Shown here piece after piece: positions 1-64,000 of a stretch of DNA of 64,000 bases. This stretch comes from Candidatus Moraniibacteriota bacterium (lineage in GTDB: Bacteria; Patescibacteriota; Minisyncoccia; Moranbacterales; UBA2206). The notes beneath the pieces were generated by a model that was not told the origin of the DNA, ran no database searches, and saw nothing but the letters and a program-made list of their open reading frames with translations. Position numbers and translations under genes: made by a program. The stretch covers positions 68,095-132,094 of the forward strand of contig JAUSNP010000006.1 in the NCBI GenBank assembly GCA_030645735.1. The letters are read 5' to 3'. Position 1 is the stretch's first letter. The number at the start of each line of letters is the position of its first letter.

Positions 1-39
1 CGATGAAGAGTAAATAAAATCGCAGCGTAATTTGAAATT

Positions 40-933
40 ATGATTGGAGAATTTAATGGACTACAAGGAGGTGAGATAATAAAAAAGACTGAATCGGTGT
101 ATACGGCTGATCAGCTTTTGAAAATTAAAAAATATGAACAATGGATTGCAGATATGCAAAATCAGGAAGCTAGGGATGTAGAAAGTCAAAATGAAACGGA
201 CGAGGATGAAGAAGATAATCAAATAGATGTAGCGGAAGATTCTCAATGGCAAGATCATGAATTGGTCGATAAGTCATATCCGGAATACGACGCACGTAGA
301 TGGATAAAACTTGTTGAAAGTGAAAATAGGGATACCGTAGCGCAATACTATAATAATCTTGGATTGTCAGATGAGATGCTTTCGCAAAAAGAAAGAATTC
401 TTGACATTGGTTCAAATATGGCTGATTTCGCAGCACATTGCAAAGCGCAAGGAATTAATAATGAAGTTATTTCACTCGAGCCTGAACTAATGAATCATCC
501 TGGAATTGAAGCGGCTCAAAAAATGTATTTAGGTGATGAGTTGTGTGATTATATTAAAAGTAGAACAGTTTCTGGGGTTATGGAAAAATTGCCATTTAAA
601 GATGCCTCAATTGATTTGATCGTTAATCATGCGGCTATGCCAGGGTTCAATCATTCTATGTATAGAATTGAAGAGATGAAAGAAAGTGTTAATGATGCGT
701 TCGATGAAATTATCCGAGTCCTTAAAATTGGCGGAGAAGCTAGAATGTTTCCCTTACCTGATTCAATAGGTGAGCGATCTCAGTGGCGACCAGCCATTGA
801 TAGAAAATTATCTGAGATGGAAAAGGCTGGAATATGTAGTTTTAGAATCGAAGATGTTGCTAGTTCAGAAACCGGAGGATTATTGGGTAAAAGAGTTATT
901 GTGAAAAAAGTTAAGGAATTTCTGGAAATTTAG
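40..933 (+). CDS. hypothetical protein, possible class I SAM-dependent methyltransferase fold
   Basis: 297-aa ORF. The segment ILDIGSNMADFAAHC resembles methyltransferase motif I, and the N-terminal region is acidic. Confidence 0.4.
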   Translation: MIGEFNGLQGGEIIKKTESVYTADQLLKIKKYEQWIADMQNQEARDVESQNETDEDEEDNQIDVAEDSQWQDHELVDKSYPEYDARRWIKLVESENRDTVAQYYNNLGLSDEMLSQKERILDIGSNMADFAAHCKAQGINNEVISLEPELMNHPGIEAAQKMYLGDELCDYIKSRTVSGVMEKLPFKDASIDLIVNHAAMPGFNHSMYRIEEMKESVNDAFDEIIRVLKIGGEARMFPLPDSIGERSQWRPAIDRKLSEMEKAGICSFRIEDVASSETGGLLGKRVIVKKVKEFLEI

Positions 934-974
934 GATTTTAATTTGAGATTAAAAAAAATAAGAGACAAGCATTA

Positions 975-1003
975 TCTTTCCATACGACCATATAAGGAGG
1001 GAT
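975..1003 (+). promoter_or_regulatory. conserved hairpin motif copy 1 (tctttCC-ATACGACCATATA-aGGAGGGA), 37 nt upstream of the 1040 start
   Basis: Shares the core CCATACGACCATATAAGGAGG with three other copies in the window. The 3' arm is SD-like. Confidence 0.6.
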
Positions 1004-1039
1004 TGTGCGGAGTGAATATAAAAATAAAATTGAAACAAA

Positions 1040-1435
1040 ATGTCGAAAGTGCGTGTCTATTCAATTGATAAAAATGAAAGATATCAAGCGGTGGGTGATT
1101 TGTTTGAGATTATTGTGAATCTCAGAACCAAGAAAGAGGTTATCGATTTTCTGATTGGTTTATTTACTCCTAGTGAGATGTTGATGATTGCTCGACGCAT
1201 TCAGATTGCTGGGATGTTGTTGGAGGATGACAATTATGAAATAATAAGAAAGAAGCTGAAGGTTAGCAACCAAACAATAAGCAAGGTTGAGTATTGGTTG
1301 AAAAGTGATGAGCAAAAAAACAAAATTATTGTAACTAAGTTAAATCAAATCAAGAAATCTAGCAAGGGCAAATTGAACAGAAGTGTTCTGGATAAATTTG
1401 CGCATCACCGCGCGCTAAAAGAACTAATAAGTTAA
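1040..1435 (+). CDS. YerC/YecD-family TrpR-like DNA-binding protein
   Basis: 131 aa. LFTPSEMLMIARRIQIAGMLLE...NQTISKVEYWLK fits the Trp-repressor-like HTH of the YerC/YecD family. Confidence 0.6.
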   Translation: MSKVRVYSIDKNERYQAVGDLFEIIVNLRTKKEVIDFLIGLFTPSEMLMIARRIQIAGMLLEDDNYEIIRKKLKVSNQTISKVEYWLKSDEQKNKIIVTKLNQIKKSSKGKLNRSVLDKFAHHRALKELIS

Positions 1436-1436
1436 A

Positions 1437-1465
1437 TGCTTCCATACGACCATATAAGGAAGGAT
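1437..1465 (+). promoter_or_regulatory. conserved hairpin motif copy 2 (CTTCC-ATACGACCATATA-AGGAAGG), abutting ATG 1464
   Basis: Imperfect inverted repeat (CTTCC / GGAAG pair) flanking an invariant 13-nt loop. The 3' arm doubles as an RBS-like AAGGAAGG. Confidence 0.6.
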
Positions 1466-2564
1466 GATGTTGAGGTTACGAGATATGAAAAAAGGAAAGA
1501 TGAAGATACTTTTTATTACAAGAACAAGAACGGCAAGGGGCGGCCATATTGTTTTTACAAATCTCGTTCGGGAATTGCATAAAGAAGGATATGATGTGAC
1601 ACTGACGACTTTTGAGTCAAAAGAAAAGATGAAGAGAGTTGTTCCATATTGGGAAAATATTGATGTTAATTTTGTTGAAATACCCCATCTAGAGGATCGT
1701 GATTCTGAGCAGATGGCTCATATTGAAGCAGCTTCTGTCTACATTAGAGAAAATATAGATAAGTTTGACAAAATAATTTTAGATAGTTGGTTCATAGCTA
1801 TGGCTGCGTTGAGGGAAAATATTTTTTCTGATAAAATTTTCCATCTAGTTCAGAGCAATTCGGCTTTTGCGCCTGAGAATAAGGGAGAATTTTGGAAATC
1901 AGAATTGTTCAATTTATTGCCATTTACACCCATGAACAGAATTATCGTTTCTGAATCATTGGCATTACATTTTAAAGAGAAGTATCGTAAAGATTTTAAA
2001 ACTATGCATTTATTTCTGGATGAGGTATATTTGAAAAATGAGTTTAATGTTAAATCTAGAGAGATATTAAAAATAGTTTCTTCAAGTGCAACTTTTAATC
2101 TTGCAACGAAGGGCTTGAATTTCTTGTTAGAACAATTAGAAAAAGTTAAAGAACTAAAATTTGAACTAACTCTTGTTTCTGGAGATGTGATAAAAAAAGA
2201 TTTGAGCGTATATTCTTTTCCAATAAAGGTGGTGGGCGCAAAAAATCCGACTGAGATGGTCGAAGAACTTGGCAAGCATGATGTTTATGTAAATACTTCA
2301 ACGAAAGAATCTTTTTGCCTGGCGCTTGCGGAGGCTATGGCAATCGGTATGCCAGTCGTAGCCTTGGATTCTGTGGGTAATCGTGAATATATGGATGGCG
2401 AGAATGCAATTTTTGTAGAAAAAGAAGAAGATTTTATCCCTGGACTTTTGAAAATGAAAGACATAGAATTTAGAAATAAAATAAGTGTGAAAGCAAAAGA
2501 AAGTATGCGCAGATATACACTTAAAAATTCAGTTAAAAGTTTGAAGGAGATTGTAGGTATTTAG
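1464..2564 (+). CDS. glycosyltransferase family 4 (GT4, group 1)
   Basis: NTSTKESFCLALAEAMAIGMPVV...ENAIFVEKEE is a GT4 EX7E-type C-terminal motif. The true start is probably ATG 1500 (MKILFIT) after AAGGAAAG. Confidence 0.8.
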   Translation: MMLRLRDMKKGKMKILFITRTRTARGGHIVFTNLVRELHKEGYDVTLTTFESKEKMKRVVPYWENIDVNFVEIPHLEDRDSEQMAHIEAASVYIRENIDKFDKIILDSWFIAMAALRENIFSDKIFHLVQSNSAFAPENKGEFWKSELFNLLPFTPMNRIIVSESLALHFKEKYRKDFKTMHLFLDEVYLKNEFNVKSREILKIVSSSATFNLATKGLNFLLEQLEKVKELKFELTLVSGDVIKKDLSVYSFPIKVVGAKNPTEMVEELGKHDVYVNTSTKESFCLALAEAMAIGMPVVALDSVGNREYMDGENAIFVEKEEDFIPGLLKMKDIEFRNKISVKAKESMRRYTLKNSVKSLKEIVGI

Positions 2565-2572
2565 ACAAATAT

Positions 2573-2606
2573 TCATCCTTCCATACGACCATATAAGGAA
2601 GGATTA
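2573..2606 (+). promoter_or_regulatory. conserved hairpin motif copy 3 (TCATCCTTCC-ATACGACCATATA-AGGAAGGATTA)
   Basis: 9/10-bp stem with the same 13-nt loop, 44 nt upstream of ATG 2650. Confidence 0.6.
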
Positions 2607-2649
2607 AAAAAGATGGGATATATAATAAAGTTAAAGTCGAGGTAAATTT

Positions 2650-3015
2650 ATGGGCATCAAGGTTGAGTTTAATCCAGATCTGGCGTTGCGGGATATTGCG
2701 GAATTTAAGAATGGCAATCGCAAATTGGAAGAATGTGTTCCAGAAAATTTGGAGATTGGAAAAGTTTATGATTTTTTGAAATCAGGCCAGCGTTTGTATT
2801 ATTTGAGTGATAGTGAATTTTATGGCAATGGTCAATTGCCGCTTATGAAAACCAGTGGTAATGAAAATCTATCACGACCATTGGCGAGTATAAAAATTTT
2901 AGAGGCGACACATTTTTTAGATCAGGGTGAAGTGTGGACGAAAGGAAAATATAAAGTCATCGAGATTTTTAATGATGATAAAATTCATTTTGAAGCATGC
3001 AAAATAATTGGGTAA
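2650..3015 (+). CDS. hypothetical protein
   Basis: 121-aa ORF downstream of hairpin motif copy 3. No recognisable motifs. Confidence 0.4.
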   Translation: MGIKVEFNPDLALRDIAEFKNGNRKLEECVPENLEIGKVYDFLKSGQRLYYLSDSEFYGNGQLPLMKTSGNENLSRPLASIKILEATHFLDQGEVWTKGKYKVIEIFNDDKIHFEACKIIG

Positions 3016-3027
3016 AAGATAAAATTC

Positions 3028-3348
3028 ATGGAATTTAAGAAAATTGAAAGTGGTGTGCTCAAAACCGCAAGAGATTATTCAGAGAAATATGGAATTGAAG
3101 CTGATGCTGATTTTGCTATGCATAAACTTTATGAAGAAGTCGGGGAGTTGTCCGAAGCTTATTTAACATACAAAAAGAAGAGTCGTCCAGAAAAATTTAC
3201 AACCGAAGCTGAAGTTAAAAATAAATTAGCATATGAATTGGCGGATGTCGCGGGAATTGTCATGGTGATAGCGGAAAAATTAAACATTGATTTGGAAGAT
3301 GCAATTAATCGTAAATGGATCATAAAAGAATGGGAAAGAAAGAAATAA
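3028..3348 (+). CDS. MazG-like nucleotide pyrophosphohydrolase
   Basis: EEVGELSEA and ELADVAGIVMVIAEKLNIDLEDAI fit the MazG-family EEXXE/D helices. Confidence 0.7.
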   Translation: MEFKKIESGVLKTARDYSEKYGIEADADFAMHKLYEEVGELSEAYLTYKKKSRPEKFTTEAEVKNKLAYELADVAGIVMVIAEKLNIDLEDAINRKWIIKEWERKK

Positions 3349-3995
3349 TAAAAAAAATAGAAATTGAGGCCAAGAAGTTTTTTGTGGGCGCGAGCGGTTG
3401 TCATGATTGGACGCATGTAGAGAGAGTGCGCGTACTGGCTATGCGGATCGGTAAAAAAGAAAAAGCGGATTTGTTTGTTTTGGAAACAGCTGCGCTTCTA
3501 CATGACATTGGGCGTAAGGAAGAATTGAAGGCGCAGGGAAGTTTTTGTCATGCAGAAAGAGGTGCGGAAATAGCAAAAGTTATTTTGAAAAAGTACGAAT
3601 TTAATCAGGAGCAAATTGATAATATCTTTCATTGTATCCAATCTCATCGTTATCGAAACAGCTATGTCCCAACAACACTAGAGGCAAAAGTACTGTTTGA
3701 TGCAGATAAGTTGGACTCGACCGGTGCAGTTGGTATAGGTAGGCTATTTCTTTTTGCAGGCAGTTCACATGGCTCCGGCAGGTTGCATTCTGGCAATGAG
3801 AAAAAATTAGCAAAAACCAAGAAGGATTATTCATTCACAGTTGAAGATACTGCTGCGATGGAATATTATACCAAGATTAAAAATATTGAAAAAAGAGTCT
3901 TGACTAAATCTGGCAAAAAAGTAGCTCACGAAAGACAAAAATTTGCAGCCGATTTTTTTCGAAGACTTGAAAAGGAAGTAGAGGGAATAATTTAA
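3315..3995 (+). CDS. HD-domain phosphohydrolase
   Basis: HDWTHVERV, LLHDIG and DADKLD form the H...HD...D metal-binding motif series. It overlaps the 3' end of the upstream gene; M at 3330 is an alternative start. Confidence 0.75.
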   Translation: MDHKRMGKKEIIKKIEIEAKKFFVGASGCHDWTHVERVRVLAMRIGKKEKADLFVLETAALLHDIGRKEELKAQGSFCHAERGAEIAKVILKKYEFNQEQIDNIFHCIQSHRYRNSYVPTTLEAKVLFDADKLDSTGAVGIGRLFLFAGSSHGSGRLHSGNEKKLAKTKKDYSFTVEDTAAMEYYTKIKNIEKRVLTKSGKKVAHERQKFAADFFRRLEKEVEGII

Positions 3996-3999
3996 ATTT

Positions 4000-4395
4000 A
4001 TGCATAGAAGTGTTGCGGCAATTATAAAAAATGAAAAAGATGAAATTCTGATGTTGGATCGGAAGAATTTTCCGTTTGGCTGGGCATGTCCAGCGGGACA
4101 TGTTGAAGAAGGAGAGGAACCGGAAGAAGCGATGGTGCGCGAGGTGCAAGAGGAGACTGGTCTTGATGTGACAAAATTTAAATTAATTTTGCATGAATTC
4201 TTGGATTGGAATGAATGTAAGCGCGGAGTGAAAGGACATGATTTTTTTGTGTATGAAATCACTGGATGGACAGGTGAAATTGAGCAGAACAAATTGGAAT
4301 CCAAGGATCTTCAATGGAAAACAATTTCAGAAATAAAAAATATGCAACTCGAGCCAGCGTGGGAATATTTTTTAACTAAACTAAAAATGATTTAA
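4000..4395 (+). CDS. NUDIX hydrolase
   Basis: Nudix box GHVEEGEEPEEAMVREVQEETGL. Confidence 0.85.
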   Translation: MHRSVAAIIKNEKDEILMLDRKNFPFGWACPAGHVEEGEEPEEAMVREVQEETGLDVTKFKLILHEFLDWNECKRGVKGHDFFVYEITGWTGEIEQNKLESKDLQWKTISEIKNMQLEPAWEYFLTKLKMI

Positions 4396-4399
4396 TCGT

Positions 4400-4819
4400 A
4401 TGAAAATAACACTTTTAGGAAGTATTTCTGTTGCGGATAAGATGGTTGAGATTGCGGAAAAATTGAAAGCACTCGGACACGAGCCGTTGATGCATGAGAA
4501 AATGTATTTGATTGGCAGAGGCGAATTGAATGAGGTCCCAGATGGAGTTGAGCACGCGGATGTTAAAAGAAAAAATAATTATATCAAATTCTGGTATAAT
4601 TTGATTGTGAGTGGGGACGCTGTTTTGGTTTGTAACTTTAATAAAAAGGGCGTGCCGAATTATATTGGTGGAAATGTTCTGATGGAAATGGGGTTTGCGC
4701 ATGTGAATGATAAAAAAATATTTTTATATAATCCAATTCCCACTGGAGTTTCCTACGTTGATGAAATTGAAGCTATGGCGGACGTTGTAATTAACGGTGA
4801 TTTAAATCTAATCCAATGA
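4400..4819 (+). CDS. nucleoside 2-deoxyribosyltransferase-like protein
   Basis: MKITLLGS N-terminus and the VLMEMGFA segment resemble the NDT family catalytic Glu context. The match is weak. Confidence 0.45.
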   Translation: MKITLLGSISVADKMVEIAEKLKALGHEPLMHEKMYLIGRGELNEVPDGVEHADVKRKNNYIKFWYNLIVSGDAVLVCNFNKKGVPNYIGGNVLMEMGFAHVNDKKIFLYNPIPTGVSYVDEIEAMADVVINGDLNLIQ

Positions 4820-5355
4820 CAGAACTGAGGATTGTAAAATTTTTTAATCGGTTGGGGCGAGGGACGGCAATTGATTGGGTAACTGATTTTGTCAGTCGAA
4901 TTTTGTATTTGGCAGTTTTCTGGATGCTTTTTGCAATTGCGATTTTTTTCTTGGCAGAAAATGGAAAAATTATTGCGCTTGCTATGACTATTGCGGCTGG
5001 ATTGCATTTTCTGATTAGCGAAGGCGTGTTTAAGCGTTTGTTGTTGAAATATTTCGCAAAGATTCGACCATATGTTGAGCATCCAAAAGAGGTTTTTCCT
5101 ATTGGCCGAAGACATAGTGATTCATCCTTTCCATCTAGTCATATGTCAGCCAATCTAGCCGTGTTTACGGTTCTAGCATATTTTTATCCGAGTATGTGGC
5201 TGATTATCACATTGCTTGTGTTGCTGATAGCTTTCGCGCGCTTGCACAATGGTATGCATTATTTATCTGATGTGGTGGCGGGCATAGTTTTTGGGATTGT
5301 GTATGGAATTGTAGGAATTTATTTGTCTAATGCTGTTGTAAGCGCGTTGCTTTGA
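4816..5355 (+). CDS. PAP2-family phosphatase (membrane)
   Basis: KIRPYVEH, PSSH and ARLHNGMHYLSDV match the three PAP2 motifs KX6RP, PSGH and SRX5HX3D. Multiple TM helices. Confidence 0.8.
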   Translation: MTELRIVKFFNRLGRGTAIDWVTDFVSRILYLAVFWMLFAIAIFFLAENGKIIALAMTIAAGLHFLISEGVFKRLLLKYFAKIRPYVEHPKEVFPIGRRHSDSSFPSSHMSANLAVFTVLAYFYPSMWLIITLLVLLIAFARLHNGMHYLSDVVAGIVFGIVYGIVGIYLSNAVVSALL

Positions 5356-5411
5356 TTTTTTTAAAAAACTGGTATAGACTGGGTTATATAACAAATTTAT
5401 AAAGTATTTGT

Positions 5412-6734
5412 ATGTTGGATATCAAATTTATTCGAGAAAACGCAGAAGAAATCAAGAAAGTGATTGAGCTCAAAAGCATTGATTTGAATTTGGATGAACT
5501 TTTGGCCATGGATGAAAAAAGACGGTTGTCCATGCAATATATTGAAGAGTTGAGCGCGGAAAAAAATAAGCTCAATGATTTAATGCAAAAAGCCACCCCA
5601 GAAGAGCGTGCAACTTTGATCGAGCAAGGCAAGGCAGTCAAAGAAAAAATGGAAACAGTTGAGCCGGAATATCGAAACTTGAAACATGAATTTGAATCTT
5701 TGATGGTGCGTGTGCCCAATGTCATTTCAAAGGATACGCCGATTGGCAAAAGTGAAGATGAAAATGTGGAAATTTTTAAAACAGACAACATTCCACAATT
5801 CGATTTCACGCCGAAAGATCACATCCAACTCGGAAAAGATTTGGACATCTTGGATTTGGAACGTGGAGCGAAAGTGGGTGGCTATCGTGGCTATTATGTG
5901 AAAAATGAAGGTGTGTCCTTGATGATGGGTTTCATGATGTATGCGATCAACAAGATGATGACCAAGGGATATTCTCCGATGATTGTGCCGACTTTGGTGA
6001 AAGAATTTTCTTTGTTTGGCAGTGGTTATTTCAAAGGCTTGGAATACAATCAGGAGGTGGATGAAATTTACAAAGTGGCTTCTTCAGAAAAAGAAGTGAC
6101 CGGCGAAGTCAGCAAGGATAACAAATTTTTAGTCGGCACTGCTGAACCATCTTTGTTGGCCTATTATGCTGACGAGGTTTTGCAAGAAGATCAGTTGCCA
6201 CTGAAGATGTGTGGCTATTCACAATGTTATCGCAGTGAAATTGGTAGCTATGGCAAAGACACCAAGGGTATGTATCGTGTGCATGAGTTCATGAAAGTGG
6301 AGCAAGTCATCTTGTGTGAAGCTGACAACAAAGAAGCGGAAAGATTGCAAGATGAAATGGTGGCTATTTCTCGTGAGATGCATGAAGAACTTGGTTTGCC
6401 CTATCGACAATTGGCAATTTGCACCGGGGATTTGGGCGCTGGCAAATATCGTCAATATGACTTGGAAGCTTGGATGCCTGGACTCAATCGCTTTGGCGAA
6501 ACTGGTTCAGCCAGCATCTTCACTGATTGGCAATCACGCCGGCTCAATGTGAAATATGCCGACAAAAATGGTGATCGAAAATATGTTTACATGTTGAACA
6601 ACACTGCTTTGCCAAGTCCAAGAATTTTCATTGCCATCTTGGAAAATCATCAACAAGCTGACGGTTCAATCAAAATTCCAGAAGTCCTGAAAAAGTTTAT
6701 GCCAGTAGCGATGGATTATATCACTAAGAAATAA
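5412..6734 (+). CDS. serS: seryl-tRNA synthetase
   Basis: 440 aa with an N-terminal coiled-coil arm. Class II motif 2 is YRSEIGSYGKDTKGMYRVHEFMKVEQ. Confidence 0.95.
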   Translation: MLDIKFIRENAEEIKKVIELKSIDLNLDELLAMDEKRRLSMQYIEELSAEKNKLNDLMQKATPEERATLIEQGKAVKEKMETVEPEYRNLKHEFESLMVRVPNVISKDTPIGKSEDENVEIFKTDNIPQFDFTPKDHIQLGKDLDILDLERGAKVGGYRGYYVKNEGVSLMMGFMMYAINKMMTKGYSPMIVPTLVKEFSLFGSGYFKGLEYNQEVDEIYKVASSEKEVTGEVSKDNKFLVGTAEPSLLAYYADEVLQEDQLPLKMCGYSQCYRSEIGSYGKDTKGMYRVHEFMKVEQVILCEADNKEAERLQDEMVAISREMHEELGLPYRQLAICTGDLGAGKYRQYDLEAWMPGLNRFGETGSASIFTDWQSRRLNVKYADKNGDRKYVYMLNNTALPSPRIFIAILENHQQADGSIKIPEVLKKFMPVAMDYITKK

Positions 6735-6756
6735 ACATTCAAAAATAAGTCCTTAA

Positions 6757-6786
6757 AAAAGTCTCAACTTGAGACTTTTTTTGTGG
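6757..6786 (+). terminator. rho-independent terminator after serS
   Basis: AGTCTCAACTTGAGACT hairpin followed by a T-run. Confidence 0.7.
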
Positions 6787-6876
6787 CCAAAATTGTAGTA
6801 TAATACAGTAGGTTAATAATTTAATTTATCCGATTGAATTTCCTGAGTATTTAGGACTGGCTTCTGGCCAAATTCA

Positions 6877-7578
6877 ATGGAGAAAATAAAAAAAATGAAG
6901 AAAAAAATGTTGGTCATGCTAGCGCTTGTAGTGTTGGCGACGTCTGGTGGCCTTGCTACTTTTGCATCTGCCGAAGAAGTGGCTCAAGATGAGTCAACTG
7001 TGCTTGTGGCAAGTAATCAAAAAATGACTCAGCAACGAGAAGTGAATAAATTGGAATTGCAACAGAAGCGGGATGAAATGAAGGCGCAACGGGAAGAGAC
7101 AATGAAACAAAAAAGAGCAGAAAGGTGCGAGATGGTTCAAAAGCGGATTGCTGAGCGAGCAACTAGCGTTGACACCGCCAAGGAAAAGCATCTAGCAGTC
7201 TATAAAAATATGCAGGCTCGAATTCAGAAGTTCATTGATCGCTTGAGCGCAGCAGGCATGGATACGACAAAGGTGGCTGCTGATTTGACTGTGTTGCAGA
7301 CAAAAATCCAAAAATTCACTGATGATCAAAAAGCATATGAAGCAACTATGGATGCTGCCAAAAATTTTGCGTGCGGTGAAACTGATATCGCGGTTGTAGC
7401 CGACGCCAAAACAAAGATGCAGACAGCTCGAGCAGCTTTGAAAGTTGTGCATGCGGATGCAGCGGATATCAGAGTTTTTATGCGCCAGACAGTTATGGTG
7501 GATATCTTGGCTTTGAAAAAACAAGTTGCTGAGACTAAGCTTGAGGATGCAGAAAAAGCTGTGACTGAGAAAAACTAA
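6877..7578 (+). CDS. secreted coiled-coil protein (hypothetical)
   Basis: Signal peptide MLVMLALVVLATSGGLATFASA, then K/E/Q-rich helical repeats. Confidence 0.5.
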   Translation: MEKIKKMKKKMLVMLALVVLATSGGLATFASAEEVAQDESTVLVASNQKMTQQREVNKLELQQKRDEMKAQREETMKQKRAERCEMVQKRIAERATSVDTAKEKHLAVYKNMQARIQKFIDRLSAAGMDTTKVAADLTVLQTKIQKFTDDQKAYEATMDAAKNFACGETDIAVVADAKTKMQTARAALKVVHADAADIRVFMRQTVMVDILALKKQVAETKLEDAEKAVTEKN

Positions 7579-7672
7579 AGTTAAAGCAAGGACTTAGACA
7601 GCAATTGAAGCTGAATCAATAGAATAAATAATTAAACTTTAGTTTTTCTTTCAATTAATTAGAATAAAAAAT

Positions 7673-7936
7673 ATGAAAAAAATATTTACCATTTTGGGAT
7701 TGACCTTGTCGGTTGTTTTGCTAGCTGGTTGTAGCAGCAAGACTGAGCCTCAAAAAGAGAGTGGTGCGCCGGCGCAAGTCAAAGAAGCTCCAGCAGCAGT
7801 TGTTTTGCCAGAAGCTGTTGTAACCAAGCCAGGTGAGACTGCCGATGACGAGGTGAAAAACATTGAAAAAGACTTGCAATCCATTGATGATGTCAGTCTA
7901 AATCAAGGGCTTTCAGATGATGACTTGGGACTATAA
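7673..7936 (+). CDS. small lipoprotein (hypothetical)
   Basis: Signal peptide with an LLAGC lipobox. Confidence 0.55.
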   Translation: MKKIFTILGLTLSVVLLAGCSSKTEPQKESGAPAQVKEAPAAVVLPEAVVTKPGETADDEVKNIEKDLQSIDDVSLNQGLSDDDLGL

Positions 7937-7946
7937 AAAAACCTAT

Positions 7947-7975
7947 TTGACCTCCCGCTGGTTACCCTGTATACT
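7947..7975 (+). promoter_or_regulatory. sigma70-type promoter (TTGACC-17-TATACT) directly upstream of structured element A
   Basis: -35 TTGACC at 7947-7952, a 17-nt spacer, and -10 TATACT at 7970-7975. Confidence 0.6.
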
Positions 7976-7990
7976 CAATAAAGTGCCTTA

Positions 7991-8147
7991 GAACCTACTC
8001 ATAATCTCCATATTCTGCTGCGAAATTGAAATTCCGGCTGCAAACCGTTCAAAGCTCGTCGGGTTATATGATAGCCCTTCTCGCTTTTCACGATTTTCGC
8101 TCGAAATTTCAATCTCTCGCGACGAAAGAGAGATTATGAGTAGGTTC
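7991..8147 (+). repeat. structured inverted-repeat element copy A (candidate ncRNA / MITE-like), 157 nt
   Basis: 18-bp perfect terminal inverted repeat GAACCTACTCATAATCTC / GAGATTATGAGTAGGTTC. An internal ~80-nt core is about 85% identical to copy B at 23844-24028. Confidence 0.7.
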
Positions 8148-8182
8148 TCGGAGTTATCAACAGGGCAAGAAATAGCGGGGGG

Positions 8183-8211
8183 TTGACAAGTTTTTCGGGA
8201 CTTGCTAAACT
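8183..8211 (+). promoter_or_regulatory. candidate rRNA promoter P1 (TTGACA-17-TAAACT)
   Basis: -35 at 8183-8188 and -10 at 8206-8211, about 410 nt upstream of the 16S gene. Confidence 0.5.
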
Positions 8212-8551
8212 ATCTGAGTACTGGAATTTAAGGCTCTAGTTATAAAAATTTAACAACAAAACGGGGGAAGCTATCAACGTAAAAATTGATTAGGGTGAAT
8301 GTAGAAAATACAGCAATAAAAATATTGTAAAATGTTTTTACCGCTGTGTTTTTTGTTCCCACCGGCAGGTGAGTCGAAAAATAGCTTCCTTAAAAATTGA
8401 ATATACATGTATATGTTCAGAATCTGCATCTGATAGAATTAGTAGCTCTATCAGAATGTGGTAAAATAAATCGCAATTTTTTGTGATTAGTCCTTTCCTA
8501 TCACCTTCGGGTGGTTTGATAAGAGCTAAAAACTTTTGAAGTCGCAAGACT

Positions 8552-8580
8552 TTGAAAACAAATTCCTGGATTCATTAGAT
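8552..8580 (+). promoter_or_regulatory. candidate rRNA promoter P2 (TTGAAA-17-TTAGAT)
   Basis: About 40 nt upstream of the 16S 5' end. Confidence 0.4.
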
Positions 8581-8620
8581 ACCAGGTAGTTGTAAATTCT
8601 TTATTGAGTTTGCAATTTTA

Positions 8621-10186
8621 TTATGAGAGTTTGATCCTAGCTCAGGATGAACGCTGGCGGCGTGGATAAGGCATGCAAGTCGAGAGGGTTTAGACCCTCG
8701 GCAAACGGGTTAGTAATACATAGGAATCTGCCCTGAAGTCGTGAATAACTCGGAGAAATCCGTGACAATGCACGATAGTCTCTACGGAGTAAAGATTTAT
8801 CGCTTCAGGAGGAGCCTGTGTCCTATCAGCTTGTTGGTAGTGTAATGGACTACCAAGGCTATGACGGGTAGGGGGTGTGAGAGCACGACCCCCAACATTG
8901 GGACTGAGACACTGCCCAAACTCCTACGGGAGGCTGCAGTCGAGAATATTCGTCAATGCCCGAAAGGGTGAACGAGCGACGCCGCGTGCGGGATGAAGGC
9001 CCTTGGGTCGTAAACCGCTTTTCTTAGGGAAGAATGTAATGACGGTACCTAAGGAATAAGAGGCTACTAACTCTGTGCCAGCAGTAGCGGTAATACAGAG
9101 GCCTCAAGCGTTATCCGGATTTATTGGGCGTAAAGAGCATGTAGGCGGATATATTAGTCGGATGTCAAATCTTCGAGCTCAACTTGAAAACTGCATTCGA
9201 AACGGTATATCTAGAGACAGTCAGAGATCAATGGAACGTATGGTGTAGCAGTGAAATGCGTTGATATCATACGGAACACCAAAGGCGAAGGCATTTGGTT
9301 AGGGCTGTTCTGACGCTGAGATGCGAAAGCGTGGGTAGCGAATGGGATTAGATACCCCAGTAGTCCACGCCGTAAACGATGCATACTAGGTATTAAGAGA
9401 ATCGACCCTCTTAGTGTCGTAGCTAACGCGTTAAGTATGCCGCCTGGGAAGTACGGTCGCAAGACTAAAACTCAAAGGAATAGACGGGGATCCGCACAAG
9501 TGGTGGAGCATGTGGTTTAATTCGACGATAAGCGGGACACCTCACCATGGTTTGAAACTTAGCTGCATTATACAGAAATGTATAAGCCTTCGAGGGTGCT
9601 AAGCAGGCGCTGCACGGTTGTCGTCAGCTCGTGTCGTAAGATGTTCTGTTAAGTCAGGAAACGAGCGCAACCCCTATCGTGTGTTATATTGTCACACGAG
9701 ACTGCCCGGAACAAAGCGCACTTCGTGCGCAATGATCAATTATCAATAATCAATTTTCATTAAATGGAAATTGTAAATTGAAAATTGTAAATTGCGTGCT
9801 TTAGTAAAGCGCGTTTCGTTCCGGGAGGAAGGTGGGGATGACGTCAAATCAGCGTGGCCCTTTGACACCATGGGCAACACACGTGCTACAATGGCCAATA
9901 CAAAGGGTTGCCAAGTCGCGAGACGGAGCTAATCCCAAAAAATTGGTCTCAGTTCAGATTGGAGTCTGCAACTCGACTCCATGAAGCCGGAATCACTAGT
10001 AATCGTGAATCAGAACGTCACGGTGAATACGTTCTCGGATCTTGTACTCACCGCCCGTCACACCAAGAGAGCCGGTAACACCCAAAGATCCTGTTTTAAA
10101 GCAGGAGCCACGGTGGGATCGGTAATAAGGGTGAAGTCGTAACAAGGCATCCGTAGCGGAAGCTGTGGATGGATCACCTCCTTTCT
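8621..10186 (+). rRNA. rrs: 16S ribosomal RNA with a ~118-nt expansion insertion at 9707-9824
   Basis: 5' end GAGAGTTTGATCCTAGCTCAG and 3' end GGATCACCTCCTTTCT. The insertion lies between GACTGCCCGG and GGAGGAAGGTGGGGA. Confidence 0.95.
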
Positions 10187-10484
10187 AGGGAGTAGTGGTG
10201 AACAGTGGCTCTTCGGAGCCGCAATCATCTAATGGTCGTTTGCATTCTTCGGAATGCAAAAGCTAGGCTCGAACAGGACTAATCACAAAAGATAATGATT
10301 TACTGATATATACAAGAAAAAGATAAGGCGGGGGAAACCCTGTTTTTTGTGTTATAATTTCTACATAATATTATTAACGATAATCTGATATGCCAAAAGG
10401 AAATGTAGTACATATATCGAAACTTGATGCAGCAAAGAGACAGCTAGATTCGGCTATTAAGATGTTTTTTCACGACTCAGATAT

Positions 10485-10913
10485 GTGGTACGTCACACCG
10501 TTATTGCTGCTGCACATGGTATTTTAAGCGATATTGCTATAAAAAAGGGGATCAAGACAATAATTGCTAATAATGAAAGAATCAGAAAGGATAAAAAGAA
10601 AGATTATATAAAAATTGTGCATGAAGCTCAAAATTTTTTTAAGCATGCTGATTTTGAAGGTGACGAGAGCAAAATATTAGAATTTATCCCAGATTTAACA
10701 GAATTTCATCTGTACGATGCATGTTTAATATATCAAGAAATAACACAGGAAAGACCGATGTTGCATTTTTTGTTCATGGCTTGGTTTTCCGTAAAGCATC
10801 CAAAATTATTTGAAAGCGAAAGAATTTCTAAGGTTGCTGCTTGTCTTCCATTTGAGAATAAGATGGCCTACCTTGAACTTTTGCCAGAGCTTGAAAGACA
10901 AAATGAAAATTAA
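10485..10913 (+). CDS. hypothetical protein, apparently frameshifted relative to an upstream 47-codon ORF (10390-10533)
   Basis: GTG-start ORF. An upstream ATG ORF (MPKGNVVHISKLDAAKRQLDSAIKMFF...) in another frame overlaps it at a T6 run (10465-10470). Confidence 0.4.
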   Translation: MVRHTVIAAAHGILSDIAIKKGIKTIIANNERIRKDKKKDYIKIVHEAQNFFKHADFEGDESKILEFIPDLTEFHLYDACLIYQEITQERPMLHFLFMAWFSVKHPKLFESERISKVAACLPFENKMAYLELLPELERQNEN

Positions 10914-10946
10914 TTATTTGTAGTATATCTTTAATATGATAAGCCT

Positions 10947-11582
10947 ATGAAAATAATCCTTGCGTCAGATTCTAGTTTTCTTTTGAAATATGGATATGCT
11001 CTGGCAGGCATTCCTAAGAATCAAATGAAAATTGGTTATATTACTACGGCCTCAAAAGGAGCTCGTAATTTTGGTCAGAGAGTGCAAGAAATTATAATGC
11101 CTAGTATAAAAGAAAATGGATATTCGCTTGATGAAATAGATATTGTGGGCAAAAGTAAAGATGAATTACGAAATTTTTTCAAAGACAAAAATGTTATCCA
11201 GATGGAGGGTGGCAATACTTTTTATTTGTTGAAAGCAATTCGCGAAACTGGTTTTGCTGAAATTCTCAAAAAATTGCTTGAAGAAGGCAGAATTTATATC
11301 GGCTCAAGTGCGGGGGCGTATATAGCGTGTCCAAGCATTGTTGTGGCGGACTGGGCTGATGAGACAGCTGACAGGTTTGGAATTTCTGATTTTACGGCTC
11401 TCAATTATGTTCCATTCGTTCTGAAAGCTCATTATACTGATGAAAAAGAAATAGAAGTCAGGGAGGGCATGCAAACCTTGAAATATCCTATGCGTATTCT
11501 CAGAGATGGTGAAGGTATTTTTTGTGAAGATGGGGTATGTAAATTTGTTGGGGATGGAGAGGAAGTTAAATTTTCTAATTAA
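10947..11582 (+). CDS. peptidase S51 (dipeptidase E-like)
   Basis: QMEGGNTFYLL...IYIGSSAGAYIACP fits the S51 GGNT / Ser-nucleophile context. Confidence 0.7.
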   Translation: MKIILASDSSFLLKYGYALAGIPKNQMKIGYITTASKGARNFGQRVQEIIMPSIKENGYSLDEIDIVGKSKDELRNFFKDKNVIQMEGGNTFYLLKAIRETGFAEILKKLLEEGRIYIGSSAGAYIACPSIVVADWADETADRFGISDFTALNYVPFVLKAHYTDEKEIEVREGMQTLKYPMRILRDGEGIFCEDGVCKFVGDGEEVKFSN

Positions 11583-11599
11583 TTCTAAATAAAAGTTAT

Positions 11600-12265
11600 A
11601 TGAAAACGACCTATCTAAAAGAGTTTGTTAATTATTCAGCAAGAAAAATAGCTTTTATTCCAGTTGGTACTTTGGAATGGCACGGGAATCACTTGCCGAT
11701 TGAAACGGATTTTTTAGTAGCGCAAAAAATTTGTGAAATTTTGAATAAGAAAATTAAGGCTTATGTATTGCCACCCATATATTTGGGCACAGATAAGGAG
11801 CGGGTGGTTGCTGGAAAGAAATTCATCGGAATGAACTCAAGATTCAGCAAGGAATTGCAGGGTAGCGTATACTATTTAAAGCCAGAGCTATTATTATTAA
11901 TGATCCAGGGATTGATCGATAACTTGGTTAAGCAAGGATTCACGAAAATCTATATTGTTACAGGTCACGCGGGTAGCAAGCAGGTGGAAGTTTTGGAAGA
12001 GATTGAAAAAAATAACAAGACCGTAACATTTCTCAACCCGTATGGACAATTAAAATTCCATGTCGAACATGCTGATGAATATGAATCATCTCTTTTTTGG
12101 GCGTGCTATCCAGAACATGAAGCAATAAGTAGAAAAATTAAAATAAAAAATGATGATGACTATATAAAATTTGTTGGATATGACCCAAGAGAGAAAGCAT
12201 CATTAAAATTAGGAAATAAGATATTGAAAGGTATGATTTCAACTTTGAATAAAAAGATAAAATGA
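11600..12265 (+). CDS. creatininase-family amidohydrolase
   Basis: PVGTLEWHGNHLPIETD is the creatininase-family metal-binding signature. Confidence 0.7.
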   Translation: MKTTYLKEFVNYSARKIAFIPVGTLEWHGNHLPIETDFLVAQKICEILNKKIKAYVLPPIYLGTDKERVVAGKKFIGMNSRFSKELQGSVYYLKPELLLLMIQGLIDNLVKQGFTKIYIVTGHAGSKQVEVLEEIEKNNKTVTFLNPYGQLKFHVEHADEYESSLFWACYPEHEAISRKIKIKNDDDYIKFVGYDPREKASLKLGNKILKGMISTLNKKIK

Positions 12266-12918
12266 ACAGTAAAATTTCAACCATCATTTTCGACTTAGAT
12301 GGCGTGATTGTGGATAGCGAGCCAATGCATTTTGAGGCGGCCAAGGAGACAATGAATGAATTTGGAATCAAGCTGACTCTTGAGGAATATATGGAATTTG
12401 GCGTGGCGAAAGGAGCGAGAAATTTGTTTGAAAAACTTTCGGAAAAATATAAAATAGACATAGATATCAACAGGGCGTTTGAAATAAAGAAAAACAAATT
12501 TCAAGAGATTTTTGAAAAAAACGCTTTTCCAAGAAAAGGGATTTTGGAATTGCTTGAGTCGTTTGAGGGAAAATATACCTTGGCAATTGCATCCTCAGGC
12601 ACAAGGGAAAGTGTTATGTTTGTTTTGGACAAGTTGAATATTGCAAACAAGTTTTCCTTGATTGTTGTGGCGGAAGATGTTTCCAGAGTGAAGCCATTTC
12701 CGGATATTTATAACAAAACAGTCCAAATGCTTGGGGTGGACAAGGATTATTGCGTGGCCATTGAAGATTCCGCAACTGGCGTCACGGCTGCCAAAGAGGC
12801 TGGCATACGCTGCCTCGCCGTGCCTTGTGAGTTCACGAAAAATCAGAATTTTTCTGATGCCTATGTTGTTTTGGAGAATATTGAACAGATAGCTGATTTC
12901 GTAGAGAAATTGACATAA
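12262..12918 (+). CDS. HAD-IA hydrolase (beta-phosphoglucomutase-like)
   Basis: IIFDLDGVIVDSE motif I, plus later HAD motifs. Confidence 0.85.
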   Translation: MNSKISTIIFDLDGVIVDSEPMHFEAAKETMNEFGIKLTLEEYMEFGVAKGARNLFEKLSEKYKIDIDINRAFEIKKNKFQEIFEKNAFPRKGILELLESFEGKYTLAIASSGTRESVMFVLDKLNIANKFSLIVVAEDVSRVKPFPDIYNKTVQMLGVDKDYCVAIEDSATGVTAAKEAGIRCLAVPCEFTKNQNFSDAYVVLENIEQIADFVEKLT

Positions 12919-13028
12919 CCAACGAAAAGTGATACAATTATACTTCAGTTCTTTGGCATTTTCAATATAGATTGCTAGGCAATTTTATAGAGGCTAACAT
13001 CCAAAAATTCAACGGGAGATTGGCGATT

Positions 13029-13367
13029 ATGAAGAAACATCCTGAAAAGTCCGATATTTCGATGTTTGAGGCGAAATGGGTCATAACGGGAATGATCTGC
13101 ATGAGTAGGAAGTGGAATCTCCGCAAAGCATATTCGTTCGAGATTTCTTTCAGGGCTTTCCCTGCCAACGCAGAAAAGAAGGCTCTCGAATGCCTAAAAT
13201 CTTTTACGAATAAAGAAAGGGGACTCGCAAGCATCAATAAGTTCGCTATGAGTTCGGTGGAAGTCAGAAGTGGTTCGCAAGCCTTCCGTGTAAATGGGCC
13301 GTTTTGTAACAATAGTATTCACTATGCAAAGCGTACCAGACTTGTTTTCGAAAAAGTAGTTTCATGA
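13029..13367 (+). CDS. hypothetical protein (ORFan mini-island gene 1)
   Basis: ATG after a GGGAG SD. An antisense ORF of similar length overlaps it, so the coding call is weak. Confidence 0.3.
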   Translation: MKKHPEKSDISMFEAKWVITGMICMSRKWNLRKAYSFEISFRAFPANAEKKALECLKSFTNKERGLASINKFAMSSVEVRSGSQAFRVNGPFCNNSIHYAKRTRLVFEKVVS

Positions 13368-13380
13368 AATTAATCAGGGG

Positions 13381-13632
13381 GTGAATACGATGCATAATAA
13401 TGAAAATATTCCACCAGCTGGACATGTTCTCTTGGCGGAAATTCCCAATCTGGATGAAAAGCAAAGAGCTTTTCTGAGAAGACGAAACATTTCTCATGGA
13501 ATGTGGATGCTTGATGACCCACAAGAGAGACTTGAAGTCAGTCGCTTTGGCGGTATGGGCGAAAAGCCAGAATGGCAAATCTTTCGCGGAAAAATCAGTG
13601 ATTGGCAAGGTTGGGTTGGGGTTAAACCTTGA
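13381..13632 (+). CDS. hypothetical protein (ORFan mini-island gene 2)
   Basis: Good SD (AGGGGG) 7 nt upstream, followed by a strong terminator. Confidence 0.45.
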   Translation: MNTMHNNENIPPAGHVLLAEIPNLDEKQRAFLRRRNISHGMWMLDDPQERLEVSRFGGMGEKPEWQIFRGKISDWQGWVGVKP

Positions 13633-13652
13633 CTCGGGGAATTCCGCACAAA

Positions 13653-13705
13653 GGGACTCGGTCGCGATTGCAGAGGCAATTTTGCGACTGGGTCCCTGTT
13701 TTTTT
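13653..13705 (+). terminator. rho-independent terminator
   Basis: GGGACTCGGTCGC...GCGACTGGGTCCC hairpin followed by TGTTTTTTT. Confidence 0.75.
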
Positions 13706-13732
13706 GACCAAGATTGGCAATTTTGTTAGAAT
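13704..13732 (+). promoter_or_regulatory. sigma70-type promoter (TTGACC-17-TAGAAT)
   Basis: A perfect 17-nt spacer. It drives the 13798 gene. Confidence 0.65.
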
Positions 13733-13797
13733 TTTTATATAGTTCTGTTCTTAAAGCTGCTAAAAAGCAGAAAACTAAAAAGACTAGTGGGGGTATT

Positions 13798-14127
13798 ATG
13801 CCGATTATTGAGCGTAATGAAAAAAGGTTTGAAGTTGATGACGACGGATTTTTACGCGTTGCGCTTGAGAAACGAGATCCGGATTGGGAAAGGTGTGTCA
13901 TGGTCAGTACTGGTATTGATGAATTGACACCCGAATTGCAACGCGTGCTGGATGAAATCTGGGCGCATTACAAACGAACCGGTCTAATCCCAATAATCCA
14001 GGTTTTAGCAAAAAATACTGGTTTGTCACTCGTAAGGATTTCCAAATTGTCCTTGATGAGTCCCAAAAACTGGGCTTCCAAAATGCTTGGCTTGCGAGCA
14101 ATTGACTGCAAGACAAGTCATGGGTAG
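13798..14127 (+). CDS. hypothetical protein with C-terminal HTH-like segment (ORFan mini-island gene 3)
   Basis: ATG preceded by a GTGGGGG SD. IIQVLAKNTGLSLVRISKL is HTH-like. The track ORF start at 13714 lies inside the promoter. Confidence 0.5.
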   Translation: MPIIERNEKRFEVDDDGFLRVALEKRDPDWERCVMVSTGIDELTPELQRVLDEIWAHYKRTGLIPIIQVLAKNTGLSLVRISKLSLMSPKNWASKMLGLRAIDCKTSHG

Positions 14128-14152
14128 CGCGAAAACTCTCGCGTGTTGTGTG

Positions 14153-14186
14153 GGCTGAACTCCTTTTGGGGTTCAGCCTTTTTATT
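14153..14186 (+). terminator. rho-independent terminator
   Basis: GGCTGAAC...GTTCAGCC hairpin followed by TTTTTATT. Confidence 0.75.
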
Positions 14187-14228
14187 CGCCCAAAACAGCT
14201 TTTTTTGATATGATAAACGTATAATTGA

Positions 14229-15047
14229 GTGGTAAGAAATATCATGGAATTTAAAACGGAAACTGTTCAAGGACCACGAGACAATGAAATTTCTTTTTCA
14301 CCGGAACGCGGTGGTATCATTAGGTCAATGAAATTGAAGGGCAAAGAAGTTTTGTTTGTGGATGAGGTGACTTTTGCGGATGCGGAAAAAAATGTACGGG
14401 GCGGAATCCCGATTCTTTTTCCCAACGCTGGGCCACTGACTGGCGAAAACAATCCATATCCAGATCTCAAGCAACACGGTTTTGCTAGACTTTCCAATCA
14501 ATGGAAAGTGGAAGAATCGAACGCTGGAAAATTTAGTGAAAAATTGGCTTCCAACGAAGATACGAAAGCAGTTTTTCCCTTTGATTTGGAAACTCGCATG
14601 AGAGGTGAATTGAATGAGGATGGCTCAGTGACACTGACACAAGAAGTCACTAATTTAGAAGCAGAAAGAGAGATGCCAGTTTCCATGGGTTTGCATCCCT
14701 ATTTCAAAGTTTCAAATACTGAAAAAAGAAATATCAAATTCAATTTTGCTGGCGGAGAAATTGTTGAAGCCGATTTTGCTGTTTGGTCGCAAGGCGGAAC
14801 CACGCGTATCGACAATCCCAAAATTCATGATTCTGAGGCAGTTTTGCGGGTAGAAATTCCAGGGTTGGGAACCCTAGTCATAGACGCCTCGGCAGAATAC
14901 CAACGCATCTGGATCTGGTCGTTGCCAGAGCAAGATTTCATCTGCATTGAGCCGGTCATGCGAGATGACGGCGGACTTTTGGATGACCCGCAAATGGTGA
15001 AACCCAGCGAAACATTTTCAGGCAGAGTCAATTTTAGGTTGGAATAG
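14229..15047 (+). CDS. aldose 1-epimerase family protein (glucose-6-phosphate 1-epimerase-like)
   Basis: GGIPILFPNAGP and GLHPYFKV motifs. ATG 14244 is the probable start. Confidence 0.8.
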   Translation: MVRNIMEFKTETVQGPRDNEISFSPERGGIIRSMKLKGKEVLFVDEVTFADAEKNVRGGIPILFPNAGPLTGENNPYPDLKQHGFARLSNQWKVEESNAGKFSEKLASNEDTKAVFPFDLETRMRGELNEDGSVTLTQEVTNLEAEREMPVSMGLHPYFKVSNTEKRNIKFNFAGGEIVEADFAVWSQGGTTRIDNPKIHDSEAVLRVEIPGLGTLVIDASAEYQRIWIWSLPEQDFICIEPVMRDDGGLLDDPQMVKPSETFSGRVNFRLE

Positions 15048-15065
15048 GCTAAAAAACAGTTCCAT

Positions 15066-15093
15066 TTGACAATTTTCGCTTAAATGCTAGATT
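15066..15093 (+). promoter_or_regulatory. sigma70-type promoter (TTGACA-16-TGcTAGATT)
   Basis: Upstream of the sensor gene. Confidence 0.5.
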
Positions 15094-15141
15094 ATAGGGG
15101 CATACTCAGTAGCTTCCCTTAAATCACTTAAGTGCGAAGAT

Positions 15142-17196
15142 ATGGAGCAGTTGAAAAAAAACTACCGAGTCTGGATATTTCCGTTCGGCATGATCGCCAG
15201 TTCGTTCTTCTTGTTTATCACTAGCCTATATAGCCTATTACTTTTTCATGTTCTAGTTGAGCTGTTTATCATAGTAATCGCTTTTGGTATTTTCGTCATT
15301 GCTTGGTCATCGCGACGATATATAAATAATATCTTCTTGCTCTTACTTGGAATCAGCTATTTATTTGTCGGAGCAATAGATTTGTTTCATTTGCTTACCC
15401 ATGATGATATGAATATAATCATGGACTATGGCGCTAATCTTTCCATTCAATCATGGGTCATCGCTAGATATTTAGAGGCTGCATCATTTATTGCGGCCTT
15501 TTTGTTGTTCAAGAAGGGCGTTAATGGTGTTCATGTCATAGCCAGAATAAGATCGCGTCAGATATTCTTTATTTACGCTTTGATATTTATAGCAAGCATG
15601 GCTTCAATTCTGGCATTTAATATTTTTCAGTCGGCAGCTGTGACAGGAATTGGAATGGCACATTTCAAGGCATATAACGAATATATAATCTCAGCTATTT
15701 TTTTCGGTTCAATAATCCTACTTTTTAAAAAAAGAAAGATATTTGATCGGGAGGTGGCCAATCTGCTTTCTTTGTCTTTGATTATGAAAGTTATCGCCGA
15801 GGTGTTATTTGCGAAATATGGCGGCGTGAATTGTTTTGCAGATATACTGGGAAATATTTTATTTTTTATATCTTTTCTTCTATTATATAAAGCTGTAATT
15901 GAAGGCGGATTGATGCGGCCATATAGATTTTTGTTTTTGGATCTTAAAAAAAGCGAGAAGCGCTATCGGTCGTTGGTTGAGTTTTCTCCGGATGCAATTG
16001 TAGTCCATAGCGATGGCAAAATTCTATATGCGAATGGGCCGGCGAAAAAACTTTTTGGTATTGAAGAAGATGAAAAACTCATTGGCGCTGAGCTGACTGA
16101 TTTTTTCGGTCCAGAATATCGGGAACGGATACGCCTGCGGATAAAGAATATTTTTAGTGGCAAATGGAAGGAAGCACCAACCACGGAAATGGAAATTTTA
16201 CATGCGAATGGACGCACAATTTCAGTGGAAGTCAAGGGCATGAAAATAATTTATGAGGGAAAAGAGGCGATAGAATCAATTATCCGAGATGTTTCAGAGC
16301 GAAAATTGACTGAAGAAAAAATACGGAGCTTGGCGAGATTTCCTGAGGAGGATCCTAGCCCAGTAATCAGAGTGCTGGGAGATGGCCAGGTTCAATATGC
16401 CAATCGTCCAGCGCGCAGAATGCTTTTGCATTTGGGTTGGAGTGAAGGCAGAGTGTTGCCGGAAATCTTGTTTTTGCCTGTTCGGCAGGTTTTGGAAAAA
16501 GGAATCAAACAAGAAGTGGAAGTGACTTGTGTGTGCGGTCGAGTATTTGCCATTATGTTTGCTCCGAGCTTAACTGAAAACTGGGTAAATTTGTATGGAC
16601 GCGAGATCACTAAACGCAAGATAATGGAAAAAGAATTGATTGAGACGCAGGCAGAGCTGAGAAAGAAAATTGAAGAGCAATTGGTGGAGTCATACAAACA
16701 TCTTGGTTTGGTCAATCGCAAAATATCTTTATTGCTGGAGCTGGACAGCCATTCTCAAGACAAAAAAAATAAACATGAGATTGTTGAATATATCTTGAAT
16801 TCATTGATAAATCTTTCACATGCCAAAGCCGGATTGCTATATTTAGCCATCGGTAAAAATCATTTCAATTTAATTTCCAGCGCCGGCTTGAAAAAAGAAA
16901 AACTGTCTGGAGTGCAAGTTGTCACTGAAAGCAGCGCTGATTTTATGCGTCAATTGACGTCCGCAGGCAAGCGGGTCAATGGTTCGTGTGAGCTAGTAAA
17001 TCCAGGTTTATTTAACATTGAATCGACTTTTAGTTATTTTGTGGCGTTGCCAATCTTGGCAGGCAATATTTGCAAGGGCTTTTTGTTCCTAGGCTTCAAT
17101 GATCGCAAAAGCATGGATGTGCAAGAGTTGGAGTTTCTGGATGTGTTTGCCAAACATGTTTCTTCAGCGCTGACTAATTCTGGTTTTTTGAACTAA
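15142..17196 (+). CDS. membrane sensor protein with N-terminal multi-TM domain, two PAS-like domains and C-terminal GAF-like domain; no kinase/output domain detected
   Basis: About six TM helices, then the PAS-like SLVEFSPDAIVVHSDGKILYANGPAKKLFG and a second PAS-like segment. The C-terminus is GAF-like. No H-box or HATPase motifs. Confidence 0.7.
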   Translation: MEQLKKNYRVWIFPFGMIASSFFLFITSLYSLLLFHVLVELFIIVIAFGIFVIAWSSRRYINNIFLLLLGISYLFVGAIDLFHLLTHDDMNIIMDYGANLSIQSWVIARYLEAASFIAAFLLFKKGVNGVHVIARIRSRQIFFIYALIFIASMASILAFNIFQSAAVTGIGMAHFKAYNEYIISAIFFGSIILLFKKRKIFDREVANLLSLSLIMKVIAEVLFAKYGGVNCFADILGNILFFISFLLLYKAVIEGGLMRPYRFLFLDLKKSEKRYRSLVEFSPDAIVVHSDGKILYANGPAKKLFGIEEDEKLIGAELTDFFGPEYRERIRLRIKNIFSGKWKEAPTTEMEILHANGRTISVEVKGMKIIYEGKEAIESIIRDVSERKLTEEKIRSLARFPEEDPSPVIRVLGDGQVQYANRPARRMLLHLGWSEGRVLPEILFLPVRQVLEKGIKQEVEVTCVCGRVFAIMFAPSLTENWVNLYGREITKRKIMEKELIETQAELRKKIEEQLVESYKHLGLVNRKISLLLELDSHSQDKKNKHEIVEYILNSLINLSHAKAGLLYLAIGKNHFNLISSAGLKKEKLSGVQVVTESSADFMRQLTSAGKRVNGSCELVNPGLFNIESTFSYFVALPILAGNICKGFLFLGFNDRKSMDVQELEFLDVFAKHVSSALTNSGFLN

Positions 17197-17213
17197 ATCA
17201 ACAACCACTGAAA

Positions 17214-17239
17214 AAAACACTCGATGCGGGAGTGTTTTT
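17214..17239 (+). terminator. rho-independent terminator
   Basis: ACACTCGATGCGGGAGTGT followed by TTTTTG. Confidence 0.65.
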
Positions 17240-17240
17240 G

Positions 17241-17249
17241 TGGTATAAT
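17241..17249 (+). promoter_or_regulatory. extended -10 promoter element TGgTATAAT
   Basis: TGnTATAAT about 32 nt upstream of ATG 17281. Confidence 0.55.
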
Positions 17250-17280
17250 TAAGATACTAAATAAGCTAAACGGCTTTTGT

Positions 17281-19746
17281 ATGTCAAAGAAAAATTTCTT
17301 CAGTTGGTATTATTTGGATGGAACTGGTGAATTGATTGGATTTGTAAAAAATATACTTGCCTATTATTGGCGCTATTTCGGAATTCCGGATCATCTGCGT
17401 CATTTGTTTTCACCTTGGAAAAGGGATGTGGAAGTTTCGGCAGAGCGTGGATTTCATCCATTGATTCGGTTGAATTTTTTCATAATCAATAGTTTTTCTC
17501 GCATCTTGGGAATGATAGTTAAATTGGGTGTGATAAGCACAGGCATTGTGGTTGAATCTGCATTGTTTATCGCCGGCATAACTGTGATCGCTTTCTTTGT
17601 TATCTGTCCAGTGTTGTTGCTGTTGGCAGTCTGGCTGTTTTTGAATGCTAGCAATTTTTGGTTGGTTTGGGTGTGTCTGATTTTTTTGGGCATAGTTATG
17701 CGCGCTCATTTTGTTTATCAAAGAAGTCTCTATCGAGATTTGAGCCTGAAGGAAATTTCCGAGCAAAAATTCTTCGGTCGAATCGCCAACAGGATTGGCA
17801 TCAGTGCGGATGCTTTGGCGATAATTTTTAGATTGGGCCTAGACGACGAAGAGTCAAAGAAAATTTTTGCCTCAGTAGGCTTGGATGCGGATGATGTGCT
17901 GAGGGCAATCAAATGGGAAATTGACACGCAGGAACAAAAAGAAAATCGGCAAAAGTTTTGGAGTAGGGCACGGACTGGAATTGTGCGTCAATTGGGCATC
18001 GGTTGGAAATATGCCTACACAGTTAAGCTTGACCGTTTTGCAACTGACTTGACTGAATTTGACCCATCGGCATATTCGCGCGCGCATCTGGTGGGGCACA
18101 AAAAAGAATTGGGCTTGGTTGAGATCGCTTTGCAAAATCAAACCCGCAACAATGTGATGCTGGTCGGCAGTCCGGGAGCGGGCAAGAAATCTTTGATTCA
18201 TATGCTAGCCAGAAACATTCGTGAGGGCAAGGCAGACGCCTTCTTTGAGGACAAACGGATTGTGCTGTTGGATTTGGGTTCAGCGATTGGCCAAGTTTTG
18301 CAAAAAGGCGGGAATGTAGAAAATTTTCTGGGTCATATTTTTTCTGAAGCCGCCTATGCTGGCAATGTGATTTTGGTGATTGAAAACATTGAGGAATTTT
18401 TAGGCAAAGATTCATCCAATGGACGGCCGAACATCGCGCCAATTTTGCAGGATTTTTTGAATGTACCGACTTTTCAAATCATTGCCACTTCAACGACTAA
18501 AGAATATCACCACTTGATTGAACGGCATGACAATTTGATGAAATATTTCGATGTGGTGGAAATGAGTGATTTCACGGAAGAAGAGGCTTTGCGCGTGGTG
18601 TTGCATAAATTCAGACCTTTGGAAGCTGGAGATGTTTTGTTCACCTACGCTGGATTGAAAGAAATTGTGAAAAAAGCTGGTCGTTATGGCGGGCTCAAGC
18701 CGTTGCCGGAAAAATCAGTTGAACTAGCGGAAGAAGTTTTCAATTATTGGAAAGCAGGGGAGATAGTCAAAAGAATTGATGCGGAAATCGTGGAAGACTT
18801 TGTTTCCATCAAGACGGGTATTCCCGTGGGAAAGATAAGTGACTCAGAGCGGGGCAAGTTGTTGAATTTGGAAGATGACTTGCGCGAGCGAGTGATTGGA
18901 CAAGAGGAGGCTATTGCTGATGCGGCAAGCGCGGTGCGCAAGATTCGTTCTGGCATTGCGCGAGCAAACAAGCCGGCTGGCAGTTTTCTTTTCTTGGGTC
19001 CAACAGGCGTGGGCAAAACAGAAACGGCCAAGGCTTTGGCAGATGTTTATTTTGGCGATGAGAAAAAAATTGTGCGATTGGATATGAGTGAATTTCAAAA
19101 TCCATCAGCAGTTGAATCTTTGATTGGCTCGCAAGCCTTGAATGAACCTGGTCGATTGGGAAGTTTGATGCGCGACAATCCCTACACCGTCTTGCTTATC
19201 GATGAAATTGAAAAAGCCTATCCCAAGATTTTAGATTTATTTTTGCAGGTTTTGGACGAAGGTTATTTGACGGATGCCTTTGGCGACAAAATTGATTTCA
19301 GAAATTGTGTGGTCATTGCCACTTCCAATGCTGGATCATCGCTGATTAGAAAATTGGAAGCTTCGGGTGTGGCTAAAAAAGATGTTGAAAGAGAAGTCAT
19401 AAACGACATCATCGAAAGCGGTACATTCCGACCGGAATTTTTGAATCGCTTCGACAAGGTGGTGGTATATAATATTTTAAATCAAAATGAACTTTTACGC
19501 GTGACGAATATGCTGTTAGACAAGTTGGCGACGCGGGTCAAAAACGAAAAAGATATTGAAGTGAATTTTGCCTCAGGCGTGGCAGAGAAAATTGTAGAAT
19601 TGGGCTACAATGAAATTTTTGGCGCGCGTTCGATCGAGCACTTCATCGGCAACACTTTAGAAAACACGCTGGTGACCAAAATAATCGCCGGCGGACAGGA
19701 AATTGATGACAAAACCATCAATGTTTCCGCTGAAGAAATCGGTTGA
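17281..19746 (+). CDS. membrane-anchored ClpA/ClpB-type double AAA+ ATPase
   Basis: The N-terminus has about 3 TM helices. Two Walker A motifs (GSPGAGKKS; GPTGVGKTE) and a ClpA/B-type AAA2 block (FLNRFDKVVVY). No long M-domain. Confidence 0.8.
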   Translation: MSKKNFFSWYYLDGTGELIGFVKNILAYYWRYFGIPDHLRHLFSPWKRDVEVSAERGFHPLIRLNFFIINSFSRILGMIVKLGVISTGIVVESALFIAGITVIAFFVICPVLLLLAVWLFLNASNFWLVWVCLIFLGIVMRAHFVYQRSLYRDLSLKEISEQKFFGRIANRIGISADALAIIFRLGLDDEESKKIFASVGLDADDVLRAIKWEIDTQEQKENRQKFWSRARTGIVRQLGIGWKYAYTVKLDRFATDLTEFDPSAYSRAHLVGHKKELGLVEIALQNQTRNNVMLVGSPGAGKKSLIHMLARNIREGKADAFFEDKRIVLLDLGSAIGQVLQKGGNVENFLGHIFSEAAYAGNVILVIENIEEFLGKDSSNGRPNIAPILQDFLNVPTFQIIATSTTKEYHHLIERHDNLMKYFDVVEMSDFTEEEALRVVLHKFRPLEAGDVLFTYAGLKEIVKKAGRYGGLKPLPEKSVELAEEVFNYWKAGEIVKRIDAEIVEDFVSIKTGIPVGKISDSERGKLLNLEDDLRERVIGQEEAIADAASAVRKIRSGIARANKPAGSFLFLGPTGVGKTETAKALADVYFGDEKKIVRLDMSEFQNPSAVESLIGSQALNEPGRLGSLMRDNPYTVLLIDEIEKAYPKILDLFLQVLDEGYLTDAFGDKIDFRNCVVIATSNAGSSLIRKLEASGVAKKDVEREVINDIIESGTFRPEFLNRFDKVVVYNILNQNELLRVTNMLLDKLATRVKNEKDIEVNFASGVAEKIVELGYNEIFGARSIEHFIGNTLENTLVTKIIAGGQEIDDKTINVSAEEIG

Positions 19747-19771
19747 CTTTTCGCCTAAATTGGCATAAGAT
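19743..19771 (+). promoter_or_regulatory. sigma70-type promoter (TTGACT-17-TAAGAT)
   Basis: Upstream of the 19860 gene. Confidence 0.45.
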
Positions 19772-19859
19772 AGATTATTAATGAAATTTATTGATTTCGG
19801 TCTTTTACAATAGGAAAGTAACTTAATCTCAGTATTCACTAAATAAAGGGGAGTGGAAT

Positions 19860-20102
19860 ATGTCCGAAGAAGCCATAGTAGTTTTTAAAAAAGGCGATAA
19901 GGTTCACGTTGATTTCAGGGCTCTCGATAAATTGATCAAAAAAACGAGACCCATATCTGCGAGAAGACTTTTGGGCCTTTTCAATGTAGACAAGATGTAC
20001 ATTATTCACCAGGTCAGTGAGGGTGGCGAAACAGTTGAGTTGGTGGGCTTTGAAGGCGTCCCCTATGACGCGAAACTATTTATTTTGGTCACGCGCCAGT
20101 AG
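19860..20102 (+). CDS. hypothetical small protein
   Basis: 80 aa with a strong SD, AAAGGGGAG. Confidence 0.5.
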   Translation: MSEEAIVVFKKGDKVHVDFRALDKLIKKTRPISARRLLGLFNVDKMYIIHQVSEGGETVELVGFEGVPYDAKLFILVTRQ

Positions 20103-20183
20103 TGCTGAAGTGAAAACGCGCACCTGATTGCGCCAAAAAAACATATCTTTTTGTTGTCAGGGACAAAAGGAGAGGAGGATGAA

Positions 20184-20822
20184 ATGAAGAAGGACACAAA
20201 TCCCAAAAGGAAGATTGAAAGGGCCTTGATTAGCCTGACTGACAAGGCAGGTATTGAGGAATTTGCCCGACACCTGCAGGAGCTGGGAGTGGAGATTCTT
20301 TCCACTGGCGGCACTGCCAAAAAGATGCGGGAGAGCGGTATCAAGGTGATGGACGTTTCCGAATTCACCGGCTTTCCCGAGATGCTGGACGGCCGGGTTA
20401 AAACCCTGCATCCCAAGGTGCACGGCGGGATTCTGGCCCAGAAGACCAACCCCGAGCACCTGACCCAGATGGCCGCCCACGGCCTGTTGCCCATCGATCT
20501 GGTCGCCGTCAACCTCTATGCCTTTGAAAAGACCGTCGCCAAGGGAGACTGCAGTCTGGCCGAAGCCATTGAGAACATCGATATTGGCGGGCCGACCATG
20601 TTGCGGGCTGCGGCCAAGAACTATCGTGACGTCACCGTGCTGGTCGATCCCGCCGACTATCCCCAGGTCATCGCCGAGATGCGGGTGACCGGCAACACCA
20701 CCCTCAAAACCCGTTTCCGGCTGGCCTGCAAGGTATTCTTCCTAACCAGTACCTACGACACAGCCATCTCGGACTGGCTCGAGAAGATCAATGTTGAGAC
20801 CCACCAAGAGCTTCAAGATTGA
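20184..20822 (+). CDS. purH: PurH N-terminal IMP cyclohydrolase (MGS-like) domain only; AICAR transformylase domain absent
   Basis: [71 protein letters not shown]...[16 protein letters not shown] matches the PurH IMPCH domain. The ORF stops at the interdomain linker. The segment is strikingly GC-rich relative to its flanks. ATG 20184 follows the SD AGGAGAGGAGG. Confidence 0.75.
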
Positions 20823-20921
20823 GGCCCGAAGTGAAATGCTACAAGCTTTAAATGAGGCCGGTTCCACTCTTGGAATCGGCCTTAGATTTTTTATAGAGCA
20901 GAAAAATATTTCTAAAATAGA

Positions 20922-21872
20922 TTACAAATTTTTCAATTTCTTTTTTCGCACCACATACATCGGTCGCTTGATAACTTCGATGTGGATGTTGGCAATGTAG
21001 AGTGAAATGAGGCCGATGGAAATCAGGAGGATGCCGACCAAAAAAATGATAAGGATGGCGAGGCTTTCTGAATCGGAAAAAGTTGAGGCGAATTCCCAGT
21101 GCAGGATATATTTGCCTATCAAAACATACAATCCAGACAGTCCAGAAAGCAGGGTAGTCAGAAGGCCTAGATAGCCGGCGAGCTTGAGGGGCACAAAACT
21201 GAGTGACACGAAACTGTTGAGAGCCAGTTTGCTGAGCTTCCAGAAGCTATAGCTGGCGTCACCATGCAGGCGTTCGTTGGCCTCAAAGTGGATGTAGGCG
21301 CGTCGGAAGCCGAGCCAATCGATGAGTCCACGAGTCATGCGATTGGTTTCAGTGAAGCGATTGAATTCGTCAATCACAACTCTGTCTAGCAGACGGAAAT
21401 CAGTTGAATTTGGCATAACTGGTTCTTCAACTATGGTGTTTAAAATTTTATAAAATAATTTTGAGCCAAGCGCTTTGAGCAATGAAATATTTTTGCTCTT
21501 TTTCCGTACGCCCACCACCACTTCAAAGCCCTGTTCCCATTTTTCCAGAAATTTTGGAATGAGTTCAGCCGGATGTTGCAAGTCAGCGTCAATCATGATG
21601 CAGGCGTCACCAGAACAATTGTTGAGCCCAGCGGTAGTAGCAACCTCTTTGCCGAAGTTTCTGGAAAAATCAATGTATTGCACAGCAGAATCTTCAATGA
21701 CTAATTTTTCAATTTCACTGCCTGTTTCGTCGGTGCTGCCGTCATTGATGAAAATAATTTCATGGGCATATTTGTCACTCAGAGTCTGAAAAATTTTTTC
21801 TAATTTTTCATAAAGTGGATGGATGTTTTTGGCTTCATTGTGAGCAGGAATGATGATAGAAATTGTTTTCAT
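20922..21872 (-). CDS. glycosyltransferase family 2 (polyprenol-phosphate glycosyltransferase-like) with C-terminal TM helices
   Basis: MKTISIIIPAHNEAKNI...INDGSTDET...DADLQHP are GT2 motifs. Confidence 0.85.
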   Translation of the reverse strand: MKTISIIIPAHNEAKNIHPLYEKLEKIFQTLSDKYAHEIIFINDGSTDETGSEIEKLVIEDSAVQYIDFSRNFGKEVATTAGLNNCSGDACIMIDADLQHPAELIPKFLEKWEQGFEVVVGVRKKSKNISLLKALGSKLFYKILNTIVEEPVMPNSTDFRLLDRVVIDEFNRFTETNRMTRGLIDWLGFRRAYIHFEANERLHGDASYSFWKLSKLALNSFVSLSFVPLKLAGYLGLLTTLLSGLSGLYVLIGKYILHWEFASTFSDSESLAILIIFLVGILLISIGLISLYIANIHIEVIKRPMYVVRKKKLKNL

Positions 21873-21937
21873 AGTTTTAGAGCTTGGCAGTGGCCAGCCA
21901 AGGCATTATTACACTGGTATTATAGCACATATTTTTG

Positions 21938-21946
21938 TGGTATACT
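21938..21946 (+). promoter_or_regulatory. extended -10 element TGgTATACT
   Basis: Upstream of 21992. It sits in a divergent region shared with the GT2 gene. Confidence 0.45.
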
Positions 21947-21991
21947 GAATAGGTAGAAAATACTAATCTTTATTTTGAAAGGAGGTGTTTT

Positions 21992-22603
21992 ATGAATAAA
22001 AATATAATTGTTGGCGTAGTTGTAGCTATCATTGTGTTGGGTGCAGGCGCTTTCTTTTTCATGAAAGGGAAATCTGTCAATGCTCCAGTAAACGGTGTCG
22101 CCAATCAAGTTGTTGAACAAGGCGGAGTGACATCTGCTGTGAAACAAGGTTTGATGGGTATGTTGGAAAATGCCACTGGTGTGAAGTGTTCCGTGTCTGA
22201 TGCAACTGGCAGTTATACCGTCATTGCCAAAGGTGAGAAAGCTAGAATCGAAGGTATGAATTTTGCCAATCCATCTGATCCAACGCAAAAAGATGAGCGT
22301 GGCACGATGATCAACAATGGCGACTGGGCTTTCATTTGGAGCGGCAAGGAAGGCATGAAATTCAATATGAAAGAAATGCAAGCAGCCAATCCACAAACAG
22401 CGGCTGAAGAGCCAACTGATTGGAGAGGTTGGGCCGCTGAAATGCAAAACTCTGGTGCCAAATATGAGTGCAATCCGACCGTGGCAACTGATTTAGATTT
22501 CACTCCGCCAGCAGATGTGAAATTTCAAGATTTAGGTGAAATGATGAGAGGTTTCCAGAATATGCAAAATAACACCCAAATCCCGCCGATGCCAGTGCAA
22601 TAA
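21992..22603 (+). CDS. hypothetical membrane-anchored protein
   Basis: N-terminal TM helix IIVGVVVAIIVLGAGAFFF. SD AAAGGAGG. Confidence 0.5.
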   Translation: MNKNIIVGVVVAIIVLGAGAFFFMKGKSVNAPVNGVANQVVEQGGVTSAVKQGLMGMLENATGVKCSVSDATGSYTVIAKGEKARIEGMNFANPSDPTQKDERGTMINNGDWAFIWSGKEGMKFNMKEMQAANPQTAAEEPTDWRGWAAEMQNSGAKYECNPTVATDLDFTPPADVKFQDLGEMMRGFQNMQNNTQIPPMPVQ

Positions 22604-22619
22604 AATAGTAATATTTTGC

Positions 22620-22652
22620 AAAAAAGCTACCCCATGGTAGCTTTTTTTGTTT
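22620..22652 (+). terminator. rho-independent terminator
   Basis: AAAAAGCTACCCCATGGTAGCTTTTTTT. Confidence 0.8.
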
Positions 22653-22676
22653 TGGAGGTAATATGTTAATAATCCT

Positions 22677-22705
22677 TTGACTTTTTAGCGGTTTGGTGCT
22701 AGGAT
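22677..22705 (+). promoter_or_regulatory. sigma70-type promoter (TTGACT-17-TAGGAT)
   Basis: Upstream of the 22736 gene. Confidence 0.5.
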
Positions 22706-22735
22706 GTTCTATCTAAGCAAATAAGCTTTTCTCCT

Positions 22736-23752
22736 ATGAAAACAGGCTTTTTAATAGAATATGCTCGTCGCCACTGGATACTTTTTCGAAGAGTTTTTTT
22801 GCATAAAAAAAATCTTCAACGCGACCTGCTTGTCATTGTTTTGTCTATAATTATTGCCGCGCTTTTCATTTTGGTGGATAAGGATGTATCTTTTCGTTCG
22901 ATCGGCCAGTCATTATTTGCAAACTTTAACTGGCAAAAAACAATTGAAATTAGTGATAACAAACCAGTAGAGCTATCCGATGAAGCAATGGCTGTAGAAA
23001 TTCACACTGTCCAAGGAATGTTCAACTTGAATCAATGGAAAGATTATCGCAGTCAGTGGTATGGTATTGAAATAAAATATCCGGAAACTTGGAATGCTCC
23101 GGTGGCGCGAGCCGCTGCGAGTGGTTCAAAATGGGAATATAAATATCAGTTCAGCAAAAAAGATGTGAAGGATTCGGATTTGTATGCCGGTTTTGATTTG
23201 ATGGTTTATAATTTGGCTAAAACCAAGGAAGTCTCCAATACTGAAGAATTTCCGGTTTTGAAAAATATTGAACAATGTCAAAATGCGCAGGTTCACCTGA
23301 TTGAAACTGGTGATTATCCAGCCGAAGAGATTTATGTCCCGCAATCGGACGATTGCTATAATCCGACATTGTTCTTCAGTTTTACACGAGGAGAATATAT
23401 CTATAACCTCGTGCCATTCGTGAAGCCTGGTGTTGAAATGCTGGGTGATCCGCGCGTGGAAATTGTGGACAATTTTCCGGAATTTTTTGCGGCAGCTTCA
23501 TCACTCAATATTGTTGATATTGTGCGTCCAAAACCGGTTGTTGTAGTTTCAAAGCCCAGAGTATATGCGCCAATGCCGATTACTTTTAAAAAATCTAGCA
23601 AAGGCTTGGTTTGCGCCAAAGCTAATGATCATCCTAGCAAAAGCAATAAAGGCAAGGGTAAACATATGGATATGGAATGCTGTTTGGATCCGGATGAATA
23701 CCCAAATCCAAACTGTCATTATTCTGAATCTAAATACGGCAAATATCTATAG
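22736..23752 (+). CDS. hypothetical membrane-anchored protein
   Basis: 338 aa with one TM helix. Cys/His-rich C-terminus (HMDMECCLDPDEYPNPNCH). Confidence 0.45.
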   Translation: MKTGFLIEYARRHWILFRRVFLHKKNLQRDLLVIVLSIIIAALFILVDKDVSFRSIGQSLFANFNWQKTIEISDNKPVELSDEAMAVEIHTVQGMFNLNQWKDYRSQWYGIEIKYPETWNAPVARAAASGSKWEYKYQFSKKDVKDSDLYAGFDLMVYNLAKTKEVSNTEEFPVLKNIEQCQNAQVHLIETGDYPAEEIYVPQSDDCYNPTLFFSFTRGEYIYNLVPFVKPGVEMLGDPRVEIVDNFPEFFAAASSLNIVDIVRPKPVVVVSKPRVYAPMPITFKKSSKGLVCAKANDHPSKSNKGKGKHMDMECCLDPDEYPNPNCHYSESKYGKYL

Positions 23753-23770
23753 AACTTTTTGATATATACA

Positions 23771-23803
23771 ACGCCAACAAGTGAACTCTTGCTGGCGTTT
23801 TTA
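23771..23803 (+). terminator. rho-independent terminator
   Basis: CGCCAACAAG...CTTGCTGGCG hairpin followed by TTTTTATTT. Confidence 0.75.
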
Positions 23804-23843
23804 TTTATTTCAATTCTGTATTAGAATGAGGGTGTAAACATAA

Positions 23844-24028
23844 GAGCCTGTTCATAATCTCAACGCTAATAATAAAAACTAACATATTGCTTGCCTGCTA
23901 AAATATTCCTAATTTCGGCTGCAAACCCTTCAAAGCTCGTCAGGTTATCTCGATAGCCTTTCTCACTTTTCATGGTTTTCGCACGAAATTAGAAAATTTT
24001 ATCTAGGCATGAGATTATGAACAGGCTC
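23844..24028 (+). repeat. structured inverted-repeat element copy B (candidate ncRNA / MITE-like), 185 nt
   Basis: 19-bp perfect terminal inverted repeat GAGCCTGTTCATAATCTCA / TGAGATTATGAACAGGCTC. The core is about 85% identical to copy A. TAGAAT lies 17 nt upstream. Confidence 0.7.
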
Positions 24029-24038
24029 TAAAAAATAT

Positions 24039-24716
24039 ATGAGCAATGCATTTGAAATTTATCATGAGGACATCGTGGATAGAAATAGCAAGGATAAGAT
24101 AATTGAGGCTATTCTCAAGCATATCGGCGATATTGAAATTTTTTTCAAGAGTGATTATGTCCACAAAACTAGGAAACAAGAATTTGGATTTCATATACCT
24201 GAACAGTTTGAGGTTTTACGAAATATTCAAATATTGAAAGAGCGGGTGAATGAGATATCTAAAGAAGATCCTGAGATGATTTGGCAAAATCACATGGCGC
24301 ATGTTTTGGGAAACTCAATCACAACTTTTGCTGGAGCTTCAGCAATGAAGTTTGAGCACGGTGATTTTTATAGCAAGGATGATGAAGAAAAACATTTTCC
24401 GATTGAACGCTTCAAGCTCATCAAAGATCATATGGAGCTGATGTTATTTTATATTAAAGAACTGCAAAACAACCCAGATTTAATCAAAGAAGAAATTGAT
24501 TCAAGCGCGGGCTATTTGAAGCATTTTGTTGAATTTTTGTCTTGCGATTTGCCAACGCAAACCCCAGAACAGCTCAAATTGTTCAAGTTTTTTCATGAAT
24601 TGAAAGAAGGTAAAATAACCCCAGAAAATTTCTTTGAAGCCAGTGCAGAGGTGCAAAAATATTTAGATGTTGAAAAAGTTAAAAATGAGTTATTAGCTGA
24701 GGATGAAAACAAATAG
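24039..24716 (+). CDS. hypothetical protein
   Basis: 225-aa ORF directly downstream of element B. Confidence 0.5.
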   Translation: MSNAFEIYHEDIVDRNSKDKIIEAILKHIGDIEIFFKSDYVHKTRKQEFGFHIPEQFEVLRNIQILKERVNEISKEDPEMIWQNHMAHVLGNSITTFAGASAMKFEHGDFYSKDDEEKHFPIERFKLIKDHMELMLFYIKELQNNPDLIKEEIDSSAGYLKHFVEFLSCDLPTQTPEQLKLFKFFHELKEGKITPENFFEASAEVQKYLDVEKVKNELLAEDENK

Positions 24717-24752
24717 TCTCAATTGCGTAGTATATTTGCACAGAATTAAATT

Positions 24753-25328
24753 ATGATTGAAGAAAAGGCGCTAACAGACGCACAATTGGTTGAATCGGCC
24801 AAACTCAATCCGGAATCTTTCGGGTTTTTGATGGAGCGTTATCAGGGTTCGCTTTTTCATTATATCCGCCGTTTGACCCAGCTTCAGAATGATGATGTGC
24901 AGGATTTGTTGCAGGAAGTGTTCATCAAGATTTATCAGAATTTGAATGCCTATGATAGCGATTTGAAATTTTCCAGTTGGGCCTATCGCATCGCGCACAA
25001 TCAGGTGATCGACCATTTCCGCCGAGTCAGTAGCCGGCCGAAAACCAACGCGCTAGAAGATTATGAATGGGACAAGCTCATTCAAGCCAGCGTGCATTTG
25101 GAAAAGGAATTGGCTAACAAAGATTGCGTGGAAAAAATAAAAAGTTGCATCCAGGATTTGCCAATGAAATATAAAGAAATTTTGATTTTGCGTTTTGTGG
25201 AAGAAAAAGAATATGAAGAGATTATGGATATCTTGCGCAAACCCAAAGGCACAGTCGCCACACTCATTGCGCGAGGCAAGCAAGAGTTGAAGAAAAAAAT
25301 GAAAGAACAAAGCATAGATTGCTTTTAA
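24753..25328 (+). CDS. ECF-type RNA polymerase sigma factor (sigma-70 family)
   Basis: Region 2 (DLLQEVFIKIYQNL...FSSWAYRIAHNQVIDHFRR) and a region 4 HTH (EIMDILRKPKGTVATLIARGKQELK). Confidence 0.85.
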   Translation: MIEEKALTDAQLVESAKLNPESFGFLMERYQGSLFHYIRRLTQLQNDDVQDLLQEVFIKIYQNLNAYDSDLKFSSWAYRIAHNQVIDHFRRVSSRPKTNALEDYEWDKLIQASVHLEKELANKDCVEKIKSCIQDLPMKYKEILILRFVEEKEYEEIMDILRKPKGTVATLIARGKQELKKKMKEQSIDCF

Positions 25329-25335
25329 TGAAAAT

Positions 25336-25414
25336 TGTCATCCTGAACCTCTTGCCTGCTGGCAGGGATTCAGGGTCTACCCAGAGTGGATTCCGGGTCA
25401 AGCCCGGAATGACA
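25336..25414. repeat. TGTCAT...ATGACA palindromic hairpin element, copy 1 (degenerate left arm)
   Basis: It ends with the ATTCCGGGTCAAGCCCGGAAT hairpin followed by ATGACA. The right arm is near-identical to the 54107-54207 element. Confidence 0.6.
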
Positions 25415-25430
25415 GATTAATATAAACAAT

Positions 25431-26180
25431 ATGAAAAACCTGATTCAAGACACGCTGAATAAAATCAAACAAGAACATATCGCGCCAGAGCCGAGATGGA
25501 AGTTTTTGTCACGCAAAATTGGAATTTGGATCGGAATCATCGCGGTGGTTGCCTTGGGAGCGCTAGTGATTTCTGTGGTCTATTTTTTGCTTGCGCAATT
25601 GGACTGGGATGTCTATCCGTTGATGCATCAAAACATATTTACATATGGGCTATCGGTCATGCCATATTTTTGGCTGGCATTTTTGGCTGTTTTGGCATTG
25701 CTGGCATTTTTGGCGGTGCGCAAAACTGAGAATGGCTATCGTTTCAATTGGTTGTTGATTGTTTTTTCAATTGCGATTGGAATTTTGGCAATTGGATTTT
25801 TCATATCGCGTGTCGGTTGGGGTGGACGATTCAACGGGATGATGATGCATCAAATGCCATATTACGCGCAAAATGTTGCGACCAAGGAAAAGCAATGGAT
25901 GCAACCCGAGGCAGGTTTTCTGGCTGGCACGATTCATACTGTTTCAGGCAGTACGCTTGAAATTGATGACCTAAATAATAGTACTTGGAATGTTCAACTG
26001 ACCAAGCAAACACTAATACGTCCATCGGTTACGCTTGCGCAAGGACAGATGATAAAAATCATCGGCACGCGAAAAGACGCACAGAATTTTGTGGCGTCAG
26101 AAATCCGTCCGTGGGTGGGTCAAGGGATGATGGGCTCAGGACAGGGCCGAGGAATGATGAACAATTTCATCAGAAACTAG
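25431..26180 (+). CDS. multi-TM membrane protein downstream of ECF sigma (putative anti-sigma/partner), C-terminal Gly-Met-rich tail
   Basis: About 3-4 TM helices. The C-terminus is GQGMMGSGQGRGMMNNF. Confidence 0.5.
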   Translation: MKNLIQDTLNKIKQEHIAPEPRWKFLSRKIGIWIGIIAVVALGALVISVVYFLLAQLDWDVYPLMHQNIFTYGLSVMPYFWLAFLAVLALLAFLAVRKTENGYRFNWLLIVFSIAIGILAIGFFISRVGWGGRFNGMMMHQMPYYAQNVATKEKQWMQPEAGFLAGTIHTVSGSTLEIDDLNNSTWNVQLTKQTLIRPSVTLAQGQMIKIIGTRKDAQNFVASEIRPWVGQGMMGSGQGRGMMNNFIRN

Positions 26181-26251
26181 TGAAAACTTTTTTAATTGCG
26201 GGCGTAATACATTATGCTAGCAGCAATTAATTAAAATAATCACTAAAAACA

Positions 26252-26674
26252 ATGAATAAAAAAATGATTATGTTGGGTGGTCTTGGCTTGGTGGCGTTGG
26301 GCGCCGTAGCGCTTGCAACTGGCACTTATGCCTATCAAGGTAATCCAGCCAAATTTGGACCAAACTACACACCTGAACGGCATGCGCAAATGCAAAAAGC
26401 TTTTGAAAGCAATGATTATGCAGCCTGGAAAGCGCAAATGGGCGATCGTGGCGCAACTCGCATAGTGAATGAGCAAAATTTTGCGCGCTTTTCACAAATG
26501 CACAAATTGATGCTGGAAGGCAAAACAACCGAAGCCAATGCTATTCGCTCCGAACTTGGCTTGGGACAAGGCGGTGGCCAAGGTCGCGGAATGATGAATG
26601 GTCAGCGTGGACAAAATCAAGGAGGAAATTTTGTTGACGTCAACAAAGATGGCATTTGCGACCATATGCAATAA
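26252..26674 (+). CDS. secreted Gly/Met-rich protein, possible Spy/CpxP/ZraP-like periplasmic stress protein
   Basis: Signal peptide. YTPERHAQMQ is an LTxxQ-like motif. It shares the exact motif GQGRGMMN with the upstream membrane protein. Confidence 0.4.
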   Translation: MNKKMIMLGGLGLVALGAVALATGTYAYQGNPAKFGPNYTPERHAQMQKAFESNDYAAWKAQMGDRGATRIVNEQNFARFSQMHKLMLEGKTTEANAIRSELGLGQGGGQGRGMMNGQRGQNQGGNFVDVNKDGICDHMQ

Positions 26675-26688
26675 AAGTGAAGATAGGC

Positions 26689-26722
26689 AAAGAGGATATC
26701 AAAAAATATCCTCTTTGTTTTG
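26689..26722 (+). terminator. rho-independent terminator
   Basis: AAGAGGATAT...ATATCCTCTT hairpin followed by TGTTTT. Confidence 0.7.
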
Positions 26723-26749
26723 AAAAGACTAATAATTTTTTTATACACG

Positions 26750-27880
26750 ATGAAATATAAAATAAAGTTGCGCACATTTTCACAAATCACAGCGGTTGGA
26801 ATCGTTTTGTTTTTGACTTTGAGTCATTTGAAATTTGGCATTGAACAGGCAGCACCGATTGATGCCTATTGTCCCTTCGGAGCGATTGAAGGATTTTTGA
26901 CCTATCTTTTCACCGGAGAATATTTGAAACGCATCTATGCTAGCTCATTTATTTTGATGGGTATCTTGTTGGTTTCAACTTTGATTTTCGGTCGAGTTTT
27001 TTGTTCGCATTTCTGTCCATTGGGTGCCATTCAGGAATGGATGCGATCTGTGGGAAGAAAAATTGGCATCAAGAATGATGTCGAATTGCCAGTCAAAATG
27101 GACGCGGTTTTGCGTTATGCTAAATATGTCATTTTGGCAGTGATAATTTATTTTTCCTATCAAGTCGGCGATTTGGTTTTCCGCGCCTATGACCCATTCA
27201 ACGCGCTGATGCATTTCGGGGAAGAATTTGATGAGAAAGTTTTTGGTTATTCAATTCTTGGCCTTCTGGTTTTGGCGTCACTTTTTTCCAAAAATTGGTG
27301 GTGTCGCTATTTTTGTCCGCTTGGTGCAACTTTTGCGATTTTCAAAAAAGTGAGTCCGTTCAAAATTTCCCGCAACGCTTCAACTTGTGTCAGTTGCGGA
27401 ACTTGCACACAGAGCTGTCCAGCTGGTTTGCCAGTGGAAAAACAAGATGAAACAAAATCAGGTGATTGCATCAGTTGCCTGGATTGTGTGAGTGAATGTC
27501 CCGAAAGCAGTTTGAAGGCGCAGGTTTTTGGTTGGGAAATTTCCAAGGCCAAATTTAGCTTGATTGTCATTGGCGCATTCTTTTTGCCACTTCTGATTTT
27601 TATGGCCACACCATTGTGGCAAGTCAAAGCGCCATCCAATATCGTGAATACCGCCGGGGAAGTCGATCTGACCAATTTACGCGGGAGCAACACTCTGCAA
27701 TATTTGATCGATACAACTGGAATCCCACTTTCAGTTTTCCAAGAAAAATTGCATTTGCCAGTGGATGTCGATACAAAACTGAAATTGAAAGACATCGGTC
27801 CGAAATATAACCTCAAAAACTCAGAAGGCGTTTTCATTGAGGCCGAAGAATTTCGTGAGGTGGTTGAGCAATTAAAATAG
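26750..27880 (+). CDS. membrane-bound 4Fe-4S ferredoxin-type protein (NapH/MauN-like polyferredoxin)
   Basis: Multiple TM helices plus Cys clusters CSHFCPLGAIQEW, CRYFCPLGATF, CVSCGTCTQSCP and CISCLDCVSECP. The start is taken at ATG 26750 because the track start 26720 overlaps the terminator. Confidence 0.7.
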   Translation: MKYKIKLRTFSQITAVGIVLFLTLSHLKFGIEQAAPIDAYCPFGAIEGFLTYLFTGEYLKRIYASSFILMGILLVSTLIFGRVFCSHFCPLGAIQEWMRSVGRKIGIKNDVELPVKMDAVLRYAKYVILAVIIYFSYQVGDLVFRAYDPFNALMHFGEEFDEKVFGYSILGLLVLASLFSKNWWCRYFCPLGATFAIFKKVSPFKISRNASTCVSCGTCTQSCPAGLPVEKQDETKSGDCISCLDCVSECPESSLKAQVFGWEISKAKFSLIVIGAFFLPLLIFMATPLWQVKAPSNIVNTAGEVDLTNLRGSNTLQYLIDTTGIPLSVFQEKLHLPVDVDTKLKLKDIGPKYNLKNSEGVFIEAEEFREVVEQLK

Positions 27881-27899
27881 GCATAGACAGGGCAAGCTA

Positions 27900-27928
27900 T
27901 TGACAGTCTGATGTAAATCCCATAAACT
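27900..27928 (+). promoter_or_regulatory. sigma70-type promoter (TTGACA-17-TAAACT)
   Basis: It has the same hexamers as rRNA P1, and no ORF follows within about 160 nt. Confidence 0.5.
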
Positions 27929-27934
27929 TAATTC

Positions 27935-28099
27935 GTTCAACGCAACTCTGGGCTGGTTCATTTGAGCAGAAAATGAATCGGGCACCTTCGACAATCTGCA
28001 TAGGAGGGTAGCAGCAAAGAAAAAATAAAAAATTAGGAATTTTCAAAGGCACCCTGGACCTCAACTAGCTTCGGCTGGAAGAGGTCTGGGGATTTTTTT
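27935..28099 (+). ncRNA. candidate small RNA between consensus promoter and terminator-like hairpin
   Basis: The promoter is at 27900-27928. The hairpin GACCTCAACTAGCTTCGGCTGGAAGAGGTC is followed by TGGGGATTTTTTT at 28057-28099. No ORF of 60 aa or more is present. Confidence 0.3.
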
Positions 28100-28147
28100 A
28101 TTTTCCGTCCCTTTTTTAGAACCACTTTTTTCCAATTTTTCAACCCC

Positions 28148-28176
28148 TTGACAAGTCTCAATTTTGGGAGTATACT
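28148..28176 (+). promoter_or_regulatory. sigma70-type promoter (TTGACA-17-TATACT)
   Basis: Near-consensus promoter with a long leader before ORF 28313. Confidence 0.55.
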
Positions 28177-28312
28177 TCAGAGCTAACAAAATTAACAATC
28201 GCAAAAACTCAAAAGTCATAAAAATAGAATGAGACCTGAAAATCCATAACTATTTAGGGCGCTGTGACAAAAAGACTGCACAAAGTTTGGTGCAGGGCTC
28301 TAAGTCAACTAT

Positions 28313-28633
28313 ATGACCAGCTCGATCAAGGCATTAAGATCAACTTTCAATCTTATGCTGTCTATTGTCGAGTTGATAATTGGATTGAGTTTTGCAATTA
28401 GAATCTTTAGTTCGGATATAACTTCCAATGGAAGTCTTGCCGATTTCGTTTCAGAAACTTCTGGAAAAATAAATTCCAACACATCTTCGTCTTTTGGAAA
28501 TTTGCAATTGACTGGCCCACTGACATTTTTAGTTTTCATATTAGGCTTCATGCTTTTTTCCGCCGCACTTTTTTCGCAAGTTCCGAGAATTCTGCAGCAA
28601 AGAAAAAAAGACTTGGAAGTGGAGATGGATTGA
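28313..28633 (+). CDS. hypothetical small membrane protein
   Basis: 106 aa with two hydrophobic segments and no SD. A same-size antisense ORF overlaps it. Confidence 0.3.
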   Translation: MTSSIKALRSTFNLMLSIVELIIGLSFAIRIFSSDITSNGSLADFVSETSGKINSNTSSSFGNLQLTGPLTFLVFILGFMLFSAALFSQVPRILQQRKKDLEVEMD

Positions 28634-28787
28634 AAAAATGCGCATGGATGCTGGCTTTCAAGTTGGCAGGGGCAGAGTATTGACAGATTTCCTAGAGATA
28701 CTAGCGCTATTTTTCAACTAGGTGTATAATATCTATTGTAATCGCACTAACGTGATTGCAACTAATAAATAATTTAAACAAAACACT

Positions 28788-29069
28788 ATGGCAAAGATGA
28801 CAAAGTCACAATTGCTCGTTACGCTTTCTGAGCAATCAGGGCTAGCAAAGAAGGACGTGAAAAACTTTTTCGATGTGCTAACTGCGTTGGCATACAAAGA
28901 AGTGAAGAAGAATGGAGAGTTCGTTCTACCTGGATTTGGTAAAATGGTGAAAGCAAAAAGAAAAGCACGCGCTGGAGTTAATCCTGCAACTGGAGAAAAA
29001 ATTCAAATCGCTGCAAAAACTGTTGTTAAATTCAGACTAGCTAAAGCAGCTAAAGAAGCTGTTCTATAG
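28788..29069 (+). CDS. hup: DNA-binding protein HU
   Basis: RKARAGVNPATGEKIQIAAKTVVKFRLAKAAKEAV is the HU/IHF arm signature. Confidence 0.9.
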   Translation: MAKMTKSQLLVTLSEQSGLAKKDVKNFFDVLTALAYKEVKKNGEFVLPGFGKMVKAKRKARAGVNPATGEKIQIAAKTVVKFRLAKAAKEAVL

Positions 29070-29087
29070 GTCTATCTGAAATCATGC

Positions 29088-29124
29088 AAAAACACCCCGA
29101 GTAATCAGGGTGTTTTTGTTTTTT
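29088..29124. terminator. bidirectional rho-independent terminator between convergent hup and PBP genes
   Basis: AACACCCCGAGTAATCAGGGTGTT hairpin with T-runs on both strands. Confidence 0.75.
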
Positions 29125-29131
29125 ATGCTGG

Positions 29132-31180
29132 CTATTTCTTGGCCGGCGAATATTCAATGCGAATTTCCACTTCGTCGCTATCCAATTTTTTAGCTTTCTT
29201 TTCAGAGATTTTTTTGCCACTAGCTTTTTTGATGTAAGTTACTTTTTCAACAATATTATCTGGCGCTTTGTTAGTGTCAGGCGCTTTGTCATAGGCGATA
29301 AAAGGGTCGACAGGATAATCATTCAAAACTTGCGACATAAATTTGTTCCAGATGGGTGCGGCTACATACGATCCATCAGCGCCGGCGCGCATTGGATGAT
29401 TATTATTATTGCCGACCCAGACACCTGTGGTAATGCTAGGTGTGAAGCCGACTGTCCAAGCATCTTTGAATTCAGAAGTGGTGCCCGTTTTGGCTGCGAC
29501 AATTTTGCCAGGAATGAACAATTTATTGTTCGGTCCAAAAATTGGCACGCGCGCCGCGTTGTCAGACAGGATGGAATTTATCTTGCGGGCAATTTGTGGA
29601 TCAAGTACAGACTCATTTTGCGCAGTCGGGGCATAGAGAGTCTTGCCGACGCTGTCTGTGACTTTCAAAATGGCTGTGGGTGAATTCTTTTTTCCATCGT
29701 TGGCAAAAACTGCATAACCAGCTGTTTCATCCAACAATTTCACTTCTCCGCCACCCAACACCAAAGAGAGTCCATAGCGATTGGTTTCATTGAGAGTGGT
29801 GATGCCAAGGCGGTGAGCTAAATCAATGGTAGCTTGCACGCCAGCCAGAGAAAGTGTTTTGACAGCTGGCACATTGAGAGACATTGCCAACGCTTGGCGC
29901 ATAGTGACCACACCATGAAATTTGCCGTCATAATTGCGCGGGATATAATGTTTGCCAGAACCATCAGCTCCAAAGTCAGTTTTGGCATCAAGAATTCTTG
30001 TTTCTGGTTGATAGCCTTTTTCAAAAGCAGTGGCATAGGCGAAAGGCTTGAAAGATGATCCGGGTTGGCGCGGTCGAGTGGTCACATTGACTTGTCCATC
30101 AATCGAATCGTCATAATAATTTTTACTGCCAACCATCGCTAAAATTTGTCCGCTCTTTGGATCTAGCGAAACCAAAGCGGCGTTGGAAGCGCCATATTTT
30201 TTCAGATTAGCGTCACTTTCAGTCAATATTTGCTCGGCCAACTTCTGTTTATTATAATCCAAAGTTGTATACACCCGCAGGCCGCCTTGTTCAAGGACTT
30301 GCGTGCCAAATTGTTTTTCCAATTCATCACGGACATAAAAAACAAAATGCGGGGAATCAATCATAGCTGCAAAGGGAATGATTTTTTCGGTGATAGGAAC
30401 GGCTTTGGCCGCCACAACCTTGGTGCGAGTTGCTAATTGTAAAGTACCAATTCGATCGAGAATTTTTTGTTGACGAGACAGCAATTCATTCAAGTGATTG
30501 CCAAAGGGCGAATAATAGCTGGTGGCTTTGGGCATAGCCGCTAACAAGGCTGCTTCATCCAAAGTCAGGTCTTTAGCATTTTTTCCAAAAAAAGTTTTAG
30601 CCGCCGCCTCAACGCCATAGGCATTGGAACCATAGGGGATTTCATTGAGATACATATCCAAGATTTGATCCTTGGTATATTTCTTTTCGATTTTTATGGC
30701 GATGACAAGTTCGATGATTTTTCTACGAAGAGTTTTTTCGCGGCCAAGAAAAGCATTGCGAGCCAGTTGCTGAGTAATCGTTGAGGCTCCTTGTGACATG
30801 CTATTTTTTTGGATATTGTTCTTCAATGCTCGCGCGATGGAAAAAAGGTCAATGCCAAAATGGCGATAGAAGCTGTCATCTTCGGCTGCAATGGTGGCAA
30901 CGCGAATTGAATCGGGAATTTCATCGTGAGTCAGAATTATGCGATTTTCTTCGCCATGAATTTCATACAGAATGTGCTGACCAGTTCGATCATAAATCAG
31001 CGTAGTTCGCGGAGATAGGCGCTTGGTTAGATTTACAGCAATAGGCGCCTGGAAATAGATATATAATAGGACGCCGAAACCAAAGGCACCCAGCATTAGA
31101 AAAACATTGAAAGAAATAAGGATGATTTCTTTAATCACCATTTGCGGGCTTATTTTACCATTTTTTTTGATAAATCCCAT
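29132..31180 (-). CDS. class A penicillin-binding protein (transglycosylase/transpeptidase, PBP1A-like)
   Basis: The GT51 motifs EDDSFYRHFGID and TITQQLARN. The transpeptidase motifs SSFKPF, SLN and KTGTT. N-terminal TM helix. Confidence 0.9.
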   Translation of the reverse strand: MGFIKKNGKISPQMVIKEIILISFNVFLMLGAFGFGVLLYIYFQAPIAVNLTKRLSPRTTLIYDRTGQHILYEIHGEENRIILTHDEIPDSIRVATIAAEDDSFYRHFGIDLFSIARALKNNIQKNSMSQGASTITQQLARNAFLGREKTLRRKIIELVIAIKIEKKYTKDQILDMYLNEIPYGSNAYGVEAAAKTFFGKNAKDLTLDEAALLAAMPKATSYYSPFGNHLNELLSRQQKILDRIGTLQLATRTKVVAAKAVPITEKIIPFAAMIDSPHFVFYVRDELEKQFGTQVLEQGGLRVYTTLDYNKQKLAEQILTESDANLKKYGASNAALVSLDPKSGQILAMVGSKNYYDDSIDGQVNVTTRPRQPGSSFKPFAYATAFEKGYQPETRILDAKTDFGADGSGKHYIPRNYDGKFHGVVTMRQALAMSLNVPAVKTLSLAGVQATIDLAHRLGITTLNETNRYGLSLVLGGGEVKLLDETAGYAVFANDGKKNSPTAILKVTDSVGKTLYAPTAQNESVLDPQIARKINSILSDNAARVPIFGPNNKLFIPGKIVAAKTGTTSEFKDAWTVGFTPSITTGVWVGNNNNHPMRAGADGSYVAAPIWNKFMSQVLNDYPVDPFIAYDKAPDTNKAPDNIVEKVTYIKKASGKKISEKKAKKLDSDEVEIRIEYSPAKK

Positions 31181-31370
31181 ATATTTGGCACATCCCTATT
31201 TATATACTAGCATGATTAGCTATTCTACGGTAAATTGCGGAATTGTCAATTTGACAGAATATATCATATGACTCATAATATGAACATAGAGGTGAATGGG
31301 GGAATGACCGGTCGATCTTCCGATAAACCCAGCATTTCAAAAAAGCTAATAAATCAAAGAAATTACTAAA

Positions 31371-31715
31371 ATGACAGAAATTATTCAAGACAGAGACTTC
31401 GTTGAATATGTTGTGAAACAAATTGTTAACAACCCAGACGCAGTTAAAGTTGACAGAAAGATTGATGAAATGGGTGTTCTTATCACTTTGGACGTAGCTC
31501 CAGAAGATATGGGCATGGTGATCGGTCGAGAAGGAGCCACAGCTAAAGCTCTTCGAACTTTGCTTCGCGTTATCGGAGCCAAGAACAACGCTAGAGTTAA
31601 TCTAAAGATTAACGAGCCAGAAGGGTCAACTCGCGAACCACGCGAACCCCGCGAACCTCGTGAGGCTGCAGCAAAGAAAACGATTGATGAAGTTGTTGGA
31701 GACATCCAATTCTAA
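31371..31715 (+). CDS. khpA: KH-domain RNA-binding protein (KhpA/YlqC-like) with C-terminal REPREPREPRE repeat
   Basis: MVIGREGATAKALRTLL is a KH GXXG-type core. The position upstream of trmD matches the conserved ylqC-trmD synteny. Confidence 0.65.
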   Translation: MTEIIQDRDFVEYVVKQIVNNPDAVKVDRKIDEMGVLITLDVAPEDMGMVIGREGATAKALRTLLRVIGAKNNARVNLKINEPEGSTREPREPREPREAAAKKTIDEVVGDIQF

Positions 31716-31772
31716 TATTAGCCACTTTTATTTCTGATTTGTTTCCTCACAGAGACAAATTGGATATTCAGC

Positions 31773-31803
31773 AAAAAAGGCCGTAACTGGTCTTTTTTGT
31801 TTT
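31773..31803 (+). terminator. rho-independent terminator
   Basis: AAAAAAGGCCGTAACTGGTCTTTTTT. Confidence 0.6.
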
Positions 31804-31835
31804 GTTTTAGGCTCACATTATGTTATTATTAATAC

Positions 31836-32504
31836 ATGTTAAAGTTCGACATAATCACAATTTTCCCTGAGATTTTCGATTCATATTTTTCTGAGTCGAT
31901 TCTTGGGCGTGCGCAAGCGGAAGAATACATTTCCATCGAAATTGAGAATTTGCGTGACTATACTGATGACGCTCGCAAAACAGTGGACGACACGCCCTAT
32001 GGTGGTGGCGCGGGTATGGTTATGAAAGTCGAACCAATTTTCAAAGCTTTGGAGGATGTGAAAAGCAAAAATGGAATCGACAAAGAAAAGACGCGTGTCA
32101 TTTTATTTTCCGCCAAGGGCAAGCGTTATACACAAAGAGATGCCGAAAGATTGTCACAATATGAGAATTTGATTTTGTTGTGTGGTCGCTATGAGGGTGT
32201 GGATGAACGCGTGGTGGAAAATTTGTGTGACGAAGAAATTTCTATTGGCGACATGGTTTTGACTGGTGGAGAGATTCCGGCCATGGCAGTGGTGGACAGC
32301 ATCACACGACTTCTTCCAGGCGTGTTAGGCAATGCCGAGTCGATTGAAATTGAATCTCATAGTGAAGATGGCTATTTGGAATTTCCCCAATATACCAAAC
32401 CAGAAGAATTCAATGGCTGGAAAGTTCCAGAGGTTTTGCTGAGTGGGGATCATAAAAAAATAAAGCAATGGCGTGAAGATCATTCCCAGAGAAAAATCAG
32501 CTAA
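31836..32504 (+). CDS. trmD: tRNA (guanine37-N1)-methyltransferase
   Basis: MLKFDIITIFPEIF...TPYGGGAGMVMKVEP is the canonical TrmD sequence. Confidence 0.95.
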   Translation: MLKFDIITIFPEIFDSYFSESILGRAQAEEYISIEIENLRDYTDDARKTVDDTPYGGGAGMVMKVEPIFKALEDVKSKNGIDKEKTRVILFSAKGKRYTQRDAERLSQYENLILLCGRYEGVDERVVENLCDEEISIGDMVLTGGEIPAMAVVDSITRLLPGVLGNAESIEIESHSEDGYLEFPQYTKPEEFNGWKVPEVLLSGDHKKIKQWREDHSQRKIS

Positions 32505-33609
32505 AAATGAGAATGGCAAAATGGATGCAGTTTTGATGTATGCCGTTTTTGGCTTGTTAGTTTTTGGTTTGATTATGATCGCTAGCGCTGGCGTGGGCTA
32601 TGCGCGGACGCGTTTTGGTGATGAATATTATTTTTTTAAGCGGCAACTTTTGTTTGGAATTTTACCAGGACTTTTGATTTTGACAATTATAAAAAATATT
32701 GATTATCGCATTTGGAAAAAGTTTTCTTTCATAGCTTTTGTGGTTAGTATTATTGCGCTCATTTTGGTTTTTGTGCCAGGCTTTGGAACAAAGATTTATG
32801 GCGCCAATCGCTGGTTGCAATTGGGACCTTTGTCATTTCAACCAGCAGAGATGTTGAAAATTTCTTTGATTCTATATTTAGCAGCGTGGCTAGAAAGCCG
32901 TCGCGAAAAAATTACCGATTTTTATGAAGGTTTGATGCCATTTGTGATGATTGTTGCCTTGGTCAGTTTTTTGCTCATCAAACAACCCGACATTGGAACG
33001 CTGGGTGTGACGATTCTCATCGCTATGTCAATTTTCTTTGTGTCAGGTGCTAAAATTTCTCACATGTTTGCAATGGGTGTGGCTGGTTTTCTTGCACTTC
33101 TAGCGCTGATTAAATTCGAATCATATCGTATGGATCGTCTGTTGGTTTTTTTGCATCCGGAATTGGATCCGCGCGGGATTGGCTATCAGATTAATCAAGC
33201 GTTGCTAGCTATTGGCTCTGGCGGAATTTTTGGGGTTGGGTTGGGTCACAGTTTGCAAAAATTCAACTATCTGCCAGAACCGGTAGGTGATTCAATTTTT
33301 GCCATCATCGGAGAGGAATTGGGATTTTTTGGCGAATTTGTTTTGATAATGCTGTTTGTGGTTTTCTTTTTGCGTGGACTGCGCATTGCCAAAAATGCGC
33401 CAGATATGTTTGGAAAATTGGTGGCCACTGGTATCGTGTCTTGGATAACCTTTCAAGCATTCATAAACATCTCGGCAATTTCCGGACTCATTCCGTTGAC
33501 AGGCATCCCATTGCCGTTCATTAGTTATGGAGGCACCTCAATCATTTTTTTATTAACAAGCGTTGGAATTTTATTAAATATTTCAAAACAAACAAACTTA
33601 AACAGTTAA
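32473..33609 (+). CDS. ftsW: SEDS-family peptidoglycan glycosyltransferase FtsW/RodA
   Basis: 10-TM profile. NQALLAIGSGGIFGVGLGHS...PEPVGDSIFAIIGEELGFFG is the SEDS signature. The alternative start ATG 32521 avoids overlap with trmD. Confidence 0.85.
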   Translation: MKIIPREKSAKNENGKMDAVLMYAVFGLLVFGLIMIASAGVGYARTRFGDEYYFFKRQLLFGILPGLLILTIIKNIDYRIWKKFSFIAFVVSIIALILVFVPGFGTKIYGANRWLQLGPLSFQPAEMLKISLILYLAAWLESRREKITDFYEGLMPFVMIVALVSFLLIKQPDIGTLGVTILIAMSIFFVSGAKISHMFAMGVAGFLALLALIKFESYRMDRLLVFLHPELDPRGIGYQINQALLAIGSGGIFGVGLGHSLQKFNYLPEPVGDSIFAIIGEELGFFGEFVLIMLFVVFFLRGLRIAKNAPDMFGKLVATGIVSWITFQAFINISAISGLIPLTGIPLPFISYGGTSIIFLLTSVGILLNISKQTNLNS

Positions 33610-33698
33610 TAAAGTCAAAAGTCTATAAAGTCTATAAAGTATTGTAATGAAATAACTTTACGAACTTTCATCTTTATAAACTTTATGAACTCAATTTT
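33610..33698. repeat. AT-rich upstream array of short tandem repeats (AGTCTATAA x2; AACTTTA x4)
   Basis: AAAGTCAAAAGTCTATAAAGTCTATAAAGTA...AACTTTACGAACTTTCATCTTTATAAACTTTATGAACTC. Confidence 0.6.
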
Positions 33699-34799
33699 AT
33701 GAAGATTATATTAGCGGGCGGAGGAACAGGTGGGCATTTGATGCCATTGGTGGCAGTGGCCAGAAAAATCAAAGAGAAGGCGCCAGACACAACTTTTGTT
33801 TTTGTCGGTCCAAAAGGCCAAATGGAAGATGACATCATTGGCAAAGAAGGGATTCCGATGCGAGCGATTGCCACTGGCAAATTGCGTCGCTATTTTTCTT
33901 TGAGCAATTTCACTGACATCTTTCGGATTCTGTTTGGAATTTTGCAATGCATGAAAATTTTGTTGGCAGAAATGCCAGACGCAGTTTTTTCCAAAGGTGG
34001 TTATGCTTCAATTCCAGTGGTTTTTGTAGCTTGGATGTATCGCATTCCAATTATGATTCACGAGTCTGACGCAGTGCCAGGAATGGCGAATGGAATTTTG
34101 AGCAAATTTGCAGATCGTGTGGCAGTGACATATCCAGAAGCGGAAAAGGAATTTCCATCTGCGCAAGTTGTAGTGACAGGCAATCCGATTCGTGAGGATG
34201 TCAATCTTGGTGATGTGGCCAAGGCGCGTCAAATGTTTGAACTGACTGAATCGAGAAAAACAATTTTTGTTTATGGTGGATCACAAGGTGCCAAGATTAT
34301 TAATGATAAAATAGTGGAATTGTTGCCGGAACTTTTGAAAAGATATCAAGTCATTCATCAAACTGGACAAAATAATTTTGAGGATGTGAAACATATGGCT
34401 GGCGAATTGGGTATCAAGGCTGGACGAGAAGGCTATCATCCGCTTTCTTTTATCGGTGAAGAATTGAAGGATATTTTTGCAGTTTCAGATTTGGTAATTT
34501 CTCGCGCTGGAGCCACATCAATTGCGGAAATTGCCGCTAATGGCAAACCAGCAATTTTGATTCCCATTGACAAGTCAGCCAACAATCATCAGCGAATGAA
34601 TGCCTATGCGATTGCCAAATTTGGCGGATGTGTAGTTTTGGAGGAAAATAATTTAGGCGAAAATTTATTTTTGAGCAGAATTAATGAAATTTTGGAAAAT
34701 GATGAGTTTCGACAAAAACTAGCCACAGATATTAAAATATTTTACCATCCAGATGCAGCTGACAAAATTGCGGATGGAGTGTTGGGTATGATTAATTAA
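33699..34799 (+). CDS. murG: undecaprenyldiphospho-muramoylpentapeptide beta-N-acetylglucosaminyltransferase
   Basis: MKIILAGGGTGGHLMPLVAV is the N-terminus, with a GT28 C-terminal domain. Confidence 0.9.
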   Translation: MKIILAGGGTGGHLMPLVAVARKIKEKAPDTTFVFVGPKGQMEDDIIGKEGIPMRAIATGKLRRYFSLSNFTDIFRILFGILQCMKILLAEMPDAVFSKGGYASIPVVFVAWMYRIPIMIHESDAVPGMANGILSKFADRVAVTYPEAEKEFPSAQVVVTGNPIREDVNLGDVAKARQMFELTESRKTIFVYGGSQGAKIINDKIVELLPELLKRYQVIHQTGQNNFEDVKHMAGELGIKAGREGYHPLSFIGEELKDIFAVSDLVISRAGATSIAEIAANGKPAILIPIDKSANNHQRMNAYAIAKFGGCVVLEENNLGENLFLSRINEILENDEFRQKLATDIKIFYHPDAADKIADGVLGMIN

Positions 34800-34809
34800 G
34801 ACTCACTAA

Positions 34810-36207
34810 TTGAAGCTAATTAAAAAACGAATGGAAACGAATATGCTAGATTTGTCAAAAATTAAAAAAGTATATGTTATTGGCATCAAGGGTTCTGGTG
34901 TGATTGCTTTGGTGCAAATTTTGCAATCGATCGGGATTGAAATAACGGGCTCAGACACGCATGAAAAGTTTTTCACTGATGAAGTTTTACAAAAGTTGGG
35001 TATCCAATATTTTGAAAATTTTGCGGCGAAAAATATTCCGGCTGACGCTGATCTGATTTTGTATTCGACAGCCTACAATGAGCATAACAATATTGAGTTT
35101 GCCCAAGCAAAAAGCCACAATTTTACAATGATGAGCTATCCGGAATTGTTGGCGCAACTTTTCAATCAAAAATATGGCATCGCGGTTTGCGGGACACATG
35201 GCAAAACTACAACCTCCGCCATGTTGGCCTATGTGATGCAACAAGTTGGAACTTCGCCAACAGCTGTGATTGGCAGTCGCGTGCGCCAATGGGGTTCCAA
35301 TGCGTTGATCGGCAATGGTGAGACATTTGTGATTGAGGCCGATGAGTTTCAAAACAAATTGGCGCTCTATGAGCCTAAGGCGGCGATTTTGACCAGTGTG
35401 GACTATGATCATCCGGATTTTTATCCAACTTTTGCCGAATATAAAAAAGCTTTTGAAGATTTTGTGATGAAGATTCCCAAAATTGGATTTTTGGCTGTGT
35501 GGGGAGATTCAGTGGCCACCAATGAGGTGGTGTGTGGCGCGCAGTGTGAAATAATAAAATATGGCTTCCAAGAAGACAATGATGTGGTGATTGTAAAAAA
35601 AGATGCACAGAATTTTGCTGTGATTTATTCTGGCAAAGACCTAGGTGATTTCGCAATGCAATTAGTTGGCGATCATAATATTTTGAATGCTGTTTCAGTG
35701 ATTATTGTGTGTCATAAATTGAATTTAGATATGGAAAAAGTGCGTGAAGCTTTGCGGAATTTTGAAGGTACTTCTAGAAGATTTGAAATTGTAGGACAAA
35801 GAAATGGCGCGATTTTGATTGATGACTATGGTCATCACCCAGAAGAAATCAAAGTGACTTTGAAAGGCGCGCGCGAGAAATATTCCGACAAAAATTTGAT
35901 TGTAGTTTTTCATCCGCATTCCTATTCACGCACTGAAGCTCTGTTGCAAGATTTTGCGCAAAGCTTTGATGATGCGGACAAGGTGATTGTGTTGGATATT
36001 TATGGTTCGGCCAGAGAAAATACTGGCAAGGTTTCTTCATTAGATTTGGTGAATCTGATCAACAAATACAATCGCGACAAAGCCGAGCACATTCCAACTA
36101 TCGATGAATGCGTCGAATCTTTGCAAGACAAAATTGGTGACCAAGACATCGTCCTCACCATCGGCGCCGGCAATGTTTTTGAGGTGGTGAATAAATTGAA
36201 ACAATAA
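34810..36207 (+). CDS. murC: UDP-N-acetylmuramate--L-alanine ligase
   Basis: YVIGIKGSGVIALVQIL...GSD...CGTHGKTTTSAML are Mur ligase motifs. Confidence 0.9.
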   Translation: MKLIKKRMETNMLDLSKIKKVYVIGIKGSGVIALVQILQSIGIEITGSDTHEKFFTDEVLQKLGIQYFENFAAKNIPADADLILYSTAYNEHNNIEFAQAKSHNFTMMSYPELLAQLFNQKYGIAVCGTHGKTTTSAMLAYVMQQVGTSPTAVIGSRVRQWGSNALIGNGETFVIEADEFQNKLALYEPKAAILTSVDYDHPDFYPTFAEYKKAFEDFVMKIPKIGFLAVWGDSVATNEVVCGAQCEIIKYGFQEDNDVVIVKKDAQNFAVIYSGKDLGDFAMQLVGDHNILNAVSVIIVCHKLNLDMEKVREALRNFEGTSRRFEIVGQRNGAILIDDYGHHPEEIKVTLKGAREKYSDKNLIVVFHPHSYSRTEALLQDFAQSFDDADKVIVLDIYGSARENTGKVSSLDLVNLINKYNRDKAEHIPTIDECVESLQDKIGDQDIVLTIGAGNVFEVVNKLKQ

Positions 36208-36227
36208 TTTTTTTAATTTATAAAAAC

Positions 36228-36527
36228 ATGACAACAAATGAATTTCAAGAAATGTGTGCCAAGACGGTAGGCGATATTGATGCAAAATATAATATTATTC
36301 GTGATCCCCACTTTAGTTTTACGCAATTTATTGAAGAAGTTGGTGAACTAGCAAAAGAAATAAATAAACCAAGATTGCGCAATAAAGAAATAGATCGAGA
36401 AAATCTAAATGGCGAATTTGCTGATGTTGCATTACAGTTTTATGCACTTGCTAAAATATTAAATGTTGATGTGGATGAAGCGGTGGCGTCAAAAACTAAG
36501 ATATTAAAAGAAAGGCATAATTTATAA
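36228..36527 (+). CDS. MazG-like nucleotide pyrophosphohydrolase (second copy)
   Basis: IEEVGELAKE...EFADVALQFYALAKILNVDVDEAV. Confidence 0.65.
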   Translation: MTTNEFQEMCAKTVGDIDAKYNIIRDPHFSFTQFIEEVGELAKEINKPRLRNKEIDRENLNGEFADVALQFYALAKILNVDVDEAVASKTKILKERHNL

Positions 36528-36552
36528 TCTTTGATAAAAGTAAATTAGGATA

Positions 36553-39270
36553 ATGGTAAAAAATAAAAACATCTACAACATGTCAGTCGCGGAAATCTTG
36601 AAAAAGTTTTCGACGACGGAGAAGGGGCTTTCTGAGGAGGAGGCGAAAAATCGTCTCAAGGAGTTTGGGCAAAACAAATTGCAGAAAAAAGCTAGTTGGA
36701 GATGGTTGAAATTGATTTGGAATCAATTCAATGATGCTTTGGTGTGGATTTTGTTGGTGGCAGCGAGTTTGGCATCATTTTTTCATGAGTGGAGAGATGT
36801 GACAATCATCTTGATTATTGTGGCCATCAATGCAACTATCGGATTTTTTCAAGAATGGAAAGCTGAGCGAATTTTGGATCAAATCAAAAATCTGACCACA
36901 GAAAAAGCGGTGGTTTTTCGCGATGGCGAGAAAAAGCAAATTGATACCAAATTTTTAGTGCCTGGAGACGCGGTATTTGTGGTGAGTGGTGACAAGGTTC
37001 CAGCCGATGGATATCTAATTGAAAATTATGATTTCAAAGTGAACAGTTTTATCTTTACTGGCGAATCAAAAGCGGAAAGCAAATCTGCCAAAGTCATCGC
37101 TGAAGAAAATGTGGCCTTGGCAGACATCGATAATATGGTTTTTATGGGTGAAACAATTGCAGTGGGTGAAGCAGTATTTGTCGTGACGGGCACAGGTATG
37201 AATACGGAGTTGGGCAAAATTGCCAATCTGACGCAAGAGGTGAAAGAAGATTTGACGCCAATGCAAAAACAAATGCGCACTCTCGGTCGTGATGTGACGA
37301 TTTTGTCAGTTTTGATTGGCGTGTTGGTTCTGATTGCTGGGCAATATTTCAACATGTCACTTTATCAGAATTTTCTTTTTGCTTTAGCCTTAGCAGTATC
37401 GGTCGTACCAGAGGGCTTGCCAGCGGCTATTTCAGTGGCCTTGTCACTTGGCATGAAAAGACTTTTGAAAGATAATGTATTGGCGAAAAAATTGAACGCC
37501 GTGGAAACTTTGGGCTCAGTGGATATTATTTGCACAGACAAGACCGGCACCATCACTTGCAATGAATTGACAGTCACCAAGGTGGTGGTCAATAATCAAA
37601 TTTTTGAAGTGAGTGGTAGTGGCTATGAACCGACTGGAAATTTCTCCATGGCTGGCAAAAATATAAAACCAACAGAAGTGCAGAATTTGGAATTGTTGTG
37701 CAAAATTGGCGCGCTTTGCAATGATGCTAGTTTAATAAAAGATAATGAGCAATATAAAATCATAGGTGATCCGACTGAGGGCGCGATTGTGGTTTTGGGC
37801 AAAAAATTCAATGCCAAAAAAGACTTCTTTGAAAAAGGTGAAAAGAAGCTCAGTGAAAATCCTTTTTCTTCCGACCGGATGCGGATGAGCGTGATTTTCA
37901 AAAATTCCAATACAAATTCTTTCGTGAAGGGTTCACCGGATGTGCTTTTGGACTTGTGTACGCAAAAAAAGATTGGCACGGAAATTACGCAATTTTCAGA
38001 TGTTGAAAAAGAAGCGGTCAAAAAAATGTACAACACTATGTCGGCTGAGGCTTTGCGGGTTTTGGCTTTTGCTTATCGCAACTTGGATGATGTTGCCAAA
38101 AAAGATTATGCGCAGGAAGCAGAGAAGAATTTGATTTGGGTTGGTATGATGGCGATGATTGATCCACCAAGGCAGAATGTGGGCGAGGCCATCAAAGAAT
38201 GCAAAAGAATGGGCATCAAGGTGATTATGATCACAGGCGATTATGAAATCACTGCGCGCGCCATTGCCAAGAATGTGAATTTGATTGATGGTGATGAAAA
38301 CACTTTTGAAATTATCAATGGAAAAACCCTGAATGGTTTGAAAGACGCGGAAGTATATAAAAAGATAAAAGCCAAGGACGTGGTTTTTGCGCGCATCGCG
38401 CCGGAACAAAAATTGCGCATTGCGACAATTTTGAAAAACAATCGCCAAGTGATTGCTATGACGGGCGACGGCGTGAATGACGCGCCAGCTTTGAAAAAGG
38501 CGGACATCGGTGTGGCTATGGGTGTGATTGGCACAGATGTTTCCAAAGAAGCGGGGGATATGATTCTGCTAGATGACAATTTTGCATCAATTGTGAAAGG
38601 CGTGAAAGAAGGACGGACTATTTTTGTGAATCTGAAAAAATTTATACATTATGTTTTCACTTCCAATGCCAGTGAACTCATCACTGTTATTTTTGGAGTC
38701 ATTTTGCAAATTCCTTCCCCAATTTCAGCGGTGCAGATTTTGGCGGTGGACTTGGGCACGGATATTTTTCCATCTTTCGCCTTGGGATTGGAACCGCATG
38801 AACCAGGCGCTGGCAGTGAAAAGGCAGTCAGCAAAGGTGGAGTGATGACGACGAAAGGTTTTCGTCGCATAATGTATCTGGGTGTGATTATGGCCACCGG
38901 CGCGGTCATCGCATTTTTGTGGTCAATGTTGCGTGGCGGTTGGCATTTCGGAGACAAAATTGATCTAGATGCGCTGTTGTATATCAAATCAACGACTGCG
39001 GCCTATGCCGTACTTTCTATGACGCAGATGGCCAATCTTTTGCAATCGCGCAGTGAAAAACTCTCGCCCTTCCAATTGGGATTTTTCAAAAATCCGCACG
39101 CCTTGTTTGCAATCCTGATTTCCTTTATAATGCTCTTGCTGTTTATGTATTTGCCAATCTTGCAAAAATATCTGCACATGGCACCAATTGATTGGAAAGA
39201 TTGGATAGTCGTAGCCGTATCATTTGTAGTGGTATTTGTGTGGGAAGAAGCCAGAAAAAGTGAGAAATAA
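36553..39270 (+). CDS. P-type cation-transporting ATPase (type II, Ca2+/Mg2+-like)
   Basis: DKTGTIT phosphorylation site, the TGDGVNDAPALKKADIGVAMG hinge, and 8-10 TM helices. Confidence 0.9.
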   Translation: MVKNKNIYNMSVAEILKKFSTTEKGLSEEEAKNRLKEFGQNKLQKKASWRWLKLIWNQFNDALVWILLVAASLASFFHEWRDVTIILIIVAINATIGFFQEWKAERILDQIKNLTTEKAVVFRDGEKKQIDTKFLVPGDAVFVVSGDKVPADGYLIENYDFKVNSFIFTGESKAESKSAKVIAEENVALADIDNMVFMGETIAVGEAVFVVTGTGMNTELGKIANLTQEVKEDLTPMQKQMRTLGRDVTILSVLIGVLVLIAGQYFNMSLYQNFLFALALAVSVVPEGLPAAISVALSLGMKRLLKDNVLAKKLNAVETLGSVDIICTDKTGTITCNELTVTKVVVNNQIFEVSGSGYEPTGNFSMAGKNIKPTEVQNLELLCKIGALCNDASLIKDNEQYKIIGDPTEGAIVVLGKKFNAKKDFFEKGEKKLSENPFSSDRMRMSVIFKNSNTNSFVKGSPDVLLDLCTQKKIGTEITQFSDVEKEAVKKMYNTMSAEALRVLAFAYRNLDDVAKKDYAQEAEKNLIWVGMMAMIDPPRQNVGEAIKECKRMGIKVIMITGDYEITARAIAKNVNLIDGDENTFEIINGKTLNGLKDAEVYKKIKAKDVVFARIAPEQKLRIATILKNNRQVIAMTGDGVNDAPALKKADIGVAMGVIGTDVSKEAGDMILLDDNFASIVKGVKEGRTIFVNLKKFIHYVFTSNASELITVIFGVILQIPSPISAVQILAVDLGTDIFPSFALGLEPHEPGAGSEKAVSKGGVMTTKGFRRIMYLGVIMATGAVIAFLWSMLRGGWHFGDKIDLDALLYIKSTTAAYAVLSMTQMANLLQSRSEKLSPFQLGFFKNPHALFAILISFIMLLLFMYLPILQKYLHMAPIDWKDWIVVAVSFVVVFVWEEARKSEK

Positions 39271-39317
39271 AAAAAATAAAAAACACTTCAGCAAGGTTAT
39301 CATATTGAAGTAAGAAA

Positions 39318-39527
39318 ATGAAAGACTTGATGCAAAAATACAAGAAAATAACCGGCGTGGTTTTTATAATCTTGGGAATCTTGGCTTTGATTACGCCATT
39401 GACTCCAGGGTCTTGGTTGATTTTTGTGGGCTTGGAATTGATTGGAATGCGACTGGCTTTTTATAAAAATTTGCAAAATGCTATAATGAATTTAGTAACT
39501 AGATATTCAAAAGAAAACAATGATTGA
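39318..39527 (+). CDS. hypothetical small membrane protein
   Basis: 69 aa with two TM helices. Confidence 0.4.
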   Translation: MKDLMQKYKKITGVVFIILGILALITPLTPGSWLIFVGLELIGMRLAFYKNLQNAIMNLVTRYSKENND

Positions 39528-40464
39528 TATTCAAAAAAATGTAGTTTTAGCGCCTCACACAACCTTCAAAATTGGCGGACCAGCCAAGGAATTTGTGGTG
39601 GTCAAAAATGAAGAAGAATTGCTTGAAGCCTTGCATTATGCTAAAGATAATAATCTAAAATATTATATCTTAGCTGGCGGTAGCAATGTTTTGTTTGCTG
39701 ACGAAGGTTTCGATGGTTTAGTGATTCGCATTTCAGGAAGAGGTGAAATCAAGTTGCTGGAAGATCAGAAAATTGAATCTTGGACGGGTGAAACTCTTGG
39801 GCAGATTGTGAATTTTTCCAAGGAAAATTCTTTGGCCGGCATGGAAAATTTGATTGGTATTCCTGGGTCAATTGGCGGGGCAGTGCGTGGCAATGCGGGA
39901 GCGTTTGGGACTGACACCAAGGATTTAGTTGAAAAAGTTAGAGCGGTTGATATTTCAAATAGCGAGAGTATAATTAGAGAGTACTCAAATGCAGAATGTG
40001 ATTTCGCCTACAGACACAGCATATTCAAAGAAAATCCGAAATTGATTATTCTGTCAGTTACATTGAAATTGAAGTCTGGCAACAAAGATGAGATATTTCA
40101 GAGGATGAAGGAAATAATAAAGACAAGAAATGACAAATTGCCGATGGGTTGGGTGGGGTGCGCCGGAAGCATCTTTGAAAATCCGCATGTAGAGAATGCA
40201 GAACTTCACGAAAGATTTAAGGCAGCAAGCGGATTCATCTATCCAAGTGGAGAGATTCCCGCCGGCTGGCTCATCAGTGAAATGGGGTTGCGTGGAAAGA
40301 AGATGGGTGGAATTGAAGTGAGTAAAAAGCATGCCAATTTCATCATCAACGCGGGTGGTGGCACAGCGAATGACGTGGTGATGCTGACCAGTTTCATCAA
40401 GCAACAAGTGCGAGACAATCTGGGTGTGCAACTCAAAGAAGAAGTGAATTATATTGGATACTAA
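39520..40464 (+). CDS. murB: UDP-N-acetylenolpyruvoylglucosamine reductase
   Basis: HTTFKIGGPAKEFVVV...ILAGGSNVLF is the FAD-binding MurB N-terminus. Confidence 0.9.
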   Translation: MIDIQKNVVLAPHTTFKIGGPAKEFVVVKNEEELLEALHYAKDNNLKYYILAGGSNVLFADEGFDGLVIRISGRGEIKLLEDQKIESWTGETLGQIVNFSKENSLAGMENLIGIPGSIGGAVRGNAGAFGTDTKDLVEKVRAVDISNSESIIREYSNAECDFAYRHSIFKENPKLIILSVTLKLKSGNKDEIFQRMKEIIKTRNDKLPMGWVGCAGSIFENPHVENAELHERFKAASGFIYPSGEIPAGWLISEMGLRGKKMGGIEVSKKHANFIINAGGGTANDVVMLTSFIKQQVRDNLGVQLKEEVNYIGY

Positions 40465-40482
40465 TTATTTAAGATTAAATAT

Positions 40483-40851
40483 ATGACAATCGCAAGCAAA
40501 GACAATGTGAGATTTATGTACAAGGGGCTCAGAGCAGATGATGAATCAAAGGCATATATTTTGAAGAGACTAGAGCGCTTGGATAAGGTGACGGAAAAAG
40601 TTTTGCACAAAGAAGTGGAAGTTGATTTGGACAAAAAAGGCAAATTCCGCGTTGAAGTGATGATCAAAACTGCCTATGATTTGTTCCGCGCTGAGGAAAC
40701 CACCGAAAGCATCGAAGGATCAATTGATTTGGTGGTAGACGAATTGAAAGTTCAAATCACTAAAGACAAAGATAAAAGAAAAACCCTGATGAAACGCGGC
40801 GCGCAATCAATCAAGAAAAAAGTCGTAGTCGACAAAAGCGCGCGATTCTAA
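40483..40851 (+). CDS. hpf: ribosome hibernation promoting factor / RaiA family
   Basis: It matches the YfiA/HPF fold signature (EVDLDKKGKFRVEVMIKTAYDLFRAEETTESIEGSIDLVVDEL). Confidence 0.8.
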   Translation: MTIASKDNVRFMYKGLRADDESKAYILKRLERLDKVTEKVLHKEVEVDLDKKGKFRVEVMIKTAYDLFRAEETTESIEGSIDLVVDELKVQITKDKDKRKTLMKRGAQSIKKKVVVDKSARF

Positions 40852-40875
40852 ATAAAAATTAAATCCATATACTCA

Positions 40876-40915
40876 AAAGCCCCTTGTTTTGACGCAAGGG
40901 GCTTTTTCTTGTTTT
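40876..40915 (+). terminator. rho-independent terminator (hairpin AAAAGCCCCTTGTTTTGACGCAAGGGGCTTTTT)
   Basis: Near-identical to the hairpin at 41813-41847. Confidence 0.8.
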
Positions 40916-40959
40916 GTGATATAATATAAAAAATAAAGTTTTAAAAATTTATAAATCTC

Positions 40960-40992
40960 AATCCTTCCATACGACCATATAAGGAAGGATTC
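40960..40992 (+). promoter_or_regulatory. conserved hairpin motif copy 4 (AATCCTTCC-ATACGACCATATA-AGGAAGGATT)
   Basis: Perfect 9-bp stem, 12 nt upstream of ATG 41005. Confidence 0.6.
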
Positions 40993-41004
40993 AAAAACAA
41001 AAAA

Positions 41005-41760
41005 ATGAATCAAAAAATTCGAATTGAGATTGCAGTGGGATTTATTGCGGCACTAGCAATTTTGCTGGGTATATATTTTTGGAATAATGCCTCACAAATT
41101 TCGACAGGCGCACCAACAACCTCGAATATTGTTACTAAACCAGTTCAAAAAATGTGTACGCAAGAAGCTAAGTCTTGTGATGATGGCTCTTATGTTTCTA
41201 GAACTGGGCCGAATTGTGAATTCGCGGCATGTCCAAGCACAGATGCTTCGGCGGATATTGAGAAAAGTCGTATTGCCAATCCTGCTTCGATCAATTGCAC
41301 TCAGGAAGGTGGTCAGCTGGAAATTCGCACTGGAAATGACGGTGGGCAAGTTGGTTTTTGCAAATTTTCTGACGGATCAGAGTGCGAGGAATGGCAATTT
41401 TTCCAGGGTGAATGTAAATCAGGAAATAAAATTGCAGTTGAGTTTCCACTAGTAAATGCGGAAATTTCCAGTCCAATTTATGTTTCTGGTCGAGCGCGTG
41501 GCACATGGTTTTTTGAAGGTAGCTTTCCAGTAGAAGTTTATGATAGCAATAACAAATTGCTCGGCAGTTCGACCATCAGTTTTGCTCCCAAATCAGCGGA
41601 TGATACTTGGATGACCGAAAATTTTGTAAATTTTTCCGGTAGTGTAAAATTTAGCCAGCCTACTACAGCTAGTGGATATCTGCTTCTCAAGAAGGACAAT
41701 CCATCTGGCAATTCTGCGACGGATGAAGCATTGAGGCTAAATGTAAAATTCAAAAAGTAG
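41005..41760 (+). CDS. secreted Cys-rich protein with DUF333-like (putative hemolysin) domain
   Basis: N-terminal TM/signal. CTQEGGQLEIRTGNDGGQVGFCKFSDGSECEEWQFFQGEC fits the DUF333 pattern. Confidence 0.5.
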   Translation: MNQKIRIEIAVGFIAALAILLGIYFWNNASQISTGAPTTSNIVTKPVQKMCTQEAKSCDDGSYVSRTGPNCEFAACPSTDASADIEKSRIANPASINCTQEGGQLEIRTGNDGGQVGFCKFSDGSECEEWQFFQGECKSGNKIAVEFPLVNAEISSPIYVSGRARGTWFFEGSFPVEVYDSNNKLLGSSTISFAPKSADDTWMTENFVNFSGSVKFSQPTTASGYLLLKKDNPSGNSATDEALRLNVKFKK

Positions 41761-41812
41761 CGTATGTCTATAAATTAGAGGGCTTTAACTTTGAAAAATA
41801 TTTATAACTATC

Positions 41813-41847
41813 AAAAGCCTCTTGTTTTGACGCAAGGGGCTTTTTTT
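41813..41847 (+). terminator. rho-independent terminator (duplicate of the 40876 hairpin)
   Basis: AAAAGCCTCTTGTTTTGACGCAAGGGGCTTTTTTT. Confidence 0.8.
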
Positions 41848-42002
41848 GATAGAATTATAGGGTTAAATAAGGCTTTAAAATAAGGTAAGGATCTGTCTTT
41901 GCGATTCGCCAGCTGGCGAAGAAGCAATCTCGTTTGGGTGAATTAAACCTTGAGATTGCCACGTCGTCCGAGGCGGACTCCTCGCAATGACAATATAAAA
42001 TT

Positions 42003-44630
42003 ATGGGAATTTTCAGTAAACTGTTTGGTTCAAATCAGCGGGAAATTGCAAAACTTCGACCGATTGTGGAAAAAATCAATTCATATGAAGCGGCCATGCG
42101 TCGGCTTTCAGATGAGGAGTTGCGTGGCAAGACGCAAGAATTTAGAGACAGAATTGCCAAGGGTGAAACGCTGGATGAACTTTTGCCAGAGGCTTTCGCG
42201 GTTGTGCGCGAAGCAGCGGATCGCGTGAATGGCACACGACCTTTTGAAGTGCAGTTGGTTGGTGGCATCGTGTTGCACCAAGGCAAGATTGCTGAGATGA
42301 AAACTGGCGAAGGAAAAACTTTAACTTCAACTTTGCCAATCTACTTGAATGCACTTTCTGGCAAGGGCGTGCATGTCATTACCGTGAATGACTATTTGGC
42401 ACGACGCGACTGCAATTGGATGGGTTCAATTTTCTATTTCTTGGGTGTTTCCACAGCTTGCATCATCCATGATGCGTCATATATTTATGAAACAAAAGTA
42501 AGAGATGCATCAGAAGTGACAGTTGAAATGGAAAACTTGCGTGAAGTGATGCGTCGTGATGCCTACAACGCTGACATCACCTATGGAACCAATAATGAGT
42601 TCGGTTTTGATTATTTGCGTGACAACATGGTGCAATCTACCGCTCAGATGGTGCAACGCGAATTGAATTTTGCCATTGTAGATGAAGTCGATTCAATCTT
42701 GATCGATGAAGCGCGAACACCTTTGATTATTTCCGCGCCTGACACTGAATCGACAAAGCTTTATCAACAATTTGCGCAGATTGTACCGAAGTTGAAAAAG
42801 GATGAGGATTATGAAGTGGATGAAAAAATGAAAGCGGTGGTCATCACTGATTCTGGAATTTCAAAAGTGGAGCAAATGTTAGGCATTAGCAATTTGTATG
42901 AAACTGGTAAAATAGGTTTCGTGCATCATTTGGAACAAGCCTTGAAAGCCCAAGTGATTTTTCAACTCGACAGTGACTATGTCGTGAAGGATGGCGAAGT
43001 GATTATTGTGGATGACTTCACTGGTCGCTTGATGCCAGGGCGAAGATATTCCGAAGGTTTGCATCAAGCCATTGAAGCCAAGGAAAATGTAAAAGTGCAA
43101 AAAGAATCGCGCACACTGGCCACCATCACTTTCCAGAACTATTTTAGAATTTATAACAAGTTGGCTGGTATGACTGGAACAGCTCTGACTTCTGCCGAAG
43201 AATTTTTCAAAGTATATAATGTGGATGTGTTGGAAATTCCAACTAATCGCGTGATGCAAAGAAAAGATTTGGCAGATGTGATCTACAAAACCGAAAAAGG
43301 CAAATTCAATGCCATTATGGAAGAAATCAAAGAAGTGAGCAAAAAAGGTCAACCAGTTTTGGTGGGCACCATTGCCATTGAAAAGTCAGAATATTTGAGT
43401 GCGCTTTTGCAGAGAAATGGTGTGGCGCATGAAGTTTTGAATGCCAAGAATCATGAACGTGAAGCTTCAATCGTGGCCAAGGCTGGTCACAAAGGTTCTG
43501 TGACTATTGCCACTAACATGGCTGGTCGTGGAACTGACATCAAATTGGGTGAAGGCGTGAAGGAATTGGGTGGACTTTTAATCATTGGAACCGAACGACA
43601 TGAGGCACGCCGCATCGACAATCAGTTGCGCGGACGCGCCGGACGACAAGGTGATCCGGGAGTTTCACAATTTTATGTTTCCTTGGAAGATGAATTGATG
43701 CGTCGTTTCGGTGGAGACAAATTGAAGAATATGATGGATCGCTTAGGCTTGCCAGAAGATCAGCCGATTCAAAATGCTATCATTTCCAAGTCTATCGAGA
43801 GCGCCCAATCAAAAATTGAAGGTTTCAACTTCGATATTCGCAAACACGTTTTGGATTATGATGATGTCATGAACAAGCAACGTGAAGTTATCTACAAAAA
43901 AAGACGCGAGATTTTGGATATGCAAGACACGAAAAGTGAAATGCTAAATTATATCGGCGAAGAAATTGAGCATGCAGTTTCTTTCAATTGCGCCGGTGAT
44001 GAGGTGGATTGGGATGTCCAAGAAATCAACAACAATTTCCACGGAATAGTTTTTGCGCAAGGTGATTTGACTGGCAAATTGGCTGAAATCAAAAATGACG
44101 CACGCCACAATTCAGCGGAAAAAATCAGTATGATTATTGAGTTTTTGCTGGGCGTAGCTAAAGAGGTCTATGGCAAAAAAGAAATGGAAGTGGGCGCGGA
44201 ACAAATGCGTTCGATTGAAAAGGCGGTGATTTTGCAGACCATGGACATGTCTTGGATGAATCATTTGGATGAGATTGATTATTTGCGCGAGGGAATAGGG
44301 CTCCGTGGTTATGGACAACGCGATCCATTGATTGAATACAAGCGCGAAGCTTTCAGTATGTTCTCGCATTTGATGGAAAACGTGCGTGCCAACATCGTCA
44401 GCACAATTTTCCGCGTCAACACAGTTTCCACCCAACAAGCGCCGCAAGAAAAATTGAGTTTCAGTGGAGCCAATGATGAAGTGGAACAATTTGGCGCCGC
44501 CAAGACCGTGGAATCTGGTGAAAAATCTGAAGTTAAAAGATCACCCATTATCAATGATGACAAAACTGGACGCAACGATGCTTGTCCGTGTGGAAGTGGT
44601 AAAAAATATAAAAAATGTTGCGGAAAATAA
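42003..44630 (+). CDS. secA: preprotein translocase ATPase SecA
   Basis: 875 aa. MGIFSKLFGSNQREI is the N-terminus. DEAD-like motors. C-terminal zinc finger CPCGSGKKYKKCCG. Confidence 0.97.
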   Translation: MGIFSKLFGSNQREIAKLRPIVEKINSYEAAMRRLSDEELRGKTQEFRDRIAKGETLDELLPEAFAVVREAADRVNGTRPFEVQLVGGIVLHQGKIAEMKTGEGKTLTSTLPIYLNALSGKGVHVITVNDYLARRDCNWMGSIFYFLGVSTACIIHDASYIYETKVRDASEVTVEMENLREVMRRDAYNADITYGTNNEFGFDYLRDNMVQSTAQMVQRELNFAIVDEVDSILIDEARTPLIISAPDTESTKLYQQFAQIVPKLKKDEDYEVDEKMKAVVITDSGISKVEQMLGISNLYETGKIGFVHHLEQALKAQVIFQLDSDYVVKDGEVIIVDDFTGRLMPGRRYSEGLHQAIEAKENVKVQKESRTLATITFQNYFRIYNKLAGMTGTALTSAEEFFKVYNVDVLEIPTNRVMQRKDLADVIYKTEKGKFNAIMEEIKEVSKKGQPVLVGTIAIEKSEYLSALLQRNGVAHEVLNAKNHEREASIVAKAGHKGSVTIATNMAGRGTDIKLGEGVKELGGLLIIGTERHEARRIDNQLRGRAGRQGDPGVSQFYVSLEDELMRRFGGDKLKNMMDRLGLPEDQPIQNAIISKSIESAQSKIEGFNFDIRKHVLDYDDVMNKQREVIYKKRREILDMQDTKSEMLNYIGEEIEHAVSFNCAGDEVDWDVQEINNNFHGIVFAQGDLTGKLAEIKNDARHNSAEKISMIIEFLLGVAKEVYGKKEMEVGAEQMRSIEKAVILQTMDMSWMNHLDEIDYLREGIGLRGYGQRDPLIEYKREAFSMFSHLMENVRANIVSTIFRVNTVSTQQAPQEKLSFSGANDEVEQFGAAKTVESGEKSEVKRSPIINDDKTGRNDACPCGSGKKYKKCCGK

Positions 44631-44711
44631 CATGGGTGTGGATAACTTATTCTTTGCATGCGACTATTTTTAGTTTATAATAATAGTAGTAAATAATAAA
44701 TTTTTTTAAAA

Positions 44712-46283
44712 ATGAAAACCAATAAAAAAATCGTGGGGGCGATGACAGTTTTTGTCATGTCTTTTGCAGTTACGAGTGCAACTTGCTCAGCAGAGGATGT
44801 TGTGACTACGGATGTGGCAGTAAATAATATTGCGAGTAATGCCGGCATCTCATATAGTAGACTCAATCTAACGGATAAAATCGTTTCATCTGATATTAAA
44901 AACAGCACAATCACAGGAGCTGATATTAAACGGGGTGCTGTGAGTAGTGGGGATATAAAAAATCGAACTATTGCTTCAATTGATATCGAAAAAGGAGCCA
45001 TTAAAAGTGGTAGCATTGCAGATGATTCTATAGGTAATGATAAATTGAAAGAAGATGCTGTAACTTCGGATAAGATTCAAGACGGCGCAATCGTAACTGG
45101 AGACATTGCAACTGACACTATTTTGGCAGGCAACATTGCGACTGGCGCAATTGGCACAGCTGAAATTCTGGATGGCACGATTCTGGATGCTGACATTAGT
45201 CCTGCTGCAGCCATTGCTTATAGCAAATTACTGTTTGCTAATAATATAGTTGCTGGAGATATCGCAACTGGGGCTGTTGCCACAGATGAAATTCTAGATG
45301 GAACAATTTTGACTGGAGACATTGCTGCCGACACTATTTTAGCAGGCAACATTGCGACTGGGGCAATCGGCACAGCTGAAATTTTAGATGGTACGATTTT
45401 AGGAAGCGACATTGCCAATACTACTATTGCCGCAGCTAATATAGTGGCTGACACTATTGACGGAGCTCAGCTAGCTGACACGATCACATTAGATGCTAAT
45501 CTAGTTTTGAATGGCGCCAATGTGACCGGTAATGGCACTCTTGGTGAAGTTGGCTCGCGTTGGTCAACAATTTATGCTGACACTTTGAATTATTCAAGCG
45601 CTATTGCAGATGATAATTCAGCCAACACAACTGTTGCTTTCGGAGATAATAGCACAAGTGATGCAGTGAATATTACAGCTAATACAACCATTACTGATGC
45701 GGAATGGTCAATTTCGAATGCAGGTGTTGCCACATTTGCTTCGATAGACGGTGTTGTTGGGTCAATAACTCCTGCCGCTGGTTCATTTACGACACTCTCG
45801 GCGACAGGCGCGTTGACAACTGGTGACATCACTGCTTATGGTGCAACTGCAAATAATAACCTAACTGTTAATGGCAAAGGAACTGGCAGTGTGAATTTGG
45901 GTGATGCGGATAGTGACGTTTCAGTTATAAATGCTTTGACGATTGGAAATAGCGCCACCATTACTGCTGGCGGATTGATAATTACAGCTGGTGGGTTGGA
46001 TATGACTGGCGATTCCATAACCAATGTTACGCAAGTCGGTGATTCCAATGATAATTTGGCAATTACAGGTGATGACTGGGATGTTACAAATGGTGGAGTT
46101 GCTACATTTAAAGGTTTGACTTCGACTAGCGCTGTTGATTTAGATGGGGCATCTTCAGTTAGTGTGCCAGCTGCGACATTGGGCGGGGCATGCTCAGTTT
46201 CTGGTGCAATTGGTGTCAATCCAGCTGGAAATGCAGGTGAGAGAATAATGGTTTGTAATGGAGCTAATTGGTTGGCAAATTAA
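44712..46283 (+). CDS. secreted repeat protein (probable beta-helical surface protein/adhesin) with C-terminal Cys loop
   Basis: Signal peptide. Dozens of ~10-aa x-I-x-x-G-D-I-x-x-x repeats. Internal ~105-bp tandem DNA repeats at 45098-45414. C-terminal CSVSGAIGVNPAGNAGERIMVCNGANW. Confidence 0.55.
   Translation: MKTNKKIVGAMTVFVMSFAVTSATCSAEDVVTTDVAVNNIASNAGISYSRLNLTDKIVSSDIKNSTITGADIKRGAVSSGDIKNRTIASIDIEKGAIKSGSIADDSIGNDKLKEDAVTSDKIQDGAIVTGDIATDTILAGNIATGAIGTAEILDGTILDADISPAAAIAYSKLLFANNIVAGDIATGAVATDEILDGTILTGDIAADTILAGNIATGAIGTAEILDGTILGSDIANTTIAAANIVADTIDGAQLADTITLDANLVLNGANVTGNGTLGEVGSRWSTIYADTLNYSSAIADDNSANTTVAFGDNSTSDAVNITANTTITDAEWSISNAGVATFASIDGVVGSITPAAGSFTTLSATGALTTGDITAYGATANNNLTVNGKGTGSVNLGDADSDVSVINALTIGNSATITAGGLIITAGGLDMTGDSITNVTQVGDSNDNLAITGDDWDVTNGGVATFKGLTSTSAVDLDGASSVSVPAATLGGACSVSGAIGVNPAGNAGERIMVCNGANWLAN
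45098..45414 (+). repeat. intragenic tandem repeats (~105-bp units, about 3 copies) inside the surface repeat protein gene
   Basis: 45098-45200 and 45311-45414 are about 88% identical, and the middle unit has diverged. Confidence 0.7.
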
Positions 46284-46305
46284 TATAAATCTACTTCACA
46301 TTGGA

Positions 46306-46340
46306 AAAAACAATCCGCCATATAAGCGGATTGTTTTTTT
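46306..46340 (+). terminator. rho-independent terminator
   Basis: AACAATCCGCCATATAAGCGGATTGTTTTTTT. Confidence 0.8.
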
Positions 46341-46365
46341 GTTATTTTTGAGGTAAAATTGATGT

Positions 46366-46971
46366 ATGAGTAAAAGAGTCATAAGTGTGACTGTAATCCT
46401 AGTGATCATTATTGTCAGCGCTATTGCGTATAGTATTTTTTTGTTTTCAAAAAAAGATTTTTTGGGCTGGAGATTGAACTTAGGTGTTACCAAGATTGAA
46501 ACGAGTGAGTATAAGGGGCTTGCTCCGAATATCAATTTCAAATATTCAAAAATCTTTGAAATTGACTCTGATGTTGACAAGAAATATGGCGTAGGTTATG
46601 TAGTTGGATTGAAATTGAAAACTGACAATCGGACAGGTTGCGACATTCGAATCGGTGGACCAGAATTAGATTTCTCAAAAGATTCTCAATCACTGGCTGA
46701 TAGCATTGTTGGTCCAATTAAAGAAAAAGCCAAGAATTTTGATTTAATTGAAAAAACTAAAACTAAGATTGGTGGCCAGGATGCTCTTGAGATTTCATTT
46801 TCATTTCTAGATCCAATCGGAGCCAGAATTAGGCTTGATCAGATTTTTGTTAAAGATGGTGATAATAATTTTATTATTATTTGTGGCACAGGTGAATATC
46901 CATATGAATTTTTCAAAAAAGACTTCCGCTCATTCTATAATTCAATAGATTTCAATTCAAAAATTAATTAA
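46366..46971 (+). CDS. hypothetical membrane-anchored protein
   Basis: N-terminal TM helix followed by a ~170-aa extracytoplasmic domain. Confidence 0.45.
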   Translation: MSKRVISVTVILVIIIVSAIAYSIFLFSKKDFLGWRLNLGVTKIETSEYKGLAPNINFKYSKIFEIDSDVDKKYGVGYVVGLKLKTDNRTGCDIRIGGPELDFSKDSQSLADSIVGPIKEKAKNFDLIEKTKTKIGGQDALEISFSFLDPIGARIRLDQIFVKDGDNNFIIICGTGEYPYEFFKKDFRSFYNSIDFNSKIN

Positions 46972-46985
46972 TCAAAAGTAAAAAA

Positions 46986-47513
46986 ATGCAAGAAACAACT
47001 ATCAATTTAAGAAATTCCACCAGGCCTAGCCAAACAGGTGTTGGTGGTGAAAACACGCCAGTAACTGAAAAGAAACGAGGTAAGGGTCGAGTAATGCTTA
47101 TTTTGTTTATAATTATAATTATTGCGGGTGGCGCATTTGGTTTTTTGAAGTATAAAAAAGAAAACAATAGAGGAGGTAGCAAGGGCAGTTTCATCGATTC
47201 TTCCAAATATCAAGCCGTTTTTTTGCCTAATGGACAGGTCTATTTTGGAAAAGTTTCACAGGAGCGAGAAAGTTTTGTTCATCTATCAGAGGTCTATTAT
47301 TTGGTAAATAATGCGGGATTGCAAAAACAAACTGCTGAAACTGGAAATGCCAATGATGCAACTAAGCCAAATTCGGATTACTCCCTCATTAAGCTAGGTA
47401 ATGAGCTCCATGGCCCAGAAAGTATGGAAATTAATCGTGACCAAATTTTGTTTATTGAAAATTTGAGTAATGATTCCAAGTTGGTGAATGCTATTAAAAA
47501 TATGCAAAAATAG
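46986..47513 (+). CDS. hypothetical membrane-anchored protein
   Basis: Basic N-terminus, one TM helix, extracytoplasmic domain. Confidence 0.45.
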   Translation: MQETTINLRNSTRPSQTGVGGENTPVTEKKRGKGRVMLILFIIIIIAGGAFGFLKYKKENNRGGSKGSFIDSSKYQAVFLPNGQVYFGKVSQERESFVHLSEVYYLVNNAGLQKQTAETGNANDATKPNSDYSLIKLGNELHGPESMEINRDQILFIENLSNDSKLVNAIKNMQK

Positions 47514-47514
47514 T

Positions 47515-47937
47515 ATGAAAATATTTATTAAAGTCGTCGCGACATTAGTTATATTTTCTGGCGGAGTGCTAATTGGTCACTATTTGTTTCCCAAGAAAGC
47601 TATTGAAATTAAGGACAGTGCCAGCGAGATATGCAATATCCCTAAGAAAGATGATGGCGCAATTGTTTTTGACACGGAAAATCAAAGAATTAGAACTGGA
47701 ATGAAACTAAACCTTTTGCAAGATTATATTAATTTTGTTTTTTTGCCAAAAGAAGAAGTGAGTGATCCCAAACAGTATACGGATATGATGTTGAGCAAGG
47801 TGTCAGCCATAAAAGACGAAGAGTTGTCGAATAAATTTTATGCTACGGGCACAGAAAATGAAGGTGAGCGAGAAAAGAACATCTTGGATTTTATAAACGC
47901 AGTCACTGAGAGCGTCAAAAAGGAGTTGAATAAATAA
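47515..47937 (+). CDS. hypothetical membrane-anchored protein
   Basis: MKIFIKVVATLVIFSGGVLIG TM helix. ATG 47515 immediately follows the upstream stop. Confidence 0.4.
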   Translation: MKIFIKVVATLVIFSGGVLIGHYLFPKKAIEIKDSASEICNIPKKDDGAIVFDTENQRIRTGMKLNLLQDYINFVFLPKEEVSDPKQYTDMMLSKVSAIKDEELSNKFYATGTENEGEREKNILDFINAVTESVKKELNK

Positions 47938-47944
47938 TTGTCTA

Positions 47945-48424
47945 TTGGGAATGAAAATATTTAACCTATCTTTTGAAAAATCAGTTGGCGCAGTGGTATT
48001 TCGCGAGTCTGAAAACGGCGAGAAAGAATTTTTGCTATTGCATTACCCCGGTGGTTATTGGGATTTTCCCAAAGGTCATATGGAGAAAGGTGAGACTGAA
48101 GAACAGACCTTGGAGCGGGAAGTTGCTGAGGAATCAGGCATCAATGATTTGATTATCATCCCTGGATTTAGGGATTCAATGCGTTATCATTATGTTGCTA
48201 AAGGCGCTGAAAAAGAGGAACGTATATTGGAAGGAAGAGGTTTGAGTATTTTTAAAAAGGTTATTTATTATTTGGCTGAAACAAAAAGAACAGATATCGT
48301 TATTTCAGAAGAACATATCGGATCTGGTTGGTTTAGCTATGAGGACGCTTTAGCTAAAATAGTTTACGAAAATGGTAAAATAATTATGAGAAAAGCAGGT
48401 GAATTTTTAGAAAAATTATCCTAA
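47945..48424 (+). CDS. NUDIX hydrolase (second copy)
   Basis: Nudix box GHMEKGETEEQTLEREVAEESGI. Confidence 0.75.
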   Translation: MGMKIFNLSFEKSVGAVVFRESENGEKEFLLLHYPGGYWDFPKGHMEKGETEEQTLEREVAEESGINDLIIIPGFRDSMRYHYVAKGAEKEERILEGRGLSIFKKVIYYLAETKRTDIVISEEHIGSGWFSYEDALAKIVYENGKIIMRKAGEFLEKLS

Positions 48425-48432
48425 AACAACAT

Positions 48433-48468
48433 AGAGACGCCCCGCCGGGGCGTCTCTACGGGGAGACG
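48433..48468 (+). promoter_or_regulatory. GC-rich overlapping alternative hairpins upstream of secD
   Basis: AGAGACGCCCCGCCGGGGCGTCTCT forms an 11-bp stem. Its 3' arm CGTCTC can alternatively pair with the downstream GAGACG. Confidence 0.35.
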
Positions 48469-48506
48469 TTGCCATGTTTACCGGTATAATGTAAAATAAA
48501 CATACT

Positions 48507-50207
48507 ATGACATTCAAACAAAAACTTTCAATTAAATTTGCATCAGTGATTTTGATGGCTCTTATGGCGGGGCTTATTTCCTATCCCAAGGCGGTTTCCA
48601 AAATTCCGCCAGTTTATAATGCCTTGAATAAGCTAAAAATAAATCTTGGGTTGGATTTGCAAGGCGGGATCCATTTGGAATATAAGGCTGACACAAGCAA
48701 AATTGAAAGTGGCAAGGTGGATGAGGCTATGCAGGCTGTGCAAGATGTGATTGAAAGACGCGTCAATGCATTTGGTGTGGCTGAGCCAGTGATTTATACA
48801 ACCAAATCTGGCACGGAAAGGCGATTGATCGTTGAATTGGCGGGTGTGAAAGATATCTCTCAGGCCAAAAATTTGATCAAAGAAACTCCATTTTTGGAAT
48901 TCAAAGAAGAAGGAGCGCCGGACACATCTAAGGATATTCCACAAGAGTTTTTGGATAAGATGAATGTGCAAGCTAAGCAAAAAGCGGAAGATCTTTTGAA
49001 AAAGGCTTTGGCAGGAGAAGACTTCGCTCAATTGGCTAAAGACAATAGTGAGGATCCAGGGAGTAAGGATAACGGCGGTGATTTAGACTTTGTGAAAAAA
49101 GGTGCTTTTGTGCCAGAATTTGATAAAGTTTTGTTCGAAGGCAATTTGAAAGACGGAGAAATCAATAGTCAGTTAGTGGAAACACAATTTGGTTGGCATA
49201 TTATTAAAAAAATTGAACAGCGCGGTGAAGGCGATGGTTTGGAAGTCCATGGTGCGCACATCTTGATTGCCAAAAAAAGCAACCCCGCTCCGCAGCAAAG
49301 CTATGTGGCCACTGGTCTTTCTGGCAAAAATTTGAAAAGCGCCACAGTTGAATTTCAAAGTCAGGGACTTTCAGAGCCACAAGTGTCTTTGAAATTTGAT
49401 GATGAGGGGACTCAGATGTTTGCTGATTTGACCAAGAAAAATATTGGTAAAAGTGTCGCAATATATCTGGATGGAAAAATTATTAGCGCGCCAACTGTGC
49501 AGGCTGAAATTACTACTGGTGAAGCGGTGATTACAGGAAACTTCTCAATTGATGAAGCGAAAAATTTAGTTAAAAAATTGAATGAAGGTGCACTTCCTGT
49601 GCCAATCAATTTGATTAGTCAGGAAAGTGTGGATGCCTCATTGGGAGGTGCCTCATTGGAAACTAGTTTGAAGGCTGGCTATATTGGTTTGGGATTAGTT
49701 GTGATTTTTATGCTACTTTATTATCGCTTCCTTGGACTCATCGCTTCAGTGGCCTTGCTTATTTATGCGGGGCTGATGATTTCTATTTTCAAACTTTCTA
49801 GTTTTACTCCTTGGCAAATCACCCTGACTCTGCCTGGTATTGCGGGATTTATTTTGTCGATTGGTATGGCAGTGGATGCTAATATTTTGATTTTCGAAAG
49901 AACCAAGGAGGAAATTCGCAAAGGACGCAGTATTTTAGGAGCCTTGGATGAAGGTTTCAAACGCGCTTGGACATCAATTCGCGATGGAAATCTCTCTTCA
50001 ATTATCACATCTGTGATTTTGATTGAACTTGGAACTGGATTTGTAAAAGGTTTCGCGGTGACTTTGATTGTTGGAGTTTTGCTTTCCATGTTTACAGCCG
50101 TAGTAGTTTCCCGCACGATGTTGAAGTTCATTCTCGGCGAATGGATTTTGGACAAATTGTGGCTGGTTGGCGTGAACAAAAAAGATGTCGCTGAAATTAA
50201 AAAATAA
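48507..50207 (+). CDS. secD: protein translocase subunit SecD with an embedded parvulin-type PPIase domain
   Basis: TM1, then the parvulin-like segment EDFAQLAKDNSEDPGSKDNGGDLDFVKKGAFVPEFDKVLF...SQLVETQFGWHIIK, then the canonical SecD P1 head (IYLDGKIISAPTVQAEITTGEAVITGNF) and six C-terminal TM helices. Confidence 0.9.
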   Translation: MTFKQKLSIKFASVILMALMAGLISYPKAVSKIPPVYNALNKLKINLGLDLQGGIHLEYKADTSKIESGKVDEAMQAVQDVIERRVNAFGVAEPVIYTTKSGTERRLIVELAGVKDISQAKNLIKETPFLEFKEEGAPDTSKDIPQEFLDKMNVQAKQKAEDLLKKALAGEDFAQLAKDNSEDPGSKDNGGDLDFVKKGAFVPEFDKVLFEGNLKDGEINSQLVETQFGWHIIKKIEQRGEGDGLEVHGAHILIAKKSNPAPQQSYVATGLSGKNLKSATVEFQSQGLSEPQVSLKFDDEGTQMFADLTKKNIGKSVAIYLDGKIISAPTVQAEITTGEAVITGNFSIDEAKNLVKKLNEGALPVPINLISQESVDASLGGASLETSLKAGYIGLGLVVIFMLLYYRFLGLIASVALLIYAGLMISIFKLSSFTPWQITLTLPGIAGFILSIGMAVDANILIFERTKEEIRKGRSILGALDEGFKRAWTSIRDGNLSSIITSVILIELGTGFVKGFAVTLIVGVLLSMFTAVVVSRTMLKFILGEWILDKLWLVGVNKKDVAEIKK

Positions 50208-50214
50208 TAAAATA

Positions 50215-50296
50215 AACAGCACTTAAAGATAATTTATAACTTTATACTTCAGACTTCTTTTAGACTTTAGTATTTAGACTTTAGACTTGCAAATAT
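50215..50296. repeat. AT-rich upstream array of TAGACTTTA-like decamer repeats
   Basis: AACTTTATACTTCAGACTTCTTTTAGACTTTAGTATTTAGACTTTAGACTTG. Confidence 0.6.
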
Positions 50297-51196
50297 ATGT
50301 TTAATATTATTTCCAAAACTAAATACGCATACATCTTCTCAATAACTTTGACGGTTTTGAGCGTGGCTAGTCTGGCTGTGTGGGGATTGAAGTTCGGCAT
50401 TGATTTCACAGGTGGAACAGTGATGGAAATCAAATTTGCCAATACGATGCCGGCCAATCAAGAAATTGTTGATACATTGAAGGATTTGAATTTGAACAGC
50501 TTGACCGTGCAAGGCAAGGGAACCGAATCATTGCTTCTAAGCTATGCCTCAGTGGATGACAGTATCAATCAAAATGTTTGGAAAACTATCAGTGATAAAT
50601 ATCCAGAATCAACTCAGCTCAAGGCTGACTATCGTGACTCATCTGTTTCATCTGAATTGAAAACTAAATCACTTTGGGCACTGTTTTGGGCAGCCGCTGG
50701 TATCATGGCTTTCATTGCGTGGGCTTTTCGCAAGGTTTCCCGACCAGTTGCGTCTTGGAAATATGGCGCAGGTGCAGTAATTGCGCTTTTGCATGATGTT
50801 CTGATTACAATTGGCGCTTTCTCAATTCTAGGTCATTTCCAGGGAGTTGAAGTGGGAATTCCATTTATTGCTGCTTTGTTAACAATCCTTGGATTTTCGG
50901 TGCATGACACGATTGTAGTGTATGATCGCACGCGTGAAAATCTTTTGAAAGGTTCAGCCAAAGAAGCTTTTCCGGATGTGGTCAATCGCAGTTTGAATGA
51001 AACATTGGTGCGTTCCATCAACACTTCAATGACTGTAATCATCACCCTGTTGTCACTCTACATTTTTGGAGGTGAATCAATCAAGGACTTTGCTTTGGCT
51101 CTTTTGATTGGTGTATCATTCGGGACATATTCATCCGTCTTCATCGCTTCGGCGTTGTTGGTGACGAGTTATGAAATGCAATTGAAAAATAAATAA
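50297..51196 (+). CDS. secF: protein translocase subunit SecF
   Basis: GIDFTGGTVMEIKF, with a 6-TM SecF profile. Confidence 0.9.
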   Translation: MFNIISKTKYAYIFSITLTVLSVASLAVWGLKFGIDFTGGTVMEIKFANTMPANQEIVDTLKDLNLNSLTVQGKGTESLLLSYASVDDSINQNVWKTISDKYPESTQLKADYRDSSVSSELKTKSLWALFWAAAGIMAFIAWAFRKVSRPVASWKYGAGAVIALLHDVLITIGAFSILGHFQGVEVGIPFIAALLTILGFSVHDTIVVYDRTRENLLKGSAKEAFPDVVNRSLNETLVRSINTSMTVIITLLSLYIFGGESIKDFALALLIGVSFGTYSSVFIASALLVTSYEMQLKNK

Positions 51197-51232
51197 TAAA
51201 TTTCTACCAACTACAAACTAAAAACTAATAAT

Positions 51233-51487
51233 ATGTGGAATCCATTCAAAAAAAATTCAGCTAACGATGATGATGCTGACGCCAAAAGTCCCAAGATGGG
51301 TATGATGCAAGCGATGGCAATGAAAAAAATGGCCAAGATGAGTCCGCAAGAGCGTCAGAAAATGATGCAAGAAGCTATGAAGCCAGAAAATCGCGACAAA
51401 ATCATGGGTGTGATGAGTGCCATGAAAGCCTCCGGCCAAGTGACCGACGAACAAATCGCACAAGCCAAGAAAATGTTAGGAATGTAA
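51233..51487 (+). CDS. Met-rich small protein (hypothetical)
   Basis: 84 aa, about 20% Met (MGMMQAMAMKKMAKM...KMMQEAMK). Confidence 0.4.
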   Translation: MWNPFKKNSANDDDADAKSPKMGMMQAMAMKKMAKMSPQERQKMMQEAMKPENRDKIMGVMSAMKASGQVTDEQIAQAKKMLGM

Positions 51488-51495
51488 AAATATTT

Positions 51496-51924
51496 ATGGG
51501 AAATCCTTTTGAAAGAGCTGTCGAAGAGCCGAAAAAACGAGATGAAATGCTCGAGGATTTTTTAGTTGATGTTGAAGGGATTTTTGATGGTTTGATAAAT
51601 GGTGTTGACAAGAGTGTTTTGCGAAGAAAGTTTGGTAGATTCTTTGAAGAAAGTAAAAAAGAAAAGGTTGATTTTAATTTTGCACAAAACCTAATGGAAG
51701 CAAATGCTCGTCTTTGTGAATGGCTGGAACAAGGAGGTCTAGAAGTAGAAATGAAAGTTAAACATGGCGGTCTGGAAAATGCTTACTACGAAGAAGATCT
51801 TAATCAAAGTAAAATATCTGCAATTCATGCTTCAGTAGAAACATTTATTGCAGATTATGTTGGAAAAATAGAGAGAATTAAAAAACTAAAAGAGTTGGCG
51901 GAAAAGATAAAATCAGAAGAATAG
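51496..51924 (+). CDS. hypothetical protein
   Basis: 142-aa acidic ORF. Confidence 0.45.
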   Translation: MGNPFERAVEEPKKRDEMLEDFLVDVEGIFDGLINGVDKSVLRRKFGRFFEESKKEKVDFNFAQNLMEANARLCEWLEQGGLEVEMKVKHGGLENAYYEEDLNQSKISAIHASVETFIADYVGKIERIKKLKELAEKIKSEE

Positions 51925-51962
51925 ATAGAATCATAATAAAATCAAATCGAACTTTCATGAAA

Positions 51963-51988
51963 TCCCAGCTTATTTAGCTGGTTTTTTG
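51963..51988 (+). terminator. rho-independent terminator
   Basis: CCAGCTTATTTAGCTGG followed by TTTTTTG. Confidence 0.65.
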
Positions 51989-52013
51989 ATGGGTTAACGA
52001 CATTTTGGTTTTG

Positions 52014-52022
52014 TGCTATAAT
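52014..52022 (+). promoter_or_regulatory. extended -10 promoter TGcTATAAT ending 6 nt before ATG 52029 (likely leaderless por mRNA)
   Basis: TGCTATAAT at 52014-52022 and ATG at 52029. Confidence 0.5.
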
Positions 52023-52028
52023 ACATTT

Positions 52029-52610
52029 ATGAAATATCATAAAGACATATTTGAAATAATTTTCCATGCGCGAGGTGGGCAGGGTGCCAAGACGGCAGCC
52101 GAGATCATCGCACAGGCGGCGGTGAACGAAGGCAAATTCGTGCAGGCTTTTCCGCAATTCGGACCAGAGCGCAGTGGTGCCCCAACCAAGACCTTTGTGC
52201 GCATTTCTGACCATGAAATCAGGACTCACGAGCCAGTGATTGATCCGGATGTAGTGGTGGTTTTGGATGAAACTATTTTGGATTCTGAAATTGTCACAAC
52301 CAATCTCGATCGTCATGAATCCTTGATTGTGGCCACCAAAAAGACTGATATGCAAATCCGCCACAAGATTGCTGAGCGAGCCAAATTTGAAGGCAAGATT
52401 CATCCAATTGATGCCAATGGCATTTCCATGGAAATTGTGGGTCAACCAAGACCCAACACGGTGATTCTTGGCAAATTCGTGCAAGTGACGGAAATCGTGG
52501 AATTGAAAAGTGTGATTGAGGAATTCAAAAGAATTTTTGGTGACAAAATTGGCAAAGAAGCGACTGATAAAAATATATTAGCTATTGAAAAAGCATATGA
52601 CTCAATCTAG
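52029..52610 (+). CDS. porC: pyruvate/2-oxoacid:ferredoxin oxidoreductase gamma subunit
   Basis: IFHARGGQGAKTAAEIIAQAA...FPQFGPERSGAP is the POR gamma signature. Confidence 0.85.
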   Translation: MKYHKDIFEIIFHARGGQGAKTAAEIIAQAAVNEGKFVQAFPQFGPERSGAPTKTFVRISDHEIRTHEPVIDPDVVVVLDETILDSEIVTTNLDRHESLIVATKKTDMQIRHKIAERAKFEGKIHPIDANGISMEIVGQPRPNTVILGKFVQVTEIVELKSVIEEFKRIFGDKIGKEATDKNILAIEKAYDSI

Positions 52611-52905
52611 TGAAAAAAAATTTGATTTTGAAGAAGCGGCGGTCATCAAACATGACATCAAAAAGGCACCCAAAACCGGTGACTGGCGTTATATGACTCC
52701 GCAAGTGGACAAAGAAAAATGCATCGGTTGCACGACTTGTGTGCCGTTTTGTCCGGATGCTGCGATTGAAATGGAAAGTCGTGGAACGCAAAACGTGGAA
52801 CGCAAAACGCGTTATGCGAAAATTGATTATGATTTCTGCAAGGGTTGTGGTGTTTGCGCGCAAGTGTGTCCGGTCAAAGCAATTGCAATGGAGAAAAATA
52901 AATAA
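52597..52905 (+). CDS. porD: POR delta subunit (2x[4Fe-4S] ferredoxin)
   Basis: CIGCTTCVPFCP and CKGCGVCAQVCP. Confidence 0.8.
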   Translation: MTQSSEKKFDFEEAAVIKHDIKKAPKTGDWRYMTPQVDKEKCIGCTTCVPFCPDAAIEMESRGTQNVERKTRYAKIDYDFCKGCGVCAQVCPVKAIAMEKNK

Positions 52906-52924
52906 TTCGACCAAGAAGATTCGT

Positions 52925-54094
52925 ATGATCTACAAGACAAATAAAAATAGAATAGCTTTAACTGGTGGCGCAGCAGCGGCGGAGGCTTTGAAGCAGATTG
53001 AACCAGACGTGATGGCAGTCTATCCAATCACTCCGCAAACCACTATCATCGAAACTTTTGCCAAGTTCAAGGCAGATGGGGAAGTGGCTACAGAAGTGAT
53101 TGAAGTTGAATCAGAGCATTCAGCTATTTCAGCTTGTGTTGGTTCGAGTGCAGCTGGTGCAAGAACTGTGACGGCGACCAGCTCACAAGGTCTGGCTTTG
53201 ATGAATGAAATTTTATACATTGCTAGTGGCATGCGCTTGCCAATTTTGATGGTGGTGTCAGCCCGCGCTTTGAGCGCGCCACTCAACATTCACGGTGATC
53301 ATTCAGACGTGATGGGCGCGCGCGACACGGGTTGGATTCAAATCTTTTCTGAAAATGCGCAAGAGATTTATGACAACACAATTATTGGTATGAAATTGGC
53401 GGAGAAAGTTAAATTGCCAGTGATGGCGATTATGGATGGTTTCAACACTTCTCACTGTGTGGAAAATTTGGAAATGCTGTCGATTGAACAGGTCAGAGAA
53501 TTTGTGGGTGAATTTACGCCAGAAAAATATCTGCTCGACATTGCCAACCCAGTTTCTTTCGGGCCAGTAGCTTTGCAAAATTCATATTTTGAATTCAAAG
53601 TTCAGCAGGAAAATGCTATGGACAAAGTGGCGCGAGAATATTTGAAAATTGCCAAAGAATTTGAAAAATTGACCGGACGTAAAAAAGATTTCTTTGAGAG
53701 CTATCAAACTGAAGATGCCGAAGAAGTCATCATTTTGGCTGGTTCAACGGCTGGCACAACTAAAGATGTGATTGATCGAATGCGCAAGCATGGCAAAAAA
53801 GTCGGGCTCATCAAAATGAGCTTGTTCCGACCATTTCCAAGAAAAGAATTGTTGGTGGCTTTGAAAAATGCCAAAAGCGTGGCAGTGATGGAGCGGGCAA
53901 TTTCTTCAGGAACCTACCCGCCAATCTATCAAGACATTATGACTGGGCTTTTCCAAGCTGGTGAAACCAAAAACATGCAATCAATCATTTACAGTTTGGG
54001 TGGACGGGACATTTTCGCCAAGGATATTGAGAAGATTTTTGACGATTTGCATGCTGGAAAAATTTCCAAAGAGACTAAGTATATAGGAGTATAA
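52925..54094 (+). CDS. porA: POR alpha subunit
   Basis: ALTGGAAAAEALKQIEPDVMAVYPITPQT. ATG 52925 is used because the track ORF extension back to 52739 overlaps porD. Confidence 0.85.
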   Translation: MIYKTNKNRIALTGGAAAAEALKQIEPDVMAVYPITPQTTIIETFAKFKADGEVATEVIEVESEHSAISACVGSSAAGARTVTATSSQGLALMNEILYIASGMRLPILMVVSARALSAPLNIHGDHSDVMGARDTGWIQIFSENAQEIYDNTIIGMKLAEKVKLPVMAIMDGFNTSHCVENLEMLSIEQVREFVGEFTPEKYLLDIANPVSFGPVALQNSYFEFKVQQENAMDKVAREYLKIAKEFEKLTGRKKDFFESYQTEDAEEVIILAGSTAGTTKDVIDRMRKHGKKVGLIKMSLFRPFPRKELLVALKNAKSVAVMERAISSGTYPPIYQDIMTGLFQAGETKNMQSIIYSLGGRDIFAKDIEKIFDDLHAGKISKETKYIGV

Positions 54095-54106
54095 AAAAAT
54101 AATAGC

Positions 54107-54207
54107 TGTCATTCCGGCCTTGACCCGGAATCTGCTCGCTGTAATTGTGAATCTTAATTTATTTCAGTGAAACGCAAAGTAGATCCCGGGTCAAGCCCGG
54201 GATGACA
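54107..54207. repeat. TGTCAT...ATGACA palindromic hairpin element, copy 2 (intact), inserted between porA and porB
   Basis: The left arm ATTCCGG-CCTTGAC-CCGGAAT and right arm ATCCCGG-GTCAAGC-CCGGGAT are each hairpins and are mutually inverted. Confidence 0.65.
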
Positions 54208-54217
54208 AGATGATAAT

Positions 54218-55126
54218 ATGAATAAAGAACTGACGAAAAATTTTGCTTCTGGTCACAGCGCGTGTGCGGGCTGTGCTTTTCCAACAATTGTGCGAACGAT
54301 TTTGGGTGAGTCACCAGACCCAGTGGTCATTTCCAATGCCACAGGTTGTCTAGAGGTGACTTCAACCTTGTATCCATACACTGCTTGGAAAACACCATAT
54401 ATTCACAGTGCTTTTGAAAATGCTTCCGCCACAATTTCAGGTGTAGAACGAGCACACAAAATTTTGAGCAAAAAGGGCAAGGTGCCGAAGAAAGTGAAGT
54501 TTGTGGTTTTTGGTGGAGATGGTGGAACCTATGACATCGGCTTGCAAAGTTTGTCTGGCGCTTTGGAGCGTGGACATGATTTTGTTTATGTAGTTTATGA
54601 TAATGGCGGTTATATGAACACTGGCAATCAAAGATCTTCTGCCACACCCTATGGCGCAGCCACGGAAACTACGCCAACTGGCAAGGAATCTTTTGGCAAA
54701 GTTGAAATGCGCAAAAATTTGATGGAAATCGTAGCCGCGCATCACATCAAATATGCCGCGCAAGCTAATGTGGCCTATTTGAGTGATTTGAAAAAGAAAG
54801 CCAAAAAAGCTTTTGAAACTGAAGGTCCAGCATTTCTCAGTGTCTTTTCACCGTGCACCAACAATTGGAAATTTCCCACTTCACAATATGTAGCTATTTC
54901 AAAATTGGCAACGGAAACAAATTTCTGGCCATTGTTTGAAATTGAAGATGGAAAATATAAAGTGAATTGGGCGACAGAAACTCCGAAAGATTTGGAAGAA
55001 TTTTTGAAAACCCAAGGTCGTTTCAAGCATTTGTTCTCAGAAAAAAATGCGCCAGTTTTGGCAGAGATGAAAAAAATCGTCAAAGACGAGTGGCAACGCT
55101 TGGTCAACAAAACCGAAGAAGTCTAG
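54218..55126 (+). CDS. porB: POR beta subunit (TPP-binding)
   Basis: GHSACAGCAFP...FGGDGGTYDIGLQSLSGALERGHDFVYVVYDNGGYMNTGNQ is the TPP motif. Confidence 0.85.
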   Translation: MNKELTKNFASGHSACAGCAFPTIVRTILGESPDPVVISNATGCLEVTSTLYPYTAWKTPYIHSAFENASATISGVERAHKILSKKGKVPKKVKFVVFGGDGGTYDIGLQSLSGALERGHDFVYVVYDNGGYMNTGNQRSSATPYGAATETTPTGKESFGKVEMRKNLMEIVAAHHIKYAAQANVAYLSDLKKKAKKAFETEGPAFLSVFSPCTNNWKFPTSQYVAISKLATETNFWPLFEIEDGKYKVNWATETPKDLEEFLKTQGRFKHLFSEKNAPVLAEMKKIVKDEWQRLVNKTEEV

Positions 55127-55132
55127 AAGAGT

Positions 55133-55207
55133 GCCGATGTGGCTCAGTTGGTAGAGCAGCACACTCGTAACGTGCAGGTCGCCGGTTCGACCCCGGCCAT
55201 CGGCTCA
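55133..55207 (+). tRNA. tRNA-Arg (anticodon ACG)
   Basis: Cloverleaf with acceptor GCCGATG/CATCGGC, anticodon loop CTCGTAA, and T-arm GCCGGTTCGACCCCGGC. No CCA encoded. Confidence 0.85.
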
Positions 55208-55239
55208 GATTTTGTAGTTAATTTGTAATTTCGTAGTCC

Positions 55240-55758
55240 ATGAAAACATATATTTGCCAAATTTGTGGTGATGCTTATATTGGAGAAGATCGACCAAGTG
55301 AGTGTCCTTTTTGCGGAGCACAGCATCATTTCATCAAGGATGGTTCTGAAGCGCGACCGATTGTGAATGACAAGATTGAATTGTCAGAAATTTCCAAGAA
55401 AAATCTGGAAGAAACTTTGGGATTGGAAATGAAAGCCAATGCGATTTATTTATGCATGGCAGGCAAGGCGGATAATTATGAGAGAAAAGCGATGTATAAA
55501 CGTTTGGCCAAAGTTGAATTGGAACATGCTAACATTGCTTGCAAATTGATGGGCATCGCATTGCCACAGGCTGGCACTGAGCCTTGTAGTGAGGATGATG
55601 TAGAAAATTTTCAAAAAACTATTGAGCTGGAGGAACATGCCACAAACTTGTATGCGCAATTTGCCAAAGCGGCGACGGAGCAAAATATCAAAATATTTTT
55701 CACGGCTTTGATGCAGGTGGAGGCGGATCATATAAAACTTATTAAGAACTATCTTTAA
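55240..55758 (+). CDS. rubrerythrin-family protein with N-terminal rubredoxin-like Cys4 (reverse rubrerythrin)
   Basis: CQICGDAYIGEDRPSECPFCGA, then ferritin-like E/H helices. Confidence 0.8.
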   Translation: MKTYICQICGDAYIGEDRPSECPFCGAQHHFIKDGSEARPIVNDKIELSEISKKNLEETLGLEMKANAIYLCMAGKADNYERKAMYKRLAKVELEHANIACKLMGIALPQAGTEPCSEDDVENFQKTIELEEHATNLYAQFAKAATEQNIKIFFTALMQVEADHIKLIKNYL

Positions 55759-55897
55759 AAAGTCTAAAGGCTAATTTCTAAAGTACAAAGGAAGTCTAAA
55801 ATTAAAAAAGTATAAAGTTTTAAAAAATTTGGAACTTTAGACTTAATACTTGATTTAGACTTTAAGCTTTAGAATTTAGACCTAGATTAAAATTTAT
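55757..55897. repeat. AT-rich upstream array of TAGACTTTA-like repeats
   Basis: AAGTCTAAAGG, AAGTCTAAAATT and TTAGACTTAATACTTGATTTAGACTTTAAGCTTTAGAATTTAGACCTAG. Confidence 0.6.
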
Positions 55898-56647
55898 ATG
55901 CTAACAATCTGGTTTTACACGCTATCGTCCGTAATTATTGTAAGCCTTATATCGCTGGTTGGTGTTTTTACTTTTTCTATTGATCACAAAAAATTGGAGA
56001 AAGCTTTGATTTATCTGGTGAGTCTTTCGACTGGAACGCTTTTGGGCGACGCTTTCATTCATTTGATTCCGGAGGCATATGAGGGTGGCGGCAATAAATT
56101 ATTCGTCGGCTTATATATTTTGTCGGGCATGTTATTTTTCTTTATCGTAGAAAAGTTTTTTCACTGGCGTCACTGTCATCATGTTCCGTCTGAAAAGCAT
56201 CCTCATCCATTTTCCTATGTCATTTTAGCAGGAGACACCGTGCACAATTTCATTGATGGCTTGGTCATCGCCGCCAGTTATCTCGTGAGTGTCCCAGTTG
56301 GAGTCGCCACAACCATTGCGGTAATTTTTCATGAGATACCGCAAGAGATTGGTGATTTCGGTTCACTGATGTATGGCGGTTTTTCAAGAGCCAAAGCACT
56401 GCTATTCAATTTTTTAAGTGGCATGACAGCTGTCGCGGGGGCTATTGTGGTATTGATAATAAACACTAATATACTAGAAATGAATAATTTTCTAATTCCA
56501 TTTGCAGCCGGTGGATTTATCTATATCGCTAGCGCCGATTTGATCCCAGAACTGCACAAAAATACAGAAGCCAAAAAAAGTCTATTACAAATTGCAACTT
56601 TTATAGCGGGTATAGTTTTGATGCTGCTACTTCTTAAATTGGGTTAG
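55898..56647 (+). CDS. zupT: ZIP-family metal transporter
   Basis: HNFIDGLVIAAS and HEIPQEIGDFGSLM are ZIP TM4/TM5 metal-site motifs. Confidence 0.8.
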   Translation: MLTIWFYTLSSVIIVSLISLVGVFTFSIDHKKLEKALIYLVSLSTGTLLGDAFIHLIPEAYEGGGNKLFVGLYILSGMLFFFIVEKFFHWRHCHHVPSEKHPHPFSYVILAGDTVHNFIDGLVIAASYLVSVPVGVATTIAVIFHEIPQEIGDFGSLMYGGFSRAKALLFNFLSGMTAVAGAIVVLIINTNILEMNNFLIPFAAGGFIYIASADLIPELHKNTEAKKSLLQIATFIAGIVLMLLLLKLG

Positions 56648-56654
56648 GAAAATT

Positions 56655-57744
56655 ATGAAAGAAATTCAAGAAAAACTAAATGAACTGCAAAATAAAATCG
56701 CTCTCTTGAGCGACTATCTTTGACTTGCCCACAAAAACGCAGACTATTGCGGACTTGGAACGGACTAGTGCGGAAATGGGGTTTTGGGATGATTCACAAA
56801 AAGCTTCCAAAATCATGCAGGAGTTGGAGGAATTGCGCAAAGAAATTGCAGACTTGAGTCGCATTGAAACTGAAATTGATGAGCTGTTGGAAATGACAAG
56901 TGTGATTGCTGCGGATAGCTCTGAAGCGCAAGAAATTGAGGTGAAAATAGTTGAATTGGAAAAAGACATTGATAAATTGGAATTCAAAATTCTTCTAGGT
57001 GGTGAATATGACCGCAGTGATGTGATTTTAGCTATTCACAGTGGTGCTGGTGGCGTGGACGCTCAGGATTGGGCTGAGATGCTTTTGCGGATGTATTTGC
57101 GCTGGGCGGAAAAGAATGGCTTCAAGGCTAGGATTGTGGATGAATCGCGCGGACAAGAAGCGGGCATCAAAAGTGCCACAGTGGAAATTTCTGGTCCCTA
57201 TGCTTTTGGCTATCTGAAAAGCGAAGCGGGTGTGCATCGTCTAGTGCGCTTGTCACCTTTCAATTCGGACAATTTGCGTCAAACTTCTTTTGCCCTAGTG
57301 GAAATTTTGCCAGTCATTGAAGAAATCAAGGATGTGGTGATTGATCCAAAAGATTTGCGCATTGATGTCTATCGATCGTCTGGGGCAGGTGGACAAAGCG
57401 TCAACACGACCGACAGCGCAGTGCGCATTACGCATATTCCGACGGGAGTGGTGGCGACTTGTCAAAATGAACGCAGTCAAATTCAGAATCGCGAGCAAGC
57501 TATGAAAATCTTGCGGGCTAAATTGCATCAAAAATATTTGTCTGAGAAAGAAGCGGAGAAACAAAAGTTGCGCGGCGAATTTACCTCCGTGGAATGGGGG
57601 AGTCAGATTCGTTCCTATGTCGTGCATCCCTACAAAATGGTCAAAGATCATCGCACCAAACATGAAACGGCTGATGCAGAGGGCGTATTAGATGGAAATC
57701 TGATAGGTTTTATGGAAGCCTATTTGAAAAATATCAAAAAATAG
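56655..57744 (+). CDS. prfB: peptide chain release factor 2 with programmed +1 ribosomal frameshift at 56718-56724 (CTT TGA C)
   Basis: The frame-0 ORF MKEIQEKLNELQNKIALLSDYL ends at in-frame TGA within the canonical TAT CTT TGA C shift site. The +1 frame continues as DLPTKTQ... through SPF and GGQ motifs (SGAGGQSVNTTDSAVR). Confidence 0.9.
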
Positions 57745-57784
57745 TTTATAATATTAGTGTGATTGAAATTTAAAATTATTAAGT

Positions 57785-58528
57785 ATGGTTGTAACCAAGA
57801 AAAATATAGAAACAAAAGAAAGACCGCAAAAAGCAAGCAAACCAACGATAAAATTCGAAGGTGTTTGTAAGATTTATAAGGGCAATTTTCCAGCTTTGGA
57901 AGATATCAATCTAACCATCTGTGAGGGTGAATTTGTTTCCGTAGTTGGTCACAGTGGATCTGGCAAATCAACGCTTTTGAAATTGATTTATGCCGAAGAA
58001 TTGCCGACTAGCGGTGAGGTCTATTTCAATGAAAATCTTTTGAATCAAATCAGCAAAAGAAATTTGCCATTTCATCGACGAAACATTGGGACAATATTCC
58101 AAGATTTCAAATTGTTGCCCAAGAAAAATGTTTTTGAAAATGTAGCCTACGCTTTGGAAGTGGCTGGCATTTTGGACGAAGAAATCAACGAGAATGTGCC
58201 ACAAATTTTGGACATTGTTGGTCTTGGCGATAAAATGCACAAATATCCGCATCAATTGAGCGGTGGTGAACAACAACGCGTGGTGATTGCCAGAGCCTTA
58301 GTGCATGCCCCAACATTGATTATTGCCGATGAACCGACGGGTAATCTGGATCCTAGATCATCTTTGGAAATTGTGGATTTGTTGATGAAAATCAATGATT
58401 TGGGCACCACAGTTATTTTGGCCAGTCATGACAAAGATATTGTCGACAAGGTGAACCGACGCGTGTTGGTTTTGGATAATGGAAGGGTTGTAGCTGATCA
58501 AATCAAGGGCAAATATAAATCTGTATAA
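57785..58528 (+). CDS. ftsE: cell division ATP-binding protein FtsE
   Basis: Walker A GHSGSGKST, ABC signature LSGGEQQR, Walker B. Confidence 0.85.
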   Translation: MVVTKKNIETKERPQKASKPTIKFEGVCKIYKGNFPALEDINLTICEGEFVSVVGHSGSGKSTLLKLIYAEELPTSGEVYFNENLLNQISKRNLPFHRRNIGTIFQDFKLLPKKNVFENVAYALEVAGILDEEINENVPQILDIVGLGDKMHKYPHQLSGGEQQRVVIARALVHAPTLIIADEPTGNLDPRSSLEIVDLLMKINDLGTTVILASHDKDIVDKVNRRVLVLDNGRVVADQIKGKYKSV

Positions 58529-58553
58529 AATAAAAATATTTTTTTCAAAAATT

Positions 58554-59462
58554 ATGTTTCTAACGATTAGTCGAACTTTCAAAGAGGCGCTTAAAAACTT
58601 TACCCGCAACGGCTGGCTATCTATTGCGACCGTTAGTATCCTCACTATGTCACTTTTTGTGATTAGTGTTTTTTTTGTGGTTACTTTGGCAGTAGACGAT
58701 GTTTTGCAAAATGTGCAAGAAAGAGTCAATATTAGCATATACTTTAAATCAGATGTGTCAGTTGAAAATATAAATGCTGCTAAGGCTGATCTAGAAAAAT
58801 TTAAAGAAATTAAATCAGTTGAATATGTTTCTAAGGAGCAAGCTCTAGAAAGCTTTAAAAATAGCTCAATAGCTAAGCCTATAATAATGCAAGCATTGGA
58901 TGAGATAGGAGGAAATCCATTGTGGCCATCGCTTGCAGTAAAAACCACTGATTCTAGACAGTATGAATTAATTTCTGAATATGTTAAAAAATCTAATTTT
59001 AGTACTGATGTTAGCAGTGTTAATTATGCACAAAATAAGGAAAATATTGATAAATTAAACAAAATCATTATTACTATTCGAAAAATAGGTATTGTACTCG
59101 GCTTGCTTTTCACAATCATTTCTCTACTAGTGACTTTCAACGCTATTCGCATCACCATCTACACTCACAAAAACGAGGTGGAAATTATGCGCCTAGTTGG
59201 TGCTTCCAATTCGTTTATCCGTCTGCCATTTATTTTTGAAGGCGTGATTTATGGTATTTTGAGCTCGGTGGTCTCGATGATATTGTTAGTTATTTCAATC
59301 AAGCTTATTAATATTTATTTACCCTCAGTTACTTTAGTTAGTAATCTGATGAGTATATACTCAGGCAATTTCTGGTCGCTTTTGGGTGGACAAATCCTTT
59401 TGGGATCGCTTTTGGGTATCATTGGTAGTCTTATCGCGATGCGCAAATATTTGAAAGTTTAG
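58554..59462 (+). CDS. ftsX: cell division permease-like protein FtsX
   Basis: 4-TM topology with a large extracytoplasmic loop, adjacent to ftsE. Confidence 0.8.
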   Translation: MFLTISRTFKEALKNFTRNGWLSIATVSILTMSLFVISVFFVVTLAVDDVLQNVQERVNISIYFKSDVSVENINAAKADLEKFKEIKSVEYVSKEQALESFKNSSIAKPIIMQALDEIGGNPLWPSLAVKTTDSRQYELISEYVKKSNFSTDVSSVNYAQNKENIDKLNKIIITIRKIGIVLGLLFTIISLLVTFNAIRITIYTHKNEVEIMRLVGASNSFIRLPFIFEGVIYGILSSVVSMILLVISIKLINIYLPSVTLVSNLMSIYSGNFWSLLGGQILLGSLLGIIGSLIAMRKYLKV

Positions 59463-59513
59463 TATAAATAGGCCTTACTCTTGCCTAAATTTGGATTAGA
59501 TAGTAAAATTAAC

Positions 59514-59540
59514 AACAAGGTTCAAAAGCCTTGTTTTTAA
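59514..59540 (+). terminator. rho-independent terminator
   Basis: ACAAGGTTCAAAAGCCTTGT followed by TTTTAAT. Confidence 0.65.
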
Positions 59541-59566
59541 TTTATTCTTTATTTTTTTTAATCAAT

Positions 59567-61330
59567 ATGCAGAAAAAACTTGAAGTGCTGTTACCATTTC
59601 TAAAATGGAAAAATCTTGTAACTAAAGCAAATTTACAAAATGACATCATTGCCGGTTTCATTGGAGCCGTCATTGTTTTGCCTCAGGGTGTGGCCTTTGC
59701 CACCATTGCAGGACTACCCCCGGAATATGGAATTTATTCAGCTATCGTACCAGCTATTATTGCGGCTTTGTGGGGATCATCAAAACATCTTGTTTCTGGA
59801 CCAACTACAGCAATTTCACTGGTTGTTTTTGCTTCAATTAGTCCTCTGGCAACTGTCGGTACAGCGGAATATGTGAAGCTAGCCCTAACCCTGACCTTTC
59901 TTGTGGGACTAATCCAGCTTATTATGGGCTGGATAAAAATTGGCAAATTGCTTGATTTCATTTCGCATACTGTAGTTGTCGGATTTACAGCTGGCGCAAG
60001 TATCTTGATTATGTCCAGTCAAATTAAGAATTTTTTTGGTATCAGTGTGCCACAAGGCAGTTCTTTCTATGAAACAATCTATATTTTTATTGAAAAATTT
60101 GATAGCATAAACCATTTTATATTAATTGTTGGAGTAACAACTTTGCTATCGGGAATTGTTGTTAAAAAACTTTGGCCGAAATTTCCATACATGATTCCAG
60201 CGATGTTGATTGGAAGCCTGGTTGGTTTTTTTATGAACAAAGAATTTGGTTTTGCTATGACTGGAATAAAAACTGTCGGAGCATTGCCAGCCACATTACC
60301 ACCGCTTTCCATTCCAAGTTTAAATTTCGTCACATTGAAAGAGCTTGCTTCTCCAGCGCTGGCTATCACGATGCTTGCCTTGACTGAAGCAATTGCTATT
60401 TCACGCGCCGTGGCTTTGCGTTCGGGACAAAGGATTGATGGCAATCGAGAAGTTATTGGGCAAGGATTATCTAATTTGGTCGGAAGTTTCTTTTCTGCCT
60501 ATCCAGCCAGTGGGTCTTTTAATCGTAGCGGGCTCAATTATGAATCAGGCGCCAAAACACCCTTGGCTTCAGTTTTTGCCGCCGTTTTTTTGGGAATAAT
60601 TATTCTTTTTGTAGCTTCGCTTGCAAAATTCTTGCCAGTAGCGGTGATGGCTGGAATTTTATTTTTAGTTGCTTGGGGACTTATTGATTTCCGTCATATA
60701 AGATATATCGCTAAGTCTAGCAAGAGCGAAATTGGGCTTTTGATCGTCACTTTTTTCTCGACATTATTTCTGGAATTGGAATTCGCTATCTTCGTAGGCA
60801 TCTTTCTTTCAGTTGCATTGTATTTGCGCAGGACATCCAAACCATTAGTTACATGTTTGACGCCAGACCCAACTCATCCAAATCACAAGTTTGTAGCTTC
60901 TTGCGAATTGCCGAAATGTTTGCAACTGACTGTCATCAAAATTGATGGCGCTATTTTCTTTGGATCAGTAAGTAACATTGAACAAGAGTTAAATAAGATT
61001 CAAAAGAAATATCCAGACCAAAATAATTTATTGGTAGTTTTCAGCGGGGTAAGTTCAATTGATTTAGCTGGAATTGATATGTTGAAAGATCAAACGAAAA
61101 AATATAGAAATAGAAAAGGCGATTTATATATTAGTAATGTGAATCATATTGTATATGACAAGCTGAAAAAATACAGTTTAGTCAAAACAGTCGGGGAGGG
61201 AAACATCTTTAATTCCAAGCCAGAGGCGATTAAGTACATCTTCAATAAATTAGACAAGAGCAAATGTGCAAATTGTGATTGCAAAGTTTTCTATGAATGT
61301 ATTGGTAAAGAAGTAACTAAAGCACATTAA
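59567..61330 (+). CDS. SulP-family anion permease with C-terminal STAS domain and Cys-rich tail
   Basis: SulP TM core, STAS (VVFSGVSSIDLAGIDML), and the tail CANCDCKVFYEC. ATG 59567 is taken because track start 59531 lies in the terminator. Confidence 0.85.
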   Translation: MQKKLEVLLPFLKWKNLVTKANLQNDIIAGFIGAVIVLPQGVAFATIAGLPPEYGIYSAIVPAIIAALWGSSKHLVSGPTTAISLVVFASISPLATVGTAEYVKLALTLTFLVGLIQLIMGWIKIGKLLDFISHTVVVGFTAGASILIMSSQIKNFFGISVPQGSSFYETIYIFIEKFDSINHFILIVGVTTLLSGIVVKKLWPKFPYMIPAMLIGSLVGFFMNKEFGFAMTGIKTVGALPATLPPLSIPSLNFVTLKELASPALAITMLALTEAIAISRAVALRSGQRIDGNREVIGQGLSNLVGSFFSAYPASGSFNRSGLNYESGAKTPLASVFAAVFLGIIILFVASLAKFLPVAVMAGILFLVAWGLIDFRHIRYIAKSSKSEIGLLIVTFFSTLFLELEFAIFVGIFLSVALYLRRTSKPLVTCLTPDPTHPNHKFVASCELPKCLQLTVIKIDGAIFFGSVSNIEQELNKIQKKYPDQNNLLVVFSGVSSIDLAGIDMLKDQTKKYRNRKGDLYISNVNHIVYDKLKKYSLVKTVGEGNIFNSKPEAIKYIFNKLDKSKCANCDCKVFYECIGKEVTKAH

Positions 61331-61334
61331 AAGC

Positions 61335-61365
61335 AAAAAAGTCATCCATTAGGATGACTTTTTTT
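61335..61365 (+). terminator. rho-independent terminator
   Basis: AAGTCATCCATTAGGATGACTTTTTTT. Confidence 0.8.
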
Positions 61366-61378
61366 AAAATAATGCCTG

Positions 61379-61449
61379 TTGGAGGGGAGGGATTCGAACC
61401 CCCGGTGCAAGGACCAGAACCTTGTGCCTTACCGCTTGGCTACTCTCCA
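61379..61449 (-). tRNA. tRNA-Gln (anticodon CUG)
   Basis: The reverse complement folds as acceptor TGGAGAG/CCCTCCA (U1-A72), anticodon arm CAAGG-TTCTGGT-CCTTG, and T-arm GGGGGTTCGAATCCCTC. Confidence 0.75.
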
Positions 61450-61523
61450 ATGCTTATAAACTACCATATAATCCTATATTAAATTGGCTAAAAAATCAAT
61501 ATCTGGCAAGAAACCCAAAACCC

Positions 61524-61552
61524 TTGCATAATTAAAAATAGTATGTTATAGT
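61524..61552 (+). promoter_or_regulatory. sigma70-type promoter (TTGCAT-17-TATAGT)
   Basis: Upstream of the rluB-like gene. Confidence 0.5.
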
Positions 61553-61583
61553 TAACATCCAAAAAACTTTTAAGCCTTTTGTT

Positions 61584-62300
61584 ATGGAAACTTCAGAATA
61601 TCCAATGAGAATCAATCGCTACCTCGCCAAGAGGAATTTTTGCAGTCGTCGTGAGGCGGATGGCTTGATTGAGAAAGGATTGGTCACGGTCAACGGCAAG
61701 TTGGCTGTTTTGGGCGCTCGAGTGAACGAAGATGATAAGGTGGAAATCAATACGAAAAACAATGCAGCGGTCAAAAATCGTCAATATTTTGCTTATTATA
61801 AACCAATTGGCATTGTGACACATTCGCCGGAAGAAGGGCAACGCGGGATTGAAGACACCGCCAATTTTTCAGCGGAATTTTTTCCGATTGGCCGACTCGA
61901 CAAAGATTCCCATGGTTTGATTATTATGACCAACGATGGTCGCATCACCGACAAACTGCTCAATCCGAAATATGAACACAGTAAAGAATATTTAGTGCAT
62001 GTTAACAAAAAAATCAACAACTTTTTTGTTCGCCATATGAGCGAAGGAATTGATTTGGAAGATTTCCGCACCAAGCCGGCTATTGTAGAACGATTAGATG
62101 ATTTTGTTTTCCGGATTGTTTTGACTGAAGGCAAGAAGCATCAAATTCGTCGAATGTGTACCGCTTTGGGTTACGAAGTGACTGATTTGAAAAGAATGCG
62201 CGTGATGAATATCAAATTAGGCAGTTTGAAACCCAACCAAAAAAGAGAAATCAAAGATGTTGAACTCAATATATTTTTAACCAGTCTAGAAATTATATAA
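61584..62300 (+). CDS. pseudouridine synthase, RsuA/RluB family (S4 domain + catalytic domain)
   Basis: MRINRYLAKRNFCSRREADGLIEKGLVTVNG is the S4 domain. GRLDKDSHGLIIMTNDG is the catalytic Asp motif. Confidence 0.8.
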   Translation: METSEYPMRINRYLAKRNFCSRREADGLIEKGLVTVNGKLAVLGARVNEDDKVEINTKNNAAVKNRQYFAYYKPIGIVTHSPEEGQRGIEDTANFSAEFFPIGRLDKDSHGLIIMTNDGRITDKLLNPKYEHSKEYLVHVNKKINNFFVRHMSEGIDLEDFRTKPAIVERLDDFVFRIVLTEGKKHQIRRMCTALGYEVTDLKRMRVMNIKLGSLKPNQKREIKDVELNIFLTSLEII

Positions 62301-62301
62301 T

Positions 62302-63264
62302 ATGTTAACAGATGAAGTAAAAATTAAAGTCTTTGCTGGTCGGGGAGGCGACGGCGTGGTCGCTTTCAACAAAACCAAGATGAGTCTTGGTCCAACCGGT
62401 GGCACAGGTGGCAAAGGTGGAAATGTATATTTCCAAGGCGTTTCGAATTTATCAGCGTTGAATAAATATAAAAATAAACCCAAGCATTATGCAGGCAATG
62501 GCAAGAATGGCCAGACCGACAATTCCGATGGCCGTACTGGCGAAGACATCATTTTGACTGTACCGATTGGTTCGGTCCTGCATAATTTGACCACAGGTGA
62601 AGATATTGATGTAAAAACGGTTGGCGAGCCAATTTTGGTGGCTACTGGCGGTTTTGGTGGCCGGGGAAATTTTTGTTTCCGCTCACCAGTCAACACTTCG
62701 CCGGAAGAGCGTGAAGAGGGCAAACCAGGTCAAGAATTTGAATTTATGCTTGAGCTTCGCTTGATTGCAGATATTGGTCTAGTGGGCTTGCCAAATATTG
62801 GAAAATCGAGCTTGCTGAACGAATTGACTAAGGCAGATGTCAAAGTAGCTAACTATGAATTTACAACGTTAGAGCCGAATTTGGGGGCTCTGGAGGGCAT
62901 TATAATCGCAGATATTCCAGGGTTGATTGAAGGCGCTTCTTTGGGTAAAGGATTGGGTATAAAATTTTTGAAACATATCAAAAGAACCACAGCTTTGGTA
63001 CATTGTATCTCGCTGGAGTCAGAAAATCCGAGACGAGATTATGACATTATCCGCAAAGAATTGGGGGATTTTGATCCTGAACTTTTGCAGAAAAAGGAAA
63101 TCATTTTGCTAACCAAATCAGACTTATTAGAAAAAAAGGAAATTGATGCTAAAATTAAAGAGATTAAAAAAATCAACCCAGTAGTGGAAGTCATTTCAAT
63201 TCATGATTGGGATAGTTTGCAAAACATCCGCAAAGTGTTTTTGGAACTAGCTAAGCCTCTGTAA
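62302..63264 (+). CDS. obg: GTPase Obg
   Basis: The N-terminal Gly-rich Obg fold (GGDGVVAFNKTKMSLGPTGGTGGKGGNVY) and G domain (GLVGLPNIGKSSLL). Confidence 0.9.
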   Translation: MLTDEVKIKVFAGRGGDGVVAFNKTKMSLGPTGGTGGKGGNVYFQGVSNLSALNKYKNKPKHYAGNGKNGQTDNSDGRTGEDIILTVPIGSVLHNLTTGEDIDVKTVGEPILVATGGFGGRGNFCFRSPVNTSPEEREEGKPGQEFEFMLELRLIADIGLVGLPNIGKSSLLNELTKADVKVANYEFTTLEPNLGALEGIIIADIPGLIEGASLGKGLGIKFLKHIKRTTALVHCISLESENPRRDYDIIRKELGDFDPELLQKKEIILLTKSDLLEKKEIDAKIKEIKKINPVVEVISIHDWDSLQNIRKVFLELAKPL

Positions 63265-63291
63265 CAAAATAATTAAACTAAAACAAAAAAA

Positions 63292-63513
63292 ATGGAAGAT
63301 AAAATTTTCTACATTCTTATCGCCATCGCAGCCTGGTCAATTCCGTGGAAGGGCTTTGCTCTTTGGAAATCAGCGCGTCGTGGAGATTCAACCTGGTTTA
63401 TCGCGTTATTACTCATCAATACTGTGGGCATCCTAGAAATCGCATATTTATTTTTATTTTCAAATACGCGCAAAGTTATAATGGATCAATCTGAACGGGG
63501 AATTCAGAATTAA
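63292..63513 (+). CDS. hypothetical small membrane protein
   Basis: 73 aa with two TM helices. Confidence 0.35.
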   Translation: MEDKIFYILIAIAAWSIPWKGFALWKSARRGDSTWFIALLLINTVGILEIAYLFLFSNTRKVIMDQSERGIQN

Positions 63514-63523
63514 GACTAAACAT

Positions 63524-64000
63524 ATGTATTGGTTATATCTCATCATCTTCACAGTCGCGGTTATGGTTCCTGATATTTTCAAGCAGGACAATTTTGTGTT
63601 GCCACACGAACAAATGGAAGAATTGACTATATTTGTTTTGGGAATGATGGGATTTTTGTTTTTTATAATGAAAGAACGTCAATTGGCAGTTCAACGCAAA
63701 GAAAAAGAGCGCGAACAAAGAAGGCTGCAACAAACAGCCAAGGATTTGGTGGAATCATATAGTTATATCGGCGAGGTGAATCGCAAAATGGATTTGTTGA
63801 TGCAAATCGGATTGGGCTTGTCAGAACGCTCAACCATGAACAAGACGCAAGAAAAAGAAATATATCAGTCAATCATTGATTCAACTAATTTTTTGCTGAA
63901 AGCAGAATGTTCCACTTTGCGCTTTGTGAACGTGAAAACTGGCCGAATCGTGAAGGATATTGTTTTTGATGAAAAATGTCGCCCATTGGAAGAGGGAATT
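63524..64000 (+). CDS. hypothetical membrane protein (3' partial, runs off window)
   Basis: ATG 63524 opens a frame with no stop to the window end. Two N-terminal TM helices, then a coiled-coil-like region. Confidence 0.4.
   Translation, partial: MYWLYLIIFTVAVMVPDIFKQDNFVLPHEQMEELTIFVLGMMGFLFFIMKERQLAVQRKEKEREQRRLQQTAKDLVESYSYIGEVNRKMDLLMQIGLGLSERSTMNKTQEKEIYQSIIDSTNFLLKAECSTLRFVNVKTGRIVKDIVFDEKCRPLEEGI

Follow-up and report, generated by a model that had tools for sequence, protein, structure and literature searches.

A palindromic element that brackets a TrpR-like gene across Moranbacteria is a putative operator of the encoded regulator

A repeated element around a TrpR-like gene

The window, by which we mean the whole stretch of DNA analysed (64,000 nt), carries near its beginning a gene for a small TrpR-like protein, followed on the same strand by a glycosyltransferase gene and a putative operon; a gene for a secreted protein lies some way downstream. 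A short repeated element precedes each of these four units. The genes are as follows:

1040 to 1435, + strand: TrpR/YerC(HisR)-family HTH protein, 131 aa (PF01371, TIGR02531, PDB sequence matches, predicted fold)
1500 to 2564, + strand: GT4-family glycosyltransferase, putative target (Pfam; start taken as ATG 1500)
2650 to 3995, + strand: putative target operon (Pfam), made up of the next three genes
2650 to 3015, + strand: conserved 121-aa ORF of unknown function
3028 to 3348, + strand: MazG-like gene (Pfam)
3315 to 3995, + strand: HD-domain gene (Pfam)
41005 to 41760, + strand: secreted DUF333/Gmad2 protein, putative target (Pfam)

The copies of the element, with outer arms, half-sites and centre set apart, are these:

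974 to 1003, + strand: copy 1, ATCTTT CCATAC GACCAT ATAAGG AGGGAT (core 980–997)
1436 to 1465, + strand: copy 2, ATGCTT CCATAC GACCAT ATAAGG AAGGAT (core 1442–1459)
2575 to 2604, + strand: copy 3, ATCCTT CCATAC GACCAT ATAAGG AAGGAT (core 2581–2598)
40960 to 40991, + strand: copy 4, AATCCTT CCATAC GACCAT ATAAGG AAGGATT (core 40967–40984)

The cores match exactly, and a 21-nt sequence, TTCCATACGACCATATAAGGA, is identical in all four + strand copies, far above chance. The sequence ATACGACCATATA lies at 982, 1444, 2583 and 40969, on the + strand every time; allowing up to two mismatches, the window holds seven matches to it against 0.63 ± 0.82 expected, a number reached by none of 100 shuffles. 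An earlier note on this DNA had described four real repeats in a single orientation, which these exact matches and shuffles bear out. It had also described an invariant stretch, which is indeed identical in all four copies but is longer than was claimed, at 21 nt, and a 13-nt loop, where the unpaired loop comes to 14 nt (ATACGACCATATAA). The three matches with two mismatches, at 5062, 15913 and 61458, are without flanking arms and are probably chance; when the pattern was relaxed to CCWTWY-N6-AYAWGG and one mismatch was allowed, the window gave no convincing extra copy.

The core of copy 1 ends 42 nt before the TrpR-like gene, and this copy is, from its sequence and placement, a putative autoregulatory operator of that gene. 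Copy 2 abuts the stop codon of the same gene (1433–1435). Copy 3 is followed by a TATAAT box (2621–2626), then GAGG (2639–2642) and the ATG at 2650.

Assignment of the protein to the TrpR family is secure at the level of PF01371 (a score of 47 bits, where the cut-off is 27) and marginal for TIGR02531 (43.1 against 42.2); sequence matches in the PDB are to 3G1C, 3FRW and 3KOR (E = 1e-7 to 4e-6). In Foldseek, the predicted model gave target-normalised TM scores of 0.77–0.83 to 3KOR, 3FRW and 3G1C and of 0.62–0.75 to E. coli TrpR chains, with a mean pLDDT of 74 and low confidence in the C-terminal 25 residues. The protein has a conserved C-terminal extension, LDKYxHHRFLKELL, which is absent from HisR and TrpR, and a catalytic domain is absent from it by Pfam and predicted fold. 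It is the candidate binder of the element.

Conservation and co-variation with the regulator gene

We compared 14 lineages (the window, L005, L011, L019 and L025–L034), whose TrpR-like proteins are 43–100% identical. In all 14, copies of the element lie on both sides of the TrpR-like gene, one 20–146 nt 5' of the ATG and another 3–44 nt past the stop codon. In the seven most divergent lineages (L025–L030 and L033), for which the comparison covered roughly 10 kb on at least one flank of the gene, no further copy was seen. The 3' copy sits between convergent genes in L029, and in L026 and L028 it is separated from the next gene by more than 200 nt and a terminator-like hairpin; the 3' copy therefore belongs to the regulator gene and not to the gene that follows.

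A common skeleton, CCWTAY-N6-ATAWGG, usually with palindromic flanks, is present in 13 lineages. Copies of the element are alike inside one genome and different between genomes, as these representatives illustrate:

Window clade: TCCTT CCATAC GACCAT ATAAGG AAGGA
L025: AAGT CCATTC AACCAC ATAAGG ACTT
L026 and L028: ATTA CCTTAT GATGAT ATAAGG TAAT
L027: GTTACCATATATTAATATATGGTAAC, a perfect 26-bp palindrome
L034: a distinct perfect palindrome, of the type CACATCAATA-TATTGATGTG

Related copies were found with exact-core scans, so that apparent invariance across genomes is inflated. Exact copies number one to six per representative genome, and in the window clade the site occurs at about four to eight places per genome. 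Often there is an additional forward half-site at a distance of 8 bp (window form CCATACGA-CCATATAA-GG), and the upstream copies of L026, L028, L031 and L034 have one additional 8-nt unit. The two L032 copies have 27 nt in common, with flanks that are not palindromic.

The dyad is also visible in how copies differ from one another. Counting double changes, 43 cells were altered on both sides, against 22 ± 3.9 after shuffling (0 of 500 shuffles reached 43) and 6–17 in controls slid along the sequence. The element changes with the protein too: the recognition helix and the central 6 bp pair up as ISK with GACCAT, INK with GTCCAY, ITK with AACCAC (3 of 3) and TRK with GATGAT, a correlation that is confounded by phylogeny.

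Two side candidates were dropped. The likeness of AACCACA to a DnaA box, at 7 of 9 positions, is confined to L025 and L029. DNA looping between the bracketing sites was likewise set aside, the centre-to-centre distances of 452–545 bp being without helical phasing (maximum R of 0.42, below the 95% null of 0.54).

Promoters, start codons and the hairpin

In six copies a -10 box, often TGnTATAAT, begins 7–9 nt past the core, which places the centre of the site near -30; in five others a -10 box lies 20–25 nt upstream. Copy 4 is preceded by an extended -10-like box, TGATATAAT, at 40917 to 40925 on the + strand, a consensus match only, and its core begins about 35 nt past the inferred start point of that promoter. 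All of these promoter calls are consensus matches, many copies are without a recognisable promoter nearby, and promoter scans of the window returned nothing at the copies.

The element might itself be the promoter recognised by a dedicated polymerase or sigma factor, being a long, invariant and asymmetric motif that is strictly oriented directly 5' of genes, with conservation that drops a few bases past GG in several copies. The window motif has ATACGAC...TATA..GG in common with the T7 class III promoter (TAATACGACTCACTATAGGGAGA). However, the T7-like heptamer is replaced in sister lineages (ATTCAAC, ATATAAC, ATTCGTC), where the likeness vanishes, and the L027 and L034 elements are symmetric; the large ORFs of the window do not include a single-subunit, phage-type RNA polymerase; and one copy lies between convergent genes while others are inside a coding region. 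As a sigma-70 promoter the element is no better, having no acceptable -10 box (TATAAG is without T at -7) and, by inspection, no conserved -35 box 16–18 bp upstream. We consider a promoter of this kind highly improbable.

The conserved N-termini of the encoded proteins place the first three starts at 1040 (MSKVRVYSIDK), 1500 (MKILFITR) and 2650 (MGIKVEFNPDL), that is, 42, 40 and 51 nt past the element core. The GT4 start is thus 1500 rather than the mechanical ORF start at 1464; its N-terminus is conserved in the L014 and L024 homologues, where the element is also found upstream. From the end of the outer arm to the start codon the distances are 36, 34, 45 and 14 nt for copies 1–4, the last being measured to ATG 41005. 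The earlier note had taken the 3' arm as the sole Shine–Dalgarno (SD)-like sequence of these genes and had proposed a hairpin that sequesters it. Neither idea held up: the second and third genes have SD-like sequences of their own (GGAAAG at 1494–1499 and GAGG at 2639–2642), the arm is the nearest purine-rich stretch at 41005 only and lies 34–45 nt from the other three starts, and the SD-like arm (AAGGAAGG) is specific to the clade, with TAAT, ACAT, ACTT and TAGA as the arms of relatives. The clade arm is like SD-sequestering hairpins and RNA thermometers in being purine-rich and pairing with CCUUCC; it is unlike them in lying beyond ribosome-binding distance for three of four starts, in not being conserved in relatives and in belonging to a stem that many copies do without.

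A broader RNA role deserves weighing, in which a cis-acting hairpin in 5' untranslated regions or between cistrons would present its loop to an RNA or to a protein, perhaps the TrpR-like one, and so control translation, processing or stability. Every copy is in the sense orientation, many directly follow the preceding stop codon, as expected of an element between cistrons, and in several copies a -10 box lies 12–25 nt 5', so that the mRNA would begin with the hairpin. There is also a likeness between the 5' arm and CCUCCU, the anti-SD at the 3' end of 16S rRNA. Copies 3 and 4 form 8–9 perfect stem pairs (AATCCTTCC/GGAAGGATT), and copy 1 keeps 8 pairs through two G-U pairs (ATCTTTCC/GGAGGGAT); in copy 2 the stem runs for 5 pairs, is broken by a G-G mismatch and resumes for 2 more. 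The arms co-vary, and within the L029 genome the outer arms differ in a compensated manner (ATTT/AAAT against ATGT/ACAT), an observation that fits base pairing better than a protein reading.

Against this, the core outlasts the stem. The right outer arm is missing in 6 of 25 distinct clade copies and the left arm in one, the core being intact in all; the stem is gone or down to 4–5 pairs in 6 of the 25, as well as being reduced in L032, where about 4 pairs are possible at most, and in L030, again with the core sequence retained. Several copies lie 5' of the best -10 box, some directly so, and would therefore be outside the mRNA, and the perfect palindromes of L027 and L034 are of DNA type. The contexts of the four window copies (80–89 nt) fold with energies of -9.2 to -13.5 kcal/mol, but compared with shuffled sequence only copy 4 is exceptional (z = -2.9), while the other three fold no better (z = -0.5 to -1.7). 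Rfam 15 matched nothing at the element at gathering score, and permissive thresholds over 900–2700 gave chance-level matches alone (E above 2). Arm mismatches comprise 11 G-U against 6 A-C, so that G-U is not clearly favoured, and the count was not decisive between RNA and DNA. Taken with these observations, a hairpin acting in RNA seems to us unlikely as the primary function. Pairing of the loop with 16S rRNA was also tried and rejected, the sole match being 6 nt (GUCGUA) inside helix 44, at chance level.

Targets, dispersal and an operator reading

Genes found 3' of copies encode GT4, MazG-like, HD, NUDIX, Ham1, Maf, NDK, CYTH, PAP2, YecM, ValRS, DUF333 and WecG proteins, and in L005 and L032 the 121-aa ORF of the window recurs close to the TrpR-like gene. 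The neighbourhoods examined contained no his or trp gene, whereas a regulator with the function of HisR or TrpR would control the biosynthesis and uptake of histidine or tryptophan. The DUF333 unit has duplicated 35-nt terminators on both flanks.

One copy lies within a gene. In WecG/TagA, the peptide S-I-[RQ]-P-[YH]-[KM]-E occupies one hypervariable loop in 7 of the 120 best homologues, and every amino-acid variant corresponds to a nucleotide at which the motif is known to vary, with homologues carrying SIQPY(K/M)E judged at the protein level only. The in-frame copy tracks lineage-specific variants of the motif, a pattern that points to selection at the level of DNA. In other Moranbacteria, inserts in the same loop are encoded by GC-rich palindromic repeats.

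The in-frame copy and the palindromic inserts recall Rickettsia palindromic elements and would suit a dispersed palindromic repeat, selfish or a recombination site, spread or homogenised by copying, with which the TrpR-like gene is associated and for which regulation is secondary. Copies are near-identical within a genome even at non-symmetric positions, the 27-nt L032 pair included; gene order varies between genomes at element boundaries; and direct repeats bracket the TrpR-like gene, as the duplicated terminators do the DUF333 unit. Yet exact copies are few, their orientation is strict, and the seven WecG copies share one position and one frame, which speaks for one origin with selection afterwards rather than for repeated insertion. 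Neither target-site duplications nor a transposase or recombinase consistently nearby was seen in the neighbourhoods examined, the TrpR-like protein lacks a catalytic domain, and in most divergent lineages the two or three copies found are all at the regulator gene. A repeat of this kind is, in our judgement, improbable as the main explanation.

We favour the reading in which the protein at 1040–1435, of the TrpR/YerC(HisR) family, would bind the element as its cognate operator on DNA and repress its own gene and a small regulon, and we put the probability of this reading at roughly 55%. This agrees with the earlier note, which had pointed to an inverted-repeat operator of the adjacent TrpR-like gene serving a small regulon. 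The bracketing of that gene in every lineage, co-variation with the protein, the double changes in the dyad, a geometry shared with the HisR/TrpR family, the membership of the protein in that family, the positions of promoters, the in-frame WecG/TagA copy and the persistence of the core where the stem is lost all support it. The same note had named random orientation, or the lack of a counterpart in relatives, as grounds for doubt; the copies are sense-oriented and relatives carry the element.

The skeleton is two inverted 6-bp half-sites 6 bp apart, usually with 4–6 bp of palindromic flank; on the operator reading, a regulator dimer, or tandem dimers, would occupy the site. Once bound, the regulator would obstruct RNA polymerase at promoters that overlap the site or flank it closely on either side, and so would repress, rather than activate, its own gene along with a few targets. 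Within the clade these targets would include genes for nucleotide house-cleaning (MazG-like, HD, NUDIX, Ham1/RdgB, Maf, NDK and CYTH) and for the envelope (GT4, WecG/TagA, PAP2 and the DUF333 exoprotein). The regulator may respond to a small-molecule effector, possibly a nucleotide; repressors of its family usually need an amino-acid co-repressor in order to bind.

Some properties sit less well with an operator. The central 6 bp and flanks are identical in about 25 clade copies, which is unusual for operator spacers, and the resulting information content of about 44 bits far exceeds what a regulator would need when the genome is about 1 Mb in size. Asymmetry is a further difficulty, since the element is always oriented with the gene that it precedes or occupies, whereas a symmetric dimeric repressor needs no orientation; the compensated arms of L029 also count against an operator. 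It is less likely, in our view, that the element acts in RNA or arose as a repeat. A more composite possibility, which we hold to be a long shot, is a module in which a TrpR-like protein bracketed by its own ~30-bp palindromes would seed repeats intergenically and in-frame into the WecG/TagA loop, acting on DNA and RNA in a REP/RAYT- or RPE-like manner and rewiring regulation. Like REP/RAYT systems and Rickettsia palindromic elements, these short palindromes flank and co-evolve with a gene and are scattered intergenically and sometimes in-frame; unlike REP/RAYT, they are few per genome and strictly oriented, and their partner is a small non-catalytic HTH regulator.

Operators of HisR (B. subtilis YerC) are 20-bp palindromes of the form cacTTTA-N6-TAAAgtg, and HisR is often autoregulated (PMC9413887). 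The Moranbacteria system resembles HisR and TrpR in family and fold (PF01371, TIGR02531; 3G1C, 3FRW, 3KOR, 1TRO), in a dyad around a 6-bp centre (7-6-7, making 20 bp) and in the site 5' of the regulator's own gene. TrpR binds in tandem at 8-bp offsets (cf. PDB 1TRR), which the extra half-sites of the element, at 8-bp steps, resemble. The Moranbacteria system differs from HisR and TrpR in its half-site (CCWTAY, as against TTTA or GNACT), in a palindrome that reaches 26–30 bp with an asymmetric centre near-invariant within the clade, in the second site past the regulator gene in all lineages examined, in a protein that exceeds theirs by about 30 aa and ends in a conserved tail, and in targets for nucleotide house-cleaning and the envelope rather than his or trp genes. 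CIRCE, the operator of HrcA, is likewise a conserved inverted repeat (9-N9-9) between promoter and start codon, in transcribed orientation, that acts as a DNA operator and is also reported to influence mRNA stability; in CIRCE, however, conservation lies in the arms and the spacer can vary, whereas here the centre is most conserved, and the regulator family and regulon differ. The WecG/TagA copy could be a roadblock or internal control point like the intragenic cre sites of CcpA, although, unlike these, it lies in one frame in a hypervariable loop and tracks lineage-specific changes in the operator.

Literature searches on the motif and on regulons of CPR bacteria found no prior description, and we regard this as probably a genuine regulon, not described before, whose regulator belongs to a well-known family, so that the conceptual surprise is moderate. 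Gene regulation in the uncultured CPR/Patescibacteria has been little studied, and these organisms are thought to depend on salvaged nucleotides. If the operator reading is right, it would provide a regulator–operator pair for Moranbacteria, link a HisR/TrpR-type sensor to nucleotide-pool sanitation and envelope glycosylation (GT4, WecG/TagA and PAP2), and offer both a clear case of an operator and a recognition helix changing jointly and an operator preserved in-frame within a protein loop. Were the module to prove correct instead, it would be a partnership of repeat and protein previously undescribed in CPR bacteria.

The repeat and its relatives

The window, a Candidatus Moranbacteria (CPR/Patescibacteria) genome segment with a bacterial 16S rRNA gene, secA, murB and similar genes, carries four exact copies of the 13-mer ATACGACCATATA, all on the plus strand (at 982, 1444, 2583 and 40969); no shuffle set approached this count, which bears out the repeat described in an earlier note. 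The stretch identical across copies is 21 nt (TTCCATACGACCATATAAGGA), with ATCCTT/AAGGAT-type arms on either side. The 18-nt cores are:

980-997, plus strand: copy 1, before the TrpR-like regulator gene (1040-1435, plus strand)
1442-1459, plus strand: copy 2, before a GT4 gene (start 1500)
2581-2598, plus strand: copy 3, before a 121-aa ORF (start 2650)
40967-40984, plus strand: copy 4, before a DUF333 gene (start 41005)

The hairpins that the note drew at these sites are present, with amendments: the loop is 14 nt, copies 3 and 4 form 8-9 pairs, copy 1 forms 8 including two G-U, the stem of copy 2 is interrupted, and copy 4 alone is unusually stable relative to shuffled sequence. Its proposal that the purine-rich arm acts as a Shine-Dalgarno (SD) sequence, sequestered in the hairpin, did not hold. 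Conserved N-termini of homologues set the starts at 1040, 1500 and 2650, so the arm ends 34-45 nt ahead of three of the four start codons, and genes 2 and 3 have SD-like sequences of their own; the DUF333 gene, with the arm end 14 nt 5' of its ATG, is the only one without an alternative SD candidate. A mechanical ORF start at 1464 for gene 2 was dropped because the conserved N-terminus MKILFITR places it at 1500.

Scanning one genome per species for exact CCATACGACCATATAAGG gave 14 loci, ten of them Moranbacteria-type MAGs that together hold 14 copies and four of them chance matches in GC-rich coding DNA of unrelated bacteria; a metagenome scan contributed seven more relevant loci. The window type totals 25 distinct copies, three differing by one base from the core, an invariance that partly reflects scans demanding an exact core; searching the retrieved loci with mismatches allowed turned up just those three single-base variants and two doubtful sites with four mismatches. 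A degenerate second copy in L001 (4756-4773, same as L020; CTATACAACTACATAAGG, 4 mismatches), 49 nt 3' of an exact copy and before an NDK gene, may represent a tandem site that has decayed.

The repeat is genuine and conserved. Twenty-three of the 25 copies are intergenic, many begin 0-11 nt past the upstream stop codon, and every copy with a visible downstream gene is co-directional with it; clade-wide identity covers ~22-28 nt, including the asymmetric centre. The right outer arm is replaced in six of the 25 (AAGTGTGA, AAATGTGG and similar), left arm and core being kept, and locus L003 has lost the left arm and kept the right, so that sequence is conserved where the stem is not.

Linkage and co-variation with the TrpR-like gene

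We examined the loci of ten increasingly distant homologues (to 43% identity) of the 131-aa regulator, an identical copy of which occurs in a Moranbacteria MAG, together with four window-type loci carrying the gene. All ten and all four have an element 5' of the TrpR-like gene, its core 20-146 nt before the ATG, and a second 3-44 nt past the stop codon. Since the downstream copy lies between convergent genes in L029, and the next gene is >200 nt away beyond a terminator-like hairpin in L026 and L028, this copy belongs with the regulator gene and not with the following one. No helical phasing links the two bracketing sites, and their spacing therefore lends looping no support. In the seven divergent lineages L025-L030 and L033, where the flank covered was ~10 kb on at least one side, no copies beyond the regulator-gene sites were found; in the window clade the site has spread to other genes.

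Element versions; aligned versions share the skeleton [arm] CCWTAY - N6 - ATAWGG [arm']
Window: TCCTT CCATAC GACCAT ATAAGG AAGGA
L025: AAGT CCATTC AACCAC ATAAGG ACTT
L029: ATTT CCATAT AACCAC ATAAGG AAAT; ATGT CCATAT AACCAC ATATGG ACAT
L030: GT CCATTC GTCCAT ATATGG AC
L031: ATTT CCATAT GTCCAT ATAAGG AAAT
L032: ATTT CCATTC GTCCAC ATATGG TAGA
L026, L028: ATTA CCTTAT GATGAT ATAAGG TAAT
L027: GTTA CCATAT ATTAAT ATATGG TAAC (perfect palindrome, 26 bp)
L034: distinct 20-bp palindrome, type CACATCAATA/TATTGATGTG

Paired changes preserve the two-fold symmetry: cells altered on both sides number 43, compared with 22 +/- 3.9 in shuffles (0/500 reach 43) and 6-17 with slid partner columns, a signal that a DNA dyad and an RNA stem give alike. 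A role as an RNA hairpin would share this signal and the sense orientation, and would sit poorly with cores conserved where an arm is lost; we consider it unlikely. Variation in the predicted recognition helix (window form LKVS-NQTISKVEYW) appears to follow the central six bases: ISK occurs alongside GACCAT, INK alongside GTCCAY, ITK alongside AACCAC in three lineages and TRK alongside GATGAT, and where the helix diverges most the site does too; this correlation is not independent of phylogeny and is suggestive only.

Placement near predicted promoters and within WecG/TagA

Promoters were assigned by consensus matching. In six copies (L007, L011 5' of the regulator, two in L014, L027, L031) a -10 box, often TGnTATAAT, begins 7-9 nt past the core, which would place the centre of the site near -30, across the spacer and the -35 region. 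Five other copies have their -10 box 20-25 nt 5' of the core; window copy 3 has TATAAT at +22, and copy 4 has TGATATAAT 47 nt 5' of its core. The scans recognised no promoter near many copies. That the element is itself a dedicated promoter is highly improbable. Placement that varies but keeps close to promoters would fit a repressor; an activator would not be expected to sit so variably, nor would an RNA element that has to be transcribed.

Two near-identical 35-nt terminator hairpins (AAAAGCCCCTTGTTTTGACGCAAGGGGCTTTTT; 40873-40907 and 41811-41845) flank the DUF333 gene. Their loop, TTGACG, is at the same time the -35 box in a promoter-like site before secA (TTGACG-17-TAGAAT with TG, 41827-41855), which suggests that the DUF333 unit was inserted or a terminator/promoter module duplicated.

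Two elements lie in frame within WecG/TagA-type glycosyltransferase genes:

L010 7583-7600: element within ORF 7144-7902
L017 2841-2824, minus strand: element within ORF ~2540-3283, minus strand

Both, read in DNA, encode NPSIRP(Y/H)KE; at the protein level, seven of the 120 best WecG homologues have S-I-[RQ]-P-[YH]-[KM]-E at the same spot in one hypervariable loop, which spans 44-58 aa in those seven versus ~37-38 aa in most homologues. Every residue variant maps to a lineage-variable motif nucleotide (I ATA/ATT, R/Q CGA/CAA, Y/H TAT/CAT, K/M AAG/ATG), which argues that selection would act on the nucleotide motif, not the peptide, following the regulator's specificity.

Other WecG homologues carry, in the same loop, inserts resembling translated GC-rich palindromic repeats of a kind also found in the window, so the loop tolerates small palindromic insertions, and the element may accordingly have arisen as a repeat. 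That it is simply a dispersed palindrome accompanied by an HTH gene seems improbable. The window's GC-rich repeats are:

25337-25413: 5' of the gene at 25431
54109-54206: 5' of the gene at 54218
41895-41991: 5' of secA

They are of types GTCATTCCGG..CCGGAATGAC and GAGATTGC..GCAATGAC, their translations resemble the loop inserts CHSRENGNPV..LDSRLRGND and VIASEAKQS..TLPRND of other Moranbacteria, and they could represent mobile hairpins, REP- or RPE-like, of CPR genomes. The window also holds a 38-nt direct repeat (AATTCCGGCTGCAAACCGTTCAAAGCTCGTCGGGTTAT, 92% identical; 8030-8067 and 23911-23948), one copy ~550 nt 5' of the 16S rRNA gene (8619-10184). The next ORF after that gene starts at 10485 and the whole 64 kb contains no 23S match, so the rRNA genes are unlinked. 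A 523-aa ORF at 44712-46283, with no Pfam match, contains 141-nt repeats (45057-45197 and 45273-45413, 79% identical).

The regulator and its putative targets

The 131-aa protein passes the Pfam Trp_repressor model and, marginally, the NCBIfam YerC/YecD model; its sequence matches YerC/HisR-type crystal structures, and its predicted fold superposes on these and on E. coli TrpR. A C-terminal tail, LDKYxHHRFLKELL, conserved here and modelled at low confidence, sets it apart from HisR and TrpR. YerC of B. subtilis is HisR; the operators of HisR are palindromes of 20 bp (cacTTTA-N6-TAAAgtg), and about one hisR gene in two has a site in front (PMC9413887). The element has the identical 7-6-7 geometry with different bases. 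Upstream copies in L026, L028 and L031 contain one additional 8-nt unit (CCTTATTT-CCATATGT-CCATATAA-GG), the L034 palindromes show 8-nt duplications, and the window motif itself reads as 8-nt units (CCATACGA-CCATATAA-GG). Tandem TrpR dimers use half-sites at 8-bp steps, and PDB 1TRR is among the structure matches of the predicted fold; such half-sites could by analogy explain part of the element's asymmetry.

Linkage, co-variation and HisR-like geometry favour the operator and small regulon that the earlier note had proposed, with binding being what we infer from sequence comparison. We give a probability of roughly 0.55 to the element being the operator of a Moranbacteria-specific TrpR/YerC(HisR) branch, autoregulatory and with a small regulon, of which we found no earlier description in the literature. 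Some features go beyond what a simple operator would explain: the identity of the asymmetric centre, the strict sense orientation, one compensated arm difference between copies in the single genome of L029, and the constant second site after the regulator. Overlapping constraints (tandem half-sites, promoter overlap, possibly an RNA-level or roadblock role) may account for them.

Genes 3' of window-type copies comprise the regulator itself; GT4 glycosyltransferases; the conserved 121-aa ORF, followed by MazG-like and HD genes; HD, NUDIX and Ham1/RdgB, Maf, NDK and CYTH genes; and PAP2, YecM, ValRS, alpha/beta hydrolase and secreted DUF333 protein genes. The 121-aa ORF (window 2650-3015; MGIKVEFNPDLALRDIAEFK...) has no family match, is conserved in other Moranbacteria and recurs beside a TrpR-like or cytidylyltransferase-like gene in L005 and L032. 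In most lineages the regulator's neighbours are NUDIX, HD, CYTH, cytidylyltransferase-like and aminoacyl-tRNA synthetase genes. The theme of the putative targets is nucleotide house-cleaning and envelope glycosylation, and we infer an effector of nucleotide type.

Follow-up and report, generated by a model that had tools for sequence, protein, structure and literature searches.

Elements A and B, two related hairpin-forming sequences in the genome of a Candidatus Moraniibacteriota bacterium, raise the question of whether they are genes for a structured RNA or copies of a mobile DNA element. Both lie in a stretch of 64,000 nucleotides of contig JAUSNP010000006.1 (hereafter the window). An initial annotation, made from the letters alone, took them for paralogous 6S-type regulatory RNAs and named a structured cis-leader and a hairpin-ended MITE as alternatives. 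Here we find that A and B belong to a family of short mobile DNA elements without coding capacity and do not represent a 6S-like RNA gene. We consider that this element is a foldback MITE with IS5/IS1031-type ends, which occupies TNA sites in Moranbacteria and is mobilised in trans, and we give this reading a probability of about 80%.

Structure and setting of elements A and B

The coordinates of A and B, their core of about 80 nt and their perfect terminal repeats of 18–19 bp are as the initial annotation described them (Table 1). The two cores share roughly 85–90% identity, with scattered differences and one single-base indel, and a 24-base core stretch had no chance match in the shuffled window. 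As a whole, each element forms an imperfect rod or palindrome; the arms of A are 78 nt long and 71% complementary. RNA folding of both strands of A and B gave z-scores of −7.6 to −10.6 against shuffles, with B at −9.9 on the plus strand and −10.6 on the minus strand, which bears out the rod-like shape proposed earlier. Besides A and B, neither a core search nor a scan for the terminal-repeat pattern found further core copies or terminal-repeat pairs in the window. A fifth match to TCATAATCTC, at position 63035, was rejected as an element end, as it sits in coding sequence.

Table 1 Positions of elements A and B, their parts and the adjacent host signals in the window.
Feature	Position	Strand	Remarks
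Host promoter-like site TTGACC-17-TATACT	7947–7975	+	10/12 matches; outside the element; probably the first rRNA promoter
Element A	7991–8147	+	157-nt deletion derivative of the MITE family; side branch absent, middle stem replaced
Left terminal inverted repeat of A (GAACCTACTCATAATCTC)	7991–8008	+	Perfect complement of 8130–8147
Conserved core of A	8030–8108	+	From the alignment with the B core, 23911–23990
Right terminal inverted repeat of A (GAGATTATGAGTAGGTTC)	8130–8147	-	18 bp, perfect
TAGAAT −10-like box of the gene starting at 24039	23822–23827	+	Conserved in L052/L053, which are without the element
Left copy of the putative 3-bp target-site duplication of B, TAA	23841–23843	.	TAA on both sides
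Element B	23844–24028	+	Full-length 185-nt copy; nhmmer against the family profile, 168.9 bits
Left terminal inverted repeat of B (GAGCCTGTTCATAATCTCA)	23844–23862	+	Perfect complement of 24010–24028
A-rich 5′ side branch of B	23863–23891	+	From alignments; sequence differs among copies; no counterpart in the 3′ arm; lost in A
Imperfect-palindrome core of B, conserved	23911–23990	+	Family mean pairwise identity 0.83–0.89
Right terminal inverted repeat of B (TGAGATTATGAACAGGCTC)	24010–24028	-	19 bp, perfect
Right copy of the putative target-site duplication of B, TAA	24029–24031	.	Single TAA in the empty site

Element A starts 16 nt downstream of the TATACT −10 hexamer of the promoter-like site at 7947–7975, and a second promoter-like site, TTGACA-17-TAAACT, follows A at 8183–8211; both sites precede the 16S gene. 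The nhmmer match of A to the family profile is limited to positions 52–182 (93.9 bits), and only the 3′ two-thirds of A match the profile. Comparison of A and B alone does not reveal that the family measures 183–186 nt and that A, at 157 nt, derives from it by deletion. The flanks of A, TTA and TCG, show no duplication, which together with the internal deletion suggests that A is probably old and immobile; it is probably an older, internally deleted copy. Element B, with perfect ends and TAA on both flanks, separates the ATG of ORF 24039 from a TAGAAT box that is conserved. ORF 24039 encodes a protein of unknown family, and the next gene encodes a sigma-70-type factor. Rfam recognises only the 16S gene (8619–10184) and two tRNAs in the window.

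Copies of the element in Moranbacteria and Patescibacteria

An exact scan for 20 specified core bases, with one genome per species, gave 17 genuine matches in 8 MAGs, six of which are labelled Moranbacteria/Patescibacteria or "bacterium" and two Bdellovibrionales; it also gave three chance matches in a Paenibacillus gene. Additional copies were obtained by scanning metagenomes for the core pattern. A protein search with a profile built on the conserved minus-frame peptide brought up 19 tiny "hypothetical proteins", which are gene calls on further copies, and the contigs of these ORFs yielded more diverged family members. The search for further copies brought together 22 complete copies, which occupy 21 loci, and about 9 partial copies. 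The element is present in at least 9 Moranbacteria/Patescibacteria genomes, and as far as sampled, the family is confined to genomes of these groups. Searches of viral contigs, plasmids and phages for the element gave nothing or only chance coding matches. The standard length is 183–186 nt (about 184), within a full range of 157–219 nt, and the terminal repeats are 17–20 bp long with 0–2 mismatches in 20 of the 22 complete copies.

Several genomes contain more than one copy. In MAG JAUPWI01, we found at least 6 distinct junctions and 7 near-identical matches at contig ends, as is typical where a repeat with many copies interrupts a short-read assembly. Exact-protein searches with genes of the window matched only its own genome (L035 and L036), and the Logan contig L035 likewise ends inside B. 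MAG JAQTLF01 has three copies (L001, L011 and L013) with three different termini, each of them self-complementary, indicating that the situation of A and B in the window is typical. Two copies each were found in L009 and L038, and two in the window. The neighbour genes are unrelated among copies and include an rRNA leader, a sigma-factor operon, FtsK-RecA, a protease and riboflavin genes. Copies stay at the same locus in many samples and strains. Vertical evolution in situ was considered for L013 and L022, since both adjoin 439-aa ORFs, and was rejected because these ORFs are not homologous.

Filled and empty sites

Comparison of orthologous loci reveals sites with and without the element. In L052/L053, which carry an ortholog of ORF 24039 with 73% amino acid identity, B is absent, and the flanks align on both sides of a gap of about 187 nt. 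These loci keep the same upstream terminator hairpin, TAGAAT box and start region as the window. In the MAFFT alignment, the empty junction of L052/L053 is a single TAA, where the window has TAA-element-TAA. The element is present in L051, which carries a 96% ortholog of ORF 24039. A second pair is formed by L031 (filled) and L004 (empty), whose flanking genes share 87–90% protein identity. The DNA of this pair is 92% identical up to the exact element boundary, and homology resumes at a conserved promoter-like site downstream. The element family is mobile. Since the TAGAAT box is conserved in a relative without the element, it belongs to the host gene. The initial annotation was correct that the TTGACC-17-TATACT promoter and the TAGAAT box exist; however, they are signals of host genes and not of the elements.

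The flanks of the copies point to a preferred target. TNA was found at 40 of 51 flanks, compared with 6.1% in the surrounding DNA (p about 5e-39), and an exact 3-bp repeat (TAA/TAA or TTA/TTA) at 7 of the 21 loci, B included. However, the middle base of paired TNA flanks was identical no more often than expected to a significant degree (7/21 exact against a permutation mean of 4.5, p = 0.11), and the case for target duplication therefore rests mainly on the empty-site alignments. The single TAA in the empty site of B favours a duplication over a TNA that belongs to the ends of the element. The initial annotation had itself named additional copies with target-site duplications as the mark of a mobile element, and the copies described here, with their putative duplications, point to one. 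Several copies begin exactly at a TAA or TAG stop codon, and others end 10–22 nt before a start codon. These positions are the expected remainder of a TNA-seeking element that is purged from coding sequence in a gene-dense genome.

Terminal repeats of the IS1031 type

The element has no coding capacity for its own movement: no transposase was found inside it, and six-frame translation gave only short, frame-broken ORFs. Its terminal repeats are similar to the inverted repeat of ISLrh, an 857-bp insertion sequence of Lacticaseibacillus rhamnosus (IS5 family, IS1031 group) with the 17-bp inverted repeat GAACCTGTCTAGTATCT (PMC12016507). The IS1031 group uses a TNA target and exclusively generates a 3-bp direct repeat (PMC12016507). 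Compared from position 1 with this one published repeat, the family termini share a mean of 10.8 of 17 bases and a maximum of 14 of 17 (GAGCCTGTCTAAAATCT); shuffled ISLrh repeats gave a mean of 4.6 and never exceeded 9.9. The left terminal repeat of B is identical to that of ISLrh at 12 of 17 bases, in register. The terminal repeats of the family follow the pattern G-NNN-CT-N6-AATCTCA, in which the invariant end positions G1, C5, T6, T8 and about 13–17 (AATCT) coincide with ISLrh, and positions 2–4 and 7–12 are highly variable, even within one genome.

The family therefore resembles IS1031-group insertion sequences in its in-register match over ends of 17–20 bp and in insertion at TNA with a putative 3-bp repeat. 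Unlike them, the element is about 184 nt long, has no transposase gene and is a foldback palindrome over its whole length. We found no IS5-type transposase and no full-length insertion sequence with these ends in the window and in 4–20 kb around the copies (~400 kb). A search for a parent insertion sequence with the genome-specific terminal repeats, allowing up to 3 mismatches at all loci examined, gave only matches that belong to MITE copies. The only transposase nearby is an unrelated rve-type gene in L052. We infer an autonomous partner insertion sequence, and the identity of its transposase, from the ends of the family.

Covariation between the two arms

The initial annotation was based on compensatory differences between the arms of A and B. 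This signature is genuine and far beyond chance. We analysed 19 distinct copies with 54 consensus pairs, using as controls shuffles and alignments in which the partner was slid by 1–3 columns. Paired cells made up 96.4%, against 82.3% in shuffles, and double compensatory changes occurred in 29 of the 54 pairs. Double-change cells numbered 146, compared with 46 in the shuffles and 9–17 in the slid controls.

The type of change, however, is not that of an RNA helix. One-sided (wobble) changes were found in only 9 cells, against the 146 with double changes. When one fixed U·G column is set aside, G·U (about 10) is no more frequent than A·C (18), with no significant bias. Many of the changes are transversions (A-T to T-A, G-C to C-G), which cannot pass through a wobble intermediate. 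The orientation of the copies relative to the flanking genes is about 11:7, again without bias. L015 carries its core in the opposite orientation to the asymmetric side branch, and in the diverged copies L037, L038b, L040 and L009b, core mismatches have turned into Watson-Crick pairs, with one arm changed to match the other. Near-pure Watson-Crick change, unbiased orientation and these arm dynamics set the family apart from RNA-type covariation.

It had also been argued that covariation excludes a terminal repeat recognised by a protein. This argument fails, since G1, C5, T6 and AATCT at 13–17 stay fixed and only positions that are not conserved within the family vary.

Conservation of the core

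Mean pairwise identity is 0.83–0.89 in the core and 0.90 in the inner terminal repeat, compared with 0.56–0.62 in the outer terminal repeat, the middle stem and the side branch. About 50 columns are invariant in the first 14 copies, and the mismatches and bulges of the core are identical in most copies. A core better conserved than the ends runs counter to what MITEs usually show, and recognition of the ends alone by a transposase does not account for it; this is the point that the MITE reading leaves unexplained. The conservation of the core above that of the ends counts against this reading, as do the lack of a partner insertion sequence in ~400 kb, the middle-base identity of the flanks, which does not significantly exceed its control, and the core asymmetries that favour folding of the minus strand. 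We consider that core conservation may reflect selection at the level of the element, in which only transposition-competent lineages leave copies.

Alternatively, the core could be a functional single-stranded module, an RNA or a DNA hairpin, that rides in the MITE or was exapted from it. Such a module might be a processed small RNA, a site through which RNase III or another protein changes expression of the neighbouring gene, or a hairpin that transposition requires. It would explain the contrast in identity and the persistence of core mismatches and bulges in arms that are otherwise kept complementary, and it would fit the retention of copies at the same locus across samples and strains as well as the inward-facing −10-like hexamer (CATAAT/TATAAT/TAAAAT) within the terminal repeat. 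Small RNAs arise from some MITEs of other bacteria (PMC10969869). The window's minus strand also folds better than the plus strand, by 4–20 kcal/mol, in 14 of 14 copies tested; however, this bias stems mostly from the shared invariant core, and since the core is shared by descent, the 14 copies count as one observation. The variable columns show no G·U excess, the four diverged copies named above have repaired their core mismatches, and L041 tolerates a GC-rich insertion of 43 nt inside the core. Nor does the family have an orientation bias, a common neighbour gene or an Rfam match. Altogether, we regard a functional module in the core as unlikely. The bolder form of this idea is that the transposase has no need of the core, and that a folded RNA or single-stranded DNA module spreads through Moranbacteria in an IS1031-type MITE and rewires host transcripts in 5′ leaders; we think this improbable. 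If it were true, landing in 5′ leaders, such as those of the 16S gene and ORF 24039, would alter the expression or processing of host transcripts.

RNA gene and peptide readings

The reading of A and B as paralogous 6S-type rod RNA genes, or as structured cis-leaders, with promoters of their own would account for the strong z-scores of the rod fold, the strong covariation and the promoter-like site upstream of A. The element resembles 6S RNA (RF00013) in its length of about 180 nt and its rod-like overall fold. However, 6S RNA is not mobile, is encoded by one gene per genome and has a central bubble that resembles an open promoter, whereas the element occurs in 1 to at least 6 copies per genome in unrelated contexts and in both orientations relative to transcription, and its rod lacks a large central bubble. 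It is also missing from orthologous sites and flanked by TNA, and the TAGAAT box that precedes B persists in the relative without the element. Apart from chance matches to long-hairpin miRNA precursors, the search of A and B, on both strands, against Rfam at the gathering threshold and at E ≤ 10 returned no match to RF00013 or another family. The 6S-type proposal of the initial annotation thus gives way to a dispersed mobile repeat, and we consider it very unlikely; its alternative of a hairpin-ended MITE is favoured by the copies, the presence/absence pattern, the TNA flanks and the IS1031-type ends.

A peptide of about 35–60 aa encoded by the core is hardly credible: about 11 of 14 copies do keep the minus-strand frame FRAKTLKSEEGY..NPTSFERFAAEI open and conserved, and gene callers predicted 19 small ORFs on copies, but in 3 of 14 copies, A included, the frame is disrupted by indels of one nucleotide. 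Owing to the palindrome, two more frames are just as open, and invariant runs of >16 nt show neither third-position wobble nor codon periodicity. The NTG that would serve as start codon covaries with the bases it pairs with, and a profile search found no homolog among larger proteins. We also rejected the core as a remnant of the coding end of a transposase, as the peptide profile matched only the 19 tiny ORFs on other copies.

Proposed mechanism

For the foldback MITE, we propose that a DDE transposase of the IS1031 group, supplied by a gene at another locus, recognises the pair of identical ends, cuts the element out and integrates it at a TNA with a 3-bp duplication. Insertions would persist only in intergenic DNA. 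B would then have inserted downstream of the −10 box of ORF 24039 and ahead of its start codon, and A would be a copy that now lies in the 16S leader, with one of the two tandem promoter-like sites on either side. The two arms may stay identical by arm-to-arm copying or repair in a DNA hairpin, the explanation we prefer, together with element-level selection for two equivalent ends as transposase sites. The fully compensatory differences among copies would thus arise because the two arms are kept identical and not because of selection on an RNA helix.

Comparison with known MITEs

The family shares many features with known bacterial MITEs, such as bcr1 of the Bacillus cereus group, Correia, ERIC, RUP and QMITE. 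It is small, non-coding, AT-rich, intergenic and multi-copy, its presence varies among relatives, and it forms long hairpins. It differs in its Patescibacteria host and in a central core that is better conserved than the outer terminal repeats. The flanks also differ, with 3-bp TNA in the new family and 5 bp in bcr1. Correia and ERIC elements have TA flanks. In the bcr1 mobile repeats of Bacillus, compensatory changes likewise preserve the hairpin (PMC3184786). MITE transcripts generally fold into stable hairpins, and the direct repeats of MITEs decay with age (PMC10969869).

The Tourist-type MITEs of plants (PIF/Harbinger) form rod-like hairpins, have GGGCCTGTT...-type ends and a TWA (TAA/TTA) duplication, and their parent transposases are related to IS5. 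Unlike the present family, Tourist elements are eukaryotic. The only weak Rfam matches of A and B are plant MIR hairpin precursors.

Implications

Genomes of the Candidate Phyla Radiation are small and gene-dense and are thought to be poor in mobile DNA. The MITE class is well known in bacteria, and its occurrence in Moranbacteria/Patescibacteria appears to be unreported: our literature search found no report of MITEs in Patescibacteria, and these bacteria go unmentioned in a 2024 review of prokaryotic MITEs (PMC10969869).

The family also bears on how hairpins are interpreted in screens for non-coding RNA. Near-perfect covariation can arise in a DNA foldback without selection at the RNA level, and the ratio of wobble to A·C combinations, the orientation bias and empty sites need to be tested before such hairpins are called RNA genes.

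For the host, the two copies in the window lie where they could become part of transcripts. If the site at 7947–7975 fires, A would form the 5′ end of the pre-rRNA leader. Judging from its position, B would place a 185-nt rod in the 5′ untranslated region of ORF 24039, ending 10 nt before the start codon. In the genomes of Moranbacteria, the family breaks MAG assemblies and leads gene callers to mis-annotate copies as small hypothetical proteins, of which there are 19 such clusters, and it is usable as a marker of strain-level insertion polymorphism.

Genes and repeats around the 16S gene

While the 16S gene is present, neither a 23S nor a 5S gene was found across the entire 64-kb window, and the rRNA genes therefore appear to be unlinked. 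An inverted repeat flanking the 16S gene on both sides looks like a processing stem. Upstream of the gene, element A, the shortened MITE copy, sits between tandem sigma-70-like sites.

A hairpin of the form (A)TCCTTCC-ATACGACCATATA-AGGAAGGA(T) occurs four times in the window with an invariant 13-nt loop, and a start codon follows 25-60 nt downstream of each copy, each time that of an unrelated gene. The anti-SD arm pairs with a 3' arm of Shine-Dalgarno appearance, and we consider the hairpin a candidate RBS-sequestering 5'-UTR motif. The window also contains three copies, all intergenic, of a small GC-rich palindromic repeat, GGATTCCGGGTCAAGCCCGGAATGACAG, within an AT-rich genome. Two of these face each other across ~35 nt. 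In appearance the repeat is similar to REP elements, or to another small mobile repeat besides the MITE. The 141-nt direct repeat probably belongs to a coding sequence that is repetitive internally.

Features in the window and in loci of other genomes
Feature	Position	Strand	Remark
16S gene	8619-10184		
Inverted repeat, 28 nt	8467-8494 / 10275-10302		86% complementary
TTGACC-17-TATACT	7947-7975	+	near-consensus, upstream of 16S
TTGACA-17-TAAACT	8183-8211	+	near-consensus, upstream TG, upstream of 16S
TTGATA-16-CATAAT	8133-8160	-	promoter-like, points into element A
TCCTTCC hairpins	966-1010, 1428-1472, 2567-2611, 40953-40997	+	
Genes after the hairpins	1040, 1464, 2650, 41005		Trp-repressor-like; GT4 glycosyltransferase; unknown; unknown
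GGATTCCGGGTCAAGCCCGGAATGACAG repeat	25384-25415, 54172-54203	+	
GGATTCCGGGTCAAGCCCGGAATGACAG repeat	54106-54137	inverted	
Direct repeat, 141 nt	45057-45197 and 45273-45413		79% identity, spacing 216 nt
rve-type transposase gene	L052 932-1816	-	directly downstream of ORF 24039 ortholog
MITE copy, flipped core	L015 3156-3311		MAG JAUPWI01
MITE copy, core insertion	L041 8429-8647 (= L042 5973-6191)		

MITE copies and IS-type sequences in other genomes

One MITE copy, in L015, carries the conserved core flipped relative to the asymmetric side branch, an isomer whose arrangement is consistent with recombination between the MITE's own arms. In another, a 43-nt GC-rich insertion (CCCGACCGTCTCGCCAAGCGATCGTCGCGGGCGGA...) lies within the otherwise conserved core; the terminal repeats of this copy are still perfect, and the copy is flanked by TAA/TAA.

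In the genomes sampled, the family is otherwise restricted to Moranbacteria, but typical copies were observed in two MAGs named "uncultured Bdellovibrionales" (L019, contig CAZMNQ010000031.1; L020, contig CAZIBB010000005.1). These copies could reflect mis-binning or, alternatively, horizontal spread into a different phylum. Among the metagenome contigs, several (L024, L026, L029) match L019 without any difference.

In L052, a relative that lacks element B, the ORF 24039 ortholog is accompanied by an rve-type (IS3/IS481-like) transposase gene; the MITE, whose ends are IS5-type, is not related to this gene.

The -10 hexamer of the promoter-like minus-strand site pointing into element A falls within the element's terminal repeat, and the corresponding hexamer elsewhere in the family reads TATAAT, TAAAAT or CAAAAT. 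Such -10-like hexamers in the MITE arm are as expected if the arm descended from an IS left end bearing the transposase promoter.

Follow-up and report, generated by a model that had tools for sequence, protein, structure and literature searches.

Each half of the bifunctional enzyme PurH works in isolation: the N-terminal IMP cyclohydrolase (IMPCH) half converts FAICAR to IMP, and it is also known as a separate gene, PurH2 or PurJ, described mainly for archaea, whose product is catalytically autonomous and has PurH1 or PurP as its partner in trans (PMC3261824). ForH (PDB 6nko) is likewise a stand-alone protein of ~200 aa with the MGS-like cyclohydrolase fold, but it belongs to a different pathway, C-nucleoside (formycin) biosynthesis. 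Patescibacteria have been described as lacking known nucleotide biosynthesis; single metabolic genes have been transferred into these streamlined CPR genomes, with Desulfobacterota among the rare non-CPR donors, although no purine gene was reported among those transfers (PMC12455944). We found nothing specific in the literature on IMPCH or purH in CPR/Patescibacteria.

The gene described here lies in a 64-kb stretch of DNA (the window, from whose first base all coordinates are counted) that belongs to a Candidatus Moranbacteria metagenome-assembled genome (MAG; Patescibacteria/CPR). Like PurH2/PurJ, it encodes the IMPCH half alone; unlike them, it is bacterial, appears to have been acquired horizontally, and has no partner formyltransferase that we could find in the 64 kb. 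The bifunctional PurH/ATIC proteins (1p4r, 3zzm, 9ou7; TIGR00355/PRK00881) resemble its product in N-domain fold and catalytic residues, at 45–56% identity, but carry in addition an AICAR formyltransferase domain of ~310 residues. The closest match is to the stand-alone IMPCHs of Desulfobulbales, which have the same IMPCH-only architecture, end within one codon of the same position and share the near-invariant residues. Those genes sit in genomes of 57–63% GC and in an Hsp15–IMPCH–purN–PRTase context, whereas the window copy sits in a Moranbacteria genome of 40% GC, has lost that context and has gained a new 8-codon N-terminus with a Shine-Dalgarno (SD) sequence. Compared with the previously reported transfers into Patescibacteria, this case has junctions that can be placed at the base level and a rebuilt start.

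The ORF at 20184–20822 on the + strand encodes 212 aa plus a stop codon, and the ORF itself, Pfam/NCBIfam and PDB matches and an AlphaFold model all point to a complete coding sequence for a stand-alone IMPCH of the PurH2/PurJ type with an MGS-like fold. The Pfam MGS domain (PF02142) is matched at 2.8e-24 (85.5 bits vs a cut-off of 24.1), whereas only positions 1–60 of the 311 in AICARFT_IMPCHas (PF01808) are matched. The NCBIfam purH model is covered from position 3 to 199 of 510, and scores fall under the cut-offs for full-length purH models (292 vs 402 bits and 281 vs 528 bits). In a PDB sequence search, residues ~2–200 of solved PurH/ATIC chains align with the ORF, the best at 2.9e-64. No AICARFT domain was found in any of the six frames of the 64 kb, and three full-length PurH queries match 20202–20789 only. 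As the original prediction had it, then, the ORF corresponds to the N-terminal domain of PurH and no AICARFT domain follows; judged from these alignments, it takes in the whole IMPCH domain (PurH ~1–199) but no part of the catalytic AICARFT domain.

AlphaFold2 predicted the fold of the 212-aa protein from 28 sequences with a pLDDT of 83.7 and a pTM of 0.83. Foldseek matched this model to the N-domains of PurH/ATIC (3zzm/1p4r; E = 3e-20, TMq 0.78–0.79) and to the stand-alone homolog ForH (TMt 0.82). Human ATIC residues K66, Y104, D125 and K137, together with the SxxDK and GGT motifs, are what we take to be the catalytic and substrate-binding elements: in an alignment to 1p4r, all of their equivalents are kept in the window protein, and the corresponding columns and motifs are invariant across our homolog alignment. 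The predicted protein has every sequence and fold characteristic of active IMPCH enzymes. Because the domain is complete and every feature needed is present, we expect a self-contained domain that turns FAICAR into IMP and water by cyclisation.

A homology search for the donor lineage led to stand-alone IMPCHs of Desulfobulbaceae and Desulfurivibrionaceae. The closest proteins are 76–90% identical in amino acid sequence and nearly all 204–206 aa long; among the 120 closest homologs listed, lengths are ~200–230 aa, with a single exception of 279 aa. Where source names were given, they were "IMP cyclohydrolase" of Desulfobulbaceae, Desulfurivibrionaceae, Desulfurivibrio alkaliphilus and Desulfolithobacter (P0002, P0004 and P0006 are examples of the family, as are P0029, named "IMP cyclohydrolase [Desulfobulbaceae bacterium]", and P0114 from Desulfurivibrio alkaliphilus). 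The nearest database sequence is 90% identical at the amino acid and 85% at the nucleotide level, with nothing closer in 5.8 billion proteins; blastn alignments to the donor-type genes are gap-free at 81.7–85.2% DNA identity. Among 80 metagenomic relatives, every one at 69% identity or above is a stand-alone ORF of ~200–215 aa, full-length PurH (520–545 aa) appears only at 67% or below, and the GC content of the gene equals that of its flanks in every case. Since the close relatives are all short and GC-matched, the short architecture is older than the transfer, being native to a well-populated family.

The genomic context of these relatives is also consistent. Four donor-type loci (L002, L003, L004 and L091; locus GC 0.57–0.63) share the order GCHY-1 / Hsp15 > IMPCH > Formyl_trans_N > PRTase: a GTP cyclohydrolase FolE2-type gene on the opposite strand is followed by Hsp15/S4 and IMPCH, a Formyl_trans_N (purN-like) gene of 188–193 aa begins ~10 nt past the IMPCH stop, and a phosphoribosyltransferase comes next. 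When the 119 best proteins were placed in a neighbor-joining tree, the window protein fell inside the stand-alone clade beside P0006/P0061, and the next group out is P0002/3/4/8/19/29, of which P0029 carries the name Desulfobulbaceae. Nesting inside a Desulfobulbaceae clade indicates the direction of transfer.

The composition of the gene sets it apart from its surroundings, as had been noticed in the original prediction from its GC-ending codons. The ORF has a GC content of 0.567 vs 0.400 for the window as a whole, and it forms the highest-GC 600-nt segment of the 64 kb (z 4.5), exceeding even the 16S rRNA gene. Its GC3 is 0.742 vs 0.381 ± 0.066 in the other 59 window genes (z = 5.5), which makes it the sole such outlier of 60, no other gene rising above a GC3 z of 1.9. 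Its fit to host codon usage on a CAI-like scale is correspondingly poor (0.50 vs 0.70 ± 0.04; z = −5.1). GC3 is slightly lower in the window copy (about 0.74–0.75) than in the nearest donor-type genes (0.78–0.83), and so small a difference is in keeping with a transfer that is young on the time scale of amelioration. We also polarised the window-specific substitutions against L002/L003/L004, as a test of amelioration. On the window branch, GC-to-AT changes outnumber AT-to-GC changes by 32:5. Much the same bias (27:5) shows on L002, a native branch used as control, so we consider the excess a property of the method and the gene rather than proof of residence in an AT-rich host.

The boundaries of the foreign segment can be placed closely. 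The blastn match to donor-type genes spans only 20208/20210 to 20797/20805, and base-level alignment of the 5′ junction shows homology starting exactly at donor codon 2, with nothing alignable upstream. From these junction alignments and identity and GC in 60-nt steps, the donor-derived segment (GC 0.575) spans 20208 to 20819 on the + strand, which corresponds to donor codon 2 through to the final codons. On the 3′ side, the match trails off at the stop codon, and the window gene stops one codon after the donor-type genes do; past the stop, donor-type genomes run into the SD and start of purN, whereas the window does not. When the donor-type loci were compared with the whole window by tblastx, no trace of Hsp15 or purN and no co-transferred gene came up. 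The transferred piece is thus one whole gene of ~612 nt without donor flanks.

Upstream of that segment, the ATG that starts all 118 relatives is AAA (Lys) in the window copy, and the alignments, this invariant-Met column and the structural model together mark 20184–20207 (+) as a new 5′ end of the coding sequence, consisting of seven added codons (MKKDTNP) plus the AAA. Residues 1–7 of the extension have a pLDDT below 50 and are predicted to be disordered. The original prediction had described the first ~50 nt as AT-rich like the host, and the first 60 nt of the ORF do have a GC content of 0.42, but donor-type genes are similarly low there (0.42–0.48): the new sequence is confined to the leader and the first 24 nt. 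It had also proposed that the gene was grafted onto local signals. That description is apt insofar as this copy did acquire a new leader and start codon; they are not, however, copied from elsewhere in the 64-kb window, nor are they typical of the host.

The insert is flanked by a direct repeat of 9 nt, GAAGTGAAA, with one copy at 20107–20115 (+; repeat family D13) and the other at 20828–20836 (+; found in a repeat search), 6 nt past the stop codon. The pair might be a trace of microhomology or of a target duplication, and we treat it as a lead only: the window holds four copies vs 1.46 expected, 8–9-nt repeats are plentiful in the region, and a rough estimate puts the chance of a flank-to-flank 9-nt match at ~0.03.

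The surrounding genes fit a patescibacterial genome: the window encodes murein synthesis, the Sec translocon, SerRS, PFOR, NUDIX hydrolases and many hypothetical proteins. The insertion site lies between an ORF of 80 aa (19860–20102, +; "hypothetical protein Q7T51_03655") directly upstream and a convergent GT2 gene, with cell-envelope genes nearby. No homolog of the 80-aa protein was found other than itself, so this ORFan gives no hint of a shared island. No integrase or transposase was found in the neighborhood. The top matches among viruses, phages and plasmids reach no more than 60% identity and are of the full-length PurH type, giving no sign of a phage or plasmid vehicle.

Sampled relatives of the host do not carry the gene, although none of them preserves the site as a clean empty one. 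A scan of genome contigs with the ClpC-like neighbor turned up nothing closely related to the host: relatives of that protein are at most 45–47% identical and not syntenic, and two such loci are without IMPCH. The GT2 gene has relatives (L092/L093, L094) that are 83–85% identical at the nucleotide level in other Moranbacteria, including GW2011_GWA2_39_41, but these lie in three different neighborhoods, and their homology to the window ends exactly at the GT2 stop codon. (One neighbor of the L094 gene looked dihydroorotase-like by eye; it had no Pfam match and we left it unnamed.) The nearest relatives are thus rearranged at exactly the spot of the IMPCH insertion, and the region 3′ of GT2 looks like a hot spot for rearrangement. 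The IMPCH gene is absent from the sampled Moranbacteria relatives, where synteny is broken; the same gene was not recovered from any of these loci.

The foreign origin put forward in the original prediction is well supported by these comparisons: the gene is a compositional outlier, its product nests in a foreign clade, and it is absent from the sampled relatives of the host. Taking identity, Desulfobulbaceae-type origin and intactness together, we put the probability that this is an intact stand-alone IMPCH of that origin at roughly 85%. As an event, it is an ordinary one, the cross-phylum transfer of a single gene for a known stand-alone enzyme; it is the host phylum that is new.

We reconstruct the event as follows. 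A Desulfobulbaceae-type donor (Desulfobacterota; of the sulfate-reducer type) contributed one complete stand-alone IMPCH gene to a Moranbacteria genome fairly recently, and the simplest guess for the route is DNA uptake followed by illegitimate recombination. The ~612 nt from donor codon 2 to the stop landed in the gap separating the 80-aa ORFan from GT2, with loss of the donor's start codon and ribosome site and recruitment of a new in-frame ATG seven codons upstream, preceded by a strong SD. Transcription then probably occurs by read-through from a promoter-like site ahead of the ORFan and ends at the hairpin at 20853–20884, and translation would begin at the new start codon.

The signals around the gene are not host-like, against what the original prediction suggested. 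A strong SD, GGAGAGGAGG, lies at 20169–20178 (+), 5 nt before the ATG, yet strong SDs are found in only 3 of 60 window genes, namely IMPCH and its two +-strand neighbors, and an SD-like motif of at least 4 nt in 10 of 60. In the 81-nt gap at 20103–20183 there is no sigma-70-like promoter, nor does the leader match a riboswitch or other RNA family. The nearest promoter-like site is at 19743–19771, ahead of the ORFan, with no +-strand terminator in between, and from its position we infer that IMPCH is probably co-transcribed with the ORFan; the total number of sigma-70-like sites in the region is not above the shuffled expectation. Downstream, scanning and folding identified an intrinsic terminator at 20853–20894 (+; 14-bp stem, 4-nt loop and T-run; −27.3 kcal/mol, z −3.5), which sits between the convergent IMPCH and GT2 genes. 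A CRISPR-DR45-like match at 20198–20221 (−) is sub-threshold and single-copy with no array, and we regard it as chance.

The reading frame is intact. Among columns that are at least 98% invariant in the 118 closest homologs, 109 of 110 are kept in the window protein, the exception being the old start Met; the only other residues unique to it, H30 and F186, both fall at variable columns, within the range of native sequences. The alignment to donor-type genes is without gaps, and there are no frameshifts, premature stops or residue losses of the kind that mark a pseudogene. Pairwise dN/dS between the window gene and donor-type genes is 0.075–0.09, compared to 0.09–0.10 among the donor-type genes themselves, and the window-specific branch carries 30 synonymous and 13 nonsynonymous changes, counts identical to those of the native L002 branch. 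On this evidence the gene is without sign of decay, and the idea of a decaying pseudogene finds no support. The low dN/dS could stem for the most part from a pre-transfer history in an unsampled donor: dS to the nearest sampled relative is ~0.73, which implies either that the true donor is unsampled or that the gene has evolved for some time in its present host.

Whether the host uses the enzyme is a separate question, and the one on which a rival reading fares best. An intact gene could be a functionless passenger, brought in by recent illegitimate recombination, left with no supply of FAICAR in a host lacking de novo purine synthesis and still too young to have gathered disabling mutations; this differs from our reading on function only, and we rate its chances as a little short of even. 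A Pfam search of the window's 57 ORFs found no other purine-pathway genes in the 64 kb, and the phylum is reported to be without nucleotide biosynthesis (PMC12455944). FAICAR supply would need an AICAR formyltransferase encoded outside the 64-kb window. The un-ameliorated composition and very poor codon fit of the gene, and its presence in one lineage only, would also be as expected of a passenger. So would its treatment at NCBI: NCBI holds the AAA ATPase and the flanking proteins as products of this MAG, on a contig of 329,606 bp, and the accessions for the 80-aa protein Q7T51_03655 (MDO8241046.1), GT2 (MDO8241047.1) and the 203-aa protein Q7T51_03670 (MDO8241048.1) are consecutive, yet one locus-tag slot is free, and the 212-aa product is recorded from the Logan assembly only. 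From this gap in the locus tags, we infer that NCBI annotated the ORF as a pseudogene, probably without a protein product. A passenger would not, on the other hand, be expected to have a new start that looks functional, an optimally spaced strong SD and a strong terminator downstream, or to show zero substitutions at 109 near-invariant positions, or a branch ratio of synonymous to nonsynonymous changes of 30:13 where neutrality predicts ~1:3 (although that ratio may include a share that predates the transfer). With no AICAR formyltransferase in the 64 kb and a phylum without nucleotide biosynthesis, we divide the odds about equally between physiological use of the transferred IMPCH and a still-intact passenger.

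A more mundane alternative, raised in the original prediction, is an assembly chimera; here it would mean that reads of co-occurring Desulfobulbaceae had been built into a Moranbacteria contig. The GC step is abrupt and restricted to ~640 nt around the ORF, and MAG assemblies can hold chimeric joins. A chimera would, however, need two junctions only 0.6 kb apart, exactly at the ends of the gene and without the linked Hsp15 or purN, and it would have to create a novel in-frame start that is seen in none of the 118 relatives. A 13.8-kb contig of the Logan assembly, SRR13727526_644959, matches 10184–23938 of the window at 100% identity, both junctions included; it and the MAG are separate assemblies, but may derive from the same reads. 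In addition, no template was seen, as no sequence above 90% amino acid or 85% nucleotide identity occurs among the 5.8 billion proteins searched. We therefore consider a chimera unlikely.

Recruitment of the enzyme to a non-purine role, whether like that of ForH or as an MGS-like domain for nucleotide binding or regulation, is less probable still. Such stand-alone homologs with other roles do exist, and the neighbors here are an ORFan and cell-envelope genes rather than purine genes, but the window protein is 90% identical to an IMPCH from a purine cluster vs 33–35% to ForH, and its just two unique substitutions, both at variable columns, give no sign of neofunctionalisation. Finally, we see almost nothing to recommend the truncated purH or gene fragment of the original prediction, in which a full-length bifunctional purH was acquired, cut short in place at the interdomain linker and left to decay: the ORF does end at the position of the PurH linker and score below the NCBIfam full-length cut-off, but the nearest relatives are natively short stand-alone proteins of ~204 aa that end at the same residue (±1 codon) and are followed by purN rather than AICARFT, full-length PurH is found only at 67% identity or less, the window has no AICARFT remnants or signs of decay, and what was transferred is the whole gene.

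If the intact, Desulfobulbaceae-type IMPCH is used by its new host, a further and decidedly speculative possibility, to which we give low odds, is that this Moranbacterium is an episymbiont of a Desulfobulbaceae-type host, got the gene by DNA uptake and converts host-derived FAICAR to IMP, possibly via AICAR formylated by an unrecognised enzyme. If that were true, it would be a one-step purine salvage shortcut undescribed for CPR, and the transfer would also name the symbiont's host. For the enzyme family, the analysis corrects an annotation trap: the short PurH N-terminal proteins are a genuine family of stand-alone ~204-aa enzymes, widespread in Desulfobulbales, and should not be taken for truncated purH. 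For Patescibacteria, the locus offers an unusually clean, base-resolved case of cross-phylum transfer of a single gene with a rebuilt translation start, and, if the gene is used, it would hint that this uncultured Moranbacterium has an orphan purine-salvage step and a partner among the Desulfobulbaceae.

Strong Shine-Dalgarno sequences (at least 5-mers) precede just 3 of the 60 genes in the window, and all three are adjacent plus-strand genes: those starting at 19860, 20184 (the stand-alone IMP cyclohydrolase, or IMPCH, gene) and 21992, with the corresponding upstream regions at 19835-19859, 20159-20183 and 21967-21991. Even SD-like motifs of at least 4 nt are found for only 10 of the 60, and the host seems to be largely SD-poor; this small neighbourhood is the exception in SD strength within the window. 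The IMPCH gene is immediately preceded by an 80-aa ORF (19860-20102, plus strand; NCBI hypothetical protein Q7T51_03655), which has the second highest GC3 in the window; GT2, the convergent glycosyltransferase gene, has the fourth highest. This 80-aa protein is a true ORFan: among 5.8 billion proteins, no homolog was found besides its own entry.

In the four donor-type loci that carry a stand-alone IMPCH (L002, L003, L004 and L091), from genomes of the Desulfobulbales type, the next gene, which begins within about 10 nt of it, is always a purN-like Formyl_trans_N gene. A PRTase gene comes after that, and no AICARFT domain was found within 8 kb on either side of the IMPCH gene. At the border where the donor-derived DNA begins in our window, an Rfam match to CRISPR-DR45 (20198-20221, minus strand) coincides exactly with the 5′ junction of the insert. 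At 28.1 bits it falls short of the gathering score, which is 37, and because the sequence is present in a single copy and the window contains no CRISPR array, the match is probably due to chance.

On the other side of the IMPCH gene, GT2 (20922-21872, minus strand) is 83-85% identical at the nucleotide level to genes of other Moranbacteria, including GW2011_GWA2_39_41. Because the gene and its relatives (L092, L093 and L094) occur in three different neighbourhoods, and because homology between L094 and the window ends precisely at the GT2 stop codon, the 3′ flank of this gene looks like a hot spot for recombination or rearrangement.

Further observations concern other genes in the window. The 16S rRNA gene (8619-10184) may contain a small insertion, as its Rfam match exceeds the model length by about 33 nt; short AT-rich tandem repeats with 14-nt and 7-nt units lie within the gene at 9730-9794. 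A ClpC/ClpB-like AAA+ ATPase (17224-19746, plus strand), only 47% identical to its nearest relatives, lacks the Clp_N domain, and its N-terminal region of about 280 residues, which appears hydrophobic, has no Pfam match. NCBI and Logan, a second assembly covering the locus, both place its start at 17281 (821 aa); the first ATG would give 840 aa. SecD (48507-50207, plus strand) is an unusual fusion in which an inserted PPIase (Rotamase) domain separates the P1 head from the P1 segment at the N-terminus. Finally, a SulP-family sulfate permease that contains a STAS domain (59531-61330, plus strand) is encoded in this Moranbacteria window, as is a small DsrC/TusE-like protein (13798-14127, plus strand), which matches Pfam DsrC at 2.6e-6.
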